Virus record (IMG/VR): IMGVR_UViG_3300044835_000040
Span: 65,071-129,070 of that record
Length of the DNA: 64,000 nucleotides
Direction: 5' to 3' (one strand)
Origin: a virus
Below the pieces are notes generated by a model. That model had not been told where the DNA came from. It worked only from the letters and a program-made list of their open reading frames with translations, and did not search any database. The translations under genes were made by a program, and so were the position numbers. Each line of letters opens with the position of its first letter. Within the stretch, counting starts at the first letter, position 1. Below, in pieces: positions 1 through 64,000 of this stretch.

Positions 1-503
1 ATAGCACCGGCTGCGTAGGTCTCGCGGATCGTGACGACATCGGCGTTCGAGAGCTTGCAGGTGCGGTGTTCCTGCAGGCCGTCGCGGAGTATGCGCCAGA
101 TGGTCTTTTCGCTCAGCCCGAATCGGGCGGCGAGGGCGAGCTGCGTGACGCCACCCTGCGAGTAGGCGCGGCATACCGCAAGAGCGTCGGCCTGGGAGTA
201 GGCGGGAAGGCTCCGTCGCCCGCCAGGACTGGCGTTCGTGAGCGCGTAGCCACGGTTGCGCAGTCGGCGGATCCACCGGCACTCCGCGGTGTCGAGATCG
301 CGTACATCGACCGCGACCTGCTGGAGAATCTGGACGCGGGGCGGCCCGCCGAGGGAGCGAAGCCATCGGCAGACGAGCCGCGATCCACGGCGAGCCGTAC
401 CGAGGTGCTGACGCAGGCGCTCGTCCACACGGCCGGTCGTCTGCCCGACGTAGCGGGGCTGGCCTGTCGCGGGATCACAGAGTGCGTAGATCGAGCCGAC
501 CAC
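1..503 (-). CDS. GIY-YIG homing endonuclease with C-terminal HTH repeats (runs off the left edge; absent from the ORF track)
   Basis: Manual translation from GTG at 503: VVGSIYALCDPATGQPRYVGQTTGRVDERLRQHL...AECRWIRRLRNRGYALTNASPGG...QLALAARFGLSEKTIWRIL...KLSNADVVTIRETY; shows the GIY-YIG IY/YVG, R, E and N motifs. Confidence 0.85.
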   Translation of the reverse strand, partial: MVGSIYALCDPATGQPRYVGQTTGRVDERLRQHLGTARRGSRLVCRWLRSLGGPPRVQILQQVAVDVRDLDTAECRWIRRLRNRGYALTNASPGGRRSLPAYSQADALAVCRAYSQGGVTQLALAARFGLSEKTIWRILRDGLQEHRTCKLSNADVVTIRETYAAGA

Positions 504-533
504 GGCGTCATCGTCTCAGGCGAGGCGGCGTAG

Positions 534-3500
534 ATGGCCGCGAGCGTTGTCGGCAGTTTCGAGATCATCGACAAAGCGTCGCGGCCGATCAAAGGCATCC
601 GTGACGCGGCGATCGAGGCGGATCTCGCGGTCAAAGATCTCGGGCGGTCGCTCGACAAGGTAGGCACGCAGAAACAGCTGTCGATGATGTCGAACACGGG
701 GGAGAAGATCCGTCGTCTCGCGACCGATGCTGATCAGGCGGCGGAATCCTCCGATCACGTGGCGCGGAACCTGGAGCGCGTCGGCGCGCCGCAGCTGGCG
801 AACAACCTGAACACGACGAACCGGTCGATCGCGAACACGTCCAGTGCCGCGAAAACGGCTGAGCGTGACGTGGGCGACATGAGCGATCGGGTCGACGTGC
901 TCGGCAAACGCAGCGAGAAGGCGGCCGGTGGGCTGCGTGGTCTGAGCGCCACGCTGCCGGGGCTGAAAGCGGCGCTGGTCGCGACGCTGGTGCCGCTGGT
1001 CGGCTTCGCTGCGCAGGGCATCGGCTCGCTGCTCGCGGGCGTTACGTCGCTGCTGCCGAAGCTGACGGATCTGACGGGGATGTTCGGTCCGATGGGGGTC
1101 GCCTTCACCGGCATGGGCGTGGCGATGATCACGACGAAGCTGGCCTTCAACGATCTCGCCAAGGCGATGAACGGCAACAAGAAAGCCCTGGAAGAATTGA
1201 CGCCGCAGGGCAAGGCGTTCCTCGCGACGCTGAAGCTGTACAAGCCGGTGCTGCAGGAGATCCGCAGCTCGGCGCAGGAAGGGCTATTCCCCGGCTTGAA
1301 CGTCGCGGTCCGTCAGCTCGCGAGCGCGCAGCCGGTGCTGAGTCAGATCGTGAAGGGGATGGGCAGTACCCTCGGTGGCTTCGCTGCGAACGCGAGCAAA
1401 CAGTTCACCGGGACGGGCTTCTTGACGGACTTCCAGGCGATCACCGAAGGCGGCCAGCGGACGGTCGGGCGCTTCGGCGAAGCTCTGCTGCATCTCGCCA
1501 ACGTCGCCCGGAACTTCCTGACGGCGGCGCTGCCGTTCACGGACTGGCTGACGCACACGCTGGTCCACTTCAGCGTGCTGGCCGAACGGTCGAGCACGGC
1601 CGCGCGGGAGACGGGTCGCCTCGGCGAAATGTTCCAGCGGACGCAGAGCGCGCTGACGACCTTCGGCGGGATCCTGAAGAACGTCTTCGACATCGTGAAA
1701 GCGGTCGGGCACGCGTCTCGCTCGATGGGCGAAGGGCTGTGGGAAAGCATCGATCGGACGACGAAGAAGTGGGCTGACTTCCTGTCGGGCGGGCAGGGCC
1801 AGAATGACATGGTGAGCTACTTCACGCGGATGCAGCCGGTGCTGCACTCGGTCGGCAAATTCTTCGGGGATCTCGTCAAGGGCCTTGGCGAACTGGCAGG
1901 CGGGACCGGTGCGCAGGCGGCCTTCCGTCAGCTCGATGAAGCGATCCCGTCGCTCGTCAAAGGCATCAGCACTCTGACCGAAGCCTTCGGTCCGTCGGTG
2001 ATCTTGGCGTTCTCCGAAGCGGTGAAGCTGATCGGCACGCTGGCGTCGGACAGCGGTCCCGTCGGCGGCATGTTGCACCTGTTCGCTGGCGTGCTGCAGA
2101 CGGTGAACAGCCTGATCAAACAGATCCCGGCGCTTGGCATCTTGATGAGCACCGCGCTCGCGGCGTTTGGTACGGCGGCGATCCTCGGGCGGATCACGGG
2201 GATGGAGAACGCGGTCGGCAAACTGGCCCGCTCGTGGTTCGGCGTGACCGGCGCGGCGAACGAGGCGGCTGCGGCCGAGTCGCGCGCGGCAGGCGTCGGT
2301 GTCTCTGGTGGCGTGGCTGCAGCGCGGGGTCGTTACCCGGCGGCGCCCGCGGCCGGGTATTCGCGTGCGGCGACGGCAGCTGAGTCGGGGAGCCAGAATA
2401 GCTTCGCGGGTCTGATGATGACGGGCGCGGCGGGCGGCGCGGCGTTGAAACAGCGTGCGGGGTCGCTGATCAAGGGGCTCCCGTCGGCGGCTCTCGGCGG
2501 GCTGGCCGCGGGCGCTGAGTTCCTTGCGCCGCTGATGGTGCTGCAGGGGATCTTCGGCGCGGTCGGTGGGCAGGGCGGCGTCGGCGAACGGGCGGCGTCG
2601 GGGCTGAATGCGGGGACGTTCGGGCTCTCGGGGCTGCTGGGAGGTCCGTTCGTGCCGCACCCGGACATCGGGGGAGGAGCCGCGGCGGAACGGTCACAGG
2701 CGGCGTTCATGCGGTCGTTCGCGACGGGTCGGGGATCGTCGGTCAACCTCGGTGGCGGGATGCCGACCTTCGAGCTGGCAGGCGCGAAGCGGCCGGGCTT
2801 CAACGCAGTCACTGGCGCGTTCACCGGGCAGGGCGTGACGGGCCGGATCGCTCAGAATCAGATCTCGTCGCTACGCACGGAATCTCACGCCAACGAACAG
2901 GCGCTGCAGGGCAAGTTCGGGCATCAGAGCACGACCGAACAGGGCTTCACGCGGGGGCAGCTCTCCGCGGAGATCACGGCGCTGCACGACTACGAAGGGT
3001 ATGTGCAGTCAGCCATCGCGAAGGCGCGCACGCACGGCACCGAACTGGCTCAGGGCTTCGGCACGGCGTACAGCATCTACGAACGGAGCTATGGCCCGCA
3101 GAAGGCGTTCGCGAAGACGAGTAGCGAAGTGCTGGGCTCGATGAAGCATCTCGGCCCGCAGGGCAAACAGGCCCTCGGGGCGGGGGTGCTGAGCTGGGCG
3201 AAGGAACTGGAGGCGCGCGAACCGGCGCTGCGCAAGCCGATCGAAGCGTGGATCAAATCGGTCGAACACGGCATGGACGGCATGGGCCAGCACGTGCGGA
3301 TCGTCAACGGCGAAATCTTCTCGAACACGAACAGCAAATGGCCTGAAATCGCGAAGGCGATCGAAGGCCCGGCAGCGCACGCTGAATACGTGACGCGGGG
3401 GATCTTCTCCCGGATCTTCCAGGACGCGGTGGCGCAGCTCGAAGCCCTCGGCTACAGCAAAACGTCGGCGACGGCGCTGATCAAAGGCGTCGAGCATGGT

Positions 3501-5012
3501 GAAGTCAAGGCGAACGAAATCTCCAACGCGAACAGCCTCGCGCGCAACAACACTCTGAGTAACAACGCGACGAACCATCGTGGCGCGAAAAAACACGCTG
3601 GCGGTGGGCGCATCGGCGGGCACGGCCTGCAGGACTCGGTGCCGCTGCAGTTCGGGATGGCGGCGCCGGGGGAGCTGGTCGTCAACCGTCACCAGGAGCG
3701 GCTGGTCAACGGACTCCTGCACCGCTTCGGTACGAGCCTCGGGCAGGTCGTCTCCTCGCACCCGTGGCCGCACAACGCGGGCTTCGCCTCTGGCGGATTC
3801 GTACCGAGCATGGCCTACCCCGGCGCACAGGGCAGGATCGACCAGGGCGTCGACTACGGCGCGGCTGGTCCGGTCCGGGCGATCCTGCCGGGCACAGTCC
3901 ATTCGGTCGGCCTGTGGCCGGGCTGGCCGGGCACGGGCGGCCTGACGTACTCGACGGGTCGCGGCGGCGTGTACGTGATGGAGGACTTCGCTCCAGGGGC
4001 CGGGATGCGGCCGGGTATGCACGTCAATGCAGGGCAGGTCATCGGCGCGGCGACGGGCGGCTCGTCTGGTATCGAGACCGGTTGGACCAACTCCAGCTTC
4101 TCGGGGCCGATCGTGCGCTACGGCAGCGCAGCCGACGGTACGCCCATGTCGGGTGGCAAGAACTTCGCGCGGTTCCTCGGTGGCGGACCGGGCGGTGGCG
4201 TGGCGGGAAGCACCGCGCTCGGGGCTGGCGTGATGGCGCAGATCAAACTGGCGCGCCAGAAAGCGACGGGCGGGATCCCGTCGGCGCTCGCGACAGCGGC
4301 GTACAACTCGATCGCGCTCGGTGCGGAAAAACGGATCAACTCGAAGATCGGCGCGGCTGGCGGCACGGGGATCGGGGGGCTGCCGGGCTCGACATCGCCG
4401 GGCGGCTCGCACGCGGCGAACGAAGCGCTCGGCCGCCAGATGATGCTCGCAGCGGGCTGGCCCGCGTCGCAGTGGCCGTCGCTGCAGAAACTGTGGACGC
4501 AGGAGTCGGGCTGGGACGCGAACAGCGTCAACTCCAGCTCGGGCGCGTACGGGATCCCGCAGTCGCTCGGGCACGGCAACCCGTTCCCGCTCGGTGTCGC
4601 TGGCCCGCAGATCCAGTGGGGTCTGAACTACATCAAGGAACGCTACGGCTCACCGTCGGGGGCGTGGGCGCATGAGGTCTCGAACAACTGGTACGGCGCG
4701 GGCGGGCGGATCCCGTCGTGGGGCGGCTGGAACAAGATGGGCGGCTCGGGCGTCTTCAACAAACCGACGCTGATCGGCGTCGGGGACGGTCACGGCGCGG
4801 AGAAAGTCTCGATCACGCCGCACACGCAGGCCGCTGGCCGCGGCGGGCGCGGCGGGACGGGCGGCGTGCAGGTGGTGTTCCAGCCGGGGTCGATCATCGT
4901 GCAGGGTGCTGATGAGAAAGCGGCGCAGGAACTGGTCGACAAGGTGATGCACAAGCTGGCCGGTGAGCTGGAGAACATGGACATGGAGTCGGAAGGATCG
5001 ATTAGCCAATGA
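534..5012 (+). CDS. tail tape measure protein with C-terminal M23-like and lytic transglycosylase domains
   Basis: 1492 aa, Ala/Gly-rich and helical; IDQGVDY M23-like segment; LWTQESGW...GAYGIPQ...NYIKERYG SLT motif; lies ahead of baseplate genes. Confidence 0.93.
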   Translation: MAASVVGSFEIIDKASRPIKGIRDAAIEADLAVKDLGRSLDKVGTQKQLSMMSNTGEKIRRLATDADQAAESSDHVARNLERVGAPQLANNLNTTNRSIANTSSAAKTAERDVGDMSDRVDVLGKRSEKAAGGLRGLSATLPGLKAALVATLVPLVGFAAQGIGSLLAGVTSLLPKLTDLTGMFGPMGVAFTGMGVAMITTKLAFNDLAKAMNGNKKALEELTPQGKAFLATLKLYKPVLQEIRSSAQEGLFPGLNVAVRQLASAQPVLSQIVKGMGSTLGGFAANASKQFTGTGFLTDFQAITEGGQRTVGRFGEALLHLANVARNFLTAALPFTDWLTHTLVHFSVLAERSSTAARETGRLGEMFQRTQSALTTFGGILKNVFDIVKAVGHASRSMGEGLWESIDRTTKKWADFLSGGQGQNDMVSYFTRMQPVLHSVGKFFGDLVKGLGELAGGTGAQAAFRQLDEAIPSLVKGISTLTEAFGPSVILAFSEAVKLIGTLASDSGPVGGMLHLFAGVLQTVNSLIKQIPALGILMSTALAAFGTAAILGRITGMENAVGKLARSWFGVTGAANEAAAAESRAAGVGVSGGVAAARGRYPAAPAAGYSRAATAAESGSQNSFAGLMMTGAAGGAALKQRAGSLIKGLPSAALGGLAAGAEFLAPLMVLQGIFGAVGGQGGVGERAASGLNAGTFGLSGLLGGPFVPHPDIGGGAAAERSQAAFMRSFATGRGSSVNLGGGMPTFELAGAKRPGFNAVTGAFTGQGVTGRIAQNQISSLRTESHANEQALQGKFGHQSTTEQGFTRGQLSAEITALHDYEGYVQSAIAKARTHGTELAQGFGTAYSIYERSYGPQKAFAKTSSEVLGSMKHLGPQGKQALGAGVLSWAKELEAREPALRKPIEAWIKSVEHGMDGMGQHVRIVNGEIFSNTNSKWPEIAKAIEGPAAHAEYVTRGIFSRIFQDAVAQLEALGYSKTSATALIKGVEHGEVKANEISNANSLARNNTLSNNATNHRGAKKHAGGGRIGGHGLQDSVPLQFGMAAPGELVVNRHQERLVNGLLHRFGTSLGQVVSSHPWPHNAGFASGGFVPSMAYPGAQGRIDQGVDYGAAGPVRAILPGTVHSVGLWPGWPGTGGLTYSTGRGGVYVMEDFAPGAGMRPGMHVNAGQVIGAATGGSSGIETGWTNSSFSGPIVRYGSAADGTPMSGGKNFARFLGGGPGGGVAGSTALGAGVMAQIKLARQKATGGIPSALATAAYNSIALGAEKRINSKIGAAGGTGIGGLPGSTSPGGSHAANEALGRQMMLAAGWPASQWPSLQKLWTQESGWDANSVNSSSGAYGIPQSLGHGNPFPLGVAGPQIQWGLNYIKERYGSPSGAWAHEVSNNWYGAGGRIPSWGGWNKMGGSGVFNKPTLIGVGDGHGAEKVSITPHTQAAGRGGRGGTGGVQVVFQPGSIIVQGADEKAAQELVDKVMHKLAGELENMDMESEGSISQ

Positions 5013-5893
5013 CGATTACCGTTGGACCAGGGCATCCATCTTCGGGCGGCGCTGTGGGCGCTGACACTCGTGCGTCGCAGGCGTCGGCGGTCGCGAAGCC
5101 GACGACGATCTTCAAGCGCTCGGACACGCCGTTCCTGGGCGGCGGCACCGAAGTGATGATCTCGCTGGAGCCGGGCTACACGAAGTCGGGCTGGCTGGGC
5201 GTGCCGTTCCGCTTTCAGTTCCCGCCGCTCGACAAATGGGACAAGACCCGCTCCGCGAGCTGGCCGGGCTTCATGGTGGTCGGCGGTGCGAAGGGTCCTC
5301 GCGAACGAGCGCGCCACGAAGGCCCGAAGCTGCAGACGGTCACGTTCAAGGCGATGTTCTTGAACTGGGAGCCGGGCTTCGAGGTGTGGGCGCCTGACGA
5401 ACTGGAGCCGCAGCTGGCGGCCGCGGAACTGGAAGCTCTGTGCCAGGAAGGCGTGAAGTTCCGGCTGCGGATTCGCAACGCCGAACTGTACGACTACGAC
5501 GACGTGAACATGATCGCGGTGATCACGCAGGCGGACGTGAGCGAGGAAGCGGGCGAGCCAGACACTCGCTACATGCAGCTCGCCTTCCAGGAATGGGAGC
5601 CGTCGGCGCAGGAATCGAAGTCGGTGAAGCAGGCGCTCGGGCCGTGGACGTTCAAGCCGGTGAAGGGCGGCAGCGAGAACCTGTACGGGCTGAGCAAGAA
5701 GTACTACAAAACGACGGCGCTGTGGCGGCTGATCGTTGCTGCGAACCCGTCGCTGAAGAACGTGCCGCCGTCGTCGACGGCGCTGTACAACTCGACGGGG
5801 GGGCACTCGATCAAGATCCCGCCGAAGCCGACGCCGGGCGACACGACGGGTGCTGCTGCCGGTGAACCGCAGACGACGGTGATCACTCTCTGA
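5009..5893 (+). CDS. tail tube initiator / XkdP-like LysM protein
   Basis: C-terminal LysM-like ENLYGLSKKYYKTTALWRLIVAANP; follows tape measure. Confidence 0.75.
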   Translation: MTITVGPGHPSSGGAVGADTRASQASAVAKPTTIFKRSDTPFLGGGTEVMISLEPGYTKSGWLGVPFRFQFPPLDKWDKTRSASWPGFMVVGGAKGPRERARHEGPKLQTVTFKAMFLNWEPGFEVWAPDELEPQLAAAELEALCQEGVKFRLRIRNAELYDYDDVNMIAVITQADVSEEAGEPDTRYMQLAFQEWEPSAQESKSVKQALGPWTFKPVKGGSENLYGLSKKYYKTTALWRLIVAANPSLKNVPPSSTALYNSTGGHSIKIPPKPTPGDTTGAAAGEPQTTVITL

Positions 5894-7146
5894 TGGCGTC
5901 CGCGCAGGCCACTCGCCGCTCTGAGCCGCCGCCCGTGACGAAGCCGGGCGCGGCGCCGCTGATCATGGGCGATGAGCGCTTCTCGGTCGGGCTGAAACCG
6001 CTGAAGGCGGGTCCGCTGACGGGGATCGACGACTCGGTGACGGACTTCTCCTGGGAAGACCAGAACGCTGAAATGACCGGCAGTCTCGCGATCACGGATC
6101 CGACGGGCTCGCTGCGTGTAATACAGGGCCAGCAGATTGTCTGCTCGTGGACGCCGACGCCGGGTGGAGCGATGGACGAACTGTGGACGCTGCGCGCTGA
6201 CTCACCGGAAATCGGCCGTCAGCAGCAGACGCTCTCGATCGCGTTGCTGAGTGGTCTCGCGCAGGCGAACAAGGGCACCGACAACTACAGCTTCAAGAAG
6301 GGCAAGCGCAAGCCGCACGGCTGGACATGCGATGAAATCGGTCGGGAGGTCGAGAAGCGGACGCACATCCCGATCGGCAAGCTCGCGAAGGGCAGCCACC
6401 GGATCGTCAACCTCGTGAAGCACGCGGCGAAACCGCTGGATGTGATCGTCGCCGCGTATCAGGCTGAGCGTCGCGCGACCGGGCGCCTGTTCTTCGTCTA
6501 CTGGGACGGCAAGCTGAACATCGTGCCGTTGTCCCCGTCGGGGCAGCTATTGCGGTTCGCTGGGGAGATCATCGACGCGAACCTGAAGGAGGCGATGCGC
6601 GCGGACTTCGCGACAGCGATCACTGTGCGCGCGACGACGAAGGGCAAGGAACGGGTCAACAAAGCGGGCCACAAAGTGAAAGTGGCTCGGTCGAGCAAGA
6701 AGATCCACGTGACGGTGCAGAGCGCCGCTGGGATCCGCCAGTACGGCTACGTGCACCGCGAAGTCAAAGCGCCCGACGTGCAGACGGTGGCGCAGGCGAG
6801 GGCCTACGGGCTGAAGCAGCTGGCGAAGGTCGTCAATCCTGAACGGACATTCACGGTGACGGTGCCGATCATGCCGACGTTGCGCCGCGGGATGGCTTTC
6901 AACGTCAACTGGGAGTCGCAGGGCCTGACGCAGACTTGCTATGTCGCTGGCCTGTCGCATTCGGTGGCGCCGTCGAGCGCGACGACGGCGGTCACGGCGA
7001 CGTTCACGAACCCGTTCAAGGACTCCAAAGCTGCGGCGGACGCGAAGGCACGGGCGACGACAGCGAAGGCGCGCGGCCGGACGGGCGGCACCGAAGCGCC
7101 CGCGACGACCGGCGGTAGCAGCGCTCAGGCGCAGAGGAGGTACTGA
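5893..7146 (+). CDS. baseplate hub protein (XkdQ/gp27-like)
   Basis: Size, synteny and AGIRQYGYVHREV motif typical of XkdQ-like hubs. Confidence 0.7.
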   Translation: MASAQATRRSEPPPVTKPGAAPLIMGDERFSVGLKPLKAGPLTGIDDSVTDFSWEDQNAEMTGSLAITDPTGSLRVIQGQQIVCSWTPTPGGAMDELWTLRADSPEIGRQQQTLSIALLSGLAQANKGTDNYSFKKGKRKPHGWTCDEIGREVEKRTHIPIGKLAKGSHRIVNLVKHAAKPLDVIVAAYQAERRATGRLFFVYWDGKLNIVPLSPSGQLLRFAGEIIDANLKEAMRADFATAITVRATTKGKERVNKAGHKVKVARSSKKIHVTVQSAAGIRQYGYVHREVKAPDVQTVAQARAYGLKQLAKVVNPERTFTVTVPIMPTLRRGMAFNVNWESQGLTQTCYVAGLSHSVAPSSATTAVTATFTNPFKDSKAAADAKARATTAKARGRTGGTEAPATTGGSSAQAQRRY

Positions 7147-7802
7147 TGGGGCAGGAGGTCTTCAGTCGGGTGCTGGTCTCGAATGTGCAGCCGACGCGGC
7201 TGCTCGTCGGCAACGAGGATCGGAAGGTCGACATCGTGGTGCTGAACACGAGCGCGTCGATCGTCGAAATCTTCGATCGTGCGCACGCCGCGGCGGGGGA
7301 AGGGTTCCCGCTGGCGCCCGGCGGCGAATATCGCGCGACGGCGAAGGGGTCGCTGAAGCTGTGGGGCCTGTCGCTCGGCTCGAACGAAGTCGTCGTGGCC
7401 GTCAGCCGCACTGTGGTGGAACGCGTCGCGATTGTCTGGGAATTCAAGGGGCCTGTGGAAGACATGATCATCGCGCGGTTGCCGTTTCCCGAAGCGCAGG
7501 ATCAGCTCCGCGGCGCAGTGGAGTCGAAGTCCCGGACGCTCGCGAGCTGCGAATGGCATGGCGCGAACAGCAACCTCGGCGACCCGGAGCGCACGTCCTT
7601 CGCGATGGTCAACGAGAATGGTCCGCTGACGGGGCTTGTCGGCGAGCGGATCGCGGTGAGCTTCGGTGCGCGGCAGGTCTTCGCGTACGTGCATCGCAGT
7701 GCAGCGCTGGACAGTGACCTGAGCGTGACGCGGCGTCTGTTCATGGCGCTCGCGCCGCTCTCGACTACCAGCTTGGATGTGACCGTCGGCGTGGTGCTGT
7801 AG
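7146..7802 (+). CDS. hypothetical tail-module protein
   Basis: Coupled ORF inside the baseplate operon. Confidence 0.6.
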   Translation: MGQEVFSRVLVSNVQPTRLLVGNEDRKVDIVVLNTSASIVEIFDRAHAAAGEGFPLAPGGEYRATAKGSLKLWGLSLGSNEVVVAVSRTVVERVAIVWEFKGPVEDMIIARLPFPEAQDQLRGAVESKSRTLASCEWHGANSNLGDPERTSFAMVNENGPLTGLVGERIAVSFGARQVFAYVHRSAALDSDLSVTRRLFMALAPLSTTSLDVTVGVVL

Positions 7803-9785
7803 ATGCCGGGCGGGGGCGAACGGCTGAAAGACGCGGTGCGTAGCACGCTGGAGCGGTCCGCGAGGTATCACGCGGAGGGCCGCAGCTTCATCGCTGACAT
7901 CCTCGCGCCGGGTCCTCCGGTGCTCGCCGAGATCCATGAGAGCAACATCGAACTGGAGGAGGGCGAGAACCTGCATCTGTCGCAGGCGGTCCGCCAGTAC
8001 GACGCGGACTATGGCCTGGAAGCCGACGACAACCTGCTCGTGGTCCACGTCGGTGAAGGCAACTTCCATGCGGATGCGGTGCTGAGCGACAACGATGTGG
8101 CGCCCCATGCCAAAGTCGGCGAAGCGGGCGGTGGCGCGACCGGCCCAGCGGGAGCGACGGGCGCGGCGGGCGCGACGGGCGCCGCAGGTGCGCCAGGCGG
8201 CGTAGGGGCCACCGGTCCGCAGGGTACGGAAGGGGCACAAGGCGCGACAGGTCCGGCTGGTGGAGCTGGCGCCACGGGAGTCAAAGGGGCGACAGGCACC
8301 GCGGGCGCGGCGGGTGCTACGGGTGCTCAGGGGGCATCGGGCGCGGCTGGTGGCGCCGGACCAACGGGGCCAACGGGTGCGACAGGACCAGTAGGCGCCA
8401 CGGGTGCGGGGACGACAGGCGCGACGGGCTCGGCAGGCCCTGCTGGCGCCACGGGGCCAGCAGGAGCGACGGGAGCTGGCACGACGGGCGCGACTGGGCC
8501 GACGGGCGCCACCGGCACGGTCGGTGCGACTGGTGCTGGCGCGGCGGGTGCCACTGGGTCGACCGGCGCGACAGGTGTCGGTGCGACTGGTGCCACGGGT
8601 CCGTCGGGGATCACGGAAGCCCTCCCGGCGGCGGGTGTGCCGTCGCTACAGCCGCAGCTACTCGCGTCGACGGTGCTGGGCGAGAACTTCCCTCTGTACC
8701 GGACGAACGGGAACACCGAACTGGCTCTGACGAGCGGGCAGGCGGTGATCGTGCCGGGGCCGACGATTCAGGCAGGGAAGACCGTCTCCTCGGTCTCGCT
8801 GGTGCAGGCCGTGAAACCGACGACGCAAACACACGCGTGGGTCGCGATCCTGACGTTGACCGGCGAAGTGCTGGCAGTAAGCGCGGATGCAACCTCGACT
8901 CCGTGGACATCGACAGCGAACGCGGAGGCCAAGGTCGCGCTCGCTGCGAGCTGGACGCCTTCGGCCGAGACGGCGACGCTGGTGGCGATCATGTCGGCGG
9001 CGACGACCCCGCCGAAACTGCTCGGCGTCTCAGCGGCTGGCGTCGCCGCCGCGGCGTTCTCGCCGATCTACGCGGGGAACAGCCCGACGACCGGCTCGAC
9101 GACGCCGCCTGCGGTCGGCGCGTCGATCGTGCTGCCGACAGCGGCGGGAACGGTCGTGCCGTATATCCGATTCAACTCGGAAGTCTTGGCTGCCCCGACC
9201 TACCGCGGTGAAGCGCTCGCGAACGCGACGGCAGTCACGTCGCTGACGGCTCCGACGCCGTTCGCGGGCACGACATCGACGGACATGCTGGTGATGGACG
9301 TGACGATCGAAGTGACGAGCGGGTCGCCGCCGACGGTGACCACGCCGTCGGGCTGGACCCTCGTCAATACGCGGCAGGCCGTCGGGGTGTTCGCTCGCTA
9401 CACGTTCTGGAGGATCTACGAAGGCGCTGCGATGCCGAAAGTCGAAGCGAGCGCGTCCTGCGAAATCACGATCCGGCTGCACTCGATCGCGGGCGCCAAA
9501 ACGGTCAACGCGCACAAAGGCTACGAAGAACTTACGCCTACGTCGAGCGTCGTCACGGTCCCGTCGATCACCACGACCGTCGAAAACACACTGCTGCTGA
9601 TGATGGTCGGCAATAACTTCGGCTTCTCGTGGACGACCCCGGCGGGTTGGGCTTCGCAGAACACGTCAGCGGAGATGCACCTGTTCTCGAAGACGCAGGC
9701 GACGGCGGGCGCGGTCGGCACCACGGCGGTCAAAGAGGCTGCGACCGCGCAGGTGGCTGCCGCGATCATGGCCGTCGCTCCGTGA
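7803..9785 (+). CDS. spike/fibre protein with Gly-X-Thr collagen-like repeat
   Basis: N-terminal XkdR/spike-like region, about 50 GXX triplets rich in GAT, beta-rich C-terminal domains. Confidence 0.8.
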
Positions 9786-9807
9786 TCTGTCGGGGCCGGG
9801 ACGTAGG

Positions 9808-10092
9808 TTGACGGACGTGAAGCGAGGTCCGTACCGCAAACGTCCCGTCGCCGCCCGGTTCTGGAGCAAGGTCGACAGCTCTGGCGGCCCGGACGCCTGC
9901 TGGCCCTGGACGGCCCGCGTCGCTGAGATAGCTGCGAGGCAGCGAGGGAAGACGCACTGCCCGCGCGGGCACGCCTACGACGCGGAGAACACCTATGCCC
10001 CCCCGTCGCGCCCGACGGCCCGCTACTGCCGCCGCTGTGCGCGGGCGCGTAGGCGGCGACGGAAGGAGGAGGCGTCGTGCGCTTCCAGGTAG
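9808..10092 (+). pseudogene. internally deleted HNH homing endonuclease
   Basis: RFWSKVD...CWPWT N-terminus joined directly to the KTHCPRGH...RYCRRC zinc tail; HNH core missing (compare 22208-22660). Confidence 0.7.
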
Positions 10093-11141
10093 TCGGATTG
10101 CCCCACACTGCGTGCTTGGACGAGTTCTCGTGGTGCGCCTACACCATGAAGGTAAAACGCTTTGCGACGATGATGACCGAGCGCGGGCACACGGTCTATC
10201 TCTACACGGCGCCGGAAAGCGATGCTGTCTGCCACGAGATCATCGGGGTGACGCCGCAGCCACCGGACGCTCGGGTGACCGAGCCGGAGTGGACTCAGCA
10301 CTACTGGCGGATTATGAACGGCCGGACGATCGCGGAGATGAGCGAGCGGATTGAGGAACGGGACATCATCTGCCTGATCGGCGGGCTGTGCCAGCAGCCG
10401 ATCGCCGGGGCGTTCCCGTCGCATCAGTGCTGCGAGTTCGGCATCGGCTACTCGGGCACGTTCGCGCCTTACCGGGTGTTCGAGAGCTACGCGTGGATGC
10501 ACGCTGTGTACGGCGAGCAGCAGCAGGCGATGGCCGCCAACGGGATGTTCTACGACGCGGTGATCCCGAACTACTTCGACGTGGAGCAGTTTCCGCTCGG
10601 CGCGGGCGACGGCGGCTACCTGCTGTTCGTGGGTCGCATGATCCAACGCAAGGGGCTGGATGTCGCTGTCGAAGTCGCGAAGCGCACGGGCCTGCCGTTG
10701 AAGCTGGCCGGGCAGGGCGAGCCACCGGAGTACGGCGAGCATGTCGGCGTCGTCGGTCCGCGGGAGCGCGCGGAGCTGATGGGCGGCGCGGTGGCGTTGC
10801 TCGCGCCGACGCTGTACGTCGAGCCGTTCGGGGGTGTGGCGGTCGAGGCGCAGCTGTGCGGCACGCCGGTCCTGTCGACCGACTGGGGCGCGTTCACCGA
10901 GACGGTGCTGCCGGGCGTCTCGGGCTATAGGCCGAGCACGCTGGCCGAATGGGCTGATGCTGTCGAGCGGGTGCCGCATCTCGACCGTCGTGAGATCCGT
11001 GAGCGCGCGATCGGTCTCTACAGCACGGAGGTCGTCTCGGGGATGTATGAGGCGTACTTCGAGCGGCTGCAGGGTCTGTGGGGCGTTGGCTGGCCCGCTG
11101 AGAAGGGCGAGCTGGACGAGCTGCTGGCCGCAGTCCGCTAG
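10077..11141 (+). CDS. GT4 / GT-B glycosyltransferase
   Basis: LLFVGRMIQRKG and EPFGGVAVEAQLCGTPVLSTDWGAFTE (E-x7-E) motifs. Confidence 0.93.
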   Translation: MRFQVVGLPHTACLDEFSWCAYTMKVKRFATMMTERGHTVYLYTAPESDAVCHEIIGVTPQPPDARVTEPEWTQHYWRIMNGRTIAEMSERIEERDIICLIGGLCQQPIAGAFPSHQCCEFGIGYSGTFAPYRVFESYAWMHAVYGEQQQAMAANGMFYDAVIPNYFDVEQFPLGAGDGGYLLFVGRMIQRKGLDVAVEVAKRTGLPLKLAGQGEPPEYGEHVGVVGPRERAELMGGAVALLAPTLYVEPFGGVAVEAQLCGTPVLSTDWGAFTETVLPGVSGYRPSTLAEWADAVERVPHLDRREIRERAIGLYSTEVVSGMYEAYFERLQGLWGVGWPAEKGELDELLAAVR

Positions 11142-11161
11142 AGCACCCGTGGGAAGATCGC

Positions 11162-11680
11162 GTGGTGGCTGAGAGTCAGACACCGGAACTGATCCCGCCG
11201 GTCCCCGCGCCTACGCCGGAAGGCTTCAGCCCGGACGCGGCGACGCTCCCGACGGTCGTGGTCAAAGACGCCTCGGCGCCGCCGCCGCTCGGGCGGACGT
11301 GGGCGTTCGATCTACGCAAGGGCGAATTCGTGCGCATCGGCTCGCAGGGGCCGCGTGCGATCTACGGTGCGATCACGCTGCTGCAGTGGATCGAGAAGTG
11401 CCTGCACACCGAACGCGGCGCGCTACCGATCCATCCGCCGGGCTACGGCCTGGAGGACCCGCAGTCGATCTACGGCCGTCCGATCCGGGACCTGTCGAAG
11501 CAGGAGCTGCAGCGCAAGATCCAGGACGCGCTAACGTTCCATCCGAGGATCGCGGCGGTCGCGAACCTCCAGCTCGTGCGTCGTGAAGAGGCGGCGTTCT
11601 GCACGTTCCAGGTGCAGACCGATCCTCCGCTCGATGCTGAGCAGCTGCTGACGATTCGACTCGCGGTGGGGGCTGGCTGA
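11162..11680 (+). CDS. gp25-like baseplate wedge protein (XkdS/DUF2634)
   Basis: WAFDLRKGEF, LLQWIEKCLHTERG..PIH...YG, IQDALTFHPRIAAV. Confidence 0.85.
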   Translation: MVAESQTPELIPPVPAPTPEGFSPDAATLPTVVVKDASAPPPLGRTWAFDLRKGEFVRIGSQGPRAIYGAITLLQWIEKCLHTERGALPIHPPGYGLEDPQSIYGRPIRDLSKQELQRKIQDALTFHPRIAAVANLQLVRREEAAFCTFQVQTDPPLDAEQLLTIRLAVGAG

Positions 11681-12864
11681 TGGCGTCGCTCGTCGAGTGG
11701 GTTCCGCTTCGCGCTGAGACGATCGACACGATCCGTGCCAGGGTTGACGCGAACGTCAACGCGGGCCTGGATGAATCGGATCCGCGTTGGCAGGAGACGG
11801 TCGGCGGCGGCTTCTTCTACGACCACACGCAGTCGATGGCGCTGGAGGCCGAGCAGCTGTGGGACTTCGGTTCGACGGAGCTGCCCGCGTCGTTCTTCCT
11901 GCCGTTCAGCTGGGGGATCTATCTCGACTACTGGGGCGAACTGCTGAACTTGCCGCGCAAGGCGGCGGTCGCGGCGACGGGTGAGGTCCGGCTAACGAAC
12001 GCGTCCAGCCTGGATCAGGTGATCGCCCGTGGGCTGGAGGTCGCTGCTCCGGCGACGACACCGGAAGACTCGCCGATCGCGTTCGAGACCGCCGAAACGG
12101 TGACGGTGCCGAAAGAAGGCAGCGTGCTCACGCGAGTCGAAGCGGTGGATGTCGGTAGCGGCTTCAACGTCTCAGCGGGCGCGGTCGGCCAGATCACTTC
12201 TCCGTCGCAGGAACTGGCGGTGACGAACGAAGACGCGATCTCTGGTGGCGCGGACGAGGAGCTGGACGAGCCGTACAAGGATCGGCTGCTGCTGGAGTTC
12301 CAGGGATCGCGCGGCGGTGGCACGAGGGACGACTACATCGCGCAGACGCTGGCGCTCGGCAGCGTCGGCAGCGTGGTGGTGCAGCCGCACTGGGCGGGTC
12401 CGAACACGGTCCGGCTGATCATCTCCGACACGAACAACCAGCCGCTCTCTCCGGCGGTGATCGAAGCGGTGCAGATCTTCTGGGATCCCCCGGCAGAAAC
12501 GGGGCTCGGTGCGGGCGAAGCCCCGATTGACGCTGAAGTGACCGTCGCCACGGTGACCGTCACCACCGTGAACGTCGCCGCGAAGCTGGAGCTGGAACCG
12601 GGCTTCACGCTCGACGGCGCGGGCGGCACGGTGAACGTCACCGAAGCCGTCTCGACGGTGCTGACGACGTACTTCCACTCGCTGACCGCGGGCGAGCGCG
12701 TGCAGCTGAACCGTGTGCTGGCGGCCTTCCTGTCGATCGAGGGTGTGTACGACGTGCACGTCAAAACGCTGAAACTGAACGGCACCGAAGCGGACGTGAT
12801 CGTGACGGCGCTGCAGTCGGCTCAGCTCGGGACCGTCACGCTCGAATCCGAACCAGCGCCGTAG
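11680..12864 (+). CDS. baseplate J-like protein
   Basis: YLDYWGELLNLPRKAAVAATG, VTNEDAISGGADEELDEPYKDRLL, GGTRDDY, WAGPNTVRLII. Confidence 0.93.
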   Translation: MASLVEWVPLRAETIDTIRARVDANVNAGLDESDPRWQETVGGGFFYDHTQSMALEAEQLWDFGSTELPASFFLPFSWGIYLDYWGELLNLPRKAAVAATGEVRLTNASSLDQVIARGLEVAAPATTPEDSPIAFETAETVTVPKEGSVLTRVEAVDVGSGFNVSAGAVGQITSPSQELAVTNEDAISGGADEELDEPYKDRLLLEFQGSRGGGTRDDYIAQTLALGSVGSVVVQPHWAGPNTVRLIISDTNNQPLSPAVIEAVQIFWDPPAETGLGAGEAPIDAEVTVATVTVTTVNVAAKLELEPGFTLDGAGGTVNVTEAVSTVLTTYFHSLTAGERVQLNRVLAAFLSIEGVYDVHVKTLKLNGTEADVIVTALQSAQLGTVTLESEPAP

Positions 12865-12867
12865 GCC

Positions 12868-13410
12868 GTGCCTGGACCGCTCGAAGCTCTCTCTGATCGC
12901 GGGCAGCGCATGGTGGAGGTGCTGTGGCCCCCGTCTCAGGAGGACCCGTCTGTCGTCGCGATCATGCGCGCGATGGCGGATGAGCTGGACGCCATCGAAG
13001 ATCTGATGCTGACGATCCGGGAACAGGCGTGGCCGCACAAGGCTGACGACACAGAGGGGCTGCTGGCGATCCACGAGCGGATGCTGGGGATCCCGATCAA
13101 ACCGGAGGGCGTGTCGCTCCCGTCGCGCCAGGATGCAGCGCGCTCGGCGATCCAGTCGCGGCGTGTCGGCTCGGCGAAACACTGGGTCGATCGCTTCAAC
13201 GCGCTGATGAGCGGCAACCCGTGGAGCTACAAACGCAACTCTCCCGGCCGGGGGCAGCTGACGATCACCATCCCCTACAGCGAACACTCCTACTCGGCGT
13301 CGCAGGTGATCAAGCTCGCCGAACGCGTGACGCCTGCGCACATCGAACTGCTCGTCGCCTACGAATCGGGCTGGCTGGCGGGCATCTCGCGCGTCGGCGA
13401 TCCCCTCTGA
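12868..13410 (+). CDS. baseplate protein (XkdU/DUF2313, P2 gpI-like)
   Basis: GLLAIHERMLGI and PAHI motifs; follows baseplate J. Confidence 0.8.
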   Translation: MPGPLEALSDRGQRMVEVLWPPSQEDPSVVAIMRAMADELDAIEDLMLTIREQAWPHKADDTEGLLAIHERMLGIPIKPEGVSLPSRQDAARSAIQSRRVGSAKHWVDRFNALMSGNPWSYKRNSPGRGQLTITIPYSEHSYSASQVIKLAERVTPAHIELLVAYESGWLAGISRVGDPL

Positions 13411-13441
13411 CGATAGGGCCCCGCAGGTAGCCTCGTAGGCC

Positions 13442-14668
13442 GTGCCTGCTTACCCGACTCCTGACGAGCTGATCCAGCTCCACCATGCGGATCCGGTCCC
13501 TGCAGCGTTCTTCGATGTCACACAGGAGGTGCTGGGCACCCTCGGCCGCCTGGACCTGACGCTCGCGAACGCGACGACGCTGAAGGCGAACGCGGGGCCG
13601 GGTGCAGACAAGGCCGGGATGGGGATCAAAGGCCAGCTGCGCTTCGTCACCGCGAACGTCGAACAGTCGATGCCGGGCGGCTCGGCGGCAGGCCGGTACA
13701 ACATCTACGTCACGACCGGCGCGACGCTGATCGCCGGGGAAGAAGACACGACGGATTACAGCTGGCAGCTGGCGATCATCAAAGAAGGAGGCGGCGCGCC
13801 CGGCACCGCGTACTTCAAGCTCGTCGGCTACCTCGACTACTCGGGCACCGCGATCACCCGTCTCGTGCAGATCTTCGGACGCCGGGACGACGCGCCGAAG
13901 GCGGCCGTCTCTCCCAGTGTCGGCGTCCCGGCGCTGGAGGCGATCATGCCAGCGTCCTCCACGGCCAACCCGATCCAGGCCCTCGTCGGCGGCACGCCGG
14001 TCTTCAGCGTCGGTCCGACGGGCGCACTCGCGATCACGAGCGGGCTGACGGCCGCGAACGCAGCGCTCGGCAAAAACGACCGCAACGCGCTGACGCTGAC
14101 CGGGGCTGCGGCGGGGATGACACTCGGCGGCGACACGCAGCTCTACCGCTCGGCGGCGAACCTACTGGCGACGCCGGGGTCGCTCGCAGCGGGCGGGTTC
14201 CTGCAGGCCAACCAGGACGCGTTCGTCGGCGGCGTGCTGCATCTCGGCGCGTTCGGCGGGACGCTGTTCGACACGCAGCTCGAACGGACGGCCGTGAACA
14301 CGCTGAAGACGCCGGGCGTGCTGCAGGTCGGCGGCAACCTCGCGCTGGTCTCGAACACGGGCGCGCTGCTGTTCGGCGCGGCGGGCGACACGAACCTGTA
14401 CCGCTCGGCAGCGGGCGTGCTGAAGACCGACGGGCAGTTCGTCGTCGCTGGCGGGCTGACGATCACCGGCTCGACGGCGTACGAAGGCACCGCGTTCGGC
14501 ATCTTCGGTGTCACGCCGATCGGGCGCCGCACCGGCTGGGGCGCACCGTCGCCGCCCGGCGGCGCGAAACGCACGCCGCTGATGTACGGGTCGACGTTCG
14601 CGAACCTGATCGACGAGTTCGAGACGCTGAAGGCCGACCTGATGGCCTACGGCTGGCTGGGCGCCTGA
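13442..14668 (+). CDS. tail fibre / virion protein
   Basis: Repeated DTQLYRSAAN/DTNLYRSAAGVLKTDG fibre motifs. Confidence 0.75.
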   Translation: MPAYPTPDELIQLHHADPVPAAFFDVTQEVLGTLGRLDLTLANATTLKANAGPGADKAGMGIKGQLRFVTANVEQSMPGGSAAGRYNIYVTTGATLIAGEEDTTDYSWQLAIIKEGGGAPGTAYFKLVGYLDYSGTAITRLVQIFGRRDDAPKAAVSPSVGVPALEAIMPASSTANPIQALVGGTPVFSVGPTGALAITSGLTAANAALGKNDRNALTLTGAAAGMTLGGDTQLYRSAANLLATPGSLAAGGFLQANQDAFVGGVLHLGAFGGTLFDTQLERTAVNTLKTPGVLQVGGNLALVSNTGALLFGAAGDTNLYRSAAGVLKTDGQFVVAGGLTITGSTAYEGTAFGIFGVTPIGRRTGWGAPSPPGGAKRTPLMYGSTFANLIDEFETLKADLMAYGWLGA

Positions 14669-15843
14669 TGCTGTTCGACGAACTTCACGGCACTGACGAC
14701 ATCGCCATCGCGATCTCGACGAAAGGCACGCTCGCCGCGCGGCCCGGCGCGGGCACGATGGGCCGCTTCTACCACGCGACCGACGTGGGCGCGCTCTACC
14801 GTGACACCGGCACGACGTGGGAACTGGTGTCGGTCGTCGGCGGCGCTGGCGCGTTCTCCTCGCGGCCCGCGGCGGGGATCCTCGGCCGGTACTACGAAGC
14901 GACCGATCAGCAGGTCCTCTACCGCGACACGGGGTCGGCGTGGCAGGCGATCGTCTTCCCGCTCTCGGGGCTGCTGTCGGCTCGCCCGACCCCGGCGGTC
15001 TCGGGGCGCCAGTACCTCGCGACCGACGTGAAGGTGGTCTACGTCGACAACGCATCGGCGTGGGAACCGCTCCCCGCGGTGCTGACGCCGGGGCTGCTGT
15101 CGGCACGACCGGCATCTGCGGTCGAGGGACGGTTCTTCCGGGCGACGGACGTGGCGACGCTCTACCGCGACAACGGCGGTGGCTGGGACAACATCCTGCT
15201 GAATGGTGGCGCCAGCTCGGGCACGCTCGCTGGCCGTCCGGCGGCCGGTGTGCTCGGGCGCTGGTATCTGACGACCGACACGAACACGCTCTACCGCGAC
15301 AACGGCGCGGCGTGGGAAGTGCCCGGCGGCGAACCGGGCGAACTGATCTTCTCGGCAGCGCTGACCGTCCCCGGTCGGGTGCTGAAGTGCGAAGGGCAGC
15401 CGGTGTCTCGCGGGACCTACGCGGCGCTCTGGAAGGCGCTCGGCGAAACCTCCTCCAAATGGGGCCAGGGCGACGGCGTGAACACGTTCAACGTGCCGGA
15501 CTTCCGGGAACGCGTCCCGATGGGAGCGGGCGGCACGCCTGCGGTGGGAGTGAAAAGCGGGTCGACTACGACGACCCTGGAAACGGTCCACATGCCGAAA
15601 CACAAGCACGGTGTGGCGCCGTACCTGTTCGGAAACGGCGACTTCGGCAACCTCGGAAACAGGACCGCTCCGGGATTCGTCGTTCTGCTCGTCGCCAGTA
15701 GCGGCTATCAGGGGGCGCCCGGTGGTCCCGGCTACGTCGGCGACGCGATCAACGGCGACGCCGACGTGGAAGAAGTCGGTGGCGGCCAGCCGCACAGCAT
15801 CATGCAGCCGTCTACGGTCTGCAACGTCTGGATCCGCTACTAG
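14668..15843 (+). CDS. tail fibre protein with internal repeats and tail-collar domain
   Basis: Five RP(A)..GR..ATD..LYRD...W repeats; CEGQPVSRGTYAALW...TFNVPDFRERVPMG collar motif. Confidence 0.88.
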   Translation: MLFDELHGTDDIAIAISTKGTLAARPGAGTMGRFYHATDVGALYRDTGTTWELVSVVGGAGAFSSRPAAGILGRYYEATDQQVLYRDTGSAWQAIVFPLSGLLSARPTPAVSGRQYLATDVKVVYVDNASAWEPLPAVLTPGLLSARPASAVEGRFFRATDVATLYRDNGGGWDNILLNGGASSGTLAGRPAAGVLGRWYLTTDTNTLYRDNGAAWEVPGGEPGELIFSAALTVPGRVLKCEGQPVSRGTYAALWKALGETSSKWGQGDGVNTFNVPDFRERVPMGAGGTPAVGVKSGSTTTTLETVHMPKHKHGVAPYLFGNGDFGNLGNRTAPGFVVLLVASSGYQGAPGGPGYVGDAINGDADVEEVGGGQPHSIMQPSTVCNVWIRY

Positions 15844-15853
15844 CTTGTCGGGC

Positions 15854-16159
15854 GTGAGCGAGCTGACGATCCCTGACGTGGGCGGCCGGGACGCGACGGT
15901 GAAGGTGCTGACGCAGATGCTGTATGTGGCGGCGATGGAGCGCCGCAAGCTGGATCTGACTCGGGTCGCGAACGGTCACAGTGAGGGGGATCCCGTGGCG
16001 GGCGAGGAGCCGTTGCGCGATGACGGCACGGTGAACAGCTACGAGCTGCGGCTGGGGGAGCTGTCCGAGCAGGAGCGGAGACTGGCTGAGGCGTACCCGG
16101 AGGAGATCGAGATCGTGCGCGAGCACGTTCGTAAGCGAGACAAGGAGACGGGCAAGTGA
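15854..16159 (+). CDS. hypothetical protein
   Basis: GTG 7 nt after a TAGCTT -10-like hexamer; coupled to the endolysin. Confidence 0.55.
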   Translation: MSELTIPDVGGRDATVKVLTQMLYVAAMERRKLDLTRVANGHSEGDPVAGEEPLRDDGTVNSYELRLGELSEQERRLAEAYPEEIEIVREHVRKRDKETGK

Positions 16160-17097
16160 ATCCGAGCGAGTGGACAAGGCGGGGCGTCCTCGGCTGGCTG
16201 ACGCTGATGTTGCTGATCCTTGTCGTGCCTCTGGCCGTGCAGGGCTGCGGCGGTACGAAGACGGTCACACGGACGGTCGTCCAGCCGCCGACCGCGGCGA
16301 TCAACAAGCTCGTCGACGAAGGCAAGCTGGTCCCGGCGGACAAGATCAAACTGGGGCCGGAATCGGGCGCCCGCCCCGACGGCTACAAAGCGGCCGCGCC
16401 GCCATCGAGCGTGCTGCGCACGCTGACTGGCTCGCAGATCCACCTGTCGCATCGCGGCGCTGTGCTGATCGAGGGCTTCGAGGGCTGGGCGTCGTGCCCC
16501 TACTGGGACGCGTACGGCGGGGTGTGGACGCGCGGCTACGGCGAAACCGAAGGCATCCACGCTGGCTCGGCCTGCATCAGTCGCAGCTTCGGGGAGCGGA
16601 ATCTGATCTACCGCGCTGAACGCTTCTACGGCTTCGCGATCAAGCGGCTCGGCACGAGCTTCAACCAGAACGAGATCGACGCGCAGTTCTCCTTCCTCTG
16701 GAATCTCGGTGCGGGCATCGACCCGCCGGGCAGCACGCTCGCGCGCGGGTTCCAGCATCACAATGCTTCGGGGATCCTCGGCTACGACCGTGCTGGCGGC
16801 GTCGTGCTGGCGGGGCTCGTGACCCGCAGGCAGGCCGAGTACCGGCGCTTCAACGAACCGGCGCACGAAGAAACTCAGGCGCAGCGTCGTGCGCGGATCC
16901 ACAACGAACGCGTCGCGAAACTGCACCACGACTACCACTACCGGTCGCAGCTCGACCGGGCGCTGAAGGGCGCGAAGTGCCTGCATGGCTATGACCACTA
17001 CACGAAGTCGCACCGCCGGTTCTGCAACGTCGAGCGGGCGCGTCACGGCGCGACGAACCGGGACATCAAGCGGCTCCGGGCGCTCGGCATCCGGTGA
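16156..17097 (+). CDS. GH24 muramidase endolysin with N-terminal signal/lipobox
   Basis: LIEGFEG...YWDAYGGVWTRGYGET (E-D-T triad), NQNEIDAQFSFLWNLG, LAGLVTRRQAE; hydrophobic N-terminus ending VQGC. Confidence 0.9.
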   Translation: MNPSEWTRRGVLGWLTLMLLILVVPLAVQGCGGTKTVTRTVVQPPTAAINKLVDEGKLVPADKIKLGPESGARPDGYKAAAPPSSVLRTLTGSQIHLSHRGAVLIEGFEGWASCPYWDAYGGVWTRGYGETEGIHAGSACISRSFGERNLIYRAERFYGFAIKRLGTSFNQNEIDAQFSFLWNLGAGIDPPGSTLARGFQHHNASGILGYDRAGGVVLAGLVTRRQAEYRRFNEPAHEETQAQRRARIHNERVAKLHHDYHYRSQLDRALKGAKCLHGYDHYTKSHRRFCNVERARHGATNRDIKRLRALGIR

Positions 17098-17684
17098 GTG
17101 AGGCCGTGGCGATCCTGCTGACCGCTGCGCTGAGCGTCGCGCTGGCGACCGGCGTCGGCTACGCGATGCTCCGCGCCTACGAGGCGATGCCGCTGAGCGG
17201 CGGCCGCATGGCGTTCAAGCGTCGCGTCAGTGCGGTGCCGGTCGACCAGTGGCCGGAATGGGCGCGGTTGGCCTTCGAGTGGTGCGTGGCCGCCGACGGG
17301 CGTTGGCCGTACGTCTACGGCGGCGGGCATAACGCGCGCTTCGCACCGGACGGCGGGACCCACAAACTCTCGATCAACGGCTACGACTGCTCGGCGATCA
17401 TCTGCGCGGCGCTGCGCCGGGCGCACATCCTGAATCACCCGTCGGGGCCGTTCGGCACGCACGAACTGGAACGGGAGTGGGGCGTCTCGGGCGTCGGCGA
17501 GTGGGTCACGGTGTGGGTCTTCAACGGGACGATCAACGGCGTCCCCGTCGAACACTGCGTCTTCGAGTTCTCGAAGGCTGACCGGGCTCACCGCTACTTC
17601 ATGGCGTTCTTCACGGGCGGCCCGCGCTGCGGGTTCCTGAGCAGCTTCGACACGAGCCATTACCACGCACGCCACAAGGCGTAG
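17094..17684 (+). CDS. NlpC/P60-like cell-wall peptidase with N-terminal TM
   Basis: PYVYGGGH...GYDCS...EHC catalytic pattern. Confidence 0.75.
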   Translation: MSEAVAILLTAALSVALATGVGYAMLRAYEAMPLSGGRMAFKRRVSAVPVDQWPEWARLAFEWCVAADGRWPYVYGGGHNARFAPDGGTHKLSINGYDCSAIICAALRRAHILNHPSGPFGTHELEREWGVSGVGEWVTVWVFNGTINGVPVEHCVFEFSKADRAHRYFMAFFTGGPRCGFLSSFDTSHYHARHKA

Positions 17685-17694
17685 GGGGGGACTG

Positions 17695-19266
17695 ATGATC
17701 ACCGTCACAGCGAAAGCCGCAGCGGCCGCCGATGGGAAGTCGTTCACGATCACGTGGACGCCGAGCAGCACCGAACGGCTCGCGGAATTCCTGATCCACT
17801 ACCGCAAGAAGGGCGTGGCTAGCTGGTCGACCGTCAGGGTATCTGCGGCGGCTCGCTCGCAGCTACTGGAAGTCGCGCCGGGCGAATACGAATGGCAGGT
17901 CCGCGCGGTCGAAGCGGGCGGTCTTGCCTCCGGCACGGTGACGGTCGCGGCGCCCGTGGTGCAGGAAGGACCGACGCTGATGAGGACGGCGGACGAGTCG
18001 GGGGTCGTGGTGTCTGCGGTCCCGGCCGCGGCGGTCGCGGTGAACTTCGCGCAGATGAAGGACACGAGCGCGACCGGCATCATCTACACGCCGAAAGGCG
18101 TGAGGGTCGGGGCGACGTTTACGCCGCAGTCGATCACGCCGGTCGTGGACGCGATCGGTGTGGACGCCGCTGGCAAAGAGGTCGGGGTGTGGCAGTCGAG
18201 TCTGCCGGGGCATTCGCGGATCACGACGGTCCCGATACCCACGCCGACACCGACGCCTGAACCGCCAGCGCCTGCGGGGATGCGGTGGCTGGGGCTGCAC
18301 GGCGGCAACTGGGGCTCGCAGGCACCGATCGACATCGGGGGCATGGGCGTGAAGAGGGTCCGGCTGCCGTCGGGGAGGCTATCGGCCGAGGCTGCGGGCT
18401 ACAAGGCGCAGGGCTTCGAGATCATCGGGATCTTCGGCGAAGGCGGCTCGCTCGGGTCTCTCGCGGCCGGAGCTGCGGGCTACGCCGAAGGCGTCGCTGA
18501 AGCGGCCGTGAAGTACGACCTGCTCGCGGTCGAGGTGACGAACGAGTGGGGCGGCAACTGGTTCTGGTCGGACGCGGGGAACATCCCGGCGATGCGGTCG
18601 CTGATCAAGGCGACCCGCGAAGCGATCGATCGTGTGGGCCACAGGGCGAAGGTGCTTGGCTCGTTCGACGGTGGCAAGGGCGGCAACGAAGGCGTGAGCT
18701 TCGGCGAAAGGGCGCACGCGGAAGGCGTGTTCGCGCCGTGCCACGGCGTCACCGTGCACCCGTATGGCGGCAGCTCGGGCGGCAACGGCGGGGGGGGAGG
18801 GGACCGGCACAAGTGCCTGCGGGCGATCGAAGTGACGGGCCTGGATCTGTGGGTCACGGAGCTGGGCTGGCCGACGGGCACGGGCTCGACGGGCGACTCG
18901 CAGTCGTGGTCGGAGGCGCAGCAGGCGGCGAGCTACGCGTCGTTCATCGTGTTCTTCGAGGCGACTCCGCGCTTCGTGTGCCTGATCTTCTACGGCTACA
19001 AGAACACGTCGGATTCCGGCGCCGACCAGTACGGCGTGGAGATGCACGACAGCAGTCGCCACAAGCCCGCGTTCGCGGTGCTCGGCAACGCCTGCAAGGC
19101 GCTCGCTGCGAAACAGGCGATGCTCCCGGCGCTGGCTGGGATGCTCGAATGCGAGATGCCGCCGGTCGACGAGCAGCAGCCGGGCACGGAGGAATTCGCG
19201 TGGGGGCTGGGGGAGAAGCTGACCCCGCACCAGCTGGCTGATCGCGCTCACGCGTCGATGCGGTAG
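17695..19266 (+). CDS. FN3 + PT-linker + clan GH-A glycoside hydrolase
   Basis: FN3-like N-terminus, PTPTPTP linker, EVTNEW acid/base, VHPY, WVTELGW nucleophile. Confidence 0.8.
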   Translation: MITVTAKAAAAADGKSFTITWTPSSTERLAEFLIHYRKKGVASWSTVRVSAAARSQLLEVAPGEYEWQVRAVEAGGLASGTVTVAAPVVQEGPTLMRTADESGVVVSAVPAAAVAVNFAQMKDTSATGIIYTPKGVRVGATFTPQSITPVVDAIGVDAAGKEVGVWQSSLPGHSRITTVPIPTPTPTPEPPAPAGMRWLGLHGGNWGSQAPIDIGGMGVKRVRLPSGRLSAEAAGYKAQGFEIIGIFGEGGSLGSLAAGAAGYAEGVAEAAVKYDLLAVEVTNEWGGNWFWSDAGNIPAMRSLIKATREAIDRVGHRAKVLGSFDGGKGGNEGVSFGERAHAEGVFAPCHGVTVHPYGGSSGGNGGGGGDRHKCLRAIEVTGLDLWVTELGWPTGTGSTGDSQSWSEAQQAASYASFIVFFEATPRFVCLIFYGYKNTSDSGADQYGVEMHDSSRHKPAFAVLGNACKALAAKQAMLPALAGMLECEMPPVDEQQPGTEEFAWGLGEKLTPHQLADRAHASMR

Positions 19267-19330
19267 GTGTTCGAGCACGTCCGGTGGCCGCGCTAGTTTC
19301 ACCGCTACTGCGACTACTGGAGGTGCGAGA

Positions 19331-20587
19331 ATGGCGGGTGTGACGGAGCAGCAGGAGCCTGACGTGGTGGCCGGGGAGGACTCGGCCGAGGAGCAGGCGA
19401 GGGTGCGTGCGCAGCAGGCGGCGGGGCAGCTGATGGCGCCGGGCGATGCGACGCTCCCCGCGCGTCATCGCTACGCGGCGGCGCAGGTGCAGGTGATCAA
19501 GGGCACGGTCGCCAAGAAGCTGACGGACATCGAGCTGGCGTGGTTCCTGGAGGTTGCGGCCCGCTACAGGCTGGACCCGCTGCTGAAGGAGATCTTCGCG
19601 GCGAAGTTCGAGGGCGACAGCGGACCCGTGACGATCTTCGCTGGTCGTGATGGGCTGCTGAAGGCGGCTCGCGACACGGGGCGCTTCGTGCGGATGGAAT
19701 CGCACACGGTCTGCGAGAAAGACGTGTTCCGCAAGGTCGTCGACACGGCCGCGTCGATCGAGGAGGACCGGGAGGTCCTGACGATCCACCACGAGACGAA
19801 AGGGATGGGCTCGGCCGCGCGCGGGCCTATCGTCGGCGCGTATGCGCTGGTGTGGACGACCAGCTCGCCGCACCCGTGGTACTCGGAGGCGACGTGGGAG
19901 GAGTACGGCCAGCGCAAGCAGGAGACGAACAGCAAGAAGGACACGCTTTGGACGCTTGACAGCTCGAAGGGGTTCCCGTCGGCGATGATGGTGAAGGTGC
20001 CGGAGTCCTACACGCTGCGCAAGGCGTGCGGGCTGACGGGGCTGGTTGGCGAAGACGAGATCCGCCAGCAGCTCGACGAGGAGCCGGAGCGTCCGGCGCT
20101 GTCGGGTAGCGGCGCGACGCCGACGGTCGAGTACCCGGAGGACGAGCGCGGCGAACGGCTGAAGGCGCTGGTCGGGCGCGCGAACGAGCTGGTGCCGGGG
20201 TCGTGGCGTGACGCGAAGGTCGCGGTCGAGCTGGGCGTCGGTGACGAGGCCGCGATCGAAGCGCTGATCGGCAAGGTGGGACGATTTATCGCGACGCGCT
20301 CGCCGAGCGACCCGTTGCTGATGGTCGCGGCCACCGCGGAGGACGAGCCGGAGGCCGAGGAGCCGCTGCCGCACGTGGAGTGGGACGCTGACGCGTACCG
20401 CAACGTGCAGCTCGCGGTCGCGAACATCGACGAGCGCCTGGAGGACCCGGAGCTGACTGAGCAGGCGCGTGTGGTGGTCGAAGGCGAACGCGCTGAGGGC
20501 GGCCGTCTGCTGCTCGCGTACGAGGCCGTGATGCCGGAGGCCGCTGAGCCGGTCGAGGAGCAGGTCGACGGCCCGACTGAGCTGTAG
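19331..20587 (+). CDS. RecT/Red-beta-like ssDNA annealing protein
   Basis: ELAWFLEVAARYRLDPLLKEIF, GRDGLLKAA, IVGAYALV, PSAMMVKVPESYTLRKA. Confidence 0.88.
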   Translation: MAGVTEQQEPDVVAGEDSAEEQARVRAQQAAGQLMAPGDATLPARHRYAAAQVQVIKGTVAKKLTDIELAWFLEVAARYRLDPLLKEIFAAKFEGDSGPVTIFAGRDGLLKAARDTGRFVRMESHTVCEKDVFRKVVDTAASIEEDREVLTIHHETKGMGSAARGPIVGAYALVWTTSSPHPWYSEATWEEYGQRKQETNSKKDTLWTLDSSKGFPSAMMVKVPESYTLRKACGLTGLVGEDEIRQQLDEEPERPALSGSGATPTVEYPEDERGERLKALVGRANELVPGSWRDAKVAVELGVGDEAAIEALIGKVGRFIATRSPSDPLLMVAATAEDEPEAEEPLPHVEWDADAYRNVQLAVANIDERLEDPELTEQARVVVEGERAEGGRLLLAYEAVMPEAAEPVEEQVDGPTEL

Positions 20588-20589
20588 TC

Positions 20590-22194
20590 GTGGTCGCAGT
20601 CAAGACGGACTACCGCGCGGAGGACGTTCCGTTCCCGCGAGCGATGACCCGCTTCCCGATGCTGCGCCAGTCGCTGCTCGGCGCGTTCGACCTGTGCGCG
20701 CTGGAGGCGATCTTCGAGGCCGAAACCGGCTACGTCGGCGGGCTCGATGATCCCGAACGGATGGAGTGGTCGTCGCACCCGCAGGGGCGCGGTCAACTTT
20801 TCCATAGGTGGGCCGCGAGGCTGCTGACGTTGCTTTCCTCGATCGGGCACGACCAGCTGAAGGACGACGTGGAATGCCCGCAGTGTGGGCTGGAGCCGAA
20901 CTTGGAGCTGCAGGAGGGCGACCAGCCGTTCCAGGAGGGCAACGCGTGCCCGCACTGCCGGACGCCGCTGGAGATGAAGGCGCTGACGAACGTGGCGCTG
21001 GATCTGCTGATCGAGGTCGCGCGTCAGCACGACGTGCCGGTGGAGGAGATCGTGAAGGTGCCGCAGAGCGAGCTGAAGGACCTGGAGTGGATCGTCTGCA
21101 AGTTCGCGAAGGAGCAGCGGTTCACGATCGTGAACCTGTACGGCGTCGAGGAACGGCTGATGGCGACGTTGGAGTACCCGAACCCGAAGGGCGGCGTGGT
21201 GCAGCGGGTGCTGACGGGGCAGCTCGACGCGCTGTTCAGCGAGGCGACGGAGGTCGAGGGCCGGTATCACGCGACGGTGATCGACTACAAGGACACGTGG
21301 GCGATCCCCGGCCCGTCGGAGATCTCCTCGGACGGATACTGGCAGCAGCGGTTCTACGCGTGGCTGGTGATGCGCAACCATCCGACGGTCGACAGCGTGA
21401 CGTTGAAGGAGGTGTACGTCCGCTTCAAATCGGGCGACTCGGGTGAGGACAACCATCGCTCGGCGACGATCACGCGTGAGCGGCTGCCGCTGATCGAAGC
21501 GCAGCTGTCGGTCGTGGCTGAGGGCTTCGACCGGGCGTGGGACGCGTTCGAGGAGGAGCGTGAGCTGAGTGCCGAATGGGACTCGGACGAGGAGCTGCGT
21601 GACTCGCTGAGCGAGCGGATGGCGGTCGTGAGGCGTCGCGCGGCCGCGCTGCGGCGCCCGTCGCCGGGGTCGCACTGCAACTACTGCCCGAAGCCGGGGC
21701 AGTGTCCGATCGCGCCGTCGGTGCGTGTGCACGGCGCGATCCAGACGCAGGAGGACGCCGAACGCGTCGTCGGCGAGCTGACGGTGTTCAAGCGCGCGGT
21801 CAAGAGCAGGGAGACGGCGGTGAAGGGCTGGCTGGAGCGCCCCGACACGGAGCGCGCGACGAAGGTCACGAAGTCAACGGAGGACCTGAAAACGTACAAA
21901 GACCGTCCGCCTGGGCTGCCCGAGGGCGTGCCGGTGAAGGCCGCGAAGGGCCAGAAGGCGTACGCGATGGTGGAGGGGACGCGCACCTCGGCGCCGAAGC
22001 GGGAGAAGGTCGAGGAGCTGCTGGCCGCGGCCGCGCGCGGGGTGCCGGTCGATCTCGACGAGTACTACCGGACGGGCGGCTCGTCGACGTTGCGGCTGGT
22101 CGAGCCTGCTGTGCCGGTAGACGGTGCCCCGGATCCTCTCGTCGAACAGGCCCTCGCCGAAGCCGAAGATCGACTGGCACAGTCGGTTGGCTGA
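20590..22194 (+). CDS. PD-(D/E)xK RecB-family exonuclease with Fe-S-type cysteines
   Basis: LTGQLD...VIDYK, Q...Y motif, N-terminal Cys plus CNYCP...CP; next to RecT. Confidence 0.85.
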   Translation: MVAVKTDYRAEDVPFPRAMTRFPMLRQSLLGAFDLCALEAIFEAETGYVGGLDDPERMEWSSHPQGRGQLFHRWAARLLTLLSSIGHDQLKDDVECPQCGLEPNLELQEGDQPFQEGNACPHCRTPLEMKALTNVALDLLIEVARQHDVPVEEIVKVPQSELKDLEWIVCKFAKEQRFTIVNLYGVEERLMATLEYPNPKGGVVQRVLTGQLDALFSEATEVEGRYHATVIDYKDTWAIPGPSEISSDGYWQQRFYAWLVMRNHPTVDSVTLKEVYVRFKSGDSGEDNHRSATITRERLPLIEAQLSVVAEGFDRAWDAFEEERELSAEWDSDEELRDSLSERMAVVRRRAAALRRPSPGSHCNYCPKPGQCPIAPSVRVHGAIQTQEDAERVVGELTVFKRAVKSRETAVKGWLERPDTERATKVTKSTEDLKTYKDRPPGLPEGVPVKAAKGQKAYAMVEGTRTSAPKREKVEELLAAAARGVPVDLDEYYRTGGSSTLRLVEPAVPVDGAPDPLVEQALAEAEDRLAQSVG

Positions 22195-22207
22195 TCTGGC
22201 GACACTG

Positions 22208-22660
22208 ATGGAGCGCATCGAAGCACGCAGCGTGCGCACCGATGATGGCTGTCTCGTCTGGACGGGCGCGCGCAAACCGACGCGGACTGGAGAGCCGGGC
22301 TACGGGTCGATCAGGATCGATCCCGGTCACACGGCGCAAGTGCATCGCGTCGTGTACGCCTTCCATTTCGGGCCGCCCGTAGGGATGGTGCTTCATCGTT
22401 GCCACAACCGCCCCTGTCACGAGCCGACGCATCTATACGACGGCACCGCTATCGATAACGAGCGCGACGCGATCGAGCGAGGAACGGCCGTGTTCCCGAT
22501 CTCACCGAACCTCGGCATCACGCATTGCGGGCACGGTCACGAGCTGACCGGTGCAAACCTGCTTCGCTACAAGCGGCCAGATGGCCGTGTGGAGCGTGTC
22601 TGTCGGCCCTGTAAACGCGCGCGCGCTAGGACCCTCTACGCGAAGGCGAGCCATCGGTGA
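22208..22660 (+). CDS. HNH homing endonuclease
   Basis: CLVWTG, GYG, VHRVVY, VLHRCHNRPCHEPTHLYDGTAIDN, THCGHGH...CRPC. Confidence 0.9.
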   Translation: MERIEARSVRTDDGCLVWTGARKPTRTGEPGYGSIRIDPGHTAQVHRVVYAFHFGPPVGMVLHRCHNRPCHEPTHLYDGTAIDNERDAIERGTAVFPISPNLGITHCGHGHELTGANLLRYKRPDGRVERVCRPCKRARARTLYAKASHR

Positions 22661-23097
22661 AGCGCGGCAAGCCGTTGGAGCGCCGCAAGCCGCTGGCGCG
22701 CGGGGACAGCCAGCTGGGGCGCTCGGAGCTGAAGCGCAAGGGCAGCGGCTTGAAAGCGCTGCGGCCCGACAAGCGCTCGAAGGAGGAGGTCGCGCTACGC
22801 AAGCGGTGGGAGGTCGCCGCCGGTCGCTACGACGGCCACCATGCACTCCGCAGGAGCGTGATCGAACGGCTCGCTGCCGACGCCGGGCTGCCGGTGATCG
22901 AGACGGCATGGGATCTTGCGTGGATGATCCACCTCACGCGCGATGCGCACGAGCGCCACACAAACCGCTCCAGGCGGCTGCCGTTTAGTGTCGTGCCGGA
23001 ACGTGCGCGTGAGGCCGCGAACGCGCTGGACGACGCGCTGGAGGCCGCGGGGCGCCCGCGTACGGCGATGCTGCAGTTGCGGCGGGAGTACTCGTGA
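22657..23097 (+). CDS. hypothetical protein, possibly a degenerate HNH-like nuclease
   Basis: Basic N-terminus; GHH...HERH. Confidence 0.5.
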   Translation: MKRGKPLERRKPLARGDSQLGRSELKRKGSGLKALRPDKRSKEEVALRKRWEVAAGRYDGHHALRRSVIERLAADAGLPVIETAWDLAWMIHLTRDAHERHTNRSRRLPFSVVPERAREAANALDDALEAAGRPRTAMLQLRREYS

Positions 23098-23411
23098 GCG
23101 AACTGCTGAAGCGGGTGCCGGTCATCTCGCCGTCGATCCCGTCGCAGCTGTGGATGGTGTTCATGGAAGCCGTCTGCAAGCGCTACGGGCACAACTGGCG
23201 GCCGTACGGCAAACCGCTGCGGTTCGGTCACCGCGAGTACTGCGTCCGGTGCCTACGGCAAGCTGTCGAGCTGGCGGACGGGAGAGTCGAATGCTCCAAG
23301 GCTGACGTGATGGCCGCGGATCCGGATCTCGCGGAGGCTCTGTATCAGGCGCGGTGGGGCGAACTGCCTCGGCAGCGGCTGACGAGAGGCGAATGGCCGG
23401 TAGCCGACTAG
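23094..23411 (+). CDS. small zinc-binding protein
   Basis: C...GH.W...CVRC. Confidence 0.55.
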   Translation: MSELLKRVPVISPSIPSQLWMVFMEAVCKRYGHNWRPYGKPLRFGHREYCVRCLRQAVELADGRVECSKADVMAADPDLAEALYQARWGELPRQRLTRGEWPVAD

Positions 23412-23421
23412 GAGGTGCGAG

Positions 23422-25176
23422 ATGGTGGTGACTGAGGAGCTGAAGGTTTTCCGGGGGATCGGGATCCCGGTCGGGCTGGCCGCGACGATGAAGTACGCGG
23501 TGCTCGCGAAATCCGGTGGCGGCAAGACGTACTGCGCGCTGAAGTTCGAGGAGCAGATGTGCGACGCGGGGATGTTCTTCGTGGTGCTCGATCCCGTCGG
23601 CAAGCACTGGGCTCTGCGCGCGGGCGCCAACGGCGAGGAGCGCGGCGGCAAGCGCGACGTGTACGTGCTCGGCGGGCTGCATGGCGATGTGGAGCTGTCG
23701 CCGTCGAGCGGAGCGTTGATCGCTGACACGGTGGTCGACCATCCGGGCCGCTACGTGCTCGACGTGTCGACGTTCGAGAGCGACGCTGAACAGGACCGCT
23801 TCGCGACGGACTTCGCCAAACGGCTGTTCCGGCGGAAGGCCAAAGACCCCGGCTACCCGTTGATGCTGGTGCTGGAGGAGGCCGAGTCGTTCATCCCGCA
23901 GGTGCCGCGCGGGAACCAGTCGGTGATGCTCGGCGCGTTCGGGAAGATCGCCCGGCAGGGACGCAACCACGGGCTCGGGCTGTTCATGGTCGCGCAGCGC
24001 AGCGCAGCGCTGAACAAAGGCGTGCTGTCGCAGGCGGATGTGCTGATCGCGAAAGAGATGAGCCACAACAGGGACCTGAACGCGATCGACGAGTGGGTCG
24101 AGGCGAACGGCACGAAGCAGGAGCGCGACACGCTGATCGGCTCGCTCGCATCGCTCGGCGTCGACGAAGCGTGGGTCTGGTCGCCGTCGTGGCTGCGGTG
24201 CTTCACGCGTACGAAGGTGCTGCGCCGGACGACGTTCGACAGCTCGGCGAGCGTGGAACATGGCACCTCGATGAAGGCGGTGAAGCTGACGCCGCTGAAC
24301 GTGGCTGAGCTGGGCAAGCACATCGCGGAGACGGCTGAGCGCTCGAAGGCCGAGGACCCGCGCGAGCTGCGCAAGAAGCTCGCTGCGCGTGACGCCAGGA
24401 TCACTGAGTTGCAGAAGCTCGTCGAGGAGCAGCCTCTGCGCGTGCCGGAGAAGGTGGAGGTGGAAGTGCCGATGGTGCCGGATGAGGTGCTGAAGCTGCT
24501 GGGCGAGGCGATCGGCAGCGCGCACTCGCAGGCCGGGCGCCTGGAGGATCTGCGGACACTGGCCCGCAACGCGAACGCAGCGCGTCCCACGCTGGCCGCT
24601 GAGCGCCCTGTGCGCCCGGCGCCCGTCCGGAGGACCACTCCCCCGCCTGCACCGGCTCCGGCCCGGCACGCGCCCCGGAACGGTGCGCAGGCGGACGATG
24701 GAGAGGCCAAGCCGCTGAAGAAGGCCGAACGGGCGATCCTCGCGGTGCTGGCGCAGTTCCCTGACGGCCGCACGGCGAAGCAGCTCGCGATGCTGACGGG
24801 CTACAGCCCCACGTCGGGCGGGTTCAACAATGCGCTCGCGCGCCTACGGTCGATGGAGCTGATCGACAGGGGCCAGCCGATCCGGATCCTGCCGTCCGGG
24901 ATGGCTGAGATCGAGGGGGAATACGAGCCGTTGCCGGAGGGCGAGGCGCTGTGGGGCCACTGGCTCTCGAAGCTGAAGCTCGCCGAACGGACGATCCTGC
25001 AGGCGCTTCGCTCCGGTGATGGCCTGACGAGCGAGCAGCTGGCTGAGGCGACCGGGTACTCGGGCACGAGCGGCGGCTTCAACAATGCGCTGTCGCGGCT
25101 GCGGTCGCTGGAACTGATCGAGCGCGGCCAGCCGATCGTGCTGTCGGCCGAGTTCGCGGAGTCGGTGGCGGCGTGA
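23422..25176 (+). CDS. HerA/DUF87-family ATPase with two C-terminal winged-helix domains
   Basis: Walker A AKSGGGKT, VLDPVG, Walker B LEEAE, RQGRNHGLG...QR; duplicated ERxIL...QLA..TGYS.TSGGFNNALxRLRS. Confidence 0.85.
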   Translation: MVVTEELKVFRGIGIPVGLAATMKYAVLAKSGGGKTYCALKFEEQMCDAGMFFVVLDPVGKHWALRAGANGEERGGKRDVYVLGGLHGDVELSPSSGALIADTVVDHPGRYVLDVSTFESDAEQDRFATDFAKRLFRRKAKDPGYPLMLVLEEAESFIPQVPRGNQSVMLGAFGKIARQGRNHGLGLFMVAQRSAALNKGVLSQADVLIAKEMSHNRDLNAIDEWVEANGTKQERDTLIGSLASLGVDEAWVWSPSWLRCFTRTKVLRRTTFDSSASVEHGTSMKAVKLTPLNVAELGKHIAETAERSKAEDPRELRKKLAARDARITELQKLVEEQPLRVPEKVEVEVPMVPDEVLKLLGEAIGSAHSQAGRLEDLRTLARNANAARPTLAAERPVRPAPVRRTTPPPAPAPARHAPRNGAQADDGEAKPLKKAERAILAVLAQFPDGRTAKQLAMLTGYSPTSGGFNNALARLRSMELIDRGQPIRILPSGMAEIEGEYEPLPEGEALWGHWLSKLKLAERTILQALRSGDGLTSEQLAEATGYSGTSGGFNNALSRLRSLELIERGQPIVLSAEFAESVAA

Positions 25177-25503
25177 TCCCTGAGCAGCGCGTCGCGCGGA
25201 TGATGGCGCACCTGATCGCGATTGGGCTGGTCAACGCGGAGGACATCGAAGCTGCCGTCGATTCCGCGGTCGGGATGGAGCTGGGCCAGGACGTGTCGAA
25301 GCCGGAGGGCTGTGCCCCGAGCCCGATGCGCCGGGCGTTCGTCTGTGAGCAGGCGTCGCGGCTTCTGCGTCGCTAAGCAGGAACGTCCGACCCGTCTGCA
25401 GAAATAGTGCCGGTGAGTGCGGGGTCGATGACTCCGTGGCGGGACTCCCGATGGCACTATCTCGCGGCGTCCCGCCGTCTATGCAACCGAAAGGCAGGCG
25501 CGC

Positions 25504-26049
25504 ATGAGCGCAGCGACACAGGAGGCGGGTATGGCAGACGCGATGACGGACGAGGAGCGAGCGGCAGCAGAGGCCGAGGCCGCAGCGAACGGCAACGGCA
25601 GCGACGGCGAGGCCGCGGGCGGTGAGCGGCAGACGCTGGAGCAGCTGGCCGCGGATGACCCGGACGCCGACGACGAGACCGAGCAGTTCACGCTGTTCGG
25701 CAGCCAGTCGAAGATCAACAGCAAAGTCGGCGGGCCGAAGGTCACGGCGTCCGCGACGCGCTTCACCGCGAAACGCCAGCCGATCCCCGGCCAGTTCGAG
25801 CTGGGCGAGACGGTCCGCGGCACGTGGGTCGGTCGTGTGAAGGATCTGCAGTTCCCGTCGAAGAAGAACAGCGACGGCAGCTACGAGGTGACCCGTGTGC
25901 ATGTCGTGGAGCTGGAGCGGATCTCGCAGGCCGAGGACGTGCCGGAGGAGTTCGCGATCCTCGACGGTCGCGGCCGTGCTGCTGAGGACGGCGAGCTGGC
26001 GAAAGCTCTCGCTCGGGTCAAGGAGCTGGAAGCTCTGCTCGAAGCGTAG
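25504..26049 (+). CDS. hypothetical protein
   Basis: Good coding-like ORF with RBS. Confidence 0.65.
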   Translation: MSAATQEAGMADAMTDEERAAAEAEAAANGNGSDGEAAGGERQTLEQLAADDPDADDETEQFTLFGSQSKINSKVGGPKVTASATRFTAKRQPIPGQFELGETVRGTWVGRVKDLQFPSKKNSDGSYEVTRVHVVELERISQAEDVPEEFAILDGRGRAAEDGELAKALARVKELEALLEA

Positions 26050-26380
26050 GACCCCTGGAAATAGCTCGACCCCGCGTCCGGCCTGGGAGGGCTGATGGGA
26101 CGGCGGGGTCGAGGTTCATGCCAACTACTCGCGAGGGAGAGGCTGACTTGATGAAGGATAGTGGTACGCCGGACGGATCGAAGAAGCGCCTGACGGTCAC
26201 CGCGGGCGAGCGGAGGATCATCGCTCACGCGCTGCGGACACTGGCCGCAGCGGAACGACCGGACGAGGACCGCCGGGCGTACCTGCGCACCGGCTACGGC
26301 ACGCTAGAGGGCGATGTGCGGTGGCGGCGTGAGGTCGAGCGGCACGAGATGCGGCTGGCGTTGGCCGAAAGGTTCGAGCG

Positions 26381-27148
26381 GTGAGCATCGCTGGCCCGAA
26401 CTACACGCAGGTGCCGCACGCGCTGCTCGACGACGTGCTGCCGGACATCGACACGCTCGCGGAGCTGAAGGTCGCGATGGTGATCGTGCGGGCCACCTTC
26501 GGCTGGCAGAAGCAGGAGGAGGTGATGAGCCTGACGCGGCTGGAGAAGCTGACGGGGATGCGCCGCGAAAGCGTCGTCACCGGCCTGCGCAAGGCGGTCG
26601 CCCGCGGCTACGTCAAGAAGGTCGCCGTGGGTCGCGGATTCGCCTACGGCCTGATCGTGGATGGAGTCGTGGCGGTCCGGGGAGCGGACCAGTCGCAGGG
26701 GTCCGGAGACCGGACCATTGATAGTCCGCAGACCGGACTGCTGGATAGTCCGGAGACCGGACCCCAGTTAAAGAAAGACAGAAAGAAACCCTCCGGGGGA
26801 AAGAAACGCCAGGAGGAGATCAAGTTCGAGGAGGGAAGTGCTGAGGAGGAGGTGTTCAGTCGGCTGACGACGTTGGCGGGGGTCAAGCGCTGCGCTGTGC
26901 CGTCGAAGGCGTCGGTGAAGGCGGTGCTCGATGCGTACCCGACGATCGACCACGCGTCGCTGCTGACGGACCTGGAGTACTGGGCCGAACACGGTGCAGG
27001 GACCCGTCGGCAGATCAAGAGCCTCGCTGGCACCTACCGCACCTTCGCCAAGCGCGCGTTCGATGACCTGAGCCGTTCGGGGGTGTCTGTACACTTGGAG
27101 GACGACGGAAAACCCGAGAGAGACTGGAACGCGACGGTCAAAGGGTAA
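26381..27148 (+). CDS. phage replication initiator (lambda O-like)
   Basis: NYTQVPHALLD...AELKV..VIVRATFGWQK...SLTRLEKLTG wHTH; internal iterons; followed by helicase loader. Confidence 0.88.
   Translation: MSIAGPNYTQVPHALLDDVLPDIDTLAELKVAMVIVRATFGWQKQEEVMSLTRLEKLTGMRRESVVTGLRKAVARGYVKKVAVGRGFAYGLIVDGVVAVRGADQSQGSGDRTIDSPQTGLLDSPETGPQLKKDRKKPSGGKKRQEEIKFEEGSAEEEVFSRLTTLAGVKRCAVPSKASVKAVLDAYPTIDHASLLTDLEYWAEHGAGTRRQIKSLAGTYRTFAKRAFDDLSRSGVSVHLEDDGKPERDWNATVKG
26675..26790. repeat. replication origin iterons plus A-rich tract
   Basis: Palindromic GTCCG(G/C)AGACCGGAC at 26701, 26724 and 26748, degenerate copy at 26675, followed by TTAAAGAAAGACAGAAAGAAA. Confidence 0.8.
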
Positions 27149-27158
27149 GGACTCGAAC

Positions 27159-27965
27159 ATGCGGACGATGGACCCGACAGTCGAGCAGGCACGCACCGAG
27201 GAGGACGAGCGGATCGTCTCGCCGTGCCCGGAGTGCGGCACAGACGTGGAGCGGGTGCTGCCCGCTGGGACGATCGTGTCGCTGGCGAAGCTGATGCGCG
27301 GGATGGCGCTGACGTGCACGGACTGCTCGGAGCGCCTGGACGAAGAGGAGGAGGCGCGCAAAATCCGCATGGAACGCCAGGGGCGTGAGGAGCGGTGCGA
27401 GCTGCCGCCGCTGCTCCGTGGGCTGAGCTGGGACGGGTACAGCGTGGAGCGCCCCGGCGCGGCCGCGGCGGTCGATGCTGCTCGGGAGTGGGCTGCTGGT
27501 GAGCACGCGAAGCGCGGGCTGCTGTACGTCGGCCCGGTCGGGGTCGGCAAGACGACGCTGGCGGCTATCGCGATGTGGGCTGCGCTCGACAGGATCGGTG
27601 TGCGGTACGTCAACGTCGCGGAGCTGGCGGTGAAGATGACGGCTGCGTTCGGTGACAAGGATCGGCAGGCTGCGCTGCGGGTGCTGACGGGCCGCGGTCC
27701 GGTGGTGCTCGATGACCTGGACAAGGTGAACCCGTCGATGCAGGTGCTGTCGCATCTGTACACGGCGATCGATGGCCGGGTGCAGGCGGGCACGTCGATG
27801 ATCGTGACGACGAACATGGACCCGCAGGCTCTGCTGGAGAAGTTCAGCAAGGTCCGGCAGGGTGATGACGCGAGTGAGCGGCGTGTGGCCGCGGAGGCGA
27901 TCGTCGACCGGCTGGTGGGGCACTGCTCGATCTTCCGGATCACGGGCGGCTCGGGCCGCGTCTGA
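27159..27965 (+). CDS. DnaC/IstB-like helicase loader ATPase
   Basis: CPEC/CTDC zinc motif, GPVGVGKT, VLDDLD, IVTTN, AIVDRL. Confidence 0.9.
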   Translation: MRTMDPTVEQARTEEDERIVSPCPECGTDVERVLPAGTIVSLAKLMRGMALTCTDCSERLDEEEEARKIRMERQGREERCELPPLLRGLSWDGYSVERPGAAAAVDAAREWAAGEHAKRGLLYVGPVGVGKTTLAAIAMWAALDRIGVRYVNVAELAVKMTAAFGDKDRQAALRVLTGRGPVVLDDLDKVNPSMQVLSHLYTAIDGRVQAGTSMIVTTNMDPQALLEKFSKVRQGDDASERRVAAEAIVDRLVGHCSIFRITGGSGRV

Positions 27966-28206
27966 TGGACGCCTACACAAACGATGTTCGTAACTGCGCT
28001 CGCTGCGGCGGCGATCACGACGGCGTGGTGTTCGAGCCGTTGACACGACCGGTCGCGCGCGGCGGCGACCGCGAGGACTCGTTGCTCTACACGCACTGGG
28101 CGGCCTGTCCGACGAACGGCGAGCCGATCATATCGCTGGCGCGCCCGCGCACGCCGCCGGGTCCTCCTTCGCCCCCGAAGCCGGACCGTCACCGCCCGAT
28201 CGGCTG

Positions 28207-28371
28207 ATGCCGGACTGGGGCTACACGCGGGGCGGCAACTGGTACGACGGGCTCCCCACACGGGTCTACCGCGGGTTCTACGGGCTGTCCTCGCAGCAGA
28301 AGATCGTGGAGAGCCAGCGCGACAAAGGCAAGCTCGCGGTGTTCCCCGACTGTAAGCGGCTGTGGTGGTGA
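28207..28371 (+). CDS. small hypothetical protein (not in ORF track)
   Basis: MPDWGYTRGGNWYDG...RLWW, coupled to neighbours by overlaps. Confidence 0.5.
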   Translation: MPDWGYTRGGNWYDGLPTRVYRGFYGLSSQQKIVESQRDKGKLAVFPDCKRLWW

Positions 28372-28451
28372 AGCGGGCTCTCCCGACGCTGCTGGTCGCG
28401 TCGCTACTGGTGCTGGCCGCCGCGGCCGCGATCTTGCTGCAGCATCTCTGA
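28368..28451 (+). CDS. 27-aa single-TM peptide
   Basis: MKRALPTLLVASLLVLAAAAAILLQHL, GTGA overlap. Confidence 0.5.
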   Translation: MKRALPTLLVASLLVLAAAAAILLQHL

Positions 28452-28470
28452 CGGCCGGTAGGATCCAGCT

Positions 28471-28549
28471 CGGACGGGCCGCGCATGGTGTGCGGGAGAT
28501 CCCGTAACCCGTCCCCAAAGTCGCGGCATGAAACAGAGCGGCCCGTCCG
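28471..28549 (+). ncRNA. candidate small structured RNA
   Basis: TAGGAT -10-like hexamer at 28459; perfect 12-bp closing stem CGGACGGGCCGC/GCGGCCCGTCCG; intergenic. Confidence 0.4.
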
Positions 28550-28571
28550 TTCACTCGCGTAGGGTCGGCCG

Positions 28572-29195
28572 ATGACTCCCCTGCTGGAGCAGCAAGAGCT
28601 GCTGGAGGTGCCACCGGAGCGGACCGTCGCGTTGCCGACGACGATCAGCCCGACGGCGGGCTGGTGGGGCGTCGACATATCCACCGCTCGCTACAACATC
28701 GGGTTCATCGACCGCGACGGCCAGCGCGGTGTGCACAGCGTGAAGCTCGGCGCGGCGAACGACAACGAGGGCGAGCGGCTGAACCGCTTCCAGCGGCAGA
28801 TGTGCACGCTCACGGAGACGATGCTCGCCGAGCCGGGCGTCCCGTTGCCGGGCGTGGTGTTCGTGGAGCAGCCGGGCGGGCAGACGGTGATGCCGATCCT
28901 CTGGTACGCGGCGGGGATCGCTGCGCAGGCGATCTACCAGACGGTCAACCGGATCCACGGCTACGTGCCGCGTGTGGAGACGATGCCGCCGTCGAAGTGG
29001 AAGAAGATCGCGGTCGGCAGGGGGAACATCTACAAGCCCGCGCGCAAGAAGGGCCAGCCGCCACCGCCGATCGACGCGTACCCGGTGTGGGTCTGGGCGC
29101 GCACGCTGGGGATGCCGGAGACGGGCAGCTGGGATGACGCTGACGCGTATGGCGTCGCGGAGGCGGCGCGCAAGACGATAGGGATTGCTCGCTAG
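28572..29195 (+). CDS. RuvC-like Holliday junction resolvase
   Basis: WGVDIS, VFVEQP, PSKWKK.AVGRGN, DDADAYGVA. Confidence 0.85.
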   Translation: MTPLLEQQELLEVPPERTVALPTTISPTAGWWGVDISTARYNIGFIDRDGQRGVHSVKLGAANDNEGERLNRFQRQMCTLTETMLAEPGVPLPGVVFVEQPGGQTVMPILWYAAGIAAQAIYQTVNRIHGYVPRVETMPPSKWKKIAVGRGNIYKPARKKGQPPPPIDAYPVWVWARTLGMPETGSWDDADAYGVAEAARKTIGIAR

Positions 29196-29467
29196 CCTTC
29201 GCGCATGTCCAACGTAGACAAGAGCGCGCTCCCCGCGCTTCAGATCAGGGATCAGGGCTTCGAGCTGCGCCAGCACCCGACGGAAACGGGTCCGGCCGAC
29301 TACATCGGTCAGGGCACGCCGTCGGAGCAGGCGCGCGACCGCGCGCAGGAGGCGGCTGTCGCCGCGTGTCCTGCTCATCGCGTGGTCGTCGGCACGATGA
29401 GCTGACGGTGGCGCCGCCGGGGGCGGCTGCTACTGTCTCGCGCTGCAACCGATCGCTGGGAGGTGTG

Positions 29468-29917
29468 GTGCTCACCGCTGATGAGGAACGCGCGAAGGCG
29501 CGTGCTCGCTATCACCGTCGTAAGGCTGAAGACCCCGAGCGGGTCGCGCGGCAGTCTCGTGAATCGAGCCGTGCGTATCGCAGGGGTCCGCATCGCGAGA
29601 TGGTGCTGAGCATCGAAGCGATGCGGCTTCGAGGGCACTACGCTCGCGCGACGCCTGAGCAGAAACAGGCGATACGGCTGCGGTCGAGGCGCAAAGGCGC
29701 TGCCCGTCCCGACGCTGAGTACGGCGTGCAGGGCGATCCTTGCTGTTACTGCGGCGCTCGGATGGAGCACGTGGATCACGTGGACCCTGTTGCTCGTGGT
29801 GGAGGCGGCGGCTGGGAGAACCTAACCGCCGCCTGCGCGCCGTGCAACCTCACGAAGGGCGCACGCACGCTGCTCGTGTACCTCGTCGAAAGGAGGCGTC
29901 CCACGACAACCCGATAG
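29468..29917 (+). CDS. HNH endonuclease
   Basis: CCYCG...HVDHVDPVARGGGGGWENLTAACAPCNLTKG. Confidence 0.88.
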   Translation: MLTADEERAKARARYHRRKAEDPERVARQSRESSRAYRRGPHREMVLSIEAMRLRGHYARATPEQKQAIRLRSRRKGAARPDAEYGVQGDPCCYCGARMEHVDHVDPVARGGGGGWENLTAACAPCNLTKGARTLLVYLVERRRPTTTR

Positions 29918-30018
29918 GTCGCTGCGCGCACGAGGGATGCAAAGCGCGCCGGGGGAAGTCCCGTACCCCGAAGGCAAGCGGCCGGGCTGACGATGCAAAC
30001 AACCCTGGAGGTCTGTTC

Positions 30019-30657
30019 ATGTTGGGACGACGCTCAGTCGTCGCGTTCGCCGTCGTGGCTGCACTGGTGGGCGTGGTAGGAGCGCCGGGCGCGGGGTCTG
30101 CGGACACCGCGATAGTCGCACCGCCGTTGTCGCCGACGCTGGCGCCGACGGTGCTGGAAGTGAAGGTCGTGAGGCCGCCGCACAGGAAGATCGTGCATCG
30201 GCGGTTCGTGCCGTGGTCGGAGCCGTCGTTTGCTCAGGCGCAGCAGATCATCACGATCGAGGCCGAACGCGAGGGTGTGTCGCGGGCCGGGTTGGAAAAC
30301 CGGCTGATGTGCGAGAGCAAACTCGTGTGGTCGGCCAAGAACGGCCAGTACGAAGGGATCGGGCAGTTCGCCTCGGAGACGTTCGGCCGGGGGATGGGCT
30401 CGATCGGGTCGCGGCGTGTGGAGGTGCGCGAGGAACGCGTGCGGCGTGTCGTGGCGAAGCGGGTGCACGTGATGAGCGACGGCAGCGAAGTCGTCGTCGC
30501 GCGCTGGCGCGTGAAGCAGGTCGTGGTGTACATCGAGCGGGGAATGATCCCGCGCGACCCGCCGCTGACGCACGCGTGGGCACAGGTACGGATCGCCGCG
30601 GAGGCCATCGCCGGAAGGTCGGCTGTGTCGTCCTCGGAGTGGTCGTGTAGCACCTGA
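30019..30657 (+). CDS. secreted lytic transglycosylase/Rpf-like protein
   Basis: Signal peptide; CES...NGQYEGIGQF...TF lysozyme-fold motif. Confidence 0.6.
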   Translation: MLGRRSVVAFAVVAALVGVVGAPGAGSADTAIVAPPLSPTLAPTVLEVKVVRPPHRKIVHRRFVPWSEPSFAQAQQIITIEAEREGVSRAGLENRLMCESKLVWSAKNGQYEGIGQFASETFGRGMGSIGSRRVEVREERVRRVVAKRVHVMSDGSEVVVARWRVKQVVVYIERGMIPRDPPLTHAWAQVRIAAEAIAGRSAVSSSEWSCST

Positions 30658-30661
30658 GAGG

Positions 30662-30708
30662 AGACGGGTTGGTCGGCGGCCAGGGATGGCGCCGACCGGT
30701 CGTTTCGC
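30662..30708 (+). terminator. stem-loop after the transglycosylase-like gene
   Basis: GGTCGGCG...CGCCGACC inverted repeat followed by GTTTC. Confidence 0.45.
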
Positions 30709-30802
30709 CAGCACTGGAGCCAGATTCGGAGCGACCGTCTGTCGCACGCGACTTGACGCGTTCGATAGAATGTTAGTGCAACCGATTCTTGTGGAGGTGC
30801 GA

Positions 30803-31048
30803 ATGGCGACTCTCGAAGTCGTGCAGGACGAGCGGGCAGCAAGGGCGAGGCTGCGTCATCTGCAGAAGGCGCGCAAGGCAGCGGAGCGGGCGCGCGAGCG
30901 CCGACGCCGCGAGGACGAGCGCGCGAGGTCGGCGTACCGGCGGTGGCTGGTCGCGGAGAAAGAGGCGTACACGCGGCAGGCCGCGGAGCCGGGGAACCGG
31001 AAGCTGCACGAAGCGTGGCTGGAGATGTGGCATCGGTGCCCGCGGTGA
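30803..31048 (+). CDS. small Arg-rich coiled-coil protein (best antisense target)
   Basis: ATG after the GCAACCGATTCTTGTGGAGGTGCG leader. Confidence 0.65.
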   Translation: MATLEVVQDERAARARLRHLQKARKAAERARERRRREDERARSAYRRWLVAEKEAYTRQAAEPGNRKLHEAWLEMWHRCPR

Positions 31049-31096
31049 GCTACCATCTGTCGCGGCGAAGGGGCAACCGATTCGAGGGAGGTGCGT

Positions 31097-31399
31097 ATGG
31101 CGGCTGAGCGGAAATCCGCGGATGTCAGCAAGATGCTGAGCGGCGTGGGCAAGCGGGAGCTGGTGAAGTTCCTGCAGGAGGATCCGCGGGTTCGCGATTG
31201 GCTGGGATCCGGGGTGCTGATGAGCACGTCAGAAGCCGCGGAACTGCTGGAGGTGGAGCGCGGCCGCGTGTGGCGGTGGGTCAACATGGATCGCATCCAG
31301 TCGGTCGCGATCACGGGCGCGACGCCGCTGTTCCTGCGCGCCGATGTGCTGGCGCTGAAGCGAGAGCTGGCTGCCGGGAAGTCGAAGGCCGCGGCGTGA
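31097..31399 (+). CDS. excisionase/MerR-type HTH DNA-binding protein
   Basis: LMSTSEAAELLEVERGRVWRWV...LFLRADVLAL. Confidence 0.75.
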   Translation: MAAERKSADVSKMLSGVGKRELVKFLQEDPRVRDWLGSGVLMSTSEAAELLEVERGRVWRWVNMDRIQSVAITGATPLFLRADVLALKRELAAGKSKAAA

Positions 31400-31839
31400 T
31401 CGCGAAGGTCAACTGGACCTTCAACGAGGTGGACGGCTGGTGGGAAGCTCGCATGGACGATCGCCGCAAGCTGCGGATCGGCTGGGACGAGAGCGACGCG
31501 TCGTTCTACCTGAGCGTCGGTGTGGAACCCCCGCCGAACGTCACCGCCGAGACCGGGTACAGGCACTTCCAGGTGTCGCTGCCGCTGCTCGTCGCGATGC
31601 TGCTGGTGCCGCGCTCAGAGCACGCACGGATGCTTGACACGGTGGCCGTCGCGCTGGTCGACGTGCGTGACCGTGAGGTGATCGGGAAGCTGCACGACGT
31701 GATGGCGTTCTCGATGGAGGACTGGCCGAAGCCGCTCGTCGCTGCAGAGTCGCTGAAGCTGGCTGCGGAGGCTGCGCCGCGCCTGGAGCGGCTGTCGCTC
31801 GACATGGCTGCGGCGGGGGCGTTCGGCGATGGCGCGTGA
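31396..31839 (+). CDS. hypothetical protein
   Basis: Coupled ORF. Confidence 0.55.
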   Translation: MIAKVNWTFNEVDGWWEARMDDRRKLRIGWDESDASFYLSVGVEPPPNVTAETGYRHFQVSLPLLVAMLLVPRSEHARMLDTVAVALVDVRDREVIGKLHDVMAFSMEDWPKPLVAAESLKLAAEAAPRLERLSLDMAAAGAFGDGA

Positions 31840-32007
31840 GCCTCGGACGCCTGTGCTGCGCCTGGACGCGCAGTCGGTGGCGACATGGGCTGGGACGGTC
31901 GCGACACGGAAGGATCTCCGCAGCGCGCTGGAGGAACTGCCGAACGACGACGCGCGGATGACGATCGTGCTCGACACGCTCCGTGACCGCTTCGACGAGA
32001 AGCCCTG

Positions 32008-32709
32008 ATGTACGGCGACGCCGCGTACCGGCAGCACTTCCACGCGCCGTCGGGCGGGGTCGATAGCAAGGGCTACCCGGAGGCGTGGGGATGGGTCAAG
32101 GACGAGGTGCGCGAGTTTGTCGGGCATCGCTGCATCCGCTGTGGGCATCCGTACCGCGTCGGGCAGGAGTCCTTCTGGTCGGAGCCTGCGGCCGAGGCGT
32201 CGGTGCGCGAGGCGGCCGGGCTGGCGCTGTTCGACTCGGAGCCGACGGACGAGCCGCGCGTGAAGCGCGAGCGCCCGGTCCACTGGTCGCCGTGCGATGA
32301 GCACTGCCGCCACGGTGGCCTGATTCGCCGCGACATGGGCGAGATGGGGCCTGACGACGAGGTGCTGTGGGATGTACACGACATCGGTGCGGCGACGCTC
32401 GATCTAGCGCCGGGGATGGGGCCGGTGCAGGCGGCGTGGCGGATCCTGACCGTGCATCACGCCAACGGCAACAAGCTCGATCTGCGCTGGTGGAACCTGT
32501 TAGCTTTGTGCCAACGGGATCACCTATCGGTACAGAGCCGGGTCGTGATGGACCGCCCGTTCATCCTTGAGCACTCCGGCTGGTTCAAGCCCTACGCAGC
32601 AGGTTTCTATGCCTCCAAGTATCTCGGTGAAGACATCACGCGCGAGCAGGCCGAAGGGCGGCTCGACGAACTGCTCGCCTTCGAGCGGCGCGACCGGGCC
32701 ACGGCGTAG
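32008..32709 (+). CDS. HNH-like nuclease with insertion
   Basis: YPEAW..VKDEVRE..GHRCIRCG ... LTVHHANGNKLD...NLLALCQRDHL. Confidence 0.75.
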   Translation: MYGDAAYRQHFHAPSGGVDSKGYPEAWGWVKDEVREFVGHRCIRCGHPYRVGQESFWSEPAAEASVREAAGLALFDSEPTDEPRVKRERPVHWSPCDEHCRHGGLIRRDMGEMGPDDEVLWDVHDIGAATLDLAPGMGPVQAAWRILTVHHANGNKLDLRWWNLLALCQRDHLSVQSRVVMDRPFILEHSGWFKPYAAGFYASKYLGEDITREQAEGRLDELLAFERRDRATA

Positions 32710-33166
32710 CTGCGACTGCGCCGATCTCACCGGTTGCAAGGTCTGTCGCCACCGAGAGAAGCAACGTCGTCGCTACCACGGGCTACCGCCGCTCGCTCCA
32801 CTGCCCAACGCGATGCGGATCCGGGAGTCGCGGCTGGTGCTGCCGGATGACCCAATCACACGCGCCTACATCGCGGGGTTGTTCGACGGCGAGGGCAGTA
32901 TCACTCGCCAGCGCTGGCCGGTCCTCCAGGTCGGGATGACTGACGAGGGCGTCATCCGCTGGCTGGCAGCGATGGGCGGCAGCCTGCGCGTCGAGCAACC
33001 GCCCGGCAACCGGCAGCTGCTCTACCGCTGGCGTGTGCTCGCGCGTCGCGAGGTCATCGAGATGCTGGAGATGATGCTGCCGTACTTGCGCGTGAAGCGG
33101 AAAGCGGCGATAGCTGTGCTGGAGGAGCTGCTGGCGCTGGAGCGTATTTCGGTTGCGGAGACGTAG
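32567..33166 (+). CDS. LAGLIDADG homing endonuclease (start uncertain)
   Basis: AYIAGLFDGEGSI motif and LPYLRVKR tail. Confidence 0.85.
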   Translation: MSTPAGSSPTQQVSMPPSISVKTSRASRPKGGSTNCSPSSGATGPRRSCDCADLTGCKVCRHREKQRRRYHGLPPLAPLPNAMRIRESRLVLPDDPITRAYIAGLFDGEGSITRQRWPVLQVGMTDEGVIRWLAAMGGSLRVEQPPGNRQLLYRWRVLARREVIEMLEMMLPYLRVKRKAAIAVLEELLALERISVAET

Positions 33167-33181
33167 GTCGCCCGCTATAGT
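33153..33181 (+). promoter_or_regulatory. sigma70-type promoter for candidate sRNA
   Basis: TTGCGG-17 bp-TATAGT. Confidence 0.7.
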
Positions 33182-33185
33182 GGTC

Positions 33186-33292
33186 GCATCGATCCCGATG
33201 GATCGGTGTAGCGGTCGGCCTAACGGCCACCGCCGCACCTCCAGAAGAATCGGTTGCAGGGAGCGCCGCCGCAAGGCGGCGTTTCCATTTCT
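33186..33292 (+). ncRNA. candidate trans-acting antisense sRNA
   Basis: Two 5' hairpins (33186-33209, 33211-33233); unpaired CGCACCTCCAGAAGAATCGGTTGCA, a 24/25 reverse complement of 30777-30801; GCAA-loop terminator hairpin 33259-33286. Confidence 0.75.
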
Positions 33293-33347
33293 ACGACCGG
33301 TCCGGTGGGTACGCTCGGCAGCGTCAACATTCGATCGGAGGTGCGAG

Positions 33348-33674
33348 ATGGCGCAGGGGAAAGAGCCGACGACGCGTGAGCCGTCGCCCTACCACGTGTA
33401 CGAGGTGGTCGACCGGCCGCGGCAGATGGTTGCGGAGGAGACGGGCGAGGAGAGCATCGAGGGCGGCCCCGAGACGCTGAAGCTGGTCGAAACGCTGCAG
33501 GCGACGAGTAGCGCTGATGCGGACCGGCAGTGGCGCTCGATACTGGAGGACGAGTTCCGTGTCGGAGGCCGCAGTGGCGAAGTCGAGTACCGCTGCATCG
33601 CGGCCCGCTTCGCTGAGCCGCTGTACTACGCGGGCGCACAGCAGAAGATGGTTGTGACTGGTGGCACCCGGTAA
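33348..33674 (+). CDS. hypothetical protein
   Basis: ATG after GGAGGTGCGAG. Confidence 0.6.
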   Translation: MAQGKEPTTREPSPYHVYEVVDRPRQMVAEETGEESIEGGPETLKLVETLQATSSADADRQWRSILEDEFRVGGRSGEVEYRCIAARFAEPLYYAGAQQKMVVTGGTR

Positions 33675-33928
33675 GGAGCGGCACGCGCAGCTCGCCGCGG
33701 ACCTGGGCCACTTCAAGGACCCGGCGACCGGCGAGCCGATGGTGTACGCGGCGAAGGCGTGGCGCCGATGTCTGGCTGACCTGTTCTACCTGTCGCGTGT
33801 GCGGCTGGTAGGGCAGGGGCAGGCCGGTGTGGAGACGTGCGAGACCTACGGTCACGAGGGCGGAATGCGCTGCATACGCTGCGGCGCGCTGGTTCAGTAG
33901 ATAGGGGTCCGGCCTTACCTTCCAGAGG

Positions 33929-35971
33929 GTGACGGCAAGGCCCTCGATCGGTTCCCTCGAAGACCTGCCTGACGTTCACGGGCCGTTCGGTGATGGGCAG
34001 GTGCCGGTCTGGTCGCAGTCGCAGGGAGCGTTCGTTCCGGGCGCTGGCGGCGGTGGCGGTGGCGGCACGGGCGCGACTGGGCCGCAGGGAGCGACTGGTC
34101 CCGCAGGCAGCCAGGGCGCAACGGGCGCTGCTGGCGCAACGGGCGCGGGCGGTGTGCAGGGAGCGACGGGTCCCGTCGGCGGTCTCGGCGCGACCGGCGT
34201 CAACGGCGCGACCGGAGCTGGCGGCGCGCAGGGAGCGACCGGTCCCGCGGGTGGACTGGGCGCGACGGGCGTGGCTGGCGCTACTGGTGCTGGAGGCCCG
34301 GCGGGAGCGACAGGTTCGGTCGGTGCGGCTGGCGCGACAGGTGTCAAAGGAGCCACGGGCACAGAAGGTCCGGCTGGCGCTACGGGCGCCGCTGGGACCG
34401 TCGGAGCGACCGGTGCTGGCACCGTGGGCGCGACGGGAGCGAAAGGCACGACGGGTTCAGAAGGGCCTGCTGGGGCGACCGGCGCAGCGGGCACCGTGGG
34501 CGCTACCGGCGCGGGCACCGTGGGGGCTACCGGCGCGAAAGGTGCAACGGGCACCGAAGGCGCTGTCGGTGCGACCGGCGCGGGTACGGTCGGCGCGACC
34601 GGGGCCAAAGGAGCCACGGGCAGCGAAGGGCCAGCTGGCGCGACTGGCGTCAAAGGCACGACCGGCTCGGAAGGCCCCGCGGGCGCGACTGGAGCTGCAG
34701 GCACCGTCGGGGCGACTGGCGTCAAAGGAGCTACGGGCACCGAAGGTGCCGCCGGGGCCACTGGAGCGAAAGGCACCACGGGCTCGGAAGGTCCTGCTGG
34801 TGCCACGGGAGCTGCCGGTACGGTCGGCGCGACTGGCGCGGGCGGCGCGGCGGGCGCCACGGGAGCGAAAGGAGCGACTGGGACCGAAGGTGCCGCTGGC
34901 GCGACCGGTGCGGCGGGCACGGTCGGTGCCACTGGCGCCAAAGGCACGACGGGGTCGGAAGGCCCTGCGGGTGCGACGGGCACGACCGGTGCGGCGGGCG
35001 CCACTGGCGTGAAAGGAGCGACCGGATCAGAAGGTCCGGCTGGCGCCACGGGGACGACCGGTGCTGCTGGCGCGACGGGCGCCAAAGGAGCGACGGGCAC
35101 CGAAGGTCCGCAGGGCGCGACGGGTCCGGCGGGGGCTGCTGGCGCGACTGGAGTGACGGGCGCGACGGGCAGCGGCGGCCCGCAGGGAGCTACCGGGCCG
35201 GAACCGAGCGGCGCGCTGCTGAAAACGAACAACCTCTCCGATGTCGCGAACACGGGCACCTCCCGCGCGAATCTGAAGGACTCGACTCTCGCTCCGGCAA
35301 TCGCAGTGTCGACGGCGAACATCGCGTCGCTCGAAGGCACGCCGGAAGTCGACGGCTACAAACTCGCTGAAGAAGACACGGTGCTGCTGACGGGGCAGAC
35401 CGAAGCGAAGAACAACGGGCCGTGGGTCGTGCCCGTGGGCGCGGGTGCGTGGACCAGACCGGCTGACTACGCGACGGGGATGGAAGTCCGGGCGCGCCTA
35501 ATCATGGTCGTGAAAGGCACGGTGTACGCCAACTCCGTGTGGATGCTCTCGACGCGGACGTTGATCACGGTCGGCACGACCGCATCGACCTGGGTCCGCT
35601 CGAATAAGACCCGCCACCGCACCGGTCACGCGTGGGTCACGCGCGGCACTGAACCGTGGGCGATCGAAACGATCCAGGGTCCGCCCGTCCGCCCGGCGAC
35701 CGCGGAGACGCAGTACATCGCTGGCGTCGACTGGACGAAAGTCACGTCGGGCACCTCCCCGAAAGTCAGCTTCAAGATCCAGGTCAACGGCGCGGACGTG
35801 GGGCTCGGCACGACCGCTTCGCCGCTGCTGATGGAAGCCGCTGACGGCAACTCGATGCTGACGACGCCAGTCGAACTGAAAGCCGGGGACGACATCACGC
35901 TCGTGATCCTCGCGATCTCCACCGCGCCGCTCGGCGGGCGCATCGGCCTGCACATCGACCACGTTGCATGA
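33929..35971 (+). CDS. long collagen-like (Gly-X-Thr) fibre protein
   Basis: About 125 GXX triplets; C-terminal [17 protein letters not shown] fibre-type domain. Confidence 0.88.
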
Positions 35972-36674
35972 TGGGAGCACGATGATCGCCATTGCCGGAA
36001 GGTTGACGCCGCTGCTCGTGGACTTCGGCCGCAAGAAGGTGGGGCTCGAACACGTCGGCTACCGGCTGCTGAACACAGACGGCACGGTCCACACGGCGCG
36101 CACCGAGACGGGCGTCACCGCCGTCGCGTCCGGTATCTACCGCGTCGCGGTGTCGCTGCCCGCGGGCTGGTCGGGCGCGGTGGAGTGGGACACGGGCGAG
36201 ACGGTGCCGGTGTACGCGATCGAGGCGATCGAGGTCGCGAACCTCGACGATCTCGACGCGACGATCTCCAGCCGCGCGACGCTCGCGAGCCTCGCGAACA
36301 CTTCGATCCAGGTGGTAGGCCCGGTGAGCACGACAGGCACGATCTCGATCCTCGCGGGCGACGACTATCTCGCGTCGGACACGCGAGCGCTGGTGTGGGA
36401 AGACGTGACGGGCACGCGCTGGCCGTCGCTCTCGGGCGCGACGATCACGCTCGACGTGTTCGACGAGTCGATGGGCGAGAAGTTCTCGACGGTCGGCCAT
36501 GAAGTCTCGGCGGTGTCGCCAGCGCGCAAGGTGAGCGTCGACATCCCCGGCGTCGACACGCTGAACGTGCCCGGCAAGTGGCGCTACCGGCTGTGGGCGG
36601 TGCTCGTCGACGGATCGAAGGTCACGCTCTCGAATGGGCCGTTCACGATCCTGAGTCCCTTCCTCAGCGCTTGA
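35964..36674 (+). CDS. probable virion-associated beta-rich protein
   Basis: Coupled to the collagen gene; Ig/BppU-like character. Confidence 0.55.
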
Positions 36675-36730
36675 CAGAGCGACCATCGGTTGCTATGTTG
36701 GCGGCGCAACCGATCGAAATGGAAGGTGCG
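36671..36730 (+). promoter_or_regulatory. promoter with operator and conserved leader
   Basis: TTGACA-17-TATGTT; spacer holds GCGACCATCGGTTGC; followed by GCAACCGA...GGAAGGTGCG. Confidence 0.85.
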
Positions 36731-36749
36731 AGATGGAGATTGAGCAGCG

Positions 36750-36950
36750 ATGATCGTCGCCCGCTTCAACTGCGGCAACTGCGGTCACGGCCCGTACGAG
36801 GTGGAGGACAACCGTGACGCGCCGATCCCGGCGTACGCGATCCCGGTCACGGTCCACCACGCTGACGGGGAGGGGCACCCGCTGCATCTGTGCTTGCGGT
36901 GCGAGACGGACCTGCCGCAGTTCTTGAACAAGGCCGCGGTGGTGTCGTGA
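36750..36950 (+). CDS. small zinc-finger protein
   Basis: CGNC...CLRC. Confidence 0.55.
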   Translation: MIVARFNCGNCGHGPYEVEDNRDAPIPAYAIPVTVHHADGEGHPLHLCLRCETDLPQFLNKAAVVS

Positions 36951-37315
36951 GGGCTGGGCTGGCGACGCGGGGACAGATCGACCCGCGACGGATCGATCGG
37001 GCGCGCGAGCGTCTGCGCTCGCGCGCGCAGTTCGATCAGCTGCAGGCCAGCCTTGATCGCCTGCAGGGTCAGGCCGACCGGGTAGGCGCGATCGACGTGC
37101 TGGTCTTGCGGCGGGATGGATCCGTCGGACGGCTGATCACGCGTGGGTCGGGGCTGCTGGACGACTCGTGGTGGCCGACGCCGCTACGCCGCTGGCCGGT
37201 GCGTGCAACGCGCTTCGGGGAGTGGGTCCGGGTGCGGTCGGCCGACGGTAAGACCGACGAGGTTGGCATGATCATCGAACGCTACAAAGGAGGTGCGAGT
37301 GGGACTGAGGGCTGA
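36947..37315 (+). CDS. hypothetical protein
   Basis: Coupled ORF. Confidence 0.5.
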   Translation: MRAGLATRGQIDPRRIDRARERLRSRAQFDQLQASLDRLQGQADRVGAIDVLVLRRDGSVGRLITRGSGLLDDSWWPTPLRRWPVRATRFGEWVRVRSADGKTDEVGMIIERYKGGASGTEG

Positions 37316-37781
37316 TCAGCTGACGGTCCGGATGGACACGAAGGGCTTCGGTAGCTGGCTGCGCCGTACGCGCGAAAGCCGTGGCCTGGAACTGAAGGAG
37401 CTGGCCGCGGCGTGCGACATTCGTGTCGGCACGCTCGGCGAACTGGAGCTGGACAACCGGCGCAATCCGGGGATCCCCGGCATCGAGATCTTCGCCCGGA
37501 TCGCGCGTGGCCTGGACCTGGAGCTGAGCTACGTGCTGCACAAGGCCGGGTTCGATCTGGGCGCGGGCGGTGTGAACCTGGACCGGCTGCATCGCATCGA
37601 GATGCTGATGGAGATGCTGGACCAGGAAGCGCCGATGATCAGGCGGGCCATCGCGGAGGGCATGGACCAGCTCGACGGCGGCGGCACGGGCAGGGACGAA
37701 ACCATAAACCGGCTCGGCAGGGCGCTCGGTGCGCTCGACCTTGTGACCGAGCGTGTCAGGGAAGGGAGGCGGGTCGCGTGA
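37299..37781 (+). CDS. XRE-family HTH transcriptional regulator
   Basis: FGSWLRRTRESRGLELKELAAACDI....LGELE..NRRNP......RIARGL. Confidence 0.88.
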   Translation: MGLRADQLTVRMDTKGFGSWLRRTRESRGLELKELAAACDIRVGTLGELELDNRRNPGIPGIEIFARIARGLDLELSYVLHKAGFDLGAGGVNLDRLHRIEMLMEMLDQEAPMIRRAIAEGMDQLDGGGTGRDETINRLGRALGALDLVTERVREGRRVA

Positions 37782-38557
37782 GCGCACCTACCGCAGAGAC
37801 CACGAAGCTGCTGACGAAGCAGCAGAAGTACCCGTACCGCTGGGACATCGTGCGGATCGATGAGATGTACATCGACTCGCGCTACCAGCGTGACCTGAAA
37901 CCGATCACGGGTGAGTTCGACCCGCGGATCGTCGGGATGCTCACGCTGAGTGAGCGTCCGCGTCAGGGCAAGCAGTACAGCGTCATCGACGGGCAGCGCC
38001 GCCGGGATCTGATCAAACGCGAGGGCATCGACATAGCGCCCTGCGTGATCTTCTACGACCTGAGCGTCGAGGACGAGGCGACGCTGTTCTCGTTGTTCCA
38101 GCGGGAACGCAAGACGATTACGCCGTACGAGCGCTACCGGGCGGATCTCGTCGCGGGGCACCCGACGGTGAAGGCGATCGACAAGATCCTCCGGGAGGAG
38201 GGCTTCGAGATGGCGCCGTTCGAGACGACGCCGAAGTCGGTGCGTGCGGTGAGGGCCGTCGAAACGATCTACGGCGAAGAACCGGAGCTGCTGCGCAAGA
38301 CGCTTCAGCTGGTCGCGCGCACGTGGCCGGAGGTGCCGGGCTCGGCGAGCGAGAAAATGCTGAAAGGGCTCTCGATCTTCGTCGCGACGACGAAGGACCT
38401 GGACGAGGAGAAGTTCGTCCGGCGGCTGAAGGGCACGCTCCCGTCGCAGATCGACCGGAGGGCCACGTATCTGCGTGACTCGCGGGAGCTGACGGGCACC
38501 TCGCCGAAGTTCTACGCCGAGGTGATCGAGCAGATGTACCGGAAGGGCAAAGGGTAA
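37778..38557 (+). CDS. ParB/Srx-like (DUF6551-type) protein
   Basis: IDSRYQR and VIDGQRR motifs. Confidence 0.75.
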   Translation: MSAPTAETTKLLTKQQKYPYRWDIVRIDEMYIDSRYQRDLKPITGEFDPRIVGMLTLSERPRQGKQYSVIDGQRRRDLIKREGIDIAPCVIFYDLSVEDEATLFSLFQRERKTITPYERYRADLVAGHPTVKAIDKILREEGFEMAPFETTPKSVRAVRAVETIYGEEPELLRKTLQLVARTWPEVPGSASEKMLKGLSIFVATTKDLDEEKFVRRLKGTLPSQIDRRATYLRDSRELTGTSPKFYAEVIEQMYRKGKG

Positions 38558-38707
38558 GGCCGGTGGTGCACGAAACCGGCTTCGAGCACATGCTGACTCA
38601 CATGAGCGTCGGCGGCGGCATCGCGTTTGCGGTGCTCGTCGTCGGCGTCGCGTGGGTCATCGTGACGTTCCTGCGCGCGCTGTGATGAGCGGTCCGGCTG
38701 GGAGGGC

Positions 38708-39640
38708 ATGATGAGCGGCGTGCCGTTGATCGACGAGAAGCCGCCCGCGCAGATCATCCGCGAGCGGAGGGTGCACATCGCGCATCTGCAGGCCGAGCTG
38801 GAGCGGATCGTGCAGCGCAGGCGGATCCTCGACGAGCTGGAGGAGAAGTACGAAGCGGACCTGAAGGCGTCGCTCGCTGCCGAAGAACGGCGGGCTCAGC
38901 TCGGCCCGCAGCTGCCGGAGGAGGTGGCCGAGGCCGATGGGCACGTGAGTAACGGCTTCGAGAAGTTCACGCCGGAGGTGGTGCGCAGCGCAAGGCAGAC
39001 GGTCGCTCGTGCGCAGCTGCCGGAGGAGGTGTTCCGCAACCGGGTGGTGGACGTGGGCTGCTTCACGATCCCGGAGCTGGCCGCGATGCTGGAGGTGCCT
39101 GCGGGGATCGTGAAGGAGCGCGTGCTCGAATGGCTCGACTCGGGGAAGCTGAAGTCGATCGGGAAGTTCGCGCAGCACATGATGTACGAGTACGTGCCGC
39201 CGCAGGAGCCGGGCGCCGCGTTCAAGGCGCAGCAGGCCACGCGTCCCTCTGAGCGCCCGGAGCAGCTGGCGCACCACGGCGGCCTTGACACAGGCGGCAT
39301 CCCGAACGGGCAGGCCGCGATGCTCTCGCGGCTGGAGAAGGTTGTGCGCGTGCAGGCACGCAAGGCGGTAAGGGCGGGCTGGGAGATCACCGAGCTGGCG
39401 TCCGGGCACGGGTTCGCGCTCACGAACGGCGAGGCGCGGATCACGCTGTCGCACTCGCCGCGCAACGCGGGCGGTGAGGCGATGCGGATCATCGAGGCGA
39501 TGCGCAAATCGAGCAACGGCAAGCGCGGTGAGCCCGTGCCGAACACGGGCCGTCCGATCGGGCCGTCGGGGAAAGTGAACCTGGATCGCAAACGTGGGCT
39601 CGCGGGTAAGAAGGTGCTCTCCAAGAAGGGCAAACACTGA
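38708..39640 (+). CDS. coiled-coil + wHTH protein with HicA-like C-terminal segment
   Basis: FTIPELAAMLEV wHTH; GWEITELASGHGF...ITLSHSP. Confidence 0.5.
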   Translation: MMSGVPLIDEKPPAQIIRERRVHIAHLQAELERIVQRRRILDELEEKYEADLKASLAAEERRAQLGPQLPEEVAEADGHVSNGFEKFTPEVVRSARQTVARAQLPEEVFRNRVVDVGCFTIPELAAMLEVPAGIVKERVLEWLDSGKLKSIGKFAQHMMYEYVPPQEPGAAFKAQQATRPSERPEQLAHHGGLDTGGIPNGQAAMLSRLEKVVRVQARKAVRAGWEITELASGHGFALTNGEARITLSHSPRNAGGEAMRIIEAMRKSSNGKRGEPVPNTGRPIGPSGKVNLDRKRGLAGKKVLSKKGKH

Positions 39641-40017
39641 GACTCACGAGCGTGCTGTCGCTCGTGTGCCCGCTCGTGGGGCTGGGGCTGCTCGCGGCGA
39701 ACGCAGGCGTGCTCTGGGGGCTGTCGGCGCTGTTCTTCATGGTGTCGGCGTACGCGGTTGGTCGCAGCGACGGTAGGTGTCCGGCGTGCGAGGCAAGATC
39801 CGGCGGTGCGTCCGGGCGGGACTCGACAGTGGAGACGGATCGTGCTGAGCGGCCGCTACCGGCTGACGCTGAAGGTCGAGCGGGCTGTCGGTAGGCACGA
39901 GGCGCGGCCACGGATGGACGTGATCAAGGATTCGCTGACGGCGCAGGTGATGGATGACAGGATCGACTGGCCGACCTTCGAGCATCGTCTCGGGCGGGCA
40001 CTAGAGAGAGAGGGCTG

Positions 40018-40299
40018 ATGGCTCAGGAGACGAAGACAGAGAAGGCGCAGCGGCTGCTGGACGACAACAGGGTGTTCCCGATCGCGGTGGAAGACGGCAG
40101 CGGCGTGTACGTGGTGCGCGGGGACACGAAGGCGTACCTCGTGACGGTGCTGCTGTTGACCCCGCGCGAGACGGCGGTACGGCTCGGCGGTGAGCCTGCG
40201 AGCTGCACGTGCGAGGCCCGTGGGCTGTGCTCTCACATCCTCGCGGCGGACGCTGCGTTCACGGCGCACCACATGGGCGGGACGGCGCCGCGCGCGTGA
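40018..40299 (+). CDS. SWIM zinc-finger protein
   Basis: CTC...LCSHILAA. Confidence 0.75.
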   Translation: MAQETKTEKAQRLLDDNRVFPIAVEDGSGVYVVRGDTKAYLVTVLLLTPRETAVRLGGEPASCTCEARGLCSHILAADAAFTAHHMGGTAPRA

Positions 40300-40619
40300 G
40301 CAAGATGGGCCTGAACCTGCAGCGCTTCGCTCAGGCGATCGGTGCGCACGACGTGACCAATCGGGGTCGCTGCGTCGCGAACGGGATCGGCATGGCGGCG
40401 TTCGACATGGACCGGCTCGGGATCGAGGAGGGCGAGGAGGTGCTGCCGGGCTACCCGGTCACCGCCGACGGCAAGGGCACGGGGAACTTCCGCGTGATCT
40501 GCGACGCGGACCACGATGCTGAGACCGAGACCGAGAGCGAGGAGCTGGTGGTCGTCGGCCGAGCGATGGAGACCGTGGAGCCGGGCGAGGACGTGCGGAT
40601 CGAGCTGGGGGACACGTGA
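40296..40619 (+). CDS. hypothetical protein
   Basis: Coupled ORF. Confidence 0.5.
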   Translation: MSKMGLNLQRFAQAIGAHDVTNRGRCVANGIGMAAFDMDRLGIEEGEEVLPGYPVTADGKGTGNFRVICDADHDAETETESEELVVVGRAMETVEPGEDVRIELGDT

Positions 40620-41200
40620 GCTTCAGCGCGATCGTGGTCGATCCGCCTTGGCTATACCCGCCGACGAAAGGCCGAGGGTCGAAGTACGCGTGGCGTGAGG
40701 GGAGCGCTTCGGGCGAGCGCCGCGAGTTCGACTACCCGATGATGAGCCTGGAGGAGATCTCCGCGATCGGCGTGGAGGATGTCGCAGCCGACGACGCGCA
40801 CCTGTTCGTCTGGACGACACAGCGTCACCTGGAGGCCACGTTCGGGATCTGCAGGGCGTGGGGCTTCGAGCCGTCGAGCACGCTCGCGTGGTGCAAGGCA
40901 CCGCATGGCTGGGGGCCGGGCGGCGTGTTCCAGTCGACGCTGGAGTTCGTCCAGTACGCACGCCGTGGGCAGCCTGCGCCGAAGACGCACGCGGTCGACC
41001 GGCAGTGGTGGAGCTGGCCGCGGACGCAGCACAGCGCGAAGCCGGAGGCGTTCCTGGACATGGTGGAGGCGGCGTTCCCCGGCCCGTACCTGGAGATCTT
41101 CGCGCGCCGCGCACGGATGGGCTGGGAGTACGCGGGCGACGGCTCGCTCGGCACGGTCGAGGTGGCTGGCCTGCGGCCGCCGGGGCAGGTGGCGGCGTGA
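40616..41200 (+). CDS. MT-A70 family adenine methyltransferase
   Basis: DPPW, AHLFVWTT, AWGF, HSAKPEAF, YLEIFAR. Confidence 0.92.
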   Translation: MSFSAIVVDPPWLYPPTKGRGSKYAWREGSASGERREFDYPMMSLEEISAIGVEDVAADDAHLFVWTTQRHLEATFGICRAWGFEPSSTLAWCKAPHGWGPGGVFQSTLEFVQYARRGQPAPKTHAVDRQWWSWPRTQHSAKPEAFLDMVEAAFPGPYLEIFARRARMGWEYAGDGSLGTVEVAGLRPPGQVAA

Positions 41201-43031
41201 GCGAGTTCCAGCGGCTGCAGCGCGAGAAGGAACGGGAGCATGTCCGCCGGTTCCACGTGCTCGCGAAACTCATCTTCTGGGTGTGGGTGATGGTGTTCAT
41301 CGCGCTGCTGCTGCACGAGGTGCTGCCGACGTTGGCGTGGCAGATCCTAAGCGTCGTGGTGTGGCTGTTCGTGATGCGCGTCCTGTGGGTCGATGCGCAT
41401 CTGGTCGAGCCGCCGCCGGAGGAGTATCCGACGACGCCGGAGCCGGTGAAGCACGTGCCGCCGCTACCGCCGGAGCCGGGGCCGCCAGAGGCGCCGCGGC
41501 CGCCGTTGCATAGACCCGTGGACTGACAACTGAGGAGGTAGCTGATGACCGCTGAACAGAAGCCGAGCATCGGACGGATTGTGATCTTCGACAACCCGGA
41601 GCACTACCAGAACCCGGTGCCCGCGATCGTCACGCAGGTGCGCGACGGGGACGCCGTGGTGGTGACGGCGTTCCCGCCCGGCATCGCACCGCAGGCGCAC
41701 GGTGTGATCGTGCCGAAACACGACGGCTCGGGCGACCAGGGCTTCAGCTGGCAGTGGCCGGAGCGCATCTGATGGGCGTCGGGGCGGTGATAGACACGTC
41801 GCTTCTGATCATGGGAGCGCTGGTCAGTGTCGGGGTCGCGCTGATGGCGCTGGCGGATCTCGGGAAGGACGAGGCCAAGGACGGCGCGGCTGGGGCGGCT
41901 CTCGCTCTGCTGCTGTTCGGGTTCGTCGGGATCGCGTGCGCGGTCGGTGCGTTGGCGGTCGCCGGGAACGCGATCTTCGGATGATCGTGGTCAAAGCGGA
42001 TCTGCTGTCAGCGATCAGCAGCGGCCGTGACCGCACGCTGTGCGAGGTCGAGATCGCGAACACGGGGGAGCAGGGCATCGGCTCGCGAGGCACGTACGAG
42101 GTGCGTCTGTACAGCGCGTCACGGACCGGCAAGCGGGGTCGTCTGATCCGGACGGCGCGCGTGGAGGACTGGCCGCGCGAGGCGAAGCCTGCGTGGCGGC
42201 TGATCCAGGCAGCGATGGAGGCGCTGGGATGACGGAGGGGAAGCCGGAGCGTCGCGGCAAGCCGATCGAGCCTGACGAGTTGGGCTGGTGGACTGGGCTG
42301 GTGGCCGTCTCGGGTACGAACCCGGTCACGCGCTCGGCGGTGCCGGATCCTCCTGACGGGAAGGCGCCGGAGCGCTCGTGCATGATGCTGTTGCCGGAGG
42401 AGGTATTGGGCTGATGGACGTGCAGGTCCGCATCTACATCGAACCGGCGGTGCGCGGCGTCGCGGGCGTCGGCGTGGAAAGGACCGGCAGCTTCGAGTGG
42501 AGTGTCGAGGGTCGGCGCGCGATGCCGAAGCCGCAGTACTGCGCGAGCTAGACGATCTCGTGCGGCGGGGCGGCTGATGGGCGCCCGGCAGCAGCGGCAC
42601 TACAAGCCGAAAGGTCGCACGCCGGACCGTCGTCGTGACGAGCCGCTGGACCCGAAGCGCAAACCGACGGCGCGCGACATCGCGGGCGACCGCAAGCCGG
42701 AGGCGCGGGTCCATCACGCGGTCAGCACGTGGCGGATCGAGCCGCACGGCGAGGTCTACGGGTTCGACGAACTGGGACGCGGATGAGCGGCTTCGAGCGC
42801 CGTGTCGAGACGTGGGAGTGCGCGTTCCCGGCGGCGCGCGTCGGTCCCGGCGGCCGCTATGAGATCCCGGAGAAGACGGTCGCCTATCACGGCGAGAAGC
42901 GGATGGCGCTGGAATTCGCGGTGCTGCACATCGCGGCGATGGTGGGCCTGCCGCCGTGGAAGCCGTTGCGTCGCGAGGTCGCGAAGCTGGCGACGGTGAG
43001 CAAACGCGTGGAGCTGGTCAAGCTCGGCTGA
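41197..43031 (+). other. cluster of small coupled hypothetical ORFs, several with TM segments
   Basis: Chain of overlapping short ORFs (41197, 41545, 41772, 41981 and following). Confidence 0.5.
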
Positions 43032-43063
43032 GGTCCGGCCGCGCCGCGGCTTACGATGCGCGG

Positions 43064-43479
43064 GTGCAAGGTGCGGAGCGGGACAGCGAGGAGGGCGCGG
43101 AGGTCATCGTCCTGCGGCCGGGGCTGGATCCCGATGCTGACGCGCTGATTGAAGCGCGACCGGAAACCGAGGCGCTGCCACCACACGAAGTTCAGCATGG
43201 ACGCCACGCTGCACAAGGTGTTCTGCCGGGAGTGCGACGAGGAGATCGATCCGTGGGAGGCGCTGGACCGCATCGCGTCGCAGCCGGAACGGTGGGTCAC
43301 GCAGGGGCGAGCTGCGCGTGGTGAGGCCCGGCGCGAGCAAAGCGCTGGAGGAGCTGCTGCGCGAGGAGCGCAACGCGAAGGCCCGCAAGCGTCGCCGTGA
43401 GGGGCCGCGCAAGGAGCTGACGGCGGACGAGCGCCGCGCGATCATGTTCCCGCTCTCGACACGCTCGGGGCCGTCGTGA
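43064..43479 (+). pseudogene. zinc-binding protein gene broken by two +1 frameshifts
   Basis: Coding-like text passes through three frames: AEVIVLRPGLDPDADAL / KRDRKPRRCHH...CREC / ALEELLREERNAKARK. Confidence 0.5.
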
Positions 43480-44309
43480 GGGACTGGCGGGCACCGATGG
43501 AGGGCCGTGCGTGCTCGCACTGCGGCTGCGTGAAGTTCCCGCTGCTGTGCGTCTACTACTGGCGCCCGCCGCGCACGCAGTACGGGCACACGTACCCGGA
43601 GTTCTACTCGGCACGAGCACGCTGCATCGACCGCCGGACGTGCGAGGCCCGCGTGACGAAGCGCACCGAGCGCGCGAAGGTGCGCGGCTCGAAGATCGTG
43701 CTCGCCGAGCCGCCGGGAGATCCTGAGCAGCGCGCCCGCAGCGGGTTCTGCAGCTGGTGCGGCAAGCCGATGTGGCGCAAGAACAAAGACGGCCAGACGG
43801 TGATGGATCTGACCCGCAGCTACCACAACGAGGTCAAAGGCGACGGTGAGTGCAGGGAACTGTTCTACGCCAGCTACACCTACAGGGCCGATGGGGCGGT
43901 CGCTGGCCGCGCGCGCCTGGAAGGCAAGATCGAGCTGGAGTGCGTGGACTGCGGGAAGGTCTGCGAAACGATCCAGCCCAATCACCCGGACGCGCGGTGC
44001 CGATGCGGGCACAAGCGCAGCGAGCACGTGCAGGGAGGCGCGGGCTACAAACAGGTGTGCAACGTCGAGGGCTGCACGGGCTGCCGGTCGGGCGAGGGCG
44101 AGTCGATCTACCAGAGCGGGTTCCGGGCGATGGGCGCGCCGTGGGAAGCGGACCATGAGATCGAGCTGGAGGACGGCGGCGAGCACTCGGTCGAGAACCT
44201 GCGGTGCCGGTGCGTGCCGTGCCACAAGCGGAAGACGGCGGCGAGCATCGCTGCACGGCGCCCGCCGAAGCCGAAGCCGGTCGAGCTGACGGAGGCGATG
44301 TTCGAGTGA
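43476..44309 (+). CDS. Cys-rich HNH endonuclease
   Basis: WEADHEIELEDGGEHSVENLRCRCVPCHKRKT. Confidence 0.8.
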   Translation: MRDWRAPMEGRACSHCGCVKFPLLCVYYWRPPRTQYGHTYPEFYSARARCIDRRTCEARVTKRTERAKVRGSKIVLAEPPGDPEQRARSGFCSWCGKPMWRKNKDGQTVMDLTRSYHNEVKGDGECRELFYASYTYRADGAVAGRARLEGKIELECVDCGKVCETIQPNHPDARCRCGHKRSEHVQGGAGYKQVCNVEGCTGCRSGEGESIYQSGFRAMGAPWEADHEIELEDGGEHSVENLRCRCVPCHKRKTAASIAARRPPKPKPVELTEAMFE

Positions 44310-44564
44310 GGGGCGTACCGGGCACGAGCTGCAAGATGACGGTCGGCCGGTGGGACGGCGAGCTACCGGTGCCGGGCGACTTCCTGCGCACCCGTGCGGG
44401 CAGCTGCTACCGGATCGACGAGGTGAGGCCGGGCCGCGTCAAACGCGTCGGGAGCTTGCGGTGCACGCGGCTGGAGCACGACGCGGTAGCTGAGGGCGAC
44501 GACGGCGTGTGGATGTGGTACTGGAACCCGCGCGTGCGGACGCTTCCACGGTAGGATCCTGCGC

Positions 44565-44676
44565 GGCTGGGATGGGGAAGGGCTGGCTGGGCGGTGACGG
44601 CAAAGGAAAGCACCGGATAGGAGTGGTAGGCTGCGCCGCACTGGCTAGGAAGGGTCTGGTTCTTGTCGACCTAGCC
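44565..44676 (+). repeat. pentamer-periodic array 1 (GGN-NN) with 3' hairpin
   Basis: 15 in-register pentamers 44565-44639 (10 begin GG, 14 begin G) after a TAGGAT -10 at 44552; GGCTAGG/CCTAGCC hairpin 44643-44676. Confidence 0.75.
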
Positions 44677-44707
44677 GCTGTACAGACAACGCTCAGGAGA
44701 GCTTCAT

Positions 44708-45304
44708 ATGGACTACGAGGTGCATTGGACGGGCATCCAGCCGCTCGTCATTCACAACATCAGGCTGGCGAACCCGCTCGACCCGTACGTGAAGGCGCTG
44801 AAAGCGATCACGGGCAAGCGTAAGAAGACCGAGGACGACCACGCCGAGCTGATGCGGCTGGAGTGGGAGGGCGGCCTGTATCACGACGACGACCTGGGGC
44901 CGTATGTCCCGGCGTCCTACCCGGTCGCGACGCTGCGCGCGTCGGCTGCGCTGACGAAGCACAAGGCGTCACTGCAGCGCGGCATGATGGTCACGGCCGT
45001 CGATGGCGGCGATCGTGTGCCGATCGAATACGAGGGGCCGCGCGACATCAAGAGGATGTGGGCCGACCAGGAGACCTTCCTCGACTTCCGCGCTGTCCGT
45101 GTCGGGCAGGCGCGCACATTCCGCGCACGGCCGAGGTTCCCCGACTGGGCCGTCACGTTCCGTGTGGTGCTCGACCCGGAGGTGATCGACGCTGACGTGT
45201 TCGAGTCGATCAACGAGCGTGCTGGTCGGCTGATCGGGTGCGCAGAGTCCGCCGAAGGTCAGCGTGCGCGCTTCGCCGCGACGATGAGCGAGCTGGTCGC
45301 GTGA
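44708..45304 (+). CDS. stand-alone Cas7/RAMP-like protein
   Basis: beta1-G..PL.IHN N-terminus, PYVPA...ATLR.SA helix, RARPRFPDWAVTFRV thumb, AGRLIG...RF C-terminal loop; RBS AGGAG. Confidence 0.7.
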   Translation: MDYEVHWTGIQPLVIHNIRLANPLDPYVKALKAITGKRKKTEDDHAELMRLEWEGGLYHDDDLGPYVPASYPVATLRASAALTKHKASLQRGMMVTAVDGGDRVPIEYEGPRDIKRMWADQETFLDFRAVRVGQARTFRARPRFPDWAVTFRVVLDPEVIDADVFESINERAGRLIGCAESAEGQRARFAATMSELVA

Positions 45305-45510
45305 GCGTCGCGGGGGAGCGTGTCAAGAAGCTGCTCGCGCGCAACGAGGTCGAGCGCGTGCGTGCGGGCACAGCGCATCTGCTCGGGCTGCGCTCACGCG
45401 TGGAGCAGCGTGAGGACGCCGCGGAGGCACTGCGCGAGGGACAGGATCTGAGGCACCCGGAGCTGCCGGGCGCCATCAAACGTCGGGCGCGCGAGCTGCG
45501 CTCACGGTGA
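45301..45510 (+). CDS. 69-aa basic helical partner protein of the RAMP-like gene
   Basis: GTGA-coupled to the RAMP-like gene; ends 7 nt before array 2. Confidence 0.6.
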   Translation: MSVAGERVKKLLARNEVERVRAGTAHLLGLRSRVEQREDAAEALREGQDLRHPELPGAIKRRARELRSR

Positions 45511-45517
45511 ACCGCCG

Positions 45518-45737
45518 GGACCGGAATGGGCAGGAAGGCAAGGGAAGGGCGCGGATCGGCTCGGACCGCCGGGGATCGGCCTGGACAGGGACGGACTGGT
45601 AGGCGCAGGATCGGATTGGTTGGGATCGGCATGGACGGCGAGGGACAGGCGCGGCAGGCGAGGGACCGGAATGCAAGGGACGCGTCGGGCTCGCGAAGGC
45701 TGGGAGCGGAAAGGAAAGCACCGGCCGGGTAGGCGGA
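45518..45737 (+). repeat. pentamer-periodic array 2 (GG[A/C]-NN), candidate guide-RNA array
   Basis: 44 consecutive pentamers in unbroken register; 43 begin G and 34 begin GG (third base A20, C9, T3, G2); last two bases variable. Confidence 0.9.
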
Positions 45738-45997
45738 TACGCTGCGTCAGCGTGAGGACCGACACGGCGATCACGCTGACGCAAATCCCGCCGGGGAAGT
45801 GCTGCCGGTTGTGCGGCCGCATGTTCGTGCTCGCTCGCCGCAGGCGCTTCACTGGGAGCCGCGGCAGGCACTCGAAGCAGCTCGTGTTCACGGAGCCGTC
45901 GAAGGTGGTTGTGACGGTGCTGATCAAAGACTGGGATCCCGCCGTCGAGCAGGCCGCGTAGACTGTCTGTACAGCAACCGATTTACGGAGGTGCGAG

Positions 45998-46222
45998 ATG
46001 GTGAGCGCGCAGCTGCGCTGGTACTCGGTCAGTGGTGCGTACGCGGGCGCGCTGGTCGCCGCCGAGAACGCGGAGGACGCGATGCGTCTCGCACGCGAGC
46101 AGGCATCCGGCATCTCCGACTGGTACGACGCCGCGCCGATCGAGGACTCCGGCGCGAGGCTCCGCCGCGAGCCGCCGGGACCGCCGACGGCCGCTGGCGT
46201 CTACTACGCGTGGGCCGAGTGA
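45998..46222 (+). CDS. hypothetical protein with conserved leader
   Basis: GCAACCGATTTACGGAGGTGCGAG-ATG. Confidence 0.6.
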   Translation: MVSAQLRWYSVSGAYAGALVAAENAEDAMRLAREQASGISDWYDAAPIEDSGARLRREPPGPPTAAGVYYAWAE

Positions 46223-46454
46223 GCGCCGCCGAGTACACGGACGCGGAGACGATCGACTACCGCGTGGTCGAGTGCGTCGGCGCGATCCCCGGCTCGATCG
46301 GCTACGAGGATCATCCCGATCTGCGGCTGTCGACGAGGATCGAGGAGGCGCTGAACGCGGTGGCAGTGGATGGCTTCGTGCTGGAGCGGATCGAGCAGTG
46401 GAAGCCGGTCGAGGGACACGAGCGCGCGATGGTGATCATGCGGCGCCCGAGACC

Positions 46455-46634
46455 GTGACGTGGGAGGTCTACCGCAAGCAGCGGGTAGACAAGAACCCGC
46501 AGGCACACAAGACGCACTGCAAGCGCGGACATCCGTTGAGCGGCCCGAACATGCGGATCATGGCCGACGGTAAACGAGTGTGCTTGACGTGCCGCCGATG
46601 GCGTGAACGCAGACTCCGCGCCAAACGAGCTTGA
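46455..46634 (+). CDS. isolated HNH-associated zinc-finger tail
   Basis: KTHCKRGHPLSGPN...RVCLTC with no nuclease core. Confidence 0.6.
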   Translation: MTWEVYRKQRVDKNPQAHKTHCKRGHPLSGPNMRIMADGKRVCLTCRRWRERRLRAKRA

Positions 46635-46655
46635 CGCTCTGGCTACGATCGACGC

Positions 46656-47363
46656 ATGGCAGCGAAGCGCAGCGGACGGACCGCCAAACGAGCCGGGACC
46701 GCGAAGCCAGCGAAACCTGTCGGTAAGGCGCAGCCCCGCCGGTCAACGAAGGCGGACGAGACGGTCGCGAACGGCGATATCCCGCAGTCGGTGAAGACCC
46801 TCGCGAAAGCCGACCGGTACAGGCTGATCTACGCCAAGCAACGCGCCGGGCACGACCTGCAGAAGGTCGCTGAAGAATTCTCGACCGACAAGGAACCGAT
46901 CAGCGCTCGCCGCGCCCGTGAGATCTGCGACGAGCTACGCGCCGGGAAGAACGTGTACCCGGTCACGACTTCCCCGCAGGAGGCGCTTCGGATCTTCGAC
47001 GAGCTGATCGACCAGTACGACCACGCGATCGGGATCGACGTGGAAATCCTCGAAGGCGCGTTGAAGGCGAAGCACTGGTCCGCGGCGACGGGCGCTTCAA
47101 AGCGGCTCGGCGAAGCGCGCAAGGAGCGCCTGGAACTGTTGATGGCTCGCGGGGTGCTCCCGGCGAACCTCGCGATGCTGGAGTGGCACGCGGACGCGGA
47201 ACTGGTGTGGACGGCGATCGAGGAGGTCTTCGAGGAGAACGGGATCCCGATGGAGATCCGGGAGGAGATCACGCGCAGGGCGGGGTTGCGTGCTGGGCTC
47301 GCCGCGGATGAGGTGCCGCAGCCGGACGGGCCGGGGGAGCTGGTGTCGGGCGAAGTGGTGTAG
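46656..47363 (+). CDS. HTH protein, possibly terminase small subunit-like
   Basis: Basic N-terminus, HTH, helical C-terminus; no large terminase nearby. Confidence 0.4.
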   Translation: MAAKRSGRTAKRAGTAKPAKPVGKAQPRRSTKADETVANGDIPQSVKTLAKADRYRLIYAKQRAGHDLQKVAEEFSTDKEPISARRAREICDELRAGKNVYPVTTSPQEALRIFDELIDQYDHAIGIDVEILEGALKAKHWSAATGASKRLGEARKERLELLMARGVLPANLAMLEWHADAELVWTAIEEVFEENGIPMEIREEITRRAGLRAGLAADEVPQPDGPGELVSGEVV

Positions 47364-47471
47364 CGTCCGATGGTCGCTGTAGACCTGTCGCATGAGCGGG
47401 ATCGTGGTCGGGTTGTGCGGGCTGGCGGCGTGGACGGGGTTCTGGCTGGCGTACGGGCATCTGCGGCGCCG

Positions 47472-47529
47472 TTGACGCTGCGACCGATGGTCGCTATAGT
47501 CTGCGGCTGCAACCGAGAGTGGAGGTGCG
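47472..47529 (+). promoter_or_regulatory. promoter with operator and conserved leader
   Basis: TTGACG-17-TATAGT; palindrome GCGACCGATGGTCGC at 47480-47494; followed by GCAACCGAGAGTGGAGGTGCG. Confidence 0.88.
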
Positions 47530-47586
47530 AGAGATGTTCGTGATCGACGTGTGTCAGCCGGGCTTCATGGATGCCGGGTCGATCGG

Positions 47587-47838
47587 ATGAGGTACGAGAT
47601 CACAGCTCGCGGCCTGTACGCGGAGTTCGTGGCGGTCGTCAAGGTGGAGAGCGCCGTCGATCCGGAGACTCTCGCGGTGCGGGTGATGGAGGCCGTCGCG
47701 CAGCACATCGCGATCGACGTTATCGGTGACGAGACGCTGACGGCGCACCTCGAACCGTTGCCGTCGACGCGGCAGCATCCGCTCGCGGGTGTACGGGTAG
47801 GCCCGTACACTGTGCGGATGGAGGGCTTCTTCGCGTGA
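47587..47838 (+). CDS. hypothetical protein
   Basis: ATGA-coupled to an 18-aa leader ORF. Confidence 0.55.
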   Translation: MRYEITARGLYAEFVAVVKVESAVDPETLAVRVMEAVAQHIAIDVIGDETLTAHLEPLPSTRQHPLAGVRVGPYTVRMEGFFA

Positions 47839-48197
47839 GCGCGGGGTTCCCGACGGTCGAGCAGGTGCAGGCCGCGACCGATGTCGAACGGGTGCTGCGC
47901 TGGAACCGGTTCCTGCCGCGCCCGCGCGAGGACAGCGATGTCGCGGTGCTCTCGGCTGTGGTGGATCGGCTCGCCGAGCTGCGCGAGCAGGACCCGGCCG
48001 CGTACACGGAAGCGTCGAAGTCGATCGGCTGGGGCTGATGCCGCAGTGGAAGGTGATCCGCGTCCGTGCGCGCTGCCGCGATTGTCACGAGGAGCGTGCG
48101 AGCAAGAACGTCGCGGCGGTCGAGGAGTGGGCGTCGACGCACGCTGCGGACCTGCAGCACAAGGTCGGCGTGGTGGTGTCTCGCAAGAAGGTCTTCG

Positions 48198-48755
48198 ATG
48201 AGCGTCGCTGAGCAGCTGGCGGATCTCCGCAGCGGCGTGTACCTCGGGCGCATCGGGCACTACCGGACGGACGAGGACCTGCCGCTGCTGTTCTTCGGCG
48301 GGCGCTTCAGTAGCTTCGCGGTGATGCCGATCAAGTGCGAGCCGCTGTTCCTGCCGTCGGCGCCGTTGGGCTACCCGACTCGTGAGCACTGGTTCGCGGC
48401 GCACAAGACGAGGAGCTTGACCGAGCACAAAGCGATCTCGTTCGCGCCGTCGCCGCAGGCAGCAAAGGAGCATGGTCGGCGGGTGCAGCTGCAGCCGGGG
48501 TGGGATGACGGGATCAGCTTCGCGGTGATGGTGGAGGGCATCCGTCGGCAGGCCGCCACGTACGAGGCGTTCGCTGAGCAGCTGGTCGCGACGGGGCAGC
48601 GGCTGATCGCGGAGGATTCCCCGTCGGACTTTGTGTGGGGGATCAGGGACAAGGGCGGCGGGTACACGGGCCGGAATCTGCTCGGGCGCGCGTTGATGCG
48701 CGTTCGGGGTGAGCTGCAGCGCGGACATGGACTGGAGGCGGCAGATGGGGAGTGA
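48198..48755 (+). CDS. NADAR/YbiA family protein
   Basis: YPTREHWFAAHK, SPQAAKEHGR, LVATGQRLIAEDSPSDFVWG, GRNLLGRALMRVR. Confidence 0.92.
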   Translation: MSVAEQLADLRSGVYLGRIGHYRTDEDLPLLFFGGRFSSFAVMPIKCEPLFLPSAPLGYPTREHWFAAHKTRSLTEHKAISFAPSPQAAKEHGRRVQLQPGWDDGISFAVMVEGIRRQAATYEAFAEQLVATGQRLIAEDSPSDFVWGIRDKGGGYTGRNLLGRALMRVRGELQRGHGLEAADGE

Positions 48756-51700
48756 TAGAGGCACGGTCGAGGAGGGCGGCGGCGGGATTCACATGGTGTT
48801 CGCGACGAAGCGCGCGGGCGAACGGCTACGCGAACGCGGGATGACGATGGTGCTGTACGAAGGGCCGCACGGCGGCGTGATGGTCGTGCCGGTCGTCTCC
48901 GCGGCACTGGGCAGCCTGCAGGCGCTCGACGGCGGCATCGCGGGATTCCTGGAGGGGTCCTTCGGGCCGCAGGCGCAGCCGACAAACCGGCAGCCGATCC
49001 GGGTCGTGACGCCGCAGTCATTCACGGCTAATCAGGACGCCGGGTCGGAGCGCCTGACGATCGAGCCGCTGCTGTGAGGGCGAAGCTGTCCGCGACGGAG
49101 CACGTGGTCACGGTCACGCGGGAGGATGCTCGGTGCTGCGATCGGCACTCCTGCTACGTGGCTCGCTGTAGCTGCGGCTGGGAGACGGACAGGCGCGACA
49201 CGGAAGCCGATGTGGGCTACGCGTACGATGCGATCCGGGCGCACAAGATCGACGTGCTGCTGCATCACTCGCGCGTCAAATTCACGATGAAGCGGGAGGG
49301 ACTATGACGACGAGACGGCCGGTGCACGCGCGGCAGGCAGGCGTGCTGATCTCTCGGCAGGCGGGCTACGACAGCCGCTGCTCGATGTGCGACGCGATGA
49401 TCCTGGGCTACGGCGGCTCGATGTCGGCGAGCGAGCTGATGAGCAAAGAGATAGAGACCGGCCGTTCGCACGAGCAGCATCCGCTCGACACGCTGGACAC
49501 GATCGTGAAGGTCGACGGCGAGTGGGTTCACGCTGACTGCGCGCGTGACGCGGGCTACGAGGTGGGCGAGTGAAGCGCGTCGGTCCGCATCGTCGGCTGA
49601 AGCGCAGCGAGAGGCCGCTGGGGCAGCGCGAGTGGCGTTTCTGCGTGTGGGGCGGTAGGTCGGGCTGGACGTGGGTCGGCTCAGCGGAGGACCGGTTCTA
49701 CGCGGCGCGTGAGGGCGAGCGCGCGTTGTGGTGCCAGCCGCCGCTGCTGGTGGTCGCTCGGCAGTTCACGGCGGCGGTCGAGGCGATAGGCTCTGATCTG
49801 ATCGTGGAGGCGTTCGTGTTCGAGGATCTGATGGCTGAGGTGAGCAGCGACGCGCCGACGGGCACGGTCGCAGCGGCGGGATTGTGGGAGCGGCTGGTCG
49901 AGCGAGCATTCGAGACCCTGGAGGTGAGCGATGGCGCATGGCGAGAAGAAGGCTGACGTGCTGGGCCTGATCGAGCGGCTGCTGGACACGCCGCGCTTCA
50001 CGGTTGACTTCGGGGAGATAGACAGGTACGGGGTGTGGATGCACGCGGTGATCGAGGCGCGGATGTACGTCGCGCGGTGCCGTGCGGGCACTGCTCCGAA
50101 ACAGACCGGCAACCAGCGTGCTGAAGCAGTGGAGAAGCTGCTCGGGCGGATCGTCTCCCCGGACCTGATCCATGATCTCGCGGACGAAGGCGCTCGCGCG
50201 CGGCTCGCTCTCGCTGCTGCGGGGATCCGGGTCACGCCGGATGAGAAGTTCACGGCGCCGCGTGCGGAGGACTGCGGTTACGGCTGCTGCAAGGCGGGAG
50301 ATGAGGGCATCGGCTCGGAGGTGATCGAGCGCGAGGAGCGCTTCAAGGTCACGAACAAGATCGGCGGCACCGGCTACTACGACGCGAACGGCCGGACGGT
50401 CGAGGAGATGTGGGATGCGTTCGGTGGCCGCCGTGGGCCGAGCGCGCCGAAGGCGATCGAGCTGGAGTGGCGGATGGTGGGGCCGTGGCAGTCGACGCCG
50501 ATCGTAGAGGTGGCCGCGTGCACGCCGAACACGCTCGGGATCGTGATGCGTTCCAGTCCCGACCAGCCGTTCTCGCCGGGGTACATCGGAGATCTGGAGG
50601 AGCTGCGCGCTGCAGGGTATGAAGCACGGCCGCTTCACGGCGGCGTGGTATCGGCCGAGGACTTCCCGGAGCTGCACGCCGCGCTGAGAGGCGTCTACGG
50701 CACCTACGGCGACACGTTCAAGCTGCCCGACTTCCGTGGGCGCGTGGTCTGATGCTGAGCGCGCTGGACGTGGAGATCGTCGGCACTGAAGACGAAGCCG
50801 AAGCACGGTGCCGTGAGTGCTCGGAGAAGCACTTCGGTCCGCTCCGCGCGCAGCGCATCATGGCGTGGCTGGAGCACGACGAGACCGGCTTCGGTCCGCG
50901 GGCGCTCGCGCGGTGGCAGGCGAACGAGGACGCGATGGAGCGCGGCTACGAGTGCGACTGCGGCAAGTTCCCCGCTGAAGATGCGTCGTGCCCGTCGTGC
51001 GGCGTGTCGCCGTGCGTAGACTGCGGCAAGCGGCTCGACTCGCTCGACACGCCGCCGGTGGCGTCGTGAGCAGCTTCGGCTTCTACGGGACGAACGCGGA
51101 CCCGCAGGAGCTGCTGCGCCAGCGCAACGATGACGTGGGCATGGAGCACGCTCGGCAAGAAGCTCTGTACGAGCGGCATATGGAGGAGCGGCACGAGCGC
51201 GAGGAGCTGGACCGGCAGGCCGAGGATGAGCGCCGCCGGGACGAGGCGTTCCAGACGCGCCAGTTCGAGGAGTTCTTGGAGCGCCAGTACTTCGAGTCGC
51301 TGGAGATCATGCATGGCTACGAGAGCTACGAGGCGAGCGACTGATGACGCTGACCGACATGGAGAGCCGCGCTCTCGACGCCGCGAAGCGAGGGTGAATG
51401 CGTCGACCGGCTGACTGTATCGACGACGCCGCGGACTTCCGTGCTGAAGCGGTCAACGCTGACGGCGGGCTGATCGCGCTCAGTGACCAGCTGGAGGCGA
51501 AGGCGCTCGGGCTGGGGCTGCTCGGCGGTGAGCAGGAGCGGTACTCGGGGATCCGTGCGCTGGCGTTCCTGATCGCGCTGAGCGACGCGATCTTCGACCA
51601 GCTGGAGGAGGAGCGCGGCACGCTCTGCCCGCACATGGTGGACCCGTCGGCCGCGGAGATCATCGACTGTCACTTCGGGTTCGTGGCGTGCCGGACGTGC

Positions 51701-53023
51701 TCGGTGCAGCTGCGGCAGCTGATGGGGCCGTGGAACGAGGAGGGCTTGTGCGACGTGTGCGGGGCGAAGGCGCCGCCGCCGGGGGTGACGATCCCGATGG
51801 TGTTCGGTCCGCTCGGTTCGGCGGTAGCCTTCGCGGACGTATGCGGGGAGTGCCGAGATTTCCTAAGAGGGGACGAGTGATGGGCTGGGGGCTGTGCGGT
51901 GAGCTGGAGACGATCGCGCGGCAGCCGTGCGGTTGCCTCGGCGACATACACGCGTGCGGCGATCGGCATTGGCGTGACGGCTCGGGCGTGGACATCGGCG
52001 AGCCGTGGTACTCGCGCTTCGAGACGCCGGAGCCGCCCTACACGATCGGTCGGTACGGCCGTGAGTTCGTCGGTAGTTGGGATGGCGGCGCCGAGCCGGT
52101 GACGGTCGAGTCGTTCGCGCACTTCGAGCGGATCTTCGGGCCGGACGGACATGCGCAGGAGAGGGACGCTGCGGCTCGACGGTGGGCGCACGCCTGGATC
52201 GCTGCCCGGTACGCGCGACCACGGCGGACGCTGCTCACGCGTGGGCCGTGGTGGATGACGCCGATCGGCTGGGCGTTCACGGCATGGGTCGCGTGGCGCT
52301 GCTGGAGGGACCGCTGATGGACTTCGGCGGCGTGCTCGTGCTCGCAGCGCTCTACACAGCGACGGTGATGGCGGGCGCGCTGACTGTGGTGGTGGCGAGC
52401 GATGTGCCGCACGCGCTGCTGGGGATCATCGTGTGTCTGTTCCTGTTCTTCGCGTTCGGGATCGGCTCGATCGACCTGACGGTGCTGGACCTGTGAGCGA
52501 CGACGTGTTCACGCGGCTCGCGTTGGAGGCCGCCGCTGAGGGGATAAACGAGGGCCGTCGTCGCGATCTCGCGCGCCGCGCACGCGAGGTGTGGGAGCAG
52601 GACCCCGAGGTTGGGGCGCTGCGCAGGTCGATCGAGCCGCCTACGATCCGCCCGATCCAGGTCCGCTTCAGCGACGGGTCGATTGCCGGTGAGGTGGTCG
52701 GCGCTTCATACCAGGAGCTGCCCGGCATTCGGCCCGTCGACCCGCCGGAGGACCCCTACACGTGGGACTCCCCGGACATCGAGTTCAAGATCCGCTACGA
52801 GTTCGCGCTGGCCGGGGCTGTGCGCTCGCCGCTTGCGACGCTCGGGATCCCGGTCAGGCTGAGCATGGACTTGGATCCCGACGCGTGGTATCTGTTCGCG
52901 CCGCCGCGGTCGCACGCTGCGCAGGCCGAGGACTGGATCGTCGACTTCCGCCTGTGGCCGTCGTGGGGCGCGTTCTGGCAGGCCGTGAAGCACGCGTTCC
53001 TGTCGGGGGTCGAGGATGCCTGA
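48745..53023 (+). other. run of small coupled hypothetical ORFs, many Cys-rich
   Basis: Chain of overlapping start/stop codons. Confidence 0.5.
49931..50752 (+). CDS. mosaic protein ending in a tail-collar-like motif
   Basis: C-terminal VSAEDFPELHAAL...YG..DTFKLPDFRGRV. Confidence 0.6.
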   Translation: MAHGEKKADVLGLIERLLDTPRFTVDFGEIDRYGVWMHAVIEARMYVARCRAGTAPKQTGNQRAEAVEKLLGRIVSPDLIHDLADEGARARLALAAAGIRVTPDEKFTAPRAEDCGYGCCKAGDEGIGSEVIEREERFKVTNKIGGTGYYDANGRTVEEMWDAFGGRRGPSAPKAIELEWRMVGPWQSTPIVEVAACTPNTLGIVMRSSPDQPFSPGYIGDLEELRAAGYEARPLHGGVVSAEDFPELHAALRGVYGTYGDTFKLPDFRGRVV

Positions 53024-53435
53024 GTTCGTCGGTGTCGAGCAGCGCGACGTGAACGACTGCCTCGTCGCGTGCTTGGCGACGGTGCTGGAGCTGCCCTACA
53101 GCGACGTGCCGTCGGACATCGCGTATGACGGGCACGACAGCGGGCGGCAGTCTCGCGCGGTGCGGGACTTCCTGGACAGCTTCGACCTGACGCCGTGGAC
53201 GTTCCAGCTGCACGGGCAGGAGAAGCCGCTCGTGAAGTTCGGCACGGCGACACCGCAGTGGCATCTGTTCCCGCCGGGCTGCTGGCTAGCGACGGTGAAG
53301 TCTCCGCGTACGGGGCTCGGGCACGTGGTGGTGATGCGCGGCGCGGCGATGCTGTGGGATCCGCACCCGAAGCGCGAGGAAGGCCACCACGGGTACATGC
53401 AGGCGATGATCCTGATGGCGAAGGGACCGGCGTGA
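53016..53435 (+). CDS. C39-like cysteine peptidase fold protein
   Basis: EQRDVNDCLVACLATVL...GHVVV...WDP. Confidence 0.65.
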   Translation: MPEFVGVEQRDVNDCLVACLATVLELPYSDVPSDIAYDGHDSGRQSRAVRDFLDSFDLTPWTFQLHGQEKPLVKFGTATPQWHLFPPGCWLATVKSPRTGLGHVVVMRGAAMLWDPHPKREEGHHGYMQAMILMAKGPA

Positions 53436-53845
53436 CGCAAGCTGCCGTGATCCGGGTGCGGATCCCACGCCGTGCCGTGCGTAGACGCCGTAGGCCGCCT
53501 CGTGCGCTGATCGCGGTCCTGATGTTCGCGTGGGGCCTGCTCGGGCTCGGCGCGCTCTGGGCGGCGATTGCGTTGAAGACGGCGGCGCCGACCGCCATCG
53601 AGGCGGCGAGCCTCGCGGTGGCGATGCTCGCGTGGAGCGGCGCGGGCTACCTGTTCTGGCATCTACATCGGCACTGGGAGATGTGGATGACGAATGACCG
53701 CCCCGTCACCGCGGGTCTCTGGCGCGCTTCGCAGCTGGTCGCTTTCGAGGGCACCGTGATGTTCGCCGCTGCGCTCGCGCTCCCGCTCTGACGTTCCGAG
53801 CCTCCCCGTACGATCAACGGGTCCATCGAATCGAGGAGGCTTGCT

Positions 53846-54253
53846 GTGAAGCTGCAACTGAAACTGCCGTCCGTAGCTACGACGGTCGCTGCGCTCGTGC
53901 TCGGGGTGCTGACGGTGCTGAACACGACGACGTTCCAGCCGGGTCCGCCGTGGCAGACGGGGATCAACATCGCACTGCTCGCGGGCGCCGCGTTCGGGGT
54001 CGCTCCGCTGCTCGGGAAGGCGTGGGCGTCCGCGCTGAACCTGACGGTCGCGCAGACGAGTCTCGTGACGGGTGTGCTGTCGTTCCTGCAGCTGTGGCAG
54101 CAGAGCGAACCGCTCTCCACCACGCTGCACGCGGTCATCGTCGGCGTGATCACGGTCGCTGCCGGGCTCGGGTTCGGCGTGAACATCGCGATCATCAGCG
54201 GGAAAGCGAAGACGCTGATCGTGGCGACGTTCCGTGACGAAGGGCGATGGTGA
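53846..54253 (+). CDS. multi-TM membrane protein, holin candidate
   Basis: About four hydrophobic segments in two similar halves. Confidence 0.5.
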   Translation: MKLQLKLPSVATTVAALVLGVLTVLNTTTFQPGPPWQTGINIALLAGAAFGVAPLLGKAWASALNLTVAQTSLVTGVLSFLQLWQQSEPLSTTLHAVIVGVITVAAGLGFGVNIAIISGKAKTLIVATFRDEGRW

Positions 54254-54519
54254 CGAGCAGGAGACCGAGGGCGCGGGTCAGCAGGGGCGGGACCGAGATC
54301 AACACGGGCGGCGGCGACGCCGAGGTGAACACGGGCGGCTCCGCTGGCACGTCCGAGGGCGACGAGTCCGGCAGCGAGGGCGGCTCGGAGGAGTAGATCC
54401 GCTGCTGTCAGTAGCCTGATTGGAGAAGGTCCGCCTCCTCCCGCAGTGCGAGCGTCCGGCGCCCCCCGCTGGGCGCTCGCCGCTTCAGGCAGTTAGAGAT
54501 CCCGTGGGACCATCGAGCT

Positions 54520-54906
54520 ATGAGCGAGGTGTGGTCACCGGAGGCAGTGAAGGAGTACTGCGACAGGCGCATCGACGATCACCGCGAGTACGTCGAGCAG
54601 CTAGCGCAGCAGCGCGATAAGCGACTGGACGAACAGGCCGAGGCGCTGAAGCGCGCTGACAAGCGGATGGAGGGGTTCGTCACGGTCCGGACGTATGACG
54701 CGGGCGCGACCGCGACGGGCGCGCAGGTGATCGCGCTCGCGGGCAAAGTGGAGACGAGCGAACGGGCGCAGATCGCTGCTGAAGGCCGCAAGGCGGGGCT
54801 GCTCGGGTTCGCGCACGGCACGTCTTCGTGGGTCAACTTCGCGTTCGGGATCGTCGGCACGCTCGGCGGGATCCTCGGGATCCTCGGCGCGACGGGGAAC
54901 CTATGA
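54520..54906 (+). CDS. coiled-coil protein with C-terminal TM (lysis accessory-like)
   Basis: Coiled coil followed by a Gly-rich TM. Confidence 0.5.
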   Translation: MSEVWSPEAVKEYCDRRIDDHREYVEQLAQQRDKRLDEQAEALKRADKRMEGFVTVRTYDAGATATGAQVIALAGKVETSERAQIAAEGRKAGLLGFAHGTSSWVNFAFGIVGTLGGILGILGATGNL

Positions 54907-55314
54907 CCGCGAACGACCTTGCGTGGGGCGTCGTCGGCGCGTGCTTCGCGTTCGCGACCGAACGCGCGTGGCGGCGCTGGGCGCGTCGGCTGCTGCGCGA
55001 AAAGCTCGGGATCGAGGAGCTGCTGTCGTGAGCGAGGTCCGCGCGAAGACCCGGTTCCAGGAGCTGTGCGACCTGTGCGAGCGCAACGGGCTGATGGTCG
55101 AGCTGTGGCGCCGCGATCACGACGGCGTGCTGGCGATCTGGGTCCTGCCGTCGCATCGGCATGGCGACACTGAGCTGGAGGGCGTCGACGTGCAGGTGCG
55201 GACCGCGACGGTCGCTTCGCCGTTTGTGATCGGGACGAAGGTCCAGAACAAACTGATCACGATCGAGATGGCGGTGCCGCAGCTGATCCAATGCTGCGGG
55301 AAGGGCTGCCGCTG

Positions 55315-55647
55315 ATGCCGCTTCAGGGACGCCGCCTACCCGACCACGGCTACCGCGACCGGGACACGGTGCAGCCGGGCGACTACTGGCTGACGGAGGA
55401 CCATCGCAGCGTGTGGGTCGTGCTGCCGCACCCGCCGAACTGGGCGCAGCAGGCCGAGGATCCGCTTGACCGGCTGGCGCTCGCGCAGCTGCCCGTGCGT
55501 GAGGGTGACACGACGGAGCTGGGCCGCCCGGCGTGGCAGATGGTCGAGCACGAGGACGGGACGATCACGATCACGCCGTCGATTCACGACACGAGCGAGG
55601 GCGGCTACCACGGGTTCTTGACGAACGGGTGCTGGTCCGATGGCTGA
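55315..55647 (+). CDS. DUF6527-like protein
   Basis: WQMVEHEDGTITITPSI...YHGFLTNGCW. Confidence 0.6.
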   Translation: MPLQGRRLPDHGYRDRDTVQPGDYWLTEDHRSVWVVLPHPPNWAQQAEDPLDRLALAQLPVREGDTTELGRPAWQMVEHEDGTITITPSIHDTSEGGYHGFLTNGCWSDG

Positions 55648-56233
55648 TGTCGGCAAAGCGATCGAGGACGTGAAGGAGATGCGCGCGACGCATGTCTACT
55701 GGGCTGAGTACTTGGCGACGTGGGCGGTCCCGGCAGCGACCGTGGAGCTGGTCGGGAATCAGGCTGAGCACGAGGAGCTGGTCGTGCAGTACGACAACAT
55801 CCTCGGCTGCCTGCAGGCGGCACGGTGAGAGCGATCTCGACGTGGGCGGTCTGCGGCAACTGCGGTGTGTGGCGGTTCCTGTGCGGCTGCGCGCACGAGT
55901 GCGAACGGGAGCGTGAGTGACCAGCACGTGCCCCGTCGAACGCGGATCCGGCGCGAAGCGCAGGAACGGTCATTCCGACGAGGCGGACCCGGCGACGTTG
56001 ACGATCGAGGGGTCTGGTACGCTGCTCGTCCACTGCCAAGGTGCCCCGGACGACGTGGCTGGTGAGAGAGCGAGCCCCGAGACTGACTTGAATGTCGAAA
56101 GCCAGGGTACGGCTTGTCTCGGGGGTACCCCTCCCGGTTCTACAGATGCCATAGCGAAGTGCGAAGTGGTATGCGCGAACTGCCACGCGACCCGCACATG
56201 GCGACGTGCTCAGAACGAGGAGGCGGCTACCGC

Positions 56234-56839
56234 ATGAGCTGGCCTTGCACGTGGTGGGAGCAGACGGGCCGGGAACACCGCGCGCTCTGCGCTGAATGCC
56301 CGTGCGGGCATGAGACGCGCGAGGACCTGGGGCTGATCGCGGAGGACAGCGTGGCGTGGTCTGACACCGCACGGTGGCCGGAGTGCTGCGAGGCGTGCGG
56401 GCATTCGTTCGATTACTTCGACAGCGACAGCGTGGGCCGCTCAGCGACGGCGAGCGCCGAGTTCCGTTGCCCGGCGACGGGCGCTGTGGCACTGGCGCGC
56501 GACTTGCCGATCGGTGCGCTGTTCGACTGCGGGTTCGGCCGCCCGCGTGGAGGCGTGCATCTGGTGTGCGTCATCCCCGGCGAAGGGCACCCGACGGGGA
56601 CGCGCACGGTCGACGGCGTGCCGGTCGGCGTGCACCACTGGCACATCGATCAACGCGCGAGCAACTGCGGCTCGCCGGAGGACAACGAGCACTTCTGCTG
56701 GTGCCGCCACGGCGATCCGAGGAAGCCCGAGACGGTGCATGTCGACAAGGCGTGCAATACCTGCGCGGCGGGCGCGGGCTCGATCGCGGTGCCGGGCTTT
56801 CACGGCTTCTTGCATCATGGCGAGGTCGTGCAGGCGTGA
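56234..56839 (+). CDS. Cys/His-rich protein with DUF6527-like tail
   Basis: WHIDQRASNC...HFCWCRHG...CAAGAGSI....FHGFLHHG. Confidence 0.6.
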   Translation: MSWPCTWWEQTGREHRALCAECPCGHETREDLGLIAEDSVAWSDTARWPECCEACGHSFDYFDSDSVGRSATASAEFRCPATGAVALARDLPIGALFDCGFGRPRGGVHLVCVIPGEGHPTGTRTVDGVPVGVHHWHIDQRASNCGSPEDNEHFCWCRHGDPRKPETVHVDKACNTCAAGAGSIAVPGFHGFLHHGEVVQA

Positions 56840-57844
56840 GTGAAGACCAGAAGGTCCTGCGCAAGCTGCGCCGCGGTGAGCTGTTCGCGCTCTGGCGGTG
56901 CGTCTTCTGGCTCGTGAACATGCCGACCGCGATCGGCTTGTACGCGTTCGACAAACCGATCTGGCTGCAGGTGAGCGTGCTGTATCTCGTGATCGTGAGC
57001 ATCTACGCCAACATCGAGTCGGCGTACTCGTCGCTGTCGGCGAAACGAGCTGAGCGCCGGTCGCTGGAGAATCCGCCCGCGGAATGATGGCGGCCGGGCA
57101 CGGTTTGGAGAGCGCACCCGGCCGCGCGACGGAGACGAAGGTAGACCGACAGCTGGAGGGCCGCCGCAACGCTTCCGTCGAGATCGCATAGTACCCTCCG
57201 TGGAGTGTCTGTACAGGCGAGCTGAGGAGGTCGGGATGGATGCGACGGCGAACGGGTGGCTGGTCAAGGACGTGGACGCGACCACCTCGGAGAGCAGCAC
57301 CGACAACTACATCGGCCCGTTCGACACCGAGCCGGAGGCCGAAGCGCACGCTGAAAAGCACCGGCAGGAGTTCCCCGGTCATCTCGTCAGCGTCGCTCCG
57401 CTGATCGACCCCGCGAACTGCTGATGGAAGGCGAACAGATCTTCGCGGTCGACTGTGGGTTCGTCGGCGAGGACAGTCTCGCGCTGCGGCTGTTCGTGCA
57501 GGCGGCGAGCTTGGAGGAAGCCGAGGAACGCGTGGGGCGCTTCATCGGCGATGCGCGGGAGGCGTTCGCTGACCGTGAGGTGTGGGCCAGCGCGTCGGAG
57601 CAGACGACTGTGCAGGCGGCGCCGACGCCGTGAAGCTGAACCGGATCCTCGGGGGCTCCGGCCCGAATCAGGTCGCTCGCGGCAACGGCGATGGGACCGT
57701 GACACGCGGGGATCTGTTCGTGCGTGAGGACGGCAGGGTCGAGTTCATCGACGTGGAGACGCAGCAGACGATGCGCGGTGAGGGCGACTACAGCGGCGCG
57801 ACGGGCTACATGGTGCTGGTCCGGGTCGAGAACTGCTGAAGGGG

Positions 57845-57903
57845 TTGCACGCGCGACCGATGGTCGCTATGCTGTGTGAGCAACCGAATCGAAGGAAGGT
57901 GCG
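57845..57903 (+). promoter_or_regulatory. promoter with operator and conserved leader
   Basis: TTGCAC-17-TATGCT; GCGACCGATGGTCGC at 57853-57867; followed by GCAACCGAATCGAAGGAAGGTGCG. Confidence 0.85.
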
Positions 57904-57905
57904 AG

Positions 57906-58166
57906 ATGGCAGTCCAGGAGCTGAAGGCGTATCAGGAGGCGTGCGAGGCGATGCCTACGGGCGAGCTGGCCGAGGTGCTGCGTGATGGCTATTCGGCGGA
58001 CGCTGGCAAGCTGCGGGTGCTGCTCGCCGTGGCGGCGCACCGGCTGAGCGCGCTCAGCGGCATCGAGGCTATCTGTGGGGCGATGGAGGCGCGGCGCTCG
58101 CGGCTCACGGAGCAGGCCGATCGTGCCCGCATCGGTGTGGGCTTGCCGTACGATGGGAGCGCGTGA
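57906..58166 (+). CDS. hypothetical protein
   Basis: ATG after the conserved leader. Confidence 0.6.
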   Translation: MAVQELKAYQEACEAMPTGELAEVLRDGYSADAGKLRVLLAVAAHRLSALSGIEAICGAMEARRSRLTEQADRARIGVGLPYDGSA

Positions 58167-58973
58167 TGGAGAGCGCTGAGCACGCGGCCGCGGTCGAGGC
58201 CGCTGAACGGATGAGCGACAACGATCTGATCGCGCGCGTGGAGCCGCTGTTCGAGGACCAGCTGCTCGCGGCCGCGGAGGAAAGCGGCGAGGACATGACG
58301 GAGGAGCGGGTGCTGCTGCAGGCGCTGCGCCGCCGCTTCAACCAGTACAGCAGCGCGCTGGCTCGGATCGAGGCGTGGCCTGCGCCGTCGGACCCGGCGT
58401 ATCAGGAACGGACGGCGCACGACATCCGGACCGTCGCGAGCGCGGCGCGGCGGCGCCCGCCGGAGAAGTTGTGTCAGACGATCTGGCCGGTGCACAAGAC
58501 GGAGATGGAGAAGCCGTGCGGGCGCCCGCATAGCGAGCACCGGAACGGGATCGGGCCGTGCGAGGCGACGGGCTGCGACGCGTTCCGTCTGTTCGGTGAG
58601 TGGCGCGCGGTCGGCTACGTGAAGCCGACGCCGGGGTACTCGGGGCTGACGACATGAGCGCGTTGCCGGAGCACTACAGGGCGTCGCTGAGCGGGCTGCC
58701 GGTCCCGACGCCGGGGATCCCGCAGGAACGGTTCTGGCGGCTGACGTGCAGGTGCGGCTGGCGGACGGAAGGCGTGACCTGCAAGGACGTGGAAGATGCC
58801 TTCGAGGAGCACGCTCGCCCGACGCGCGTGGTGCAGATCGAAAAGGGCGCGCGGGCGCTGCACGAGCACGACGACGCCGAGTGGGACTTCGACGACGAGA
58901 CGAAGGAGTACTTCCGGGGCGTCTACGAGGAGAAGGCCGCGGCAGTGCTGGACGCCGTGCTGGGGCCGTGCGT

Positions 58974-59843
58974 ATGAGCGACCAGCACCTGCAACGGGGA
59001 CTGCTGAAGGCCCGCGCTCTGGACGAGGGCATGAGCGAGGCGCTGTTCGAGAGGTGGCTGTTCGCAGAGAACGTCGCGCTCGGGTGCGCGCCGTGGGACG
59101 CGCTGAAGCAGGCCGACCGCTACCGGGAGGTGCTGAGCGCGATGCTCGCGTTCGTGCGTGGTCGCCCTGCGGAGCAGCGGCGCAGCACGGCGCATCTCTA
59201 CGACTCCCGTGTCGACACGTACCAGCACATCGACGTGGTGCGCGGCTACCTGAACGACGTGATCATGGAGCTGATCGCTCGCGGGGAGAGGCACGACCAG
59301 TCGAAGCTCCAGTCTCCTGAGCGCGAGGCGTTCGACGAGTTCACGCCGAAGCTAAAAGAGCTGACGTACGGCAGCGACGAGTACAAGGCGACGCTCGACG
59401 CGATGTCCGGCGCGCTTCACCACCACTACGCCGCGAACAGCCATCACCCGGAGCACTTCGGGAAGGGCATCGACGAGATGACGCTGCTGGATCTGATCGA
59501 GATGGTCTGCGACTGGAAGGCCGCGACGGAGCGTCACGATGACGGTGATATTCGCCGGTCGCTGCAGGTCAACGCGGAGCGGTTCGGGATCGGTAAACAG
59601 CTGCGGTCGATCTTGCTCGCGACGATCGAGGAGCGCGGCTGGCTGGAGCCGAAGACGCCGCTGCGTAAGGTCGGCACGCGCGAGGAGCTGCACGAGGTGC
59701 GGTCGCTCGGCACCGTGGATGGGCAGGCCGGTGTCTGGAAGCTGGTCTGCTGCTGCGGCTGGGAGAGCCTGGAGCGCGAATCGGCAGCGGGCGTCGAGGT
59801 TGAATACGGCCATCACCGTCGGCATGTGCTGGGGCTCCCGTGA
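58974..59843 (+). CDS. DUF5662 / HD-fold protein
   Basis: HIDVV...RHDQSKL...HHYAANSHHPEHF...DLIEMVCDWKAA. Confidence 0.8.
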   Translation: MSDQHLQRGLLKARALDEGMSEALFERWLFAENVALGCAPWDALKQADRYREVLSAMLAFVRGRPAEQRRSTAHLYDSRVDTYQHIDVVRGYLNDVIMELIARGERHDQSKLQSPEREAFDEFTPKLKELTYGSDEYKATLDAMSGALHHHYAANSHHPEHFGKGIDEMTLLDLIEMVCDWKAATERHDDGDIRRSLQVNAERFGIGKQLRSILLATIEERGWLEPKTPLRKVGTREELHEVRSLGTVDGQAGVWKLVCCCGWESLERESAAGVEVEYGHHRRHVLGLP

Positions 59844-62345
59844 GCGTGTACATCGGACGGGACCGCAGGCAGGGCCAGCGACGCGACCCGCAGTCGTTCG
59901 TGCACCGCGAACTTCGCGGTCAGGCAGAGCGGCGCGTGGGCGCCGACCGGCGCCAGGAGGCGCTGGCGGGCGTGATCGTGGGGATGAGCGCTGAGGACAT
60001 GGCGCTGCTCGCTGACTTCTGGCGTTCGATCGAGGAGAAGCGCGACGAGATCCGGGGCCGGGCGTGAGGGTCTTTTGCTTCACGACGAATGCGTGGACGC
60101 CGCGCCGCAGCGAGGTGTCCGTGGTCGCGCTCGCTGAGGATGGCGCGCTGCTCGACTCGCACCTGTGCTCGCCGCGGTACGCACGGCGGGACATCGAGCG
60201 TAGGCTGGCGAATCTGGTGGAGGAGGGCCGCGGGCCGTATGAGCCGGTGTGGGTCGATGACCCGGAGACGCACTCGGGCGTGAAGCTCGCGGAGCAGCGC
60301 AACGAGCGGATCGCGAAGGAACTGACGGGCGGCTCCGGCATCTTCCGCATGGGGCTCGATGGTGAGGTGGAGGAGCTGACCGAGGGGGAGTTGCAGCAGG
60401 GCGAGATCAAAGGCGAGGGAGGGTACGCGTGAGCGACGGCGAGTGGGAGCCGACGCGCTGGTGGCGTGTGGTGGACGCGGCCGGTGAGCTGATGGCCGAA
60501 TCGAGCGACGAGGCTGAGTGTCGGGCGTTCGCTGCAGAGACGCCGGGCGCGAAGGTCCATCGTCTGTACCGGCGCGTGCAGACCGAGGACTGGTGGAGGA
60601 CGGACGTATGACGCGGGTGCGGCGGGCTCAGCCGGGCATGGTGGCAGCGGTCAAGCCGAGACGGCTGCGGGTGAGCGTGTGGTCGCGGCTCGCGCGCGAA
60701 GGTGACCGGCACGCCGGGCTCCACGGCCGCGTGTGCGGGATCGAACGTGACGGCAGCTGTGGCCGGTCCTGCCGCTGCCATTGCCACCGCAGCGCACAGG
60801 AGGAGAGGCGGCATGGCTGACCCGTTGACGGTCCGCCAGCGGCGTGTGGTGCTCGCGTGCAGCGACGGGCTGTGGCGTTCGATCGACGCGTGGTGTGTGC
60901 TTGCGAACAGCCGGGCGCCGAAGGGCGCGAGGAAGGCCGACAAATACCGGCCGACTCCGATGGCCGACGCGTTCGCGGCGCTTCACTCCATCGGCTTCGC
61001 GGAGTACCGTCGTGGTCTTGATCGCGGTGACACGGTGATGGAGTGGCGGCTGACGGACGCGGGGCAGGTGCTCGCCGCGGAGCTACGGCTGGCGGGCACC
61101 CGGTGAATGGGACTGATAGGGGGAGCTGCGATGGACGCTAACGGCAGTATCTACCGTGCGCCCGAGGACGAGATCCCGCCGGAGGATCGAGCGCGTTACG
61201 ACGGATACCTGCGGGGCAAGGCCGAGAACGAGCTGGAGGTGTCGCGCCTTCTGCTGCAGGTCGCCACCGAGCGCGAGCGGAGGGCTCGGGCGGTGTGCGA
61301 GCGTGACGAAGCGCTAGCCGACCGTGACGACGCCGAGGCGAGGAGATGAGCGACGAGGTGAATCGCACGGAGGTGTTCACCGCGCTGGGCTACCTGCTCG
61401 CTGCGTGGCGTGACGATCCCGACCGGCTCGCTGTCGCGGTCACGGCGTACGAGAAAGCGGGCTGGCACATGGCGGCGTACGAGGTCGGCTCGACCTGCGG
61501 CGCGGCGGGCAAGCCGTACATCAAGGAAGCCGATGCGCAGGCGCTGATCAACGCTGCGCTGTACCGGCGGAACAAGCGTCTGCTGCGCCACCGCGCGGAC
61601 GGGCTGCTGATGGCCGTCGAAGCGTTCGCTGGGAGCTTCGAGGCGATGCGGCTGCACGACGTACGCGTGGAGTCTGCGGTGATCGAGTGCAGGGAGCTGC
61701 CGTTGGAGGAGCGGCTGGAGAAGCTGCGGGAGATGGAGGCGGCTCGTGGCTGATCGTGTCGAGCCGCTGAGCGCGTACATCAAGCGCGTGAACGGCGACC
61801 GCAACGAGATCCCTTTCATCGTCGGCGAGGTGGAGAAGCTGGAGGAGGTCGCCGAGGCGACGGCAGAGCAGCAGGCCCGCACGCTCGAAGCTCTCGCCAA
61901 ATCCGAAGGCGCGCCGGATGGTCCCGGTGTCTGCAAGGGGCTTCCGATGCCGCCTGAGCCGCCGCTGGTCGAACTCGTCGTCGTGGACCGCTTCAAGGGT
62001 GAGGCCGAGGCTACGTGAGTCGGCCGTTGCGAAACCTTGCTTGCAAACTCTGGGACGGCCATGAATGGGGGCCGTGGGACTCGCGGCGCTGGGGGAACCT
62101 GCTTGGTCTTAGCTACCGCGTCCGTTGGTGCCAGAAGTGCGGTGCGCGTGACATCGGAAGCTGGTTTTGACCGTGGAGGGCCGAGGCTACAGAAAGGAAA
62201 ACAGAGCAATGAAAGGTCGCTGGAAACGAACGCTGGTCTACGGGCCACTCACATACCACGAGGAACTGCGGGAGGCTTTGAGCGAAGGCAACTTCGAGAG
62301 GCTGATAGCACTTCGCCGCATTGTTTCTGGGGCGTCTACACAATG
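59840..62345 (+). other. run of small coupled hypothetical ORFs
   Basis: Overlapping start/stop chain, including unlisted ORFs starting at 62015 and 62208. Confidence 0.5.
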
Positions 62346-63530
62346 ACGGGCGTCGAGTTGATCGCAGCGGAGCGCGAGCGGCACGCGACGGCGGAGGGCT
62401 GGACGCCCGAGCATGACGACGGCCACGCGGCAGGCGAGTTGGCATACGCAGCGTGCGCCTACGCCTACCCGAACGCGATGGTCGCAGCGGTCGGAGGTGA
62501 CGCCTTCTCGCGCGAGCGGTTCTGGCCGTTTAGTGAGCCGTTCAACGGCACCGACTCTCCGAGGACTGCGATGGAGGGTGCGAGGGTTCGGGAGTTGGCG
62601 AAGGCCGGGGCTCTCATTGCCGCCGAGATTGACCGCTTGCATCGCGCCCCTGTTTCTGGGGGGTCTACACCATGAGCCGCGATGAGCAGGAGGCCGAGAT
62701 TGTGCGCCTGATCGCGGGAGGATCGGCGGATGCTATCGCTGGGGAACGCCAGTCCGCGAAAGCCGGGAACGCTTTCCGGATAGCCCGCGTACTTCTCGAC
62801 GCGCCCGGGGTGGTGTCTGCCGGGGAACTACACGAAGCCGAAGAGGCGCATCTCGCGGACATTGCGGAGGTTAGGCGCGCGCTGAGGTTTATTACCGGGG
62901 ACTGGACTGATCAGCATTACAGAGGTGTCTATGCCCGTGCTGGCGGTGGCTATGAGGGTTTGCAGGCGGTCGCTCGGGAGTTCCTTCTGACGCTGACCCC
63001 GCGCGGCCGAGCAGACGGCGTCTCTGGGGGTGACTGAGCGATGAGCGAGGTCGAGATCCACGTTCTCGAAGATGGCGAGGTTGTCGAGCGCAAGCCGCTG
63101 CCTCCCGATGAATACGCCGTGCTCGTCGGCGAGCGCCGCGAGATCAGCCACATACAGGCCCACGCGAACGGGACCGTAATCGTGACAATCAAACGTTTGG
63201 GGGCTGAGCGATGAGCGAGCCGAGTGATCTCAACATCTTCGACCAGCGTGCGAGAGCGGCGGGGTTTGGCGAGGGGCTGATCGACGCCTTCCTCGCGGGG
63301 ACGCCGCGCGAAGCCTTGGGCGAAGGGCGACTGACGGAGGTCATCGAGGCAGCCGACGCGCTGGCGGCTGGACGCTGCCCGGAGACGCCTCGCTGCAACT
63401 GTGCGTCGCATGGGCTCGCCGCCGAGTACCGGCACGGCATTCGCTGCCCCTATGGCTATCACCTGCGGCAACGCGCGTGGGATGCAATCAGAGAGAAGAA
63501 CCGGATCATGGGGGCTGAGCGATGAGCGAG
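62322..63530 (+). repeat. gene-boundary repeats
   Basis: TGTTTCTGGGG(C/G)GTCTACAC at 62322 and 62651; TGGGGGCTGAGCGATGAGCGAG at 63198 and 63509; hybrid copy at 63021-63049. Confidence 0.8.
62343..62675 (+). CDS. conserved phage hypothetical protein
   Basis: IAAERERH...EGWTPEHDD.H..GELA.AA..Y ... RELAKAGALIAAEIDRL, a recurrent phage motif. Confidence 0.75.
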   Translation: MTGVELIAAERERHATAEGWTPEHDDGHAAGELAYAACAYAYPNAMVAAVGGDAFSRERFWPFSEPFNGTDSPRTAMEGARVRELAKAGALIAAEIDRLHRAPVSGGSTP

Positions 63531-64000
63531 TCTGCTAGCTCACACGACCACGCGCAGGTGAGAACGGCGCTGCCGGGCGCGAAAGAGGCAGGTAAGTACC
63601 GGACGATCGTGGCGGACCCTCCGTGGGAGTATGAGGGCTTCGCGACGGGTCCCGGTGATCCGAGACGTGGTGCTGCGCGAGAGATCAAGGCCTCCTCGCT
63701 GCCGTACGTCTCGCTTACTGTCGAGGGCATCGCGGGGCTGCCCGTGGCTCGACTTGCTGACGAGGGTGGCGCGCGAGTATTTCTGTGGACAACTAGCCGC
63801 TACCTTCCCGAGGCCTTCGGTGTGCTTCGCCGCTGGGGCTTCTCGTACACCCAAACCTTGACGTGGCACAAGACCGGCAACCCGTCGCCATTCGGGGGCA
63901 GTGTGGCACCGATCCATGCCGAGTTTCTGCTTGTTGGCACCGTGGGGAAGATCCCCATTCAAGCGCGCATGGCAACCTCCGTGATCGCCGCCCCAAAGCC
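63522..64000 (+). CDS. second MT-A70 family methyltransferase (truncated by window edge; absent from ORF track)
   Basis: Manual translation: KYRTIVADPPWEY...ARVFLWTTSRYL...RRWGFSY...LTWHK...EFLLVG. Confidence 0.9.
   Translation, partial: MSESASSHDHAQVRTALPGAKEAGKYRTIVADPPWEYEGFATGPGDPRRGAAREIKASSLPYVSLTVEGIAGLPVARLADEGGARVFLWTTSRYLPEAFGVLRRWGFSYTQTLTWHKTGNPSPFGGSVAPIHAEFLLVGTVGKIPIQARMATSVIAAPK

Follow-up and report, generated by a model that had tools for sequence, protein, structure and literature searches.

A conserved candidate small RNA complementary to the leader shared by dispersed genes of a phage

Upstream of gene p108 this soil phage carries a short segment in which a promoter-like site, a stretch able to fold and a terminator-like hairpin follow one another, and the question that it raises is whether the segment encodes a regulatory RNA and, if so, on which messages such an RNA would act. 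The segment was studied within a 64-kb stretch of DNA (the window), and the coordinates of its features and possible partners are provided in Table 1. An earlier description of the same DNA, made from the letters alone and referred to below as the sequence-only reading, had placed a promoter, a 25-mer and a GCAA-loop terminator here, and all three are present. It must be noted that the promoter-like site was not listed by the promoter scan because TTGCGG agrees with TTGACA at only 3 of 6 positions, and that its −35 box is overlapped by an inverted copy of GCAACCGA (33149-33156) and by the last codons of the LAGLIDADG ORF. A second inverted copy of GCAACCGA lies at 33250-33257, inside the 25-mer. 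The terminator, in which TTTCCATTTC directly follows the hairpin core, was the sole terminator-like site listed by the terminator scan across 28000-39000. As a separate observation, the 5′ arm of the unit, with the cassette-like promoter before it, has the look of a forward leader that has degenerated.

Table 1. Position of the candidate RNA unit, its parts, its neighbour and its possible partners.
Feature	Position	Strand	Remarks
LAGLIDADG-type homing endonuclease ORF	32813..33166	+	Inserted between HNH gene (32008-32709) and RNA unit; absent from the relative
Whole candidate non-coding unit	33153-33292	+	Promoter-like site, folded stretch, 25-mer, terminator
Promoter-like site TTGCGG-17-TATAGT	33153..33181	+	TTGCGG 33153-33158, 17-nt spacer, TATAGT 33176-33181
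5′ segment GCAUCGAUCC-CGAU-GGAUCGGUGU	33186..33209	+	Hairpin by itself, or else paired with the anti-leader (MFE versus alternative and nascent-chain folds)
Hairpin 2, GCGGUcGGCC-UAAC-GGCCACCGC	33211..33233	+	Found in both folds
Anti-leader 25-mer CGCACCTCCAGAAGAATCGGTTGCA	33234-33258	+	Anti-SD CGCACCUCC, spacer AGAAGAA, anti-box-1 UCGGUUGCA
Intrinsic terminator	33259..33292	+	GCAA-loop stem (core 33267-33281), then UUUCCAUUUCU
SD and start codon of p108 (33348-33674), possible cis partner	33337..33350	+	SD pairs with 33234-33242 in the 33186-33375 fold
Best trans partner: whole predicted 5′ UTR of gene 30803-31048	30777..30801	+	24/25; best duplex genome-wide, −47.9 kcal/mol
Full cassette example: TTGACA, GCGACCATCGGTTGC in spacer, TATGTT, GCAACCGA, GGAAGGTGCGAGATG	36671..36735	+	
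Further cassettes	29445, 31073, 45974, 47509, 57880		Plus 9 in the genome's first half

The + orientation given by the sequence-only reading was borne out by a U-tail present on that strand only, by a better fold (−63.5 kcal/mol, z −5.99, versus −59.4 kcal/mol, z −4.39, for the − strand) and by the composition of the opposite reading frame. A small minus-strand gene (33230-33054, 58 aa) was considered in this regard and rejected: its GC3 is 0.41 versus 0.83-0.85 in the neighbouring genes, no promoter was found there, and the corresponding frames of the two phages compared below translate into unrelated peptides, as judged by eye. Nearly all genes of the phage lie on the + strand. In an Rfam search, suggested as a check in the sequence-only reading, no family, C4 antisense RNA included, was matched at the gathering score in the whole 64-kb window, and at E ≤ 10 the region 33100-33400 gave two chance-level matches only (a trypanosomatid snoRNA and leuA-Halobacteria). 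Neither tRNA nor tmRNA genes were found within the window.

The 25-mer had been described as unpaired, which the folding did not confirm. In the minimum free energy (MFE) structure it is paired with 33186-33209 and only AGAAGAA stays in an internal loop, while the alternative fold with the two hairpins (33186-33209 and 33211-33233), the 25-mer free and the terminator formed has an energy of −56.5 versus −63.7 kcal/mol, that is, 7.2 kcal/mol above the MFE. Over the ensemble, 8.4 kcal/mol are needed to release the 25-mer, and as long as the nascent RNA is no longer than about 50 nt, the two-hairpin fold is its MFE structure.

The sequence to which the 25-mer corresponds is a leader that recurs behind many promoters of the phage. 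As claimed previously, it is the reverse complement of 30777-30801 with a single mismatch (24/25), and none of 100 shuffles gave 2 matches. The occurrence of both boxes before 29445, 30778, 31073, 36706, 45974, 47509 and 57880, that of GGAGGTGCG alone at 19319, 23411, 33337 and 37289, and the identities given to the neighbouring RecT, HerA-like and XRE-type HTH proteins were likewise confirmed. The GGAGGTG part of box 2 we take to be the ordinary Shine-Dalgarno (SD) consensus that matches the 16S 3′ end, so that sites with box 2 alone are simply strong ribosome sites. The full leader motif is GCAACCGA-N2-12-GGAGGTGCGAGATG, in which GCAACCGA is box 1, and cassette leaders number 16 in the phage and 11 in its relative. 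Box 1 follows each of the 8 operator palindromes (GCGACC-N3-GGTCGC) and begins 5-8 nt past the −10 box in 13 of the 16 cassettes (10 of 11 in the relative); the anti-leader therefore spans the entire predicted 5′ UTR. In the 129-kb genome the leader was found 6 times in forward and once in reverse orientation, the reverse copy being the anti-leader. Among ten cassette-led proteins scanned, a known function was recognized for two, namely RecT (SD only) and an HNH endonuclease; two others fall into PHROG families of unknown function, and for the remaining six nothing was matched. Since gene functions are mostly unmatched, the "early regulon" of the sequence-only reading derives from promoter type and not from gene function. 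The gene behind the best partner (30803-31048, 81 aa) matches no Pfam or PHROG family. It was also observed that many virion genes appear to be leaderless.

The unit is conserved in the only relative found (G001, 122.7 kb), where it lies between the HNH gene and p104, the homologue of p108. There it consists of TTGCCG-17-TATTGT, hairpins, CGUGCCUCC-N5-UAGGUUGC and a terminator with compensatory changes, so that the two phages share the frame TTGC(G/C)G-17-TAT(A/T)GT, 5′ hairpins, CCUCC-N5-7-U(C/A)GGUUGC and a U-tailed hairpin. The promoter hexamers agree at 10 of 12 positions and the spacer at 7 of 17 (compared by eye), two pairs of the terminator stem have changed in both bases and still pair, and the intergenic DNA around the unit lies outside every BLAST HSP, the flanking proteins being 41-69% identical. 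The pattern CCTCC-N3-14-T[AC]GGTTGC has one + strand match in the relative, at the same place with respect to the flanking genes and within a homologous gap of about 210 nt in 122.7 kb, and its 10 matches on the − strand, two of them overlapping, correspond to 9 forward leaders. Similarly, GCAACCTA is absent from the phage studied here and occurs in the relative in 4 forward copies and 1 reverse copy, the latter being the anti-box of the RNA. A CA to UG change in the anti-SD of the relative keeps the pairing with GGAGGUGCG through G·U pairs, and does so only as + strand RNA. The 5′ fold is not alike in the two phages: in the relative's MFE structure the anti-box is mostly in a loop and the anti-SD within a stem. 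Position, promoter hexamers and their spacing, bipartite anti-leader and terminator are all retained in this relative, as are the leaders, and the covariation that the sequence-only reading had named as a check rests on a few substitutions in the one relative compared. That the unit belongs to the LAGLIDADG mobile element was rejected, since in the relative it is present while the endonuclease is not.

Further relatives were sought in several collections. Megablast and tblastn searches against 50,697 phage records gave no DNA match, no p108 match and one distant HerA match; p108 and HerA searches of viral contigs gave little, and G002 and G003 were without a HerA homologue. In viral contigs, a p79 alignment and the conserved-core pattern each recovered only the relative already known, the operator-promoter pattern only one unrelated AT-rich contig, and the leader pattern at least 118 stretches, of which the 80 listed held a single match each and were treated as chance. 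The cassette pattern in metagenome contigs matched one bacterial-looking contig, taken as chance, and a search of genome contigs for relatives returned nothing. No leader, operator or extended-SD motif was found at the other 68 HNH loci, and inspection of the 330 nt downstream of 27 of them revealed no comparable unit. Further HNH homologues are encoded on long contigs: P0005 (60% identity, contig of 124.6 kb), P0016 (52%, 132.4 kb), P0008 and P0012.

The features by which a stand-alone small RNA gene is recognized (own promoter, intrinsic terminator, non-coding sequence and conservation) are all found at this locus, with a promoter that is weak by consensus and conservation in one relative. 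A search for RNA sequencing runs containing this DNA gave no match, a result that speaks neither for nor against transcription. We consider it quite likely, on these sequence features, that the unit is a real conserved RNA element.

With respect to its partners, the sequence-only reading had proposed one RNA acting on many leaders, and this was sustained in part. When duplexes were scanned over the + strand of the phage, the top seven were all cassette leaders (−47.9, then −39.7 to −36.2 kcal/mol), the best non-leader duplex reached −35.0 kcal/mol, and leaders with box 1 and SD made up 14 of the top 22. By ungapped complementarity only the leader of gene 30803 lies beyond chance (24/25), the next-best score being 19/25, which the control strand reaches too. 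No leader of the relative exceeds chance in complementarity (its best leaders reach 19/25 without gaps, the control strand 21 and 20); coding sites outrank leaders in the relative's duplex scans, where leaders account for 7 of the top 22 and the two best are coding, and longer-seed scans did not separate leaders from the GC-rich coding background. Full-length duplex folding with opening costs over-extends in GC-rich DNA and was left out. The complementarity to phage mRNA is bipartite and includes the ribosome-binding site, as is characteristic of c4- and CI-like regulators, and both blocks are kept in the relative. It must be considered that the 24/25 match could also have arisen by gene conversion, the inverted copies being 2.4 kb apart.

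From the features of the unit, their conservation and the complementarity we infer transcription, pairing in vivo and an effect on translation, and the RNA probably controls the translation of leader-bearing messages by base pairing. The reading that we prefer, to which we give a probability of roughly 45%, is antisense control in trans of the cassette leaders. The unit would be a small, independently terminated non-coding transcription unit, retained within the phage lineage, and its RNA would measure about 100 nt, starting near 33188 and ending at 33285-33292. The 3′ half of this RNA would carry the anti-leader, complementary to the Shine-Dalgarno block and to the GCAACCGA that opens the cassette 5′ UTRs. 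The nascent RNA would fold its two 5′ hairpins first, leaving the anti-leader free to pair with cassette leaders and to cover their ribosome-binding site. The main partner in this phage would be the leader of gene 30803 (24/25), other leaders being bound more weakly through the two boxes, and translation of the targeted genes would fall, probably together with the stability of their mRNAs.

An equally simple reading is that the anti-leader masks the ribosome site of the adjacent gene in cis, which we regard as unlikely although it survives best among the alternatives. In RNA that begins upstream, at this promoter or in the HNH operon, and reads through the terminator, the anti-leader would fold back on the p108 leader (that of p104 in the relative) and hide the ribosome site of this gene, while transcripts from the gene's own promoter-like site would be without the mask. 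Indeed, when the stretch between the RNA start and +25 of the following gene is folded, SD and anti-SD are paired, with probabilities of being unpaired of at most 0.05 in the phage and 0.00 in the relative; since any leader in cis would pair, however, this fold largely restates the complementarity. The relative's pairing comprises 13 bp (UCUCCGUGCCUCC with GGAGGUGCGGAGA) and fits an extra G that, among its leaders inspected, only that of p104 carries, and the CA to UG wobble changes suit the p104 partner too, but in the phage studied here the SD pairing ends at 9 bp. A cassette-like −10 box recognized by eye between terminator and gene (GCGACTACCAT in the relative, TACGCT here) could serve the unmasked transcript; nevertheless, a strong terminator stands between mask and target. 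Masking in cis also explains poorly the anti-box-1, because the p108 leader is without GCAACCGA, and it accounts neither for the spacer match of 6 of 7 positions to the 30778 leader nor for a sister unit, described below, whose downstream gene is apparently leaderless. In phage T4 the ribosome sites of several genes are hidden in early read-through RNA and exposed in late RNA. As in T4, an upstream SD complement on the same RNA is predicted to pair, the second promoter being here a motif resemblance; unlike T4, the masking stretch lies between a dedicated promoter and a terminator and also matches distant leaders.

The conserved blocks may instead act as DNA. Box 1 resembles an operator half-site (GCGACCGA in this phage, GCAACC(A/G)A in the operator of the relative) and so may be a DNA-level protein site, in which case GCAACCGA would be a half-site for the phage regulator of the cassette operators, its inverted copies at 33149-33156 and 33250-33257 would control the locus as protein-binding sites, and the complementarity seen in RNA would be a side effect. 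The HTH proteins of the phage, encoded at 31097-31399 and 37299-37781, would be candidates for the binding. The likeness to the half-site here (GCGACCGAT), the inclusion of box 1 in the relative's operator (GCAACC(A/G)AACGCTGC) and the overlap of one inverted copy with the −35 box agree with this, and for comparable inverted repeats of cluster K phages Pope et al. preferred DNA-binding proteins (PMC3203893). However, such a site would explain neither the retention, in both phages, of an anti-SD spaced from the anti-box as in a leader, nor the two anti-SD substitutions that are wobble-compatible only in + strand RNA, nor the promoter and terminator frame, and we judge it improbable. We are just as doubtful that the unit is without dedicated function, a decayed inverted cassette copy that lies beside the ordinary terminator of an operon and has persisted by chance or through repeat-mediated gene conversion, with homing endonuclease traffic at this spot perhaps involved. 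The leader-like 5′ arm behind a cassette-like promoter, the LAGLIDADG gene inserted right beside the unit and a comparison that spans two genomes fit such decay; on the other hand, the relative keeps the unit without that insertion, the promoter hexamers are kept and the spacer is not, and the anti-leader pattern occurs once on the + strand of 122.7 kb, inside the homologous gap of about 210 nt. Finally, at lambda PR′-tR′ a promoter-proximal terminator yields a short RNA and an antiterminator allows downstream transcription, and a like module, with a constitutive short RNA and an antiterminator letting polymerase into the tail-fibre operon, would suit a terminator about 100 nt past the promoter followed by p108, p79 and a collagen-like fibre gene, but it is very improbable, as it leaves the anti-leader unexplained and its read-through RNA would mask the ribosome site of the first gene.

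Antisense control in trans has partial precedents among phages. The c4 RNA is reportedly processed from a longer RNA, the CI RNA of P4 is a c4-like phage antisense regulator, and sar and OOP are both transcribed opposite their single target. A review (PMC12197685) describes the c4 RNA of P1/P7 as pairing around the ribosome-binding site of an mRNA and blocking its translation, with a structure that presents the pairing stretches. The sar RNA of P22 and the OOP RNA of lambda measure 68-77 nt according to the same review and each repress a phage gene through pairing with its mRNA, OOP being listed as cis and sar as trans in the review's table. Like c4, the unit shows a two-part complementarity spanning the ribosome-binding site of a phage mRNA; unlike c4, which acts on one operon (icd-ant) in an immunity region, it has its own promoter and terminator, dispersed possible targets, no sign of lysogeny and no Rfam match. 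The immunity role suggested by the sequence-only reading finds no backing, given that neither integrase (PF00589) nor large serine recombinase (PF07508) was matched in the 86%-complete record, whose incompleteness leaves room for a missed domain. In contrast to sar and OOP, the RNA is encoded 2.4 kb away from its best partner, and the leader that it matches is a shared one.

A second comparison is provided by the start-associated sequences (SAS) of cluster K mycobacteriophages. As described in the main texts of the 2011 report (PMC3203893) and of the Adephagia study (PMC11373665), these are asymmetric conserved motifs around the ribosome site of 13-19 genes, nearly all in one orientation, about half of them behind a sigma-70-like promoter that holds an inverted repeat, and their function was left as "either RNA or protein" by the authors. 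No antisense RNA is proposed in the main texts of these two articles; the word "antisense" is used in PMC11373665 for leftward reads over genes 37-39. As in cluster K, we found an oriented motif at the starts of a subset of genes and a promoter with an inverted repeat. The consensus GGGATAGGAGCCC is not found here, and phage lineage and genome size differ, which makes the present system an analogue and not a member; moreover, the conserved part here includes the mRNA 5′ end. In the cluster K phage Anaya, a lone reversed SAS lies in a 10-nt hairpin loop within the 385-nt gene-free gap at 59,683-60,066, on the transcribed strand.

The sister unit extends the proposal. It has the same 14-nt loop in both phages with different stems, its own promoter-like site and a U-tail, and it adjoins an apparently leaderless downstream gene. 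Its RNA, with the loop GAUCUCGCACCUCC and a late-class promoter, would cover the same leaders from SD to start codon, and the unit studied here from the mRNA 5′ end to the SD; leaderless virion genes would escape both. On a more speculative footing, and we think it rather unlikely in its full form, the two small RNAs would jointly mirror the whole shared 5′ UTR and act as a translational early-to-late switch to which the virion genes, being leaderless, are immune, the reversed SAS of cluster K would be the same device, and anti-leader RNAs would be widespread and undescribed.

The phage antisense RNAs c4, sar and OOP each control one gene or operon. If the preferred reading of antisense control in trans is true, an RNA directed against a leader common to dispersed promoters would allow a single molecule to switch an entire phage programme. 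A testable answer would then also be at hand on the purpose of the start-associated sequences of cluster K, a question standing since 2011, in phages that grow on Mycobacterium smegmatis and for which RNA-seq data exist. For annotation, it would mean that conserved regulators can reside in the short stretches between phage operons that look "empty".

The latter half of the 129,070-bp source virus record (G000, 68% G+C) makes up the window, and the genes judged real in it lie on the + strand in almost all cases. The promoter, the anti-leader 25-mer and the GCAA-loop terminator which the sequence-only reading had described in the RNA unit at 33153-33292 were confirmed in the sequence, and a motif search found all the boxes it had placed before genes to be correctly positioned. 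Its + orientation was likewise upheld, since the + strand folded better than the − strand and a U-tail was present on the + strand only. A terminator scan revealed the GCAA-loop hairpin as the sole terminator-like site between 28000 and 39000. The 25-mer is, with one mismatch, the reverse complement of 30777-30801, the leader of gene 30803 (the 30778 leader); two matches were found in no shuffle. The Rfam search which had been proposed as a check was run and matched no family, and there was no tRNA match. The unit at 33153-33292 is quite probably a real, conserved RNA element of the + strand. Behind the inverted leader, the minus strand holds an ORF of 58 codons; its GC3 of 0.41 led to its rejection as a gene.

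Features of the RNA unit, its surroundings and related sites (window positions unless indicated)
Feature	Position	Strand	Basis or remark
HNH gene	32008-32709		upstream of RNA unit
Small LAGLIDADG-type endonuclease ORF	32813-33166		upstream of RNA unit
Promoter-like site, TTGCGG / 17-nt spacer / TATAGT	33153-33158 / 33176-33181	+	sequence
Structured stretch	between TATAGT and 25-mer	+	sequence
Anti-leader 25-mer CGCACCTCCAGAAGAATCGGTTGCA	33234-33258	+	sequence
Terminator, G+C-rich hairpin with GCAA loop, then TTTCCATTTCT		+	sequence
p108, orphan gene	33348-33674		downstream; homologue search returned only itself
p79, then collagen-like fibre gene			downstream of p108
G001 gap, promoter-like site TTGCCG-17-TATTGT
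G001 gap, two hairpins, then GCAA-looped hairpin			after promoter
G001 gap, anti-leader CGUGCCUCC-AACAG-UAGGUUGC-C-GGAGG
G001 gap end, hairpin, then GUUUCUGUUUGU
Third promoter-like motif, G000	31055-31072; genome 50203-50223
Third promoter-like motif, G001	G001 70407-70431; 89695-89719; 29199-29225; 72277-72295
Sister unit, promoter-like site TAGGA/TAGAC-N9-TAGATT/TAGCTT			late-class
Sister unit, small hairpin, large hairpin, U-tail			after promoter

Most searches for kin of G000 were unsuccessful; one true relative, G001 (122,744 bp), was found through alignment of HNH homologues. Their coding blocks share 64-77% nucleotide identity and the gene order is the same (HNH, gap, p104, p76, fibre), with p104 41% identical to p108 and p76 69% identical to p79. 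The gaps themselves are too dissimilar to show in BLAST. A direct count gave 10 of 12 identical positions for the promoter hexamers and 7 of 17 for the spacer. Two terminator pairs are kept by changes on both sides, and the bipartite anti-leader is retained. The LAGLIDADG insertion is absent from G001. The last ~25 nt of that ORF (..EELLALER..) resemble the 3' end of the G001 HNH gene more closely than G000's own HNH 3' end does (window 32640-33170; relative 10585-10665), for which reason the endonuclease gene appears to have been inserted into the HNH gene tail; the old tail seems to have been fused to the endonuclease, and the HNH gene to have been left with a diverged copy.

The leaders mirrored by the 25-mer belong to a genome-wide cassette consisting of a −35 box, a spacer with the palindrome GCGACC-N3-GGTCGC (found at 8 sites), a −10 box, GCAACCGA (box 1), 2-12 nt and GGAGGTGCGAGATG. 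The start of GCAACCGA lies 5-8 nt past the −10 hexamer in 13/16 copies in G000 and 10/11 in G001. Given this distance and ordinary promoter geometry, GCAACCGA is the predicted mRNA 5' end, and therefore the 25-mer is the mirror of a whole predicted 5' UTR. Box 2, GGAGGTG, we take to be the plain Shine-Dalgarno (SD) consensus; the genes with box 2 alone (RecT, HerA-like, XRE) simply have strong ribosome sites. Most of the genes led by a cassette are small and, according to family searches, have no known function.

Several further traits of the cassette were observed. The spacer operator is the palindrome GCGACCGATGGTCGC in G000 (e.g., window 36677-36691) and the asymmetric GCAACC(A/G)AACGCTGC, in either orientation, in G001 (e.g., 13616-13630), while box 1 is common to both despite the differing operators; regulator specificity seems to have changed and the leader not. 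The cassette at 36706 precedes a 6-codon ORF encoding MEIEQR, and the stop of this ORF shares bases with the start codon (ATGA) of a 66-aa gene at 36750 (window 36733-36753); it may be a leader peptide that is translationally coupled to that gene. Upstream of box 1 or a leader resembling it, there is also a third promoter-like motif, G(T/A)GCTACCATC(N)G.., which overlaps a half-site similar to the operator's; in G001 it also stands before p104, the neighbour of the RNA unit. In a bacterial-looking metagenome contig (L127 545-579), GCGACCGCCGGTCGC-TAT-N9-GCAACCGA lies upstream of a divergent gene pair, probably by chance, though the phage cassette could be imitating a site that belongs to a host regulator.

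With respect to the fold, the two hairpins and unpaired 25-mer proposed from the sequence hold as a real alternative (hairpins 33186-33209 and 33211-33233, free 25-mer, terminator; −56.5 kcal/mol) but not in the predicted minimum-energy fold (−63.7 kcal/mol), where the 25-mer pairs with 33186-33209 and only AGAAGAA remains in an internal loop. Freeing the 25-mer has a predicted ensemble cost of 8.4 kcal/mol; the nascent chain is predicted to adopt the two-hairpin fold first.

The element likely acts by pairing with SD-containing leaders. When the whole G000 + strand was scanned for duplexes with the anti-leader, the top seven sites were cassette leaders, and leaders made up 14 of the 22 best matches (30778 leader −47.9, next leaders −39.7 to −36.2, best non-leader −35.0). 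When scored without gaps, the 30778 leader is alone in exceeding the rest (24/25), the next score of 19/25 being equalled on the control strand. In G001 the best leaders reach 19/25, under the control-strand matches, and coding sites outrank leaders in both duplex scans. G001 thus gives a weak signal, and the proposal of one RNA for a dispersed regulon draws chiefly on the conservation of the two boxes rather than on duplex energies. GCAACCGA-N-GGAGG has 7 forward and no reverse copies in G001, and CCTCC-N-T[AC]GGTTGC matches its + strand once, in the homologous gap. The G001 anti-box UAGGUUGC mirrors GCAACCTA, a leader variant with 4 forward copies in G001 and none in G000, and the G001 anti-SD differs from that of G000 by CA->UG, with pairing to GGAGGUGCG kept through two G.U pairs. 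With two substitutions, these details are suggestive, though no proof, of selection acting on the + strand RNA. We give trans control of cassette leaders, chiefly gene 30803 in G000, a probability of about 45%; the suggested immunity role was unsupported.

Alternatively, the element could hide the ribosome site of the neighbouring gene (p108 in G000) in cis on read-through RNA. When the RNA was folded from its predicted start through the next gene's start, the anti-SD paired with that gene's SD in both phages (unpaired probability no higher than 0.05), and the 5' segment formed its own hairpin. In G001 the predicted pairing is 13 bp long and accommodates the additional G of the p104 leader, unique among the leaders compared. 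However, the terminator sits between this mask and its target, and the spacer matches a distant G000 leader at 6/7 positions, which argues against masking as the whole story. A third point against it is a second small unit, found at corresponding positions in both phages (37300-37560 of the G000 genome, which is 27.6 kb ahead of the window, and 18200-18360 of G001). The loop of its large hairpin contains the same 14 nt, GAUCUCGCACCUCC, on wholly different stems, and is the mirror of GGAGGUGCGAGAUC, the stretch of the leaders from SD to start. Since the following gene appears to lack a leader, masking in cis would be pointless at this unit. We consider cis masking unlikely; a DNA-level site, a remnant or an antitermination module jointly take the probability that is left.

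Among characterised phage RNAs, in the account of PMC12197685, c4 RNA of P1/P7 works most like the proposed trans control, sar and OOP being simpler cases, although the RNA unit is not a C4 family member (no covariance-model match). In cluster K mycobacteriophages, as described (PMC3203893, PMC11373665), 13-19 genes have the SAS/ESAS motif around their ribosome site, and a SigA-like promoter containing an inverted repeat precedes about half of them; the motif's function is unknown, "either RNA or protein", and Anaya, Adephagia, Angelica and CrimD each carry a single reversed site. A literature search that included the main texts of these papers turned up no antisense-RNA proposal for SAS. The right 30.8 kb of Anaya holds 13 forward SAS copies and one reverse, the latter in a 385-nt gene-free gap (JF704106 59,683-60,066; L218 29683-30067) within a hairpin, GCGCGG[CCUCCUAUCC]CCGCGC, whose loop is 10 nt long. 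Matches to this region were obtained in 145 phage records, 139 of which cover 80% or more of it, and the loop is CCUCCUAUCC in 6 of 9 sampled phages, differing in 3. By analogy, SAS/ESAS of cluster K is the closest described system.

What the first reader, a model, noticed from the sequence alone, without database searches (positions are those of the whole stretch)
44552..45737. Lone Cas7/RAMP-like gene flanked by GG(A/C)-NN pentamer arrays: candidate non-CRISPR RNA-guided system
Seen: the layout is -10 hexamer, array 1, 198-aa ORF, coupled 69-aa ORF, array 2. Array 2 keeps an exact 5-nt register for 220 bp (GGACC GGAAT GGGCA GGAAG GCAAG GGAAG GGCGC GGATC GGCTC ...), with a near-constant triplet and a freely varying dinucleotide. 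A period of 5 is incompatible with coding, and the variability argues against a slippage microsatellite. I saw no CRISPR repeats or other cas genes. Known: Cas7-type RAMPs polymerise on RNA with a fixed per-subunit footprint. Inference: each subunit grips the constant triplet and displays NN, so the dinucleotides jointly spell a target, perhaps a competing phage or a host gene, for silencing. From memory this resembles recently reported phage RAMP plus GGY/NN repeat (VIPR-type) systems, which needs verifying; here the triplet is mostly GGA.
Basis: partly seen in the sequence, partly recalled or inferred. Interest (0 to 1): 0.96.

Follow-up and report, generated by a model that had tools for sequence, protein, structure and literature searches.

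The report
Phage VIPR RNA-guided system, variant repeats
A large soil phage carries a genuine member of the VIPR family, a CRISPR-like RNA-guided DNA-silencing system first described in 2026, with somewhat unusual guide repeats and no identifiable target yet.

Summary

Four features differ from the characterised type II systems:
- The third repeat base is only A-biased (30 A, 13 C, 8 G, 5 T of 56), not a pyrimidine.
- The G-loop is longer and lacks the aromatic residue that contacts G2.
- The conserved vap1-like gene is missing, and a 69-aa orphan ORF sits in its place.
- Array 2 is one uninterrupted 43-unit tract that GG(T/C)AG|GC appears to split into three guides.

No target, expression data or DNA from the closest clade could be obtained. 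Verdict: new member of a known kind, of moderate interest.

The parts
44550..44634 (+). Array 1, the candidate upstream guide RNA gene (vrRNA-U). It is bounded by GGTAG at 44550 and GGTAG|GC at 44625-44631. About 13 guide units run from 44565.
   Evidence: 10 of 13 units start with GG. The period-5 score is about 4.7 SD. It shares a 27-nt block (44590-44616) at 81% identity with 45698-45724. The delimiter is in register.
44708..45304 (+). vipr: a 198-aa Vipr protein, a stand-alone Cas7-like RAMP.
45301..45510 (+). A 69-aa orphan ORF, translationally coupled to vipr by a GTGA overlap and sitting in the position of a vap gene.
   Evidence: GC by codon position is 0.84/0.51/0.81, computed from 45304, which looks coding. 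No homologue other than itself and no usable Atlas hit. Predicted as one long helix plus a short helix, pLDDT 87.6. Unrelated to the vap1-like family of relatives.
45518..45602 (+). Array 2, candidate guide D1: 17 pentamer units ending in GGTAG, followed by GC.
   Evidence: 15 of 17 units start with GG. Delimiter at 45598. GGGACCGGAATG at 45517 recurs at 45662.
45603..45657 (+). Array 2, candidate guide D2: 11 units ending in GGCAG, followed by GC.
   Evidence: 9 of 11 units start with GG. Delimiter at 45653.
45658..45737 (+). Array 2, candidate guide D3: 15 units ending in GGTAG|GC. Its 3' half is paralogous to array 1.
   Evidence: 10 of 15 units start with GG. Delimiter at 45728. Shared 27-nt block with array 1.
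45743..45783 (+). A strong hairpin just after array 2, with a perfect 13-nt inverted repeat. It is a candidate terminator or 3' protective structure for the operon or the last guide.
   Evidence: Inverted repeat I2. RNA fold of 45728-45800 gives -38.1 kcal/mol, z=-4.35, and 1 of 200 shuffles folds as well. No T-run, so it is not called by the terminator scan.
43476..44554 (+). Upstream context: an HNH endonuclease gene (43476-44309) and a 72-aa ORF (44336-44554). They may be co-transcribed with array 1. A link to VIPR is not shown.
   Evidence: Pfam HNH, E=2.1e-6, and phrog_333. Neither ORF has a tblastn hit in the 91 related loci.

Best explanation
This is a VIPR (Viral Interference Programmable Repeat) system in a 129-kb tailed phage from soil. 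The steps below are transferred by homology to the SUSP1 and P. fulva systems and were not tested here.

1. The + strand is transcribed across array 1, vipr, the 69-aa ORF and array 2. Transcription probably forms one unit with the upstream genes and ends at the 45743-45783 hairpin.
2. The pentamer tracts give about four guide RNAs: one upstream (about 13 units) and three contiguous ones downstream (17, 11 and 15 units).
3. Vipr protomers bind one pentamer each. They sequester the GG anchor and the third base, and display the two variable bases.
4. The filament reads double-stranded DNA with one skipped base per two read. Binding silences transcription of a competitor, most likely a rival phage, satellite or prophage of the same unknown host.

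Two features appear specific to this lineage. Only GG is strongly fixed, the third base being A-biased and not a pyrimidine. A rare GG(T/C)AG|GC unit seems to mark where one guide ends and the next begins.
For: Shown here:
- Sequence homology to the solved SUSP1 Vipr (E=5.1e-20).
- SUSP1 RNA- and DNA-contact residues H17, K33 and R138 align to H16, K32 and R141. R179 aligns to R186 in one of two alignments.
- Arrays lie on the vipr strand only, and they are the only long ones in the genome.
- The same association holds in relatives: 63 of 91 loci on the same strand against 2 of 91 on the opposite strand. At least 4 pairs of those loci are the same DNA from two collections, and many loci are short.
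- As a positive control, the same detector finds 12- and 13-unit GGT/NN arrays on both sides of vipr in felixounavirus wV8, a SUSP1-like phage.
- The delimiter GG[TC]AGGC occurs 4 times in register, with a unit-shuffle p of 0.0056.
- In other purine-type arrays a rare GGT unit sits at array ends or between duplicated guides.
- No self-target: the best match is 19 of 24 against a shuffled maximum of 20. The paper reports the same for its systems.
- The record is a virus with a tape measure protein, tail fibres and RecT.

From the papers: the filament, the GGY sequestration, the 1-nt skip, dsDNA silencing and inter-phage targets.
Against: - No RNA data are available, so transcription, processing and guide boundaries are inferred.
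- No natural target was found.
- The third base is mostly a purine. The structure paper says the SUSP1 pocket sterically excludes purines. Here the G-loop is longer, and depending on the alignment W178 and possibly R179 are not conserved. RNA recognition must therefore differ in detail.
- 10 of 56 units have GC in place of GG.
- The conserved vap1-like gene, found in 40 of 91 relatives, is absent from the whole genome. A later preprint reports that SUSP1 needs Vap1 as well as Vipr against its satellite.
- Only array 1 and guide D3 share a tail-like block, so no invariant structured 3' tail common to all four guides is seen.
Confidence: 0.9

Rival explanations
1. The locus is a decaying or inactive VIPR remnant. 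The protein gene is still open, but the arrays have degenerated and the accessory gene is lost, so nothing is silenced.
For: - 10 of 56 units carry GC in place of GG, and the third base is relaxed at 1.68 bits.
- No vap1-like gene lies anywhere in the genome.
- Array 1 has only 10 of 13 GG units.
Against: - The vipr ORF is intact, with coding-like GC3 of 0.87 and a model at pLDDT 95.
- H16, K32 and R141 are retained.
- The clade of 15 proteins conserves its variant G-loop. E180, E183, G184, R186 and F189 are invariant in A2, which argues for selection and against decay.
- The 220-nt tract keeps an exact register.
Confidence: 0.07
2. The arrays work as DNA and not as guide RNA genes. They could be G-rich structural or protein-binding elements such as two-tetrad G-quadruplexes, iterons, or an origin or packaging signal that happens to lie next to vipr.
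For: GG every 5 nt on one strand could in principle form G-quadruplex-like structures. I saw no promoter consensus directly before either array.
Against: - The strand-specific link to vipr across the family (63 of 91 against 2 of 91) fits a transcribed partner.
- The variable-NN, constant-GG pattern also fits a transcribed partner.
- sRNA-seq and co-purification were shown for SUSP1, P. fulva and two other types.
Confidence: 0.02
3. Array 2 is protein-coding, through the ORFs at 45526-45732 or 45620-45961.
For: Open frames of 68 and 113 aa overlap it.
Against: - GC by codon position is flat across the array (0.68/0.70/0.71), whereas real genes here show about 0.87-0.91 at position 3.
- A strict period of 5 is incompatible with a reading frame.
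- Only the part after 45752 looks coding (GC3 0.91).
Confidence: 0.01

Closest known systems
VIPR systems, with type II of Escherichia phage SUSP1 and the Pseudomonas fulva prophage as the reference (bioRxiv 10.64898/2026.04.26.720920, 10.64898/2026.04.26.720927, 10.64898/2026.10.15.759431)
   Same: - The Vipr protein is homologous (E=5e-20 to the solved SUSP1 chain, and about 29-30% identity to felixounavirus copies).
- It is a stand-alone small RAMP in a phage.
- Period-5 arrays with a GG anchor and variable NN lie on the vipr strand.
- The layout of one guide upstream and three downstream matches what the paper reports for SUSP1, if the delimiter reading holds.
- No self-target was found.
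   Different: - The third base is A-biased and not a pyrimidine.
- The G-loop is longer, has E in place of D177, and has no aromatic residue at W178.
- There is no vap1-like gene. A 69-aa orphan ORF sits in its place.
- The downstream guides are contiguous, without the roughly 50-nt tails seen after each wV8 array.
Purine-type (GGA/NN) Vipr loci found here in metagenomic and viral contigs: L064, L052 and L023
   Same: - A is the main third base, at 92-97% in those loci.
- The arrays are long and uninterrupted, with 34-44 units in L052 and L064.
- A rare GGT unit sits at guide ends.
- L064 is the nearest branch to the window's clade in the quick tree, though support is only 81 and the branch is long.
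- L052 and L064 share the longer G-loop with E and no aromatic residue.
   Different: - They use strict GGA, while the window is mixed.
- L052 and L064 carry the vap1-like gene.
- Protein identity to the window is only about 35-38%.
- L023 has a canonical DWRP G-loop, so the loop does not by itself explain the purine.
Non-canonical VIPR repeat classes in print: NNNGG, YNNNG and NNNNG (10.64898/2026.04.26.720920, methods), and GAC/NN, CAC/NN, WGT/NN and TGH/NN (10.64898/2026.10.21.760802)
   Same: The principle that Vipr homologues pair with pentamers whose constant part departs from GGY is already published. The window's repeat fits 'NNNGG'.
   Different: The passages I read name neither a GGA nor an A-biased GGN motif, nor a GG(T/C)AG|GC delimiter. 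The figures and tables that list the motifs were not visible to me.
Class 1 CRISPR backbone subunits (Cas7 family: Csm3, Cmr4, type VII Cas7, Cas7-11 domains)
   Different: - Sequence identity is 6-13%.
- No Cas7 profile matches in PADLOC or NCBIfam.
- There is no CRISPR array and no other cas gene at the locus.
- The step is 5 nt with 2 read, not 6 nt with 5 read.

Membership tests
VIPR system | A Vipr protein homologous to the characterised Vipr proteins | tested here: met
   phmmer against PDB sequences gives 36pp_D 'SUSP1 Vipr protein', E=5.1e-20, query 6-180 against chain 7-177 of 202. tblastn finds 130 phage records, including felixounaviruses, Gordonia phage Trine and Pseudomonas phage Medea1.
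VIPR system | The residues that read G1, G2 and Y3 in SUSP1 (H17, D177, R138, W178, R179, C173, T175) | tested here: inconclusive
   H16 and R141 are conserved. D177 aligns to E180. W178 aligns to Q185 or S181, and R179 to R186 or A182, depending on the alignment. The loop is 1-4 residues longer. The consequences for RNA reading cannot be computed here.
VIPR system | Tandem pentamers on the vipr strand with a constant GG(Y) and hypervariable NN | tested here: met
   GG plus variable NN is met: G in 54 of 56 units at position 1 and 46 of 56 at position 2, with 1.89 and 1.90 bits at positions 4 and 5. The pyrimidine at position 3 is not met (A 30, C 13, G 8, T 5). The paper admits NNNGG variants.
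VIPR system | Guides of about 9-16 repeats followed by an invariant structured 3' tail | tested here: inconclusive
   Delimiters give 13, 17, 11 and 15 units. Only array 1 and D3 share a 27-nt block. A strong hairpin follows only array 2 (z=-4.35, against +1.04 after array 1). No Rfam match.
VIPR system | An accessory vap gene next to vipr | tested here: not met
   The vap1-like family (wV8 gp94, Medea1_0008 and Trine gp40, which are mutually homologous) is present in 40 of 91 related loci. It is absent from the whole 129-kb genome, with a best tblastn E of 0.25. A 69-aa orphan ORF takes its place, and its role is unknown. The paper says loci 'typically' have a vap, so this does not exclude membership.
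VIPR system | A minimal locus without a CRISPR array or cas genes, in a viral genome | tested here: met
   It is a virus record with tail genes and RecT. Tandem Repeats Finder shows no CRISPR-like repeats. None of the 5 locus proteins matches a PADLOC family. Not every window protein was scanned.
VIPR system | vrRNAs that are expressed and co-purify with Vipr | not testable with these tools
   Only one DNA run holds the stretch, and no RNA holder is listed.
VIPR system | Guides that match natural dsDNA targets by the 1-nt-skip rule | tested here: inconclusive
   - No match above shuffled controls in the phage's own genome.
- 74 IMG/VR seed hits extended only at chance level.
- 0 of 401 sampled Actinomycetota genomes matched guide D1 at up to 3 mismatches.
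- No match in 168 fetched loci or 121 Vipr-family proteins.
The host and its mobile elements are unknown, so this is a weak test.
CRISPR-Cas class 1 (Cas7 family) | A Cas7 sequence family profile, a CRISPR array and partner cas genes | tested here: not met
   No PADLOC or NCBIfam family matches the protein. There is no CRISPR-like array. Only the fold is shared.

The most novel reading that the evidence does not exclude
The window's Vipr clade is 15 proteins, all from uncultured sources. It has its own longer E-x-x-E-G G-loop, and this member has no vap1-like gene.

The most novel reading is that this clade anchors on GG alone. It would then use a GG(T/C)AG|GC unit as punctuation, so that a single uninterrupted transcript encodes several guides without tails or ribozymes between them. 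The freed third base might then carry information, giving three-letter words or a different skip. That would be a recognition code distinct from the published 'two read, one skipped' code.
Probability: 0.12. Interest if true: 0.7.

Novelty: new member of a known kind. Interest (0 to 1): 0.35.

Why it matters
VIPR is a very recent class of programmable RNA-guided DNA binders, and the experimental work I read centres on GGY-type systems such as SUSP1 and P. fulva.

This locus adds a well-supported, uncultured soil-phage clade with three departures:
- The third repeat base is mostly a purine, although the solved SUSP1 pocket excludes purines.
- The usual accessory gene is missing.
- Three guides seem to be strung together, separated only by a short in-register mark.

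If confirmed, these features would help define which parts of the Vipr-vrRNA interface are essential. They would also show how guides are punctuated and processed. Beyond that the finding is an ordinary, correctly recognised example of a known family, and this scan has noted that family many times on other DNA.

Tried and rejected
Target search. None of these results counts for or against function.
- Own genome: the best match was 19 of 24 bases, against a shuffled maximum of 20.
- Four 8-unit seeds in IMG/VR gave 13, 10, 20 and 31 hits. Extension outside the seed stayed at chance: 0-2 of 6, 3-5 of 18, at most 6 of 14, and at most 5 of 10.
- Full guide D1 at up to 3 mismatches matched 0 of 2 and then 0 of 401 sampled Actinomycetota genomes. 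The host phylum is only a guess.
- Guides read as codon positions 1-2 were compared with 121 Vipr-family proteins. The best was 8 of 13, against a shuffled maximum of 7, which is far below the paper's 80% threshold.
- Whole guides against 168 fetched loci gave nothing beyond the seeded hits.
- The codon-phase likelihood test was weak. Antisense positions 1-2 scored +5.5 bits and sense positions 2-3 scored +3.3 bits. NN GC is 54% against a genome GC of 68%.

Expression. No RNA holder is listed, and one DNA run may be the source.

Closest clade. The viral, genome and metagenome scans returned only relatives at 44% identity or less, apart from short fragments. So I could not test whether the mixed third base, the delimiter or the orphan ORF is typical of the clade.

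The 69-aa ORF.
- Vipr with orf69 by complex prediction gave no verdict.
- The Atlas gave no usable hit.
- There was no similarity to the downstream ORFs of 54 relatives.

A G-loop rule for purine against pyrimidine was rejected as a simple rule. Non-aromatic residues at the W178 position also occur in GGY-type loci, and L023 uses GGA with a canonical loop.

Other checks that gave nothing.
- Promoter and terminator consensus scans found none.
- The phage's own promoter classes, taken from earlier notes, have no copy in 43000-47000.
- Rfam gave no match.
- blastn of the locus against phages gave no match.
- For host inference, RecT matched only an archaeal virus, and the window has no tRNA.
- HNH as a vap is unsupported. 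It has no homologue in related loci, and its only NCBIfam hit is a sub-threshold match to IscB (E=0.0046, 16 bits against a cut-off of 175).

The careful tree did not finish. The tree I cite is the quick one, with SH-aLRT support only.

Supplementary files and figures of the papers were not visible. Type assignment, the motif logos (Fig. S17 and S10) and the staggered-array figure (S18) may therefore already cover features that I describe as differences.
Full report
**What is there**

The window is the second half of a single 129,070-bp virus record with 68% GC. It encodes a tape measure protein, tail fibres, a RecT-like protein and a terminase-like protein. It has no close relative among 50,697 phage records. 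One soil-metagenome DNA run holds the stretch.

On the + strand the locus reads, in order:
- an HNH endonuclease gene (43476-44309);
- a 72-aa ORF (44336-44554);
- array 1 (about 44550-44634);
- a 198-aa ORF (44708-45304);
- a 69-aa ORF (45301-45510), whose GTG start overlaps the preceding stop as GTGA;
- array 2 (45518-45737);
- a strong hairpin (45743-45783).

Array 2 keeps one exact 5-nt register.
- 34 of 43 units start with GG, against a genomic GG frequency of 0.11. The binomial tail is 6e-25, uncorrected.
- Its period-5 score is the highest in the window, about 7 SD.

Array 1 is weaker.
- 10 of 13 units start with GG, and the score is about 4.7 SD.
- It shares a 27-nt block, 81% identical, with the end of array 2.

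The arrays are specific to this locus.
- At 7 of 8 GG units, only array 2 passes anywhere in the 129-kb genome.
- At 6 of 8, the two arrays pass with two minimal 8-unit hits on the + strand, and nothing passes on the - strand.

Composition over 56 units:
- Position 1 is G in 54.
- Position 2 is G in 46 and C in 10.
- Position 3 is A 30, C 13, G 8, T 5 (1.68 bits).
- Positions 4 and 5 carry 1.89 and 1.90 bits.
So the constant part is GG, with an A-biased third base.

The array is not coding. GC by codon position is flat across it, at 0.68/0.70/0.71.

The proposed -10 hexamer TAGGAT has no support beyond fitting TANNNT. The consensus scan finds no promoter-like site, and the hexamer is part of a GGTAGG unit that also holds the stop codon of the upstream ORF.

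**What the protein is**

Sequence evidence:
- Pfam, PADLOC and NCBIfam give nothing.
- PHROGs gives phrog_4652 of unknown function, E=1.4e-43.
- Against PDB sequences the only hit is 36pp_D, 'SUSP1 Vipr protein', at E=5.1e-20 over nearly the full length.

Fold evidence:
- The AlphaFold2 model built on 35 homologues has pLDDT 95.2 and pTM 0.88.
- Foldseek's top hits are Csm3 and type VII Cas7 chains.

**What VIPR is (from the papers)**

I read the results, discussion and several methods sections of bioRxiv 10.64898/2026.04.26.720920. I read passages of 10.64898/2026.04.26.720927, 10.64898/2026.10.15.759431 and 10.64898/2026.10.21.760802. Figures and supplements were not visible.

The system:
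- VIPR loci hold a vipr gene, typically a vap gene, and vrRNAs.
- Each vrRNA has 9-16 YNNGG repeats followed by an invariant tail.

How it recognises DNA:
- Vipr protomers form a filament on the vrRNA and sequester GGY.
- They present NN, which pairs with double-stranded DNA while skipping one target base per unit.
- Binding silences transcription.

Targets and variety:
- Natural targets are satellites, prophages and other VIPR loci.
- Seven types exist, including staggered contiguous arrays.
- Alternative repeats are NNNGG, YNNNG and NNNNG.
- A later preprint adds other non-canonical motifs (GAC/NN, CAC/NN, WGT/NN, TGH/NN).

**The family association, tested here**

The protein has 121 homologues besides itself in the word-indexed search, all unnamed or 'hypothetical'. 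I fetched 91 loci that encode relatives at 44% identity or less, apart from short fragments.
- Arrays with at least 7 of 8 GG units lie on the vipr strand in 63 of 91 loci, next to the gene.
- They lie on the opposite strand in 2 of 91.
- At least four pairs of loci are the same DNA from two collections. Many loci are short, so the 28 loci without same-strand arrays are partly truncations.
- One clade of 14 loci, with a GLCDSRPKYGKF loop, has no same-strand GG array in any member and may use another repeat.
- As a control, the detector finds 12- and 13-unit GGT/NN arrays on both sides of vipr in felixounavirus wV8.

**How this member differs**

(a) The third base.
- Most loci with arrays (48 of the 54 labelled rows in the tree) have C or T at position 3, at 70% or more of units.
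- Three loci use A at 92-97%: L023, L052 and L064.
- Two are mixed: L073 and L077.
- The window is A 58%, C 25%, G 8%, T 8% in the detector's units, or 30/13/8/5 in all 56 units.

(b) The G-loop.
- SUSP1 residues H17, K33 and R138 align with H16, K32 and R141.
- D177 aligns with E180.
- The loop is longer, and the aromatic W178 has no counterpart.
- R179 aligns with R186 or A182, depending on the alignment.
- The 15-protein clade conserves its own loop, with E180, E183, G184, R186 and F189 invariant in A2.
- L052 and L064 share a longer loop with E and no aromatic residue.
- L023 has a canonical loop, and some GGY loci also lack the aromatic residue. The loop therefore does not by itself explain the purine.

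(c) The vap gene.
- wV8 gp94, Medea1_0008 and Trine gp40 are homologous to each other (E 1e-12 to 5e-9).
- Their family lies downstream of vipr in 40 of 91 loci.
- The whole 129-kb genome has none (best E 0.25).
- The 69-aa ORF in its place looks coding and has no homologue.
- It is predicted as one long helix plus a short one.

(d) Array architecture.
- I confirmed four in-register copies at 44625, 45598, 45653 and 45728. Only 0.56% of 20,000 unit shuffles reach that count.
- A fifth GGTAG opens array 1 at 44550.
- This gives guides of about 13, 17, 11 and 15 units: one upstream and three downstream, as the paper reports for SUSP1.
- In other purine-type arrays a rare GGT unit sits at array ends (L064_a, L064_b, L023_b, L023_c), between two duplicated guides (L064_b), and mid-array as GGTAA|GC (L052).
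- In the window, 4 of the 5 GGT units are delimiters.
- Only array 1 and D3 share a tail-like block.
- Only array 2 is followed by a significant structure, at z=-4.35, against +1.04 after array 1.

**Phylogeny**

In the quick tree of 94 rows, the window and the 14 close proteins form a clade with SH-aLRT support of 99.
- L064 is their nearest branch, but support is only 81 and the branch is long.
- The next group is a mostly soil GGY clade that includes Gordonia phage Trine and several Actinomycetota genomes.
- The three strict-GGA loci fall at three places, all on long branches.
- The careful search did not finish.

**Function**

Nothing could be measured here, so the mechanism is transferred by homology. 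No self-target exists, as the paper also reports for its systems. Target searches found nothing above chance, and the host is unknown. Details are under Tried and rejected.

**Verdict**

This is a true, intact-looking VIPR locus: a new member of a known kind, with four variant features.
- A relaxed, A-biased third base.
- A variant G-loop clade.
- No vap1-like gene.
- Contiguous, punctuated guides.

Some of these features may already be covered by figures and tables that I could not see. This scan holds 505 notes with VIPR-related words in at least 376 genomes, so the class is also not new to the scan.

Noticed in passing
window 44677-44688 and 45964-45975: A perfect 12-nt inverted pair around the palindrome CTGTACAG brackets the vipr-orf69-array 2 cassette. 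Each copy lies about 20 nt before a start codon (44708 and 45998). TGTCTGTACA occurs 5 times on the + strand of the 129-kb genome, and only 2 of those copies precede genes. It could be a regulatory site or a cassette boundary.
   Followed up: partly
window 45752-45961: A small ORF of 69 aa from a GTG start has GC3 of 0.91 and a CxxC motif. It begins inside the 45743-45783 hairpin, so its true start may be the ATG near 45821. It has no family hit in PADLOC or NCBIfam.
   Followed up: partly
loci L054, L056-L058, L061, L063, L065, L066, L070-L072, L074, L075, L079, L084: A well-supported clade of Vipr homologues has no same-strand GG-period array by my detector, and most members parsed carry a GLCDSRPKYGKF-type G-loop. 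L074 and L075 show weak opposite-strand hits only. The clade may use a different pentamer anchor.
   Followed up: no
L064:1570-1700: Within one long GGA/NN array a block of about 13 units is repeated exactly, separated only by a GGTTC unit. This looks like a recent tandem duplication of a whole guide.
   Followed up: partly
L167 (Escherichia phage wV8, EU877232.1) 1747-1804 and 3140-3197: The 2008-era GenBank record annotates 'repeat_region DR_4' on the opposite strand beside or overlapping the vrRNA arrays. The arrays' conserved flanks were therefore noticed as direct repeats long before VIPR was described.
   Followed up: no
L092, L167, L168 and 40 of 91 related loci: Gordonia phage Trine gp40, Pseudomonas phage Medea1_0008 and wV8 gp94 are all annotated as hypothetical. 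They belong to one family that sits just downstream of vipr, and it is probably the published vap1.
   Followed up: partly
window 34038-35201: There are long arrays of 9-nt-period (Gly-X-Y, collagen-like) repeats, probably in a tail fibre gene. A second collagen-like tail fibre lies at 7803-9782.
   Followed up: no

Follow-up and report, generated by a model that had tools for sequence, protein, structure and literature searches.

A probable VIPR locus with tightly packed candidate guides in a 129-kb soil phage

Genes, arrays and other features of the locus

The locus described here lies in a 64-kb window (the whole stretch of DNA that was analysed, 64,000 nucleotides), the second half of a phage genome that is a single contig of 129,070 bases with 68% GC; the genes of the window are all on the plus strand and belong to phage-type families. 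It contains a gene for a 198-aa protein, vipr, with one tract of pentameric repeats upstream (array 1) and a second one downstream (array 2), two small ORFs, a stem-loop, and the two arms of an inverted repeat (Table 1). HNH endonuclease genes, which may be homing endonucleases or accessory genes of the nuclease type, occur on both sides of it (43476-44309 and ~46380-46634), and the same early or accessory region encodes a SWIM zinc-finger protein (40018-40299), an MT-A70 family DNA methyltransferase (40616-41200), and a NADAR-domain protein (48066-48755); a tail-collar domain is also encoded in the window.

Table 1. Coordinates of the features of the locus, numbered along the window; the units of array 2 are putative.
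Feature	Coordinates	Strand	Remarks
Array 1, upstream candidate vrRNA	44555..44631	+	~13-15 pentamers, in-register listing; strict GG core 44565-44594
Inverted-repeat arm GCTGTACAGACA	44677..44688	.	perfect 12 nt; CTGTACAG core 30 nt upstream of the vipr ATG
vipr, 198-aa RAMP (Cas7-like) protein	44708..45304	+	PHROG, PDB and AlphaFold2/Foldseek matches
Small 69-aa ORF, candidate accessory gene	45301..45510	+	start overlaps the vipr stop (GTGA); ends 7 nt before array 2
Array 2, putative unit 1	45518..45602	+	17 pentamers; GGACC GGAAT ... GGACT GGTAG
Array 2, putative unit 2	45603..45657	+	11 pentamers, ends GGCGC GGCAG; weakest boundary
Array 2, putative unit 3	45658..45734	+	15 pentamers; GGGACCGGAATG at 45662
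Stem-loop, 13-bp perfect arms	45743..45783	+	just 3' of array 2; overlaps the start of the next ORF
Small 69-aa ORF with CCxxC motif, second candidate accessory gene	45752..45961	+	GC3 0.91
Inverted-repeat arm TGTCTGTACAGC	45964..45975	.	31 nt upstream of the ATG at 45998

Regarding the repeats, 34 of the 43 in-register pentamers of array 2 (45518-45732) begin with GG. In a count over 44 pentamers, G fills column 1 in 43 of them, column 2 holds 35 G and 9 C, column 3 is divided among A (23), C (10), G (7), and T (4), and columns 4 and 5 are mixed; GC takes the place of GG in 9 pentamers of the 44, one more begins with CG, and the register is held over 215 nt with zero indels. In 100-nt sliding windows, GG occurs in phase at up to 17 of 20 positions, the median over the windows being 4, whereas CC, the complementary signal, reaches 7 at most. 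The run score of array 2 was 20.5, compared with maxima of 5-6.5 in 20 first-order Markov simulations of the 129-kb genome; no other stretch of this genome, nor of the 20 simulated ones, came near that score, and the reverse strand of the genome gave no run at all. At 40331-40450, within the coding ORF 40209-40619, a weak period-5 GG signal (9-10 of ~28 pentamers) does not rise above chance and does not represent an array.

Standard repeat and RNA searches returned little: Tandem Repeats Finder reported just a period-10 fragment at 45548-45580, a poor result that is due to the array being too variable, and the only Rfam match in 40000-50000 at E ≤ 1 was a snoRNA at 40737, attributable to chance, with no hammerhead or other family. 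Likewise, blastn of 44200-46000 against 50,697 phage records found no match. An ORF of 68 aa (45526-45732) stays open through array 2; its codon-position GC is flat (0.68/0.70/0.71), and therefore it does not look coding.

As for array 1, the run score of its core is 6, which equals the chance ceiling, and the register continues to 44631. This array is credible only because it shares a 3' 15-mer and GGTAGGC with array 2, keeps the register, and lies just upstream of vipr; homologous loci also have arrays upstream of the vipr gene. Its 3' end reads AAAGGAAAGCACCGG ATAGGAGT GGTAGGC, and the conserved 3' element of unit 3 of array 2, at 45710-45734, reads AAAGGAAAGCACCGG CCG GGTAGGC. The sequence-only reading had placed AAAGGAAAGCACCGG near the ends of unit 3 and of array 1, and this element does lie there, at 45710 and 44602, its sole occurrences in the 64-kb window.

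The ORF between vipr and array 2 (45301-45510) has a coding-like codon-position GC of 0.84/0.50/0.81. Beyond array 2, the fold of 45728-45800 has an energy of -38.1 kcal/mol (z -4.35), with 1 of 200 shuffles as stable, and this strong hairpin may serve as a 3' cap or as a terminator; the stretch that follows array 1 forms only a weak 7-bp stem, with a fold no better than that of shuffles (z +2.21). A shared ~40-nt tail after arrays 1 and 2 is absent, and scans of 44100-46100 for sigma-70 promoters and intrinsic terminators returned none. Finally, the 12-nt inverted repeat brackets vipr, array 2, and the two small ORFs, and CTGTACAG has four copies in the window (42107, 44678, 45967, 57209) versus 0.31 expected, a number reached in 0 of 100 shuffles; the motif, or the inverted repeat, could be a phage promoter, an operator, or the ends of a cassette.

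The vipr product and its pairing with arrays in other phages

The 198-aa protein matched phrog_4652 (E 1.4e-43), a PHROG without known function, and no Pfam family. When a profile of 54 homologues was used, the sole sequence match in the PDB was entry 36pp, "SUSP1 Vipr protein", with E 8.7e-59; the single sequence matched the same entry over residues 6-180 with E 5.1e-20. The AlphaFold2 model had a pLDDT of 96.2 and a pTM of 0.89, and its top Foldseek matches were the Csm3/Cas7 backbone subunits of type III and type VII CRISPR complexes (74 chains at E ≤ 0.001; best 9g9f_D, 4.6e-6). The frame is intact, with codon-position GC of 0.68/0.45/0.87; identity is 54-67% to the nearest proteins and ~29-30% to the Felixounavirus homologues. 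A TRAP-like ring protein binding 11 triplets, which had been among the candidates, was dropped after the RAMP homology was found. By analogy with its homologue, the protein should coat the RNA of the repeats.

VIPR (Viral Interference Programmable Repeat) is a CRISPR-like silencing system first described in 2026, and according to the preprint that introduced it (bioRxiv 10.64898/2026.04.26.720920), Vipr is a phage-borne RAMP protein usually found with a single accessory gene (vap). The guide, or vrRNA, is there described as 9-16 YNNGG repeats (GGY/NN) followed by an invariable 3' tail; Vipr protomers coat these repeats, whose NN dinucleotides pair with double-stranded DNA by a one-nucleotide skip rule, a pairing that represses transcription of competing phages or satellites. 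Further details given in the VIPR preprints are a length of ~40 nt for the tail, which is a pseudoknot in the SUSP1 clade, and a thumb that periodically breaks the guide-target duplex; the companion structure preprint (bioRxiv 10.64898/2026.04.26.720927) assigns one Vipr protomer to each repeat. The first preprint distinguishes seven VIPR types, mentions the alternative repeats NNNGG, YNNNG, and NNNNG, and reports vrRNA arrays interspersed with hammerheads as well as contiguous "staggered" arrays, in which each vrRNA starts at the end of the one before (legends of its fig. S17 and S18, and Methods). Two later preprints describe solo vrRNAs and more non-canonical repeat motifs. Bench work on VIPR has so far dealt with GGY/NN type II systems only.

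The pairing of gene and array was surveyed in other phages. A tblastn search with the 198-aa protein returned 130 phage records, all below 60% identity, and a single-protein search of viral and genome contigs gave no confirmed relative; a 15-sequence alignment of the closest proteins, used as the query, retrieved 46 metagenome and 38 viral loci, none of them above 44% identity. Together with six annotated phage loci (Gordonia phages Trine and MakoManhole, Mycobacterium phage LittleE, Pseudomonas phages Medea1 and LESphi2, and Escherichia phage allfine), these make 90 loci, of which 16 are duplicates at the protein level and many lie on contigs too short for the flanks to be seen. GG-pentamer arrays of 7-17 units adjoin the vipr homologue on the same strand in all six annotated loci, and the pairing is present even in the 39% GC coliphage. 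Over the 90 loci, a GG-pentamer array was found beside the homologue on the gene's strand in 53 and on the opposite strand in 2. The phages that share this pairing are very diverse. Among 16 long loci without GG arrays, 15 had period-5 repeats other than GG (e.g. GTTNN) a few hundred bases downstream of vipr, as judged by eye and without a chance control.

Several side observations concern these loci. The Vipr clade with a D-S-R G-loop (L024, L026, L031, L033, L070, L075, L079, L022, and others) has no GG arrays, and it carries GTTNN or TnnGT repeats at ~3600-4300, after the gene, again without a chance control. In Trine (L001), a "hypothetical protein" CDS at 3591-4394 overlaps the GG-pentamer array at 3634-3698, and in LittleE (L004) another one at 2554-2943 overlaps the array at 2666-2860 on the opposite strand; both CDS calls may be spurious.

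Two of the retrieved loci, L013 and L025, carry gap-free GGA-type arrays of 30-44 pentamers packed against genes; these are clean GGA/NN arrays, with A as the third base in 39 of 40 pentamers of L013 and in 122 of 132 of L025. In a maximum-likelihood tree, the Vipr of L025 is the partner of the window protein with support 88/82, both being on long branches. A 40-pentamer GGA/NN array of L025 contains a tandem duplication of 70 nt (14 pentamers; 1570-1639 and 1640-1709, identical at 69 of 70 bases); the duplication looks like one guide unit that was copied, which fits guide-sized units inside a contiguous tract.

Regarding the accessory genes, neither of the two 69-aa ORFs of the window has a Pfam or PHROG family or a homologue in the 90 related loci. 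The accessory gene found downstream of vipr in the six annotated loci, homologous in all six (vap1), has no counterpart in the 129-kb genome (best tblastn E 0.25).

The short motif GGA is the core motif of CsrA. It is conceivable that the GG tract acts as DNA or in some role other than that of a guide, such as iterons, G-quadruplex DNA, a low-complexity coding sequence, or an RNA sponge for a GGA-binding protein, e.g. CsrA; GG every 5 nt could form two-tetrad quadruplexes, and the 68-aa ORF is open through the array. However, the strand-specific link to a Vipr homologue (53 versus 2 of 90 loci) points to an RNA partner of Vipr, the ORF lacks a codon-position GC signal, and other clades use GGC, GGT, or GTT, so that GGA is not a conserved feature; explanations of this kind are highly improbable.

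Third repeat base, guide units and targets

In the SUSP1 Vipr structure, as reported in the companion preprint (bioRxiv 10.64898/2026.04.26.720927), the first G of the repeat is read by H17 and D177, and the second by R138 and W178; the pyrimidine at position 3 sits in a pocket made of E71, M72, C173, T175, and R179, from which purines are excluded, and K33 is located at the skipped base. These residues were mapped onto the window protein via the protein of phage allfine, which is near-identical to the SUSP1 sequence, in one MAFFT alignment, and the loop length differs in the clade of the window protein. The residues that contact the two G and the target backbone are kept, H16, R141, E180, and K32 of the window protein corresponding to SUSP1 H17, R138, D177, and K33. 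The pocket is replaced: SUSP1 E71, M72, C173, position 175, W178, and R179 become S70, Y71, I176, C178, S181, and A182.

This replacement can be set beside the composition of the array. The GGY consensus, with a pyrimidine as the third base, does not hold in array 2 (A 23, C 10, G 7, T 4 of 44); the preprint, in its description of the repeats, allows "a related consensus" that includes NNNGG, and therefore the failure of GGY does not exclude membership of VIPR. From sequence comparison we infer that the kept G contacts match the near-invariant G of column 1, with column 2 relaxed, and that the replaced pocket matches the non-pyrimidine third column; with less certainty, recognition of the third base may be relaxed or changed in the clade of the window protein. 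An aromatic residue at the W178 position was considered as a strict predictor of GGY and rejected, since that position is G, H, M, or R in some GGY loci.

As for the division of array 2, the sequence-only reading had proposed that a recurring GG(T/C)AG-GC motif, in register, splits it into separate guides. The motif was exactly as described, with GGTAGGC at 45598, 45728, and 44625, and GGCAGGC at 45653, all in the GGNNN register; the 12-mer GGGACCGGAATG was also confirmed at or near the start of units 1 and 3 (45517 and 45662), and it occurs nowhere else in the 64-kb window. The three strings of variable dinucleotides that had been listed are reproduced letter for letter when positions 4-5 of the pentamers are read from 45518.

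The motif GGTAGGC closes both arrays and recurs inside array 2 at 45598, where its identity to the end motif of both arrays is the ground on which the boundary between units 1 and 2 was drawn; the end of unit 2, GGCAGGC at 45653, is one base off. In array 2, a GC pentamer comes directly after each of the three GG[TC]AG pentamers, and the probability of at least three such pairs was 0.008 with pentamers permuted and 0.0006 with columns permuted. Units 1 and 3 have the same 12-mer start and share further 5' pentamers; a two-pentamer repeat such as GGACC GGAAT arises in 19-30% of permutations, and for this reason it is weak evidence by itself. The sizes of 17, 11, and 15 pentamers are near the published 9-16, and unit 1, with 17, exceeds that range. 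The contiguous arrays described in the preprint and the 14-pentamer duplication of L025 also speak for separate units. The full A-rich 3' element, AAAGGAAAGCACCGG...GGTAGGC, stays in the pentamer register and is found only at array 1 and at the end of array 2, and the internal units of array 2 have no tails between them. In all, three guides of 17, 11, and 15 pentamers with motif punctuation are a plausible candidate arrangement, for which the chances are slightly better than even.

Within a VIPR locus, array 2 might instead be a single vrRNA of ~43 repeats, or two of them, one at 45518-~45661 (~29 pentamers) and the other at 45662-45734 (~15), GGYAGGC being ordinary repeat content except at the true 3' ends. 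Such an arrangement is possible, at well below even chances. It is consistent with the restriction of the full AAAGGAAAGCACCGG...GGTAGGC element to array 1 and the end of array 2, with the repeated 12-mer at 45517 and 45662, which is the clearest internal landmark and divides the array into two, with the unbroken tracts of 30-44 pentamers in related GGA-type loci, and with the motif at 45653 reading GGCAGGC. However, the GGTAGGC at 45598 is the same as that at both array ends, permutation seldom yields three in-register GG[TC]AG+GC pairs (0.008 and 0.0006), L025 has an exact duplication of 14 pentamers within a 40-pentamer tract, and vrRNAs of 9-16 repeats are the ones described in the preprint.

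Regarding targets, the preprint (bioRxiv 10.64898/2026.04.26.720920) describes natural ones as matched at ≥80% of the NN positions under the 1-nt skip, found by a search with nhmmer, and it reports that self-targets are absent in VIPR systems. The earlier observation, made by eye, of no self-target in the present sequence agrees with this: when NN (skips 0-3) and NNN (skips 0-2) were compared with the phage's own 129-kb genome, the array itself apart, the guides performed like shuffled ones. Among viral contigs, five exact 8-dinucleotide NNx seeds gave 10, 20, 2, 8, and 31 matches (71 in total), none of them extending past 10/17, and one exact 8-dinucleotide seed gave 63 matches in genome contigs, again none past 10/17; the best extended seed matched 10 of the 17 dinucleotides of unit 1 (L102, L107), and the rest matched 8-10. 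In 418 kb of related VIPR loci the best match was 7 of 11 dinucleotides, the same as for shuffled guides. Exact seeds miss scattered mismatches and are far less sensitive than the published nhmmer search, so these results are no evidence against targeting. The 3' element, searched in viral contigs as the pattern AAAGGAAAGCACCGGN{3,8}GGTAGGC, gave 0 matches.

The idea that the variable dinucleotides carry guide information in an RNA, read with a one-base gap, finds backing in homology, since the arrays flank a Vipr homologue and the published rule is NN with a 1-nt skip; the division into units gained no confirmation from the target search that had been proposed for it, with dinucleotide strings and shuffled controls, which returned no target for any unit in the phage's own genome, in the contigs searched with seeds, or in the related loci.

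It might be argued that the arrays are decayed, inactive remnants of vrRNAs beside an intact vipr: 10 of 44 pentamers are without GG and the third base is variable, a degeneracy above that of canonical arrays, the seed scans found no target, and a vap1 homologue is lacking. Against decay, the vipr frame is intact with a GC3 of 0.87 and the RNA-contact residues are conserved, 43 of 44 pentamers begin with G, and the register runs without an indel over 215 nt; moreover, internal degeneracy is frequent in working vrRNAs according to the preprint (bioRxiv 10.64898/2026.04.26.720920). Decay is improbable.

A more speculative proposal, doubtful at present, is that the clade of the window protein, with a G-loop of E-S-A where other Vipr have D-W/Y-R, uses another grammar. 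Only the first G would be strictly fixed, whereas the third base, either unconstrained or with a bias towards purines, might contribute to the reading of the target; the guides would stand head to tail, split by an in-register GGYAG-GC, with the A-rich GGAAA GCACC added at the true ends, and pseudoknot tails would be absent. If true, this would be a new way to set filament length and to mature vrRNAs.

Affiliation of the locus and significance

The presence of a Vipr homologue flanked by arrays, together with the gene-array pairing over 90 loci, indicates that 44555-45961 is very probably the VIPR locus of a 129-kb soil phage, in a divergent form with tightly packed guides. By analogy with SUSP1, both tracts would be transcribed as vrRNAs, and each pentamer would be bound by one Vipr protomer, which would grip bases 1-3 and leave positions 4-5 free; the free NN would pair with double-stranded DNA having the same dinucleotides one skipped base apart, and the resulting filament would block transcription in a competing phage or satellite. 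Less certainly, array 2 would be a tail-less, back-to-back trio of guides split by GG(T/C)AG-GC, and array 1 a fourth guide; the AAAGGAAAGCACCGG...GGTAGGC element and the hairpin after array 2 may stand in for the 3' tail, which is likewise a less certain step.

The closest comparison is the type II VIPR of SUSP1 (Vipr, vap1, and vrRNAs; 36pp), which is alike in having a homologous Vipr of ~200 aa, in being phage-borne, and in the lack of a self-target above shuffled strings in the search made here; in both, pentamer arrays lie on the same strand up- and downstream of the gene, with GG fixed and positions 4-5 variable, and the residues for G1, G2, and the backbone contacts (H, R, an acidic residue, and K) are common to the window protein. 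The two differ in the third base, which is A-biased or relaxed in the window and not a pyrimidine, and in the G-loop, where W178 and R179 are replaced by S181 and A182. In addition, the window has 43 gap-free pentamers without the ~40-nt pseudoknot tails, and no vap1 homologue.

Compared with the "staggered" arrays and NNNGG repeats of the preprint, as these are described in its legends and Methods, the array of the window is also gap-free, and its consensus is looser than GGY; since array 2 has no gaps, each putative guide starts at the end of the preceding one.

As for CRISPR, the RAMP fold is common to Vipr and to Cas7/Csm3 on crRNA, as are, according to the VIPR preprints, the binding of one protomer per guide repeat and a periodic break of the duplex by a thumb; the period is 5 nt with 2 paired bases in VIPR, whereas it is 6 nt with 5 paired bases in CRISPR. 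Unlike class 1 CRISPR systems, the window locus is without CRISPR repeats, cas genes, or an adaptation module, and, by analogy with the described VIPR systems, its target would be double-stranded DNA read with a skip.

The purine-biased or relaxed third base with its rebuilt pocket, the tail-less tract with its putative punctuation, and the lack of vap1 set this locus apart from the SUSP1 type; the seven-type classification of the preprint may or may not cover these features already. For GGA-type or NNNGG repeats, the matches listed in a search of literature from 2025 were unrelated PAM or lineage-tracing work.

In conclusion, the locus is a natural example of a rebuilt pyrimidine pocket, combined with a third repeat base that is mostly a purine and with candidate guides in one unbroken tract. 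If active, it would show how far the grammar of the repeats drifts and which residues set that grammar; it would also reveal what determines the length of guides that have no tail, knowledge that would help in engineering compact RNA-guided DNA binders.
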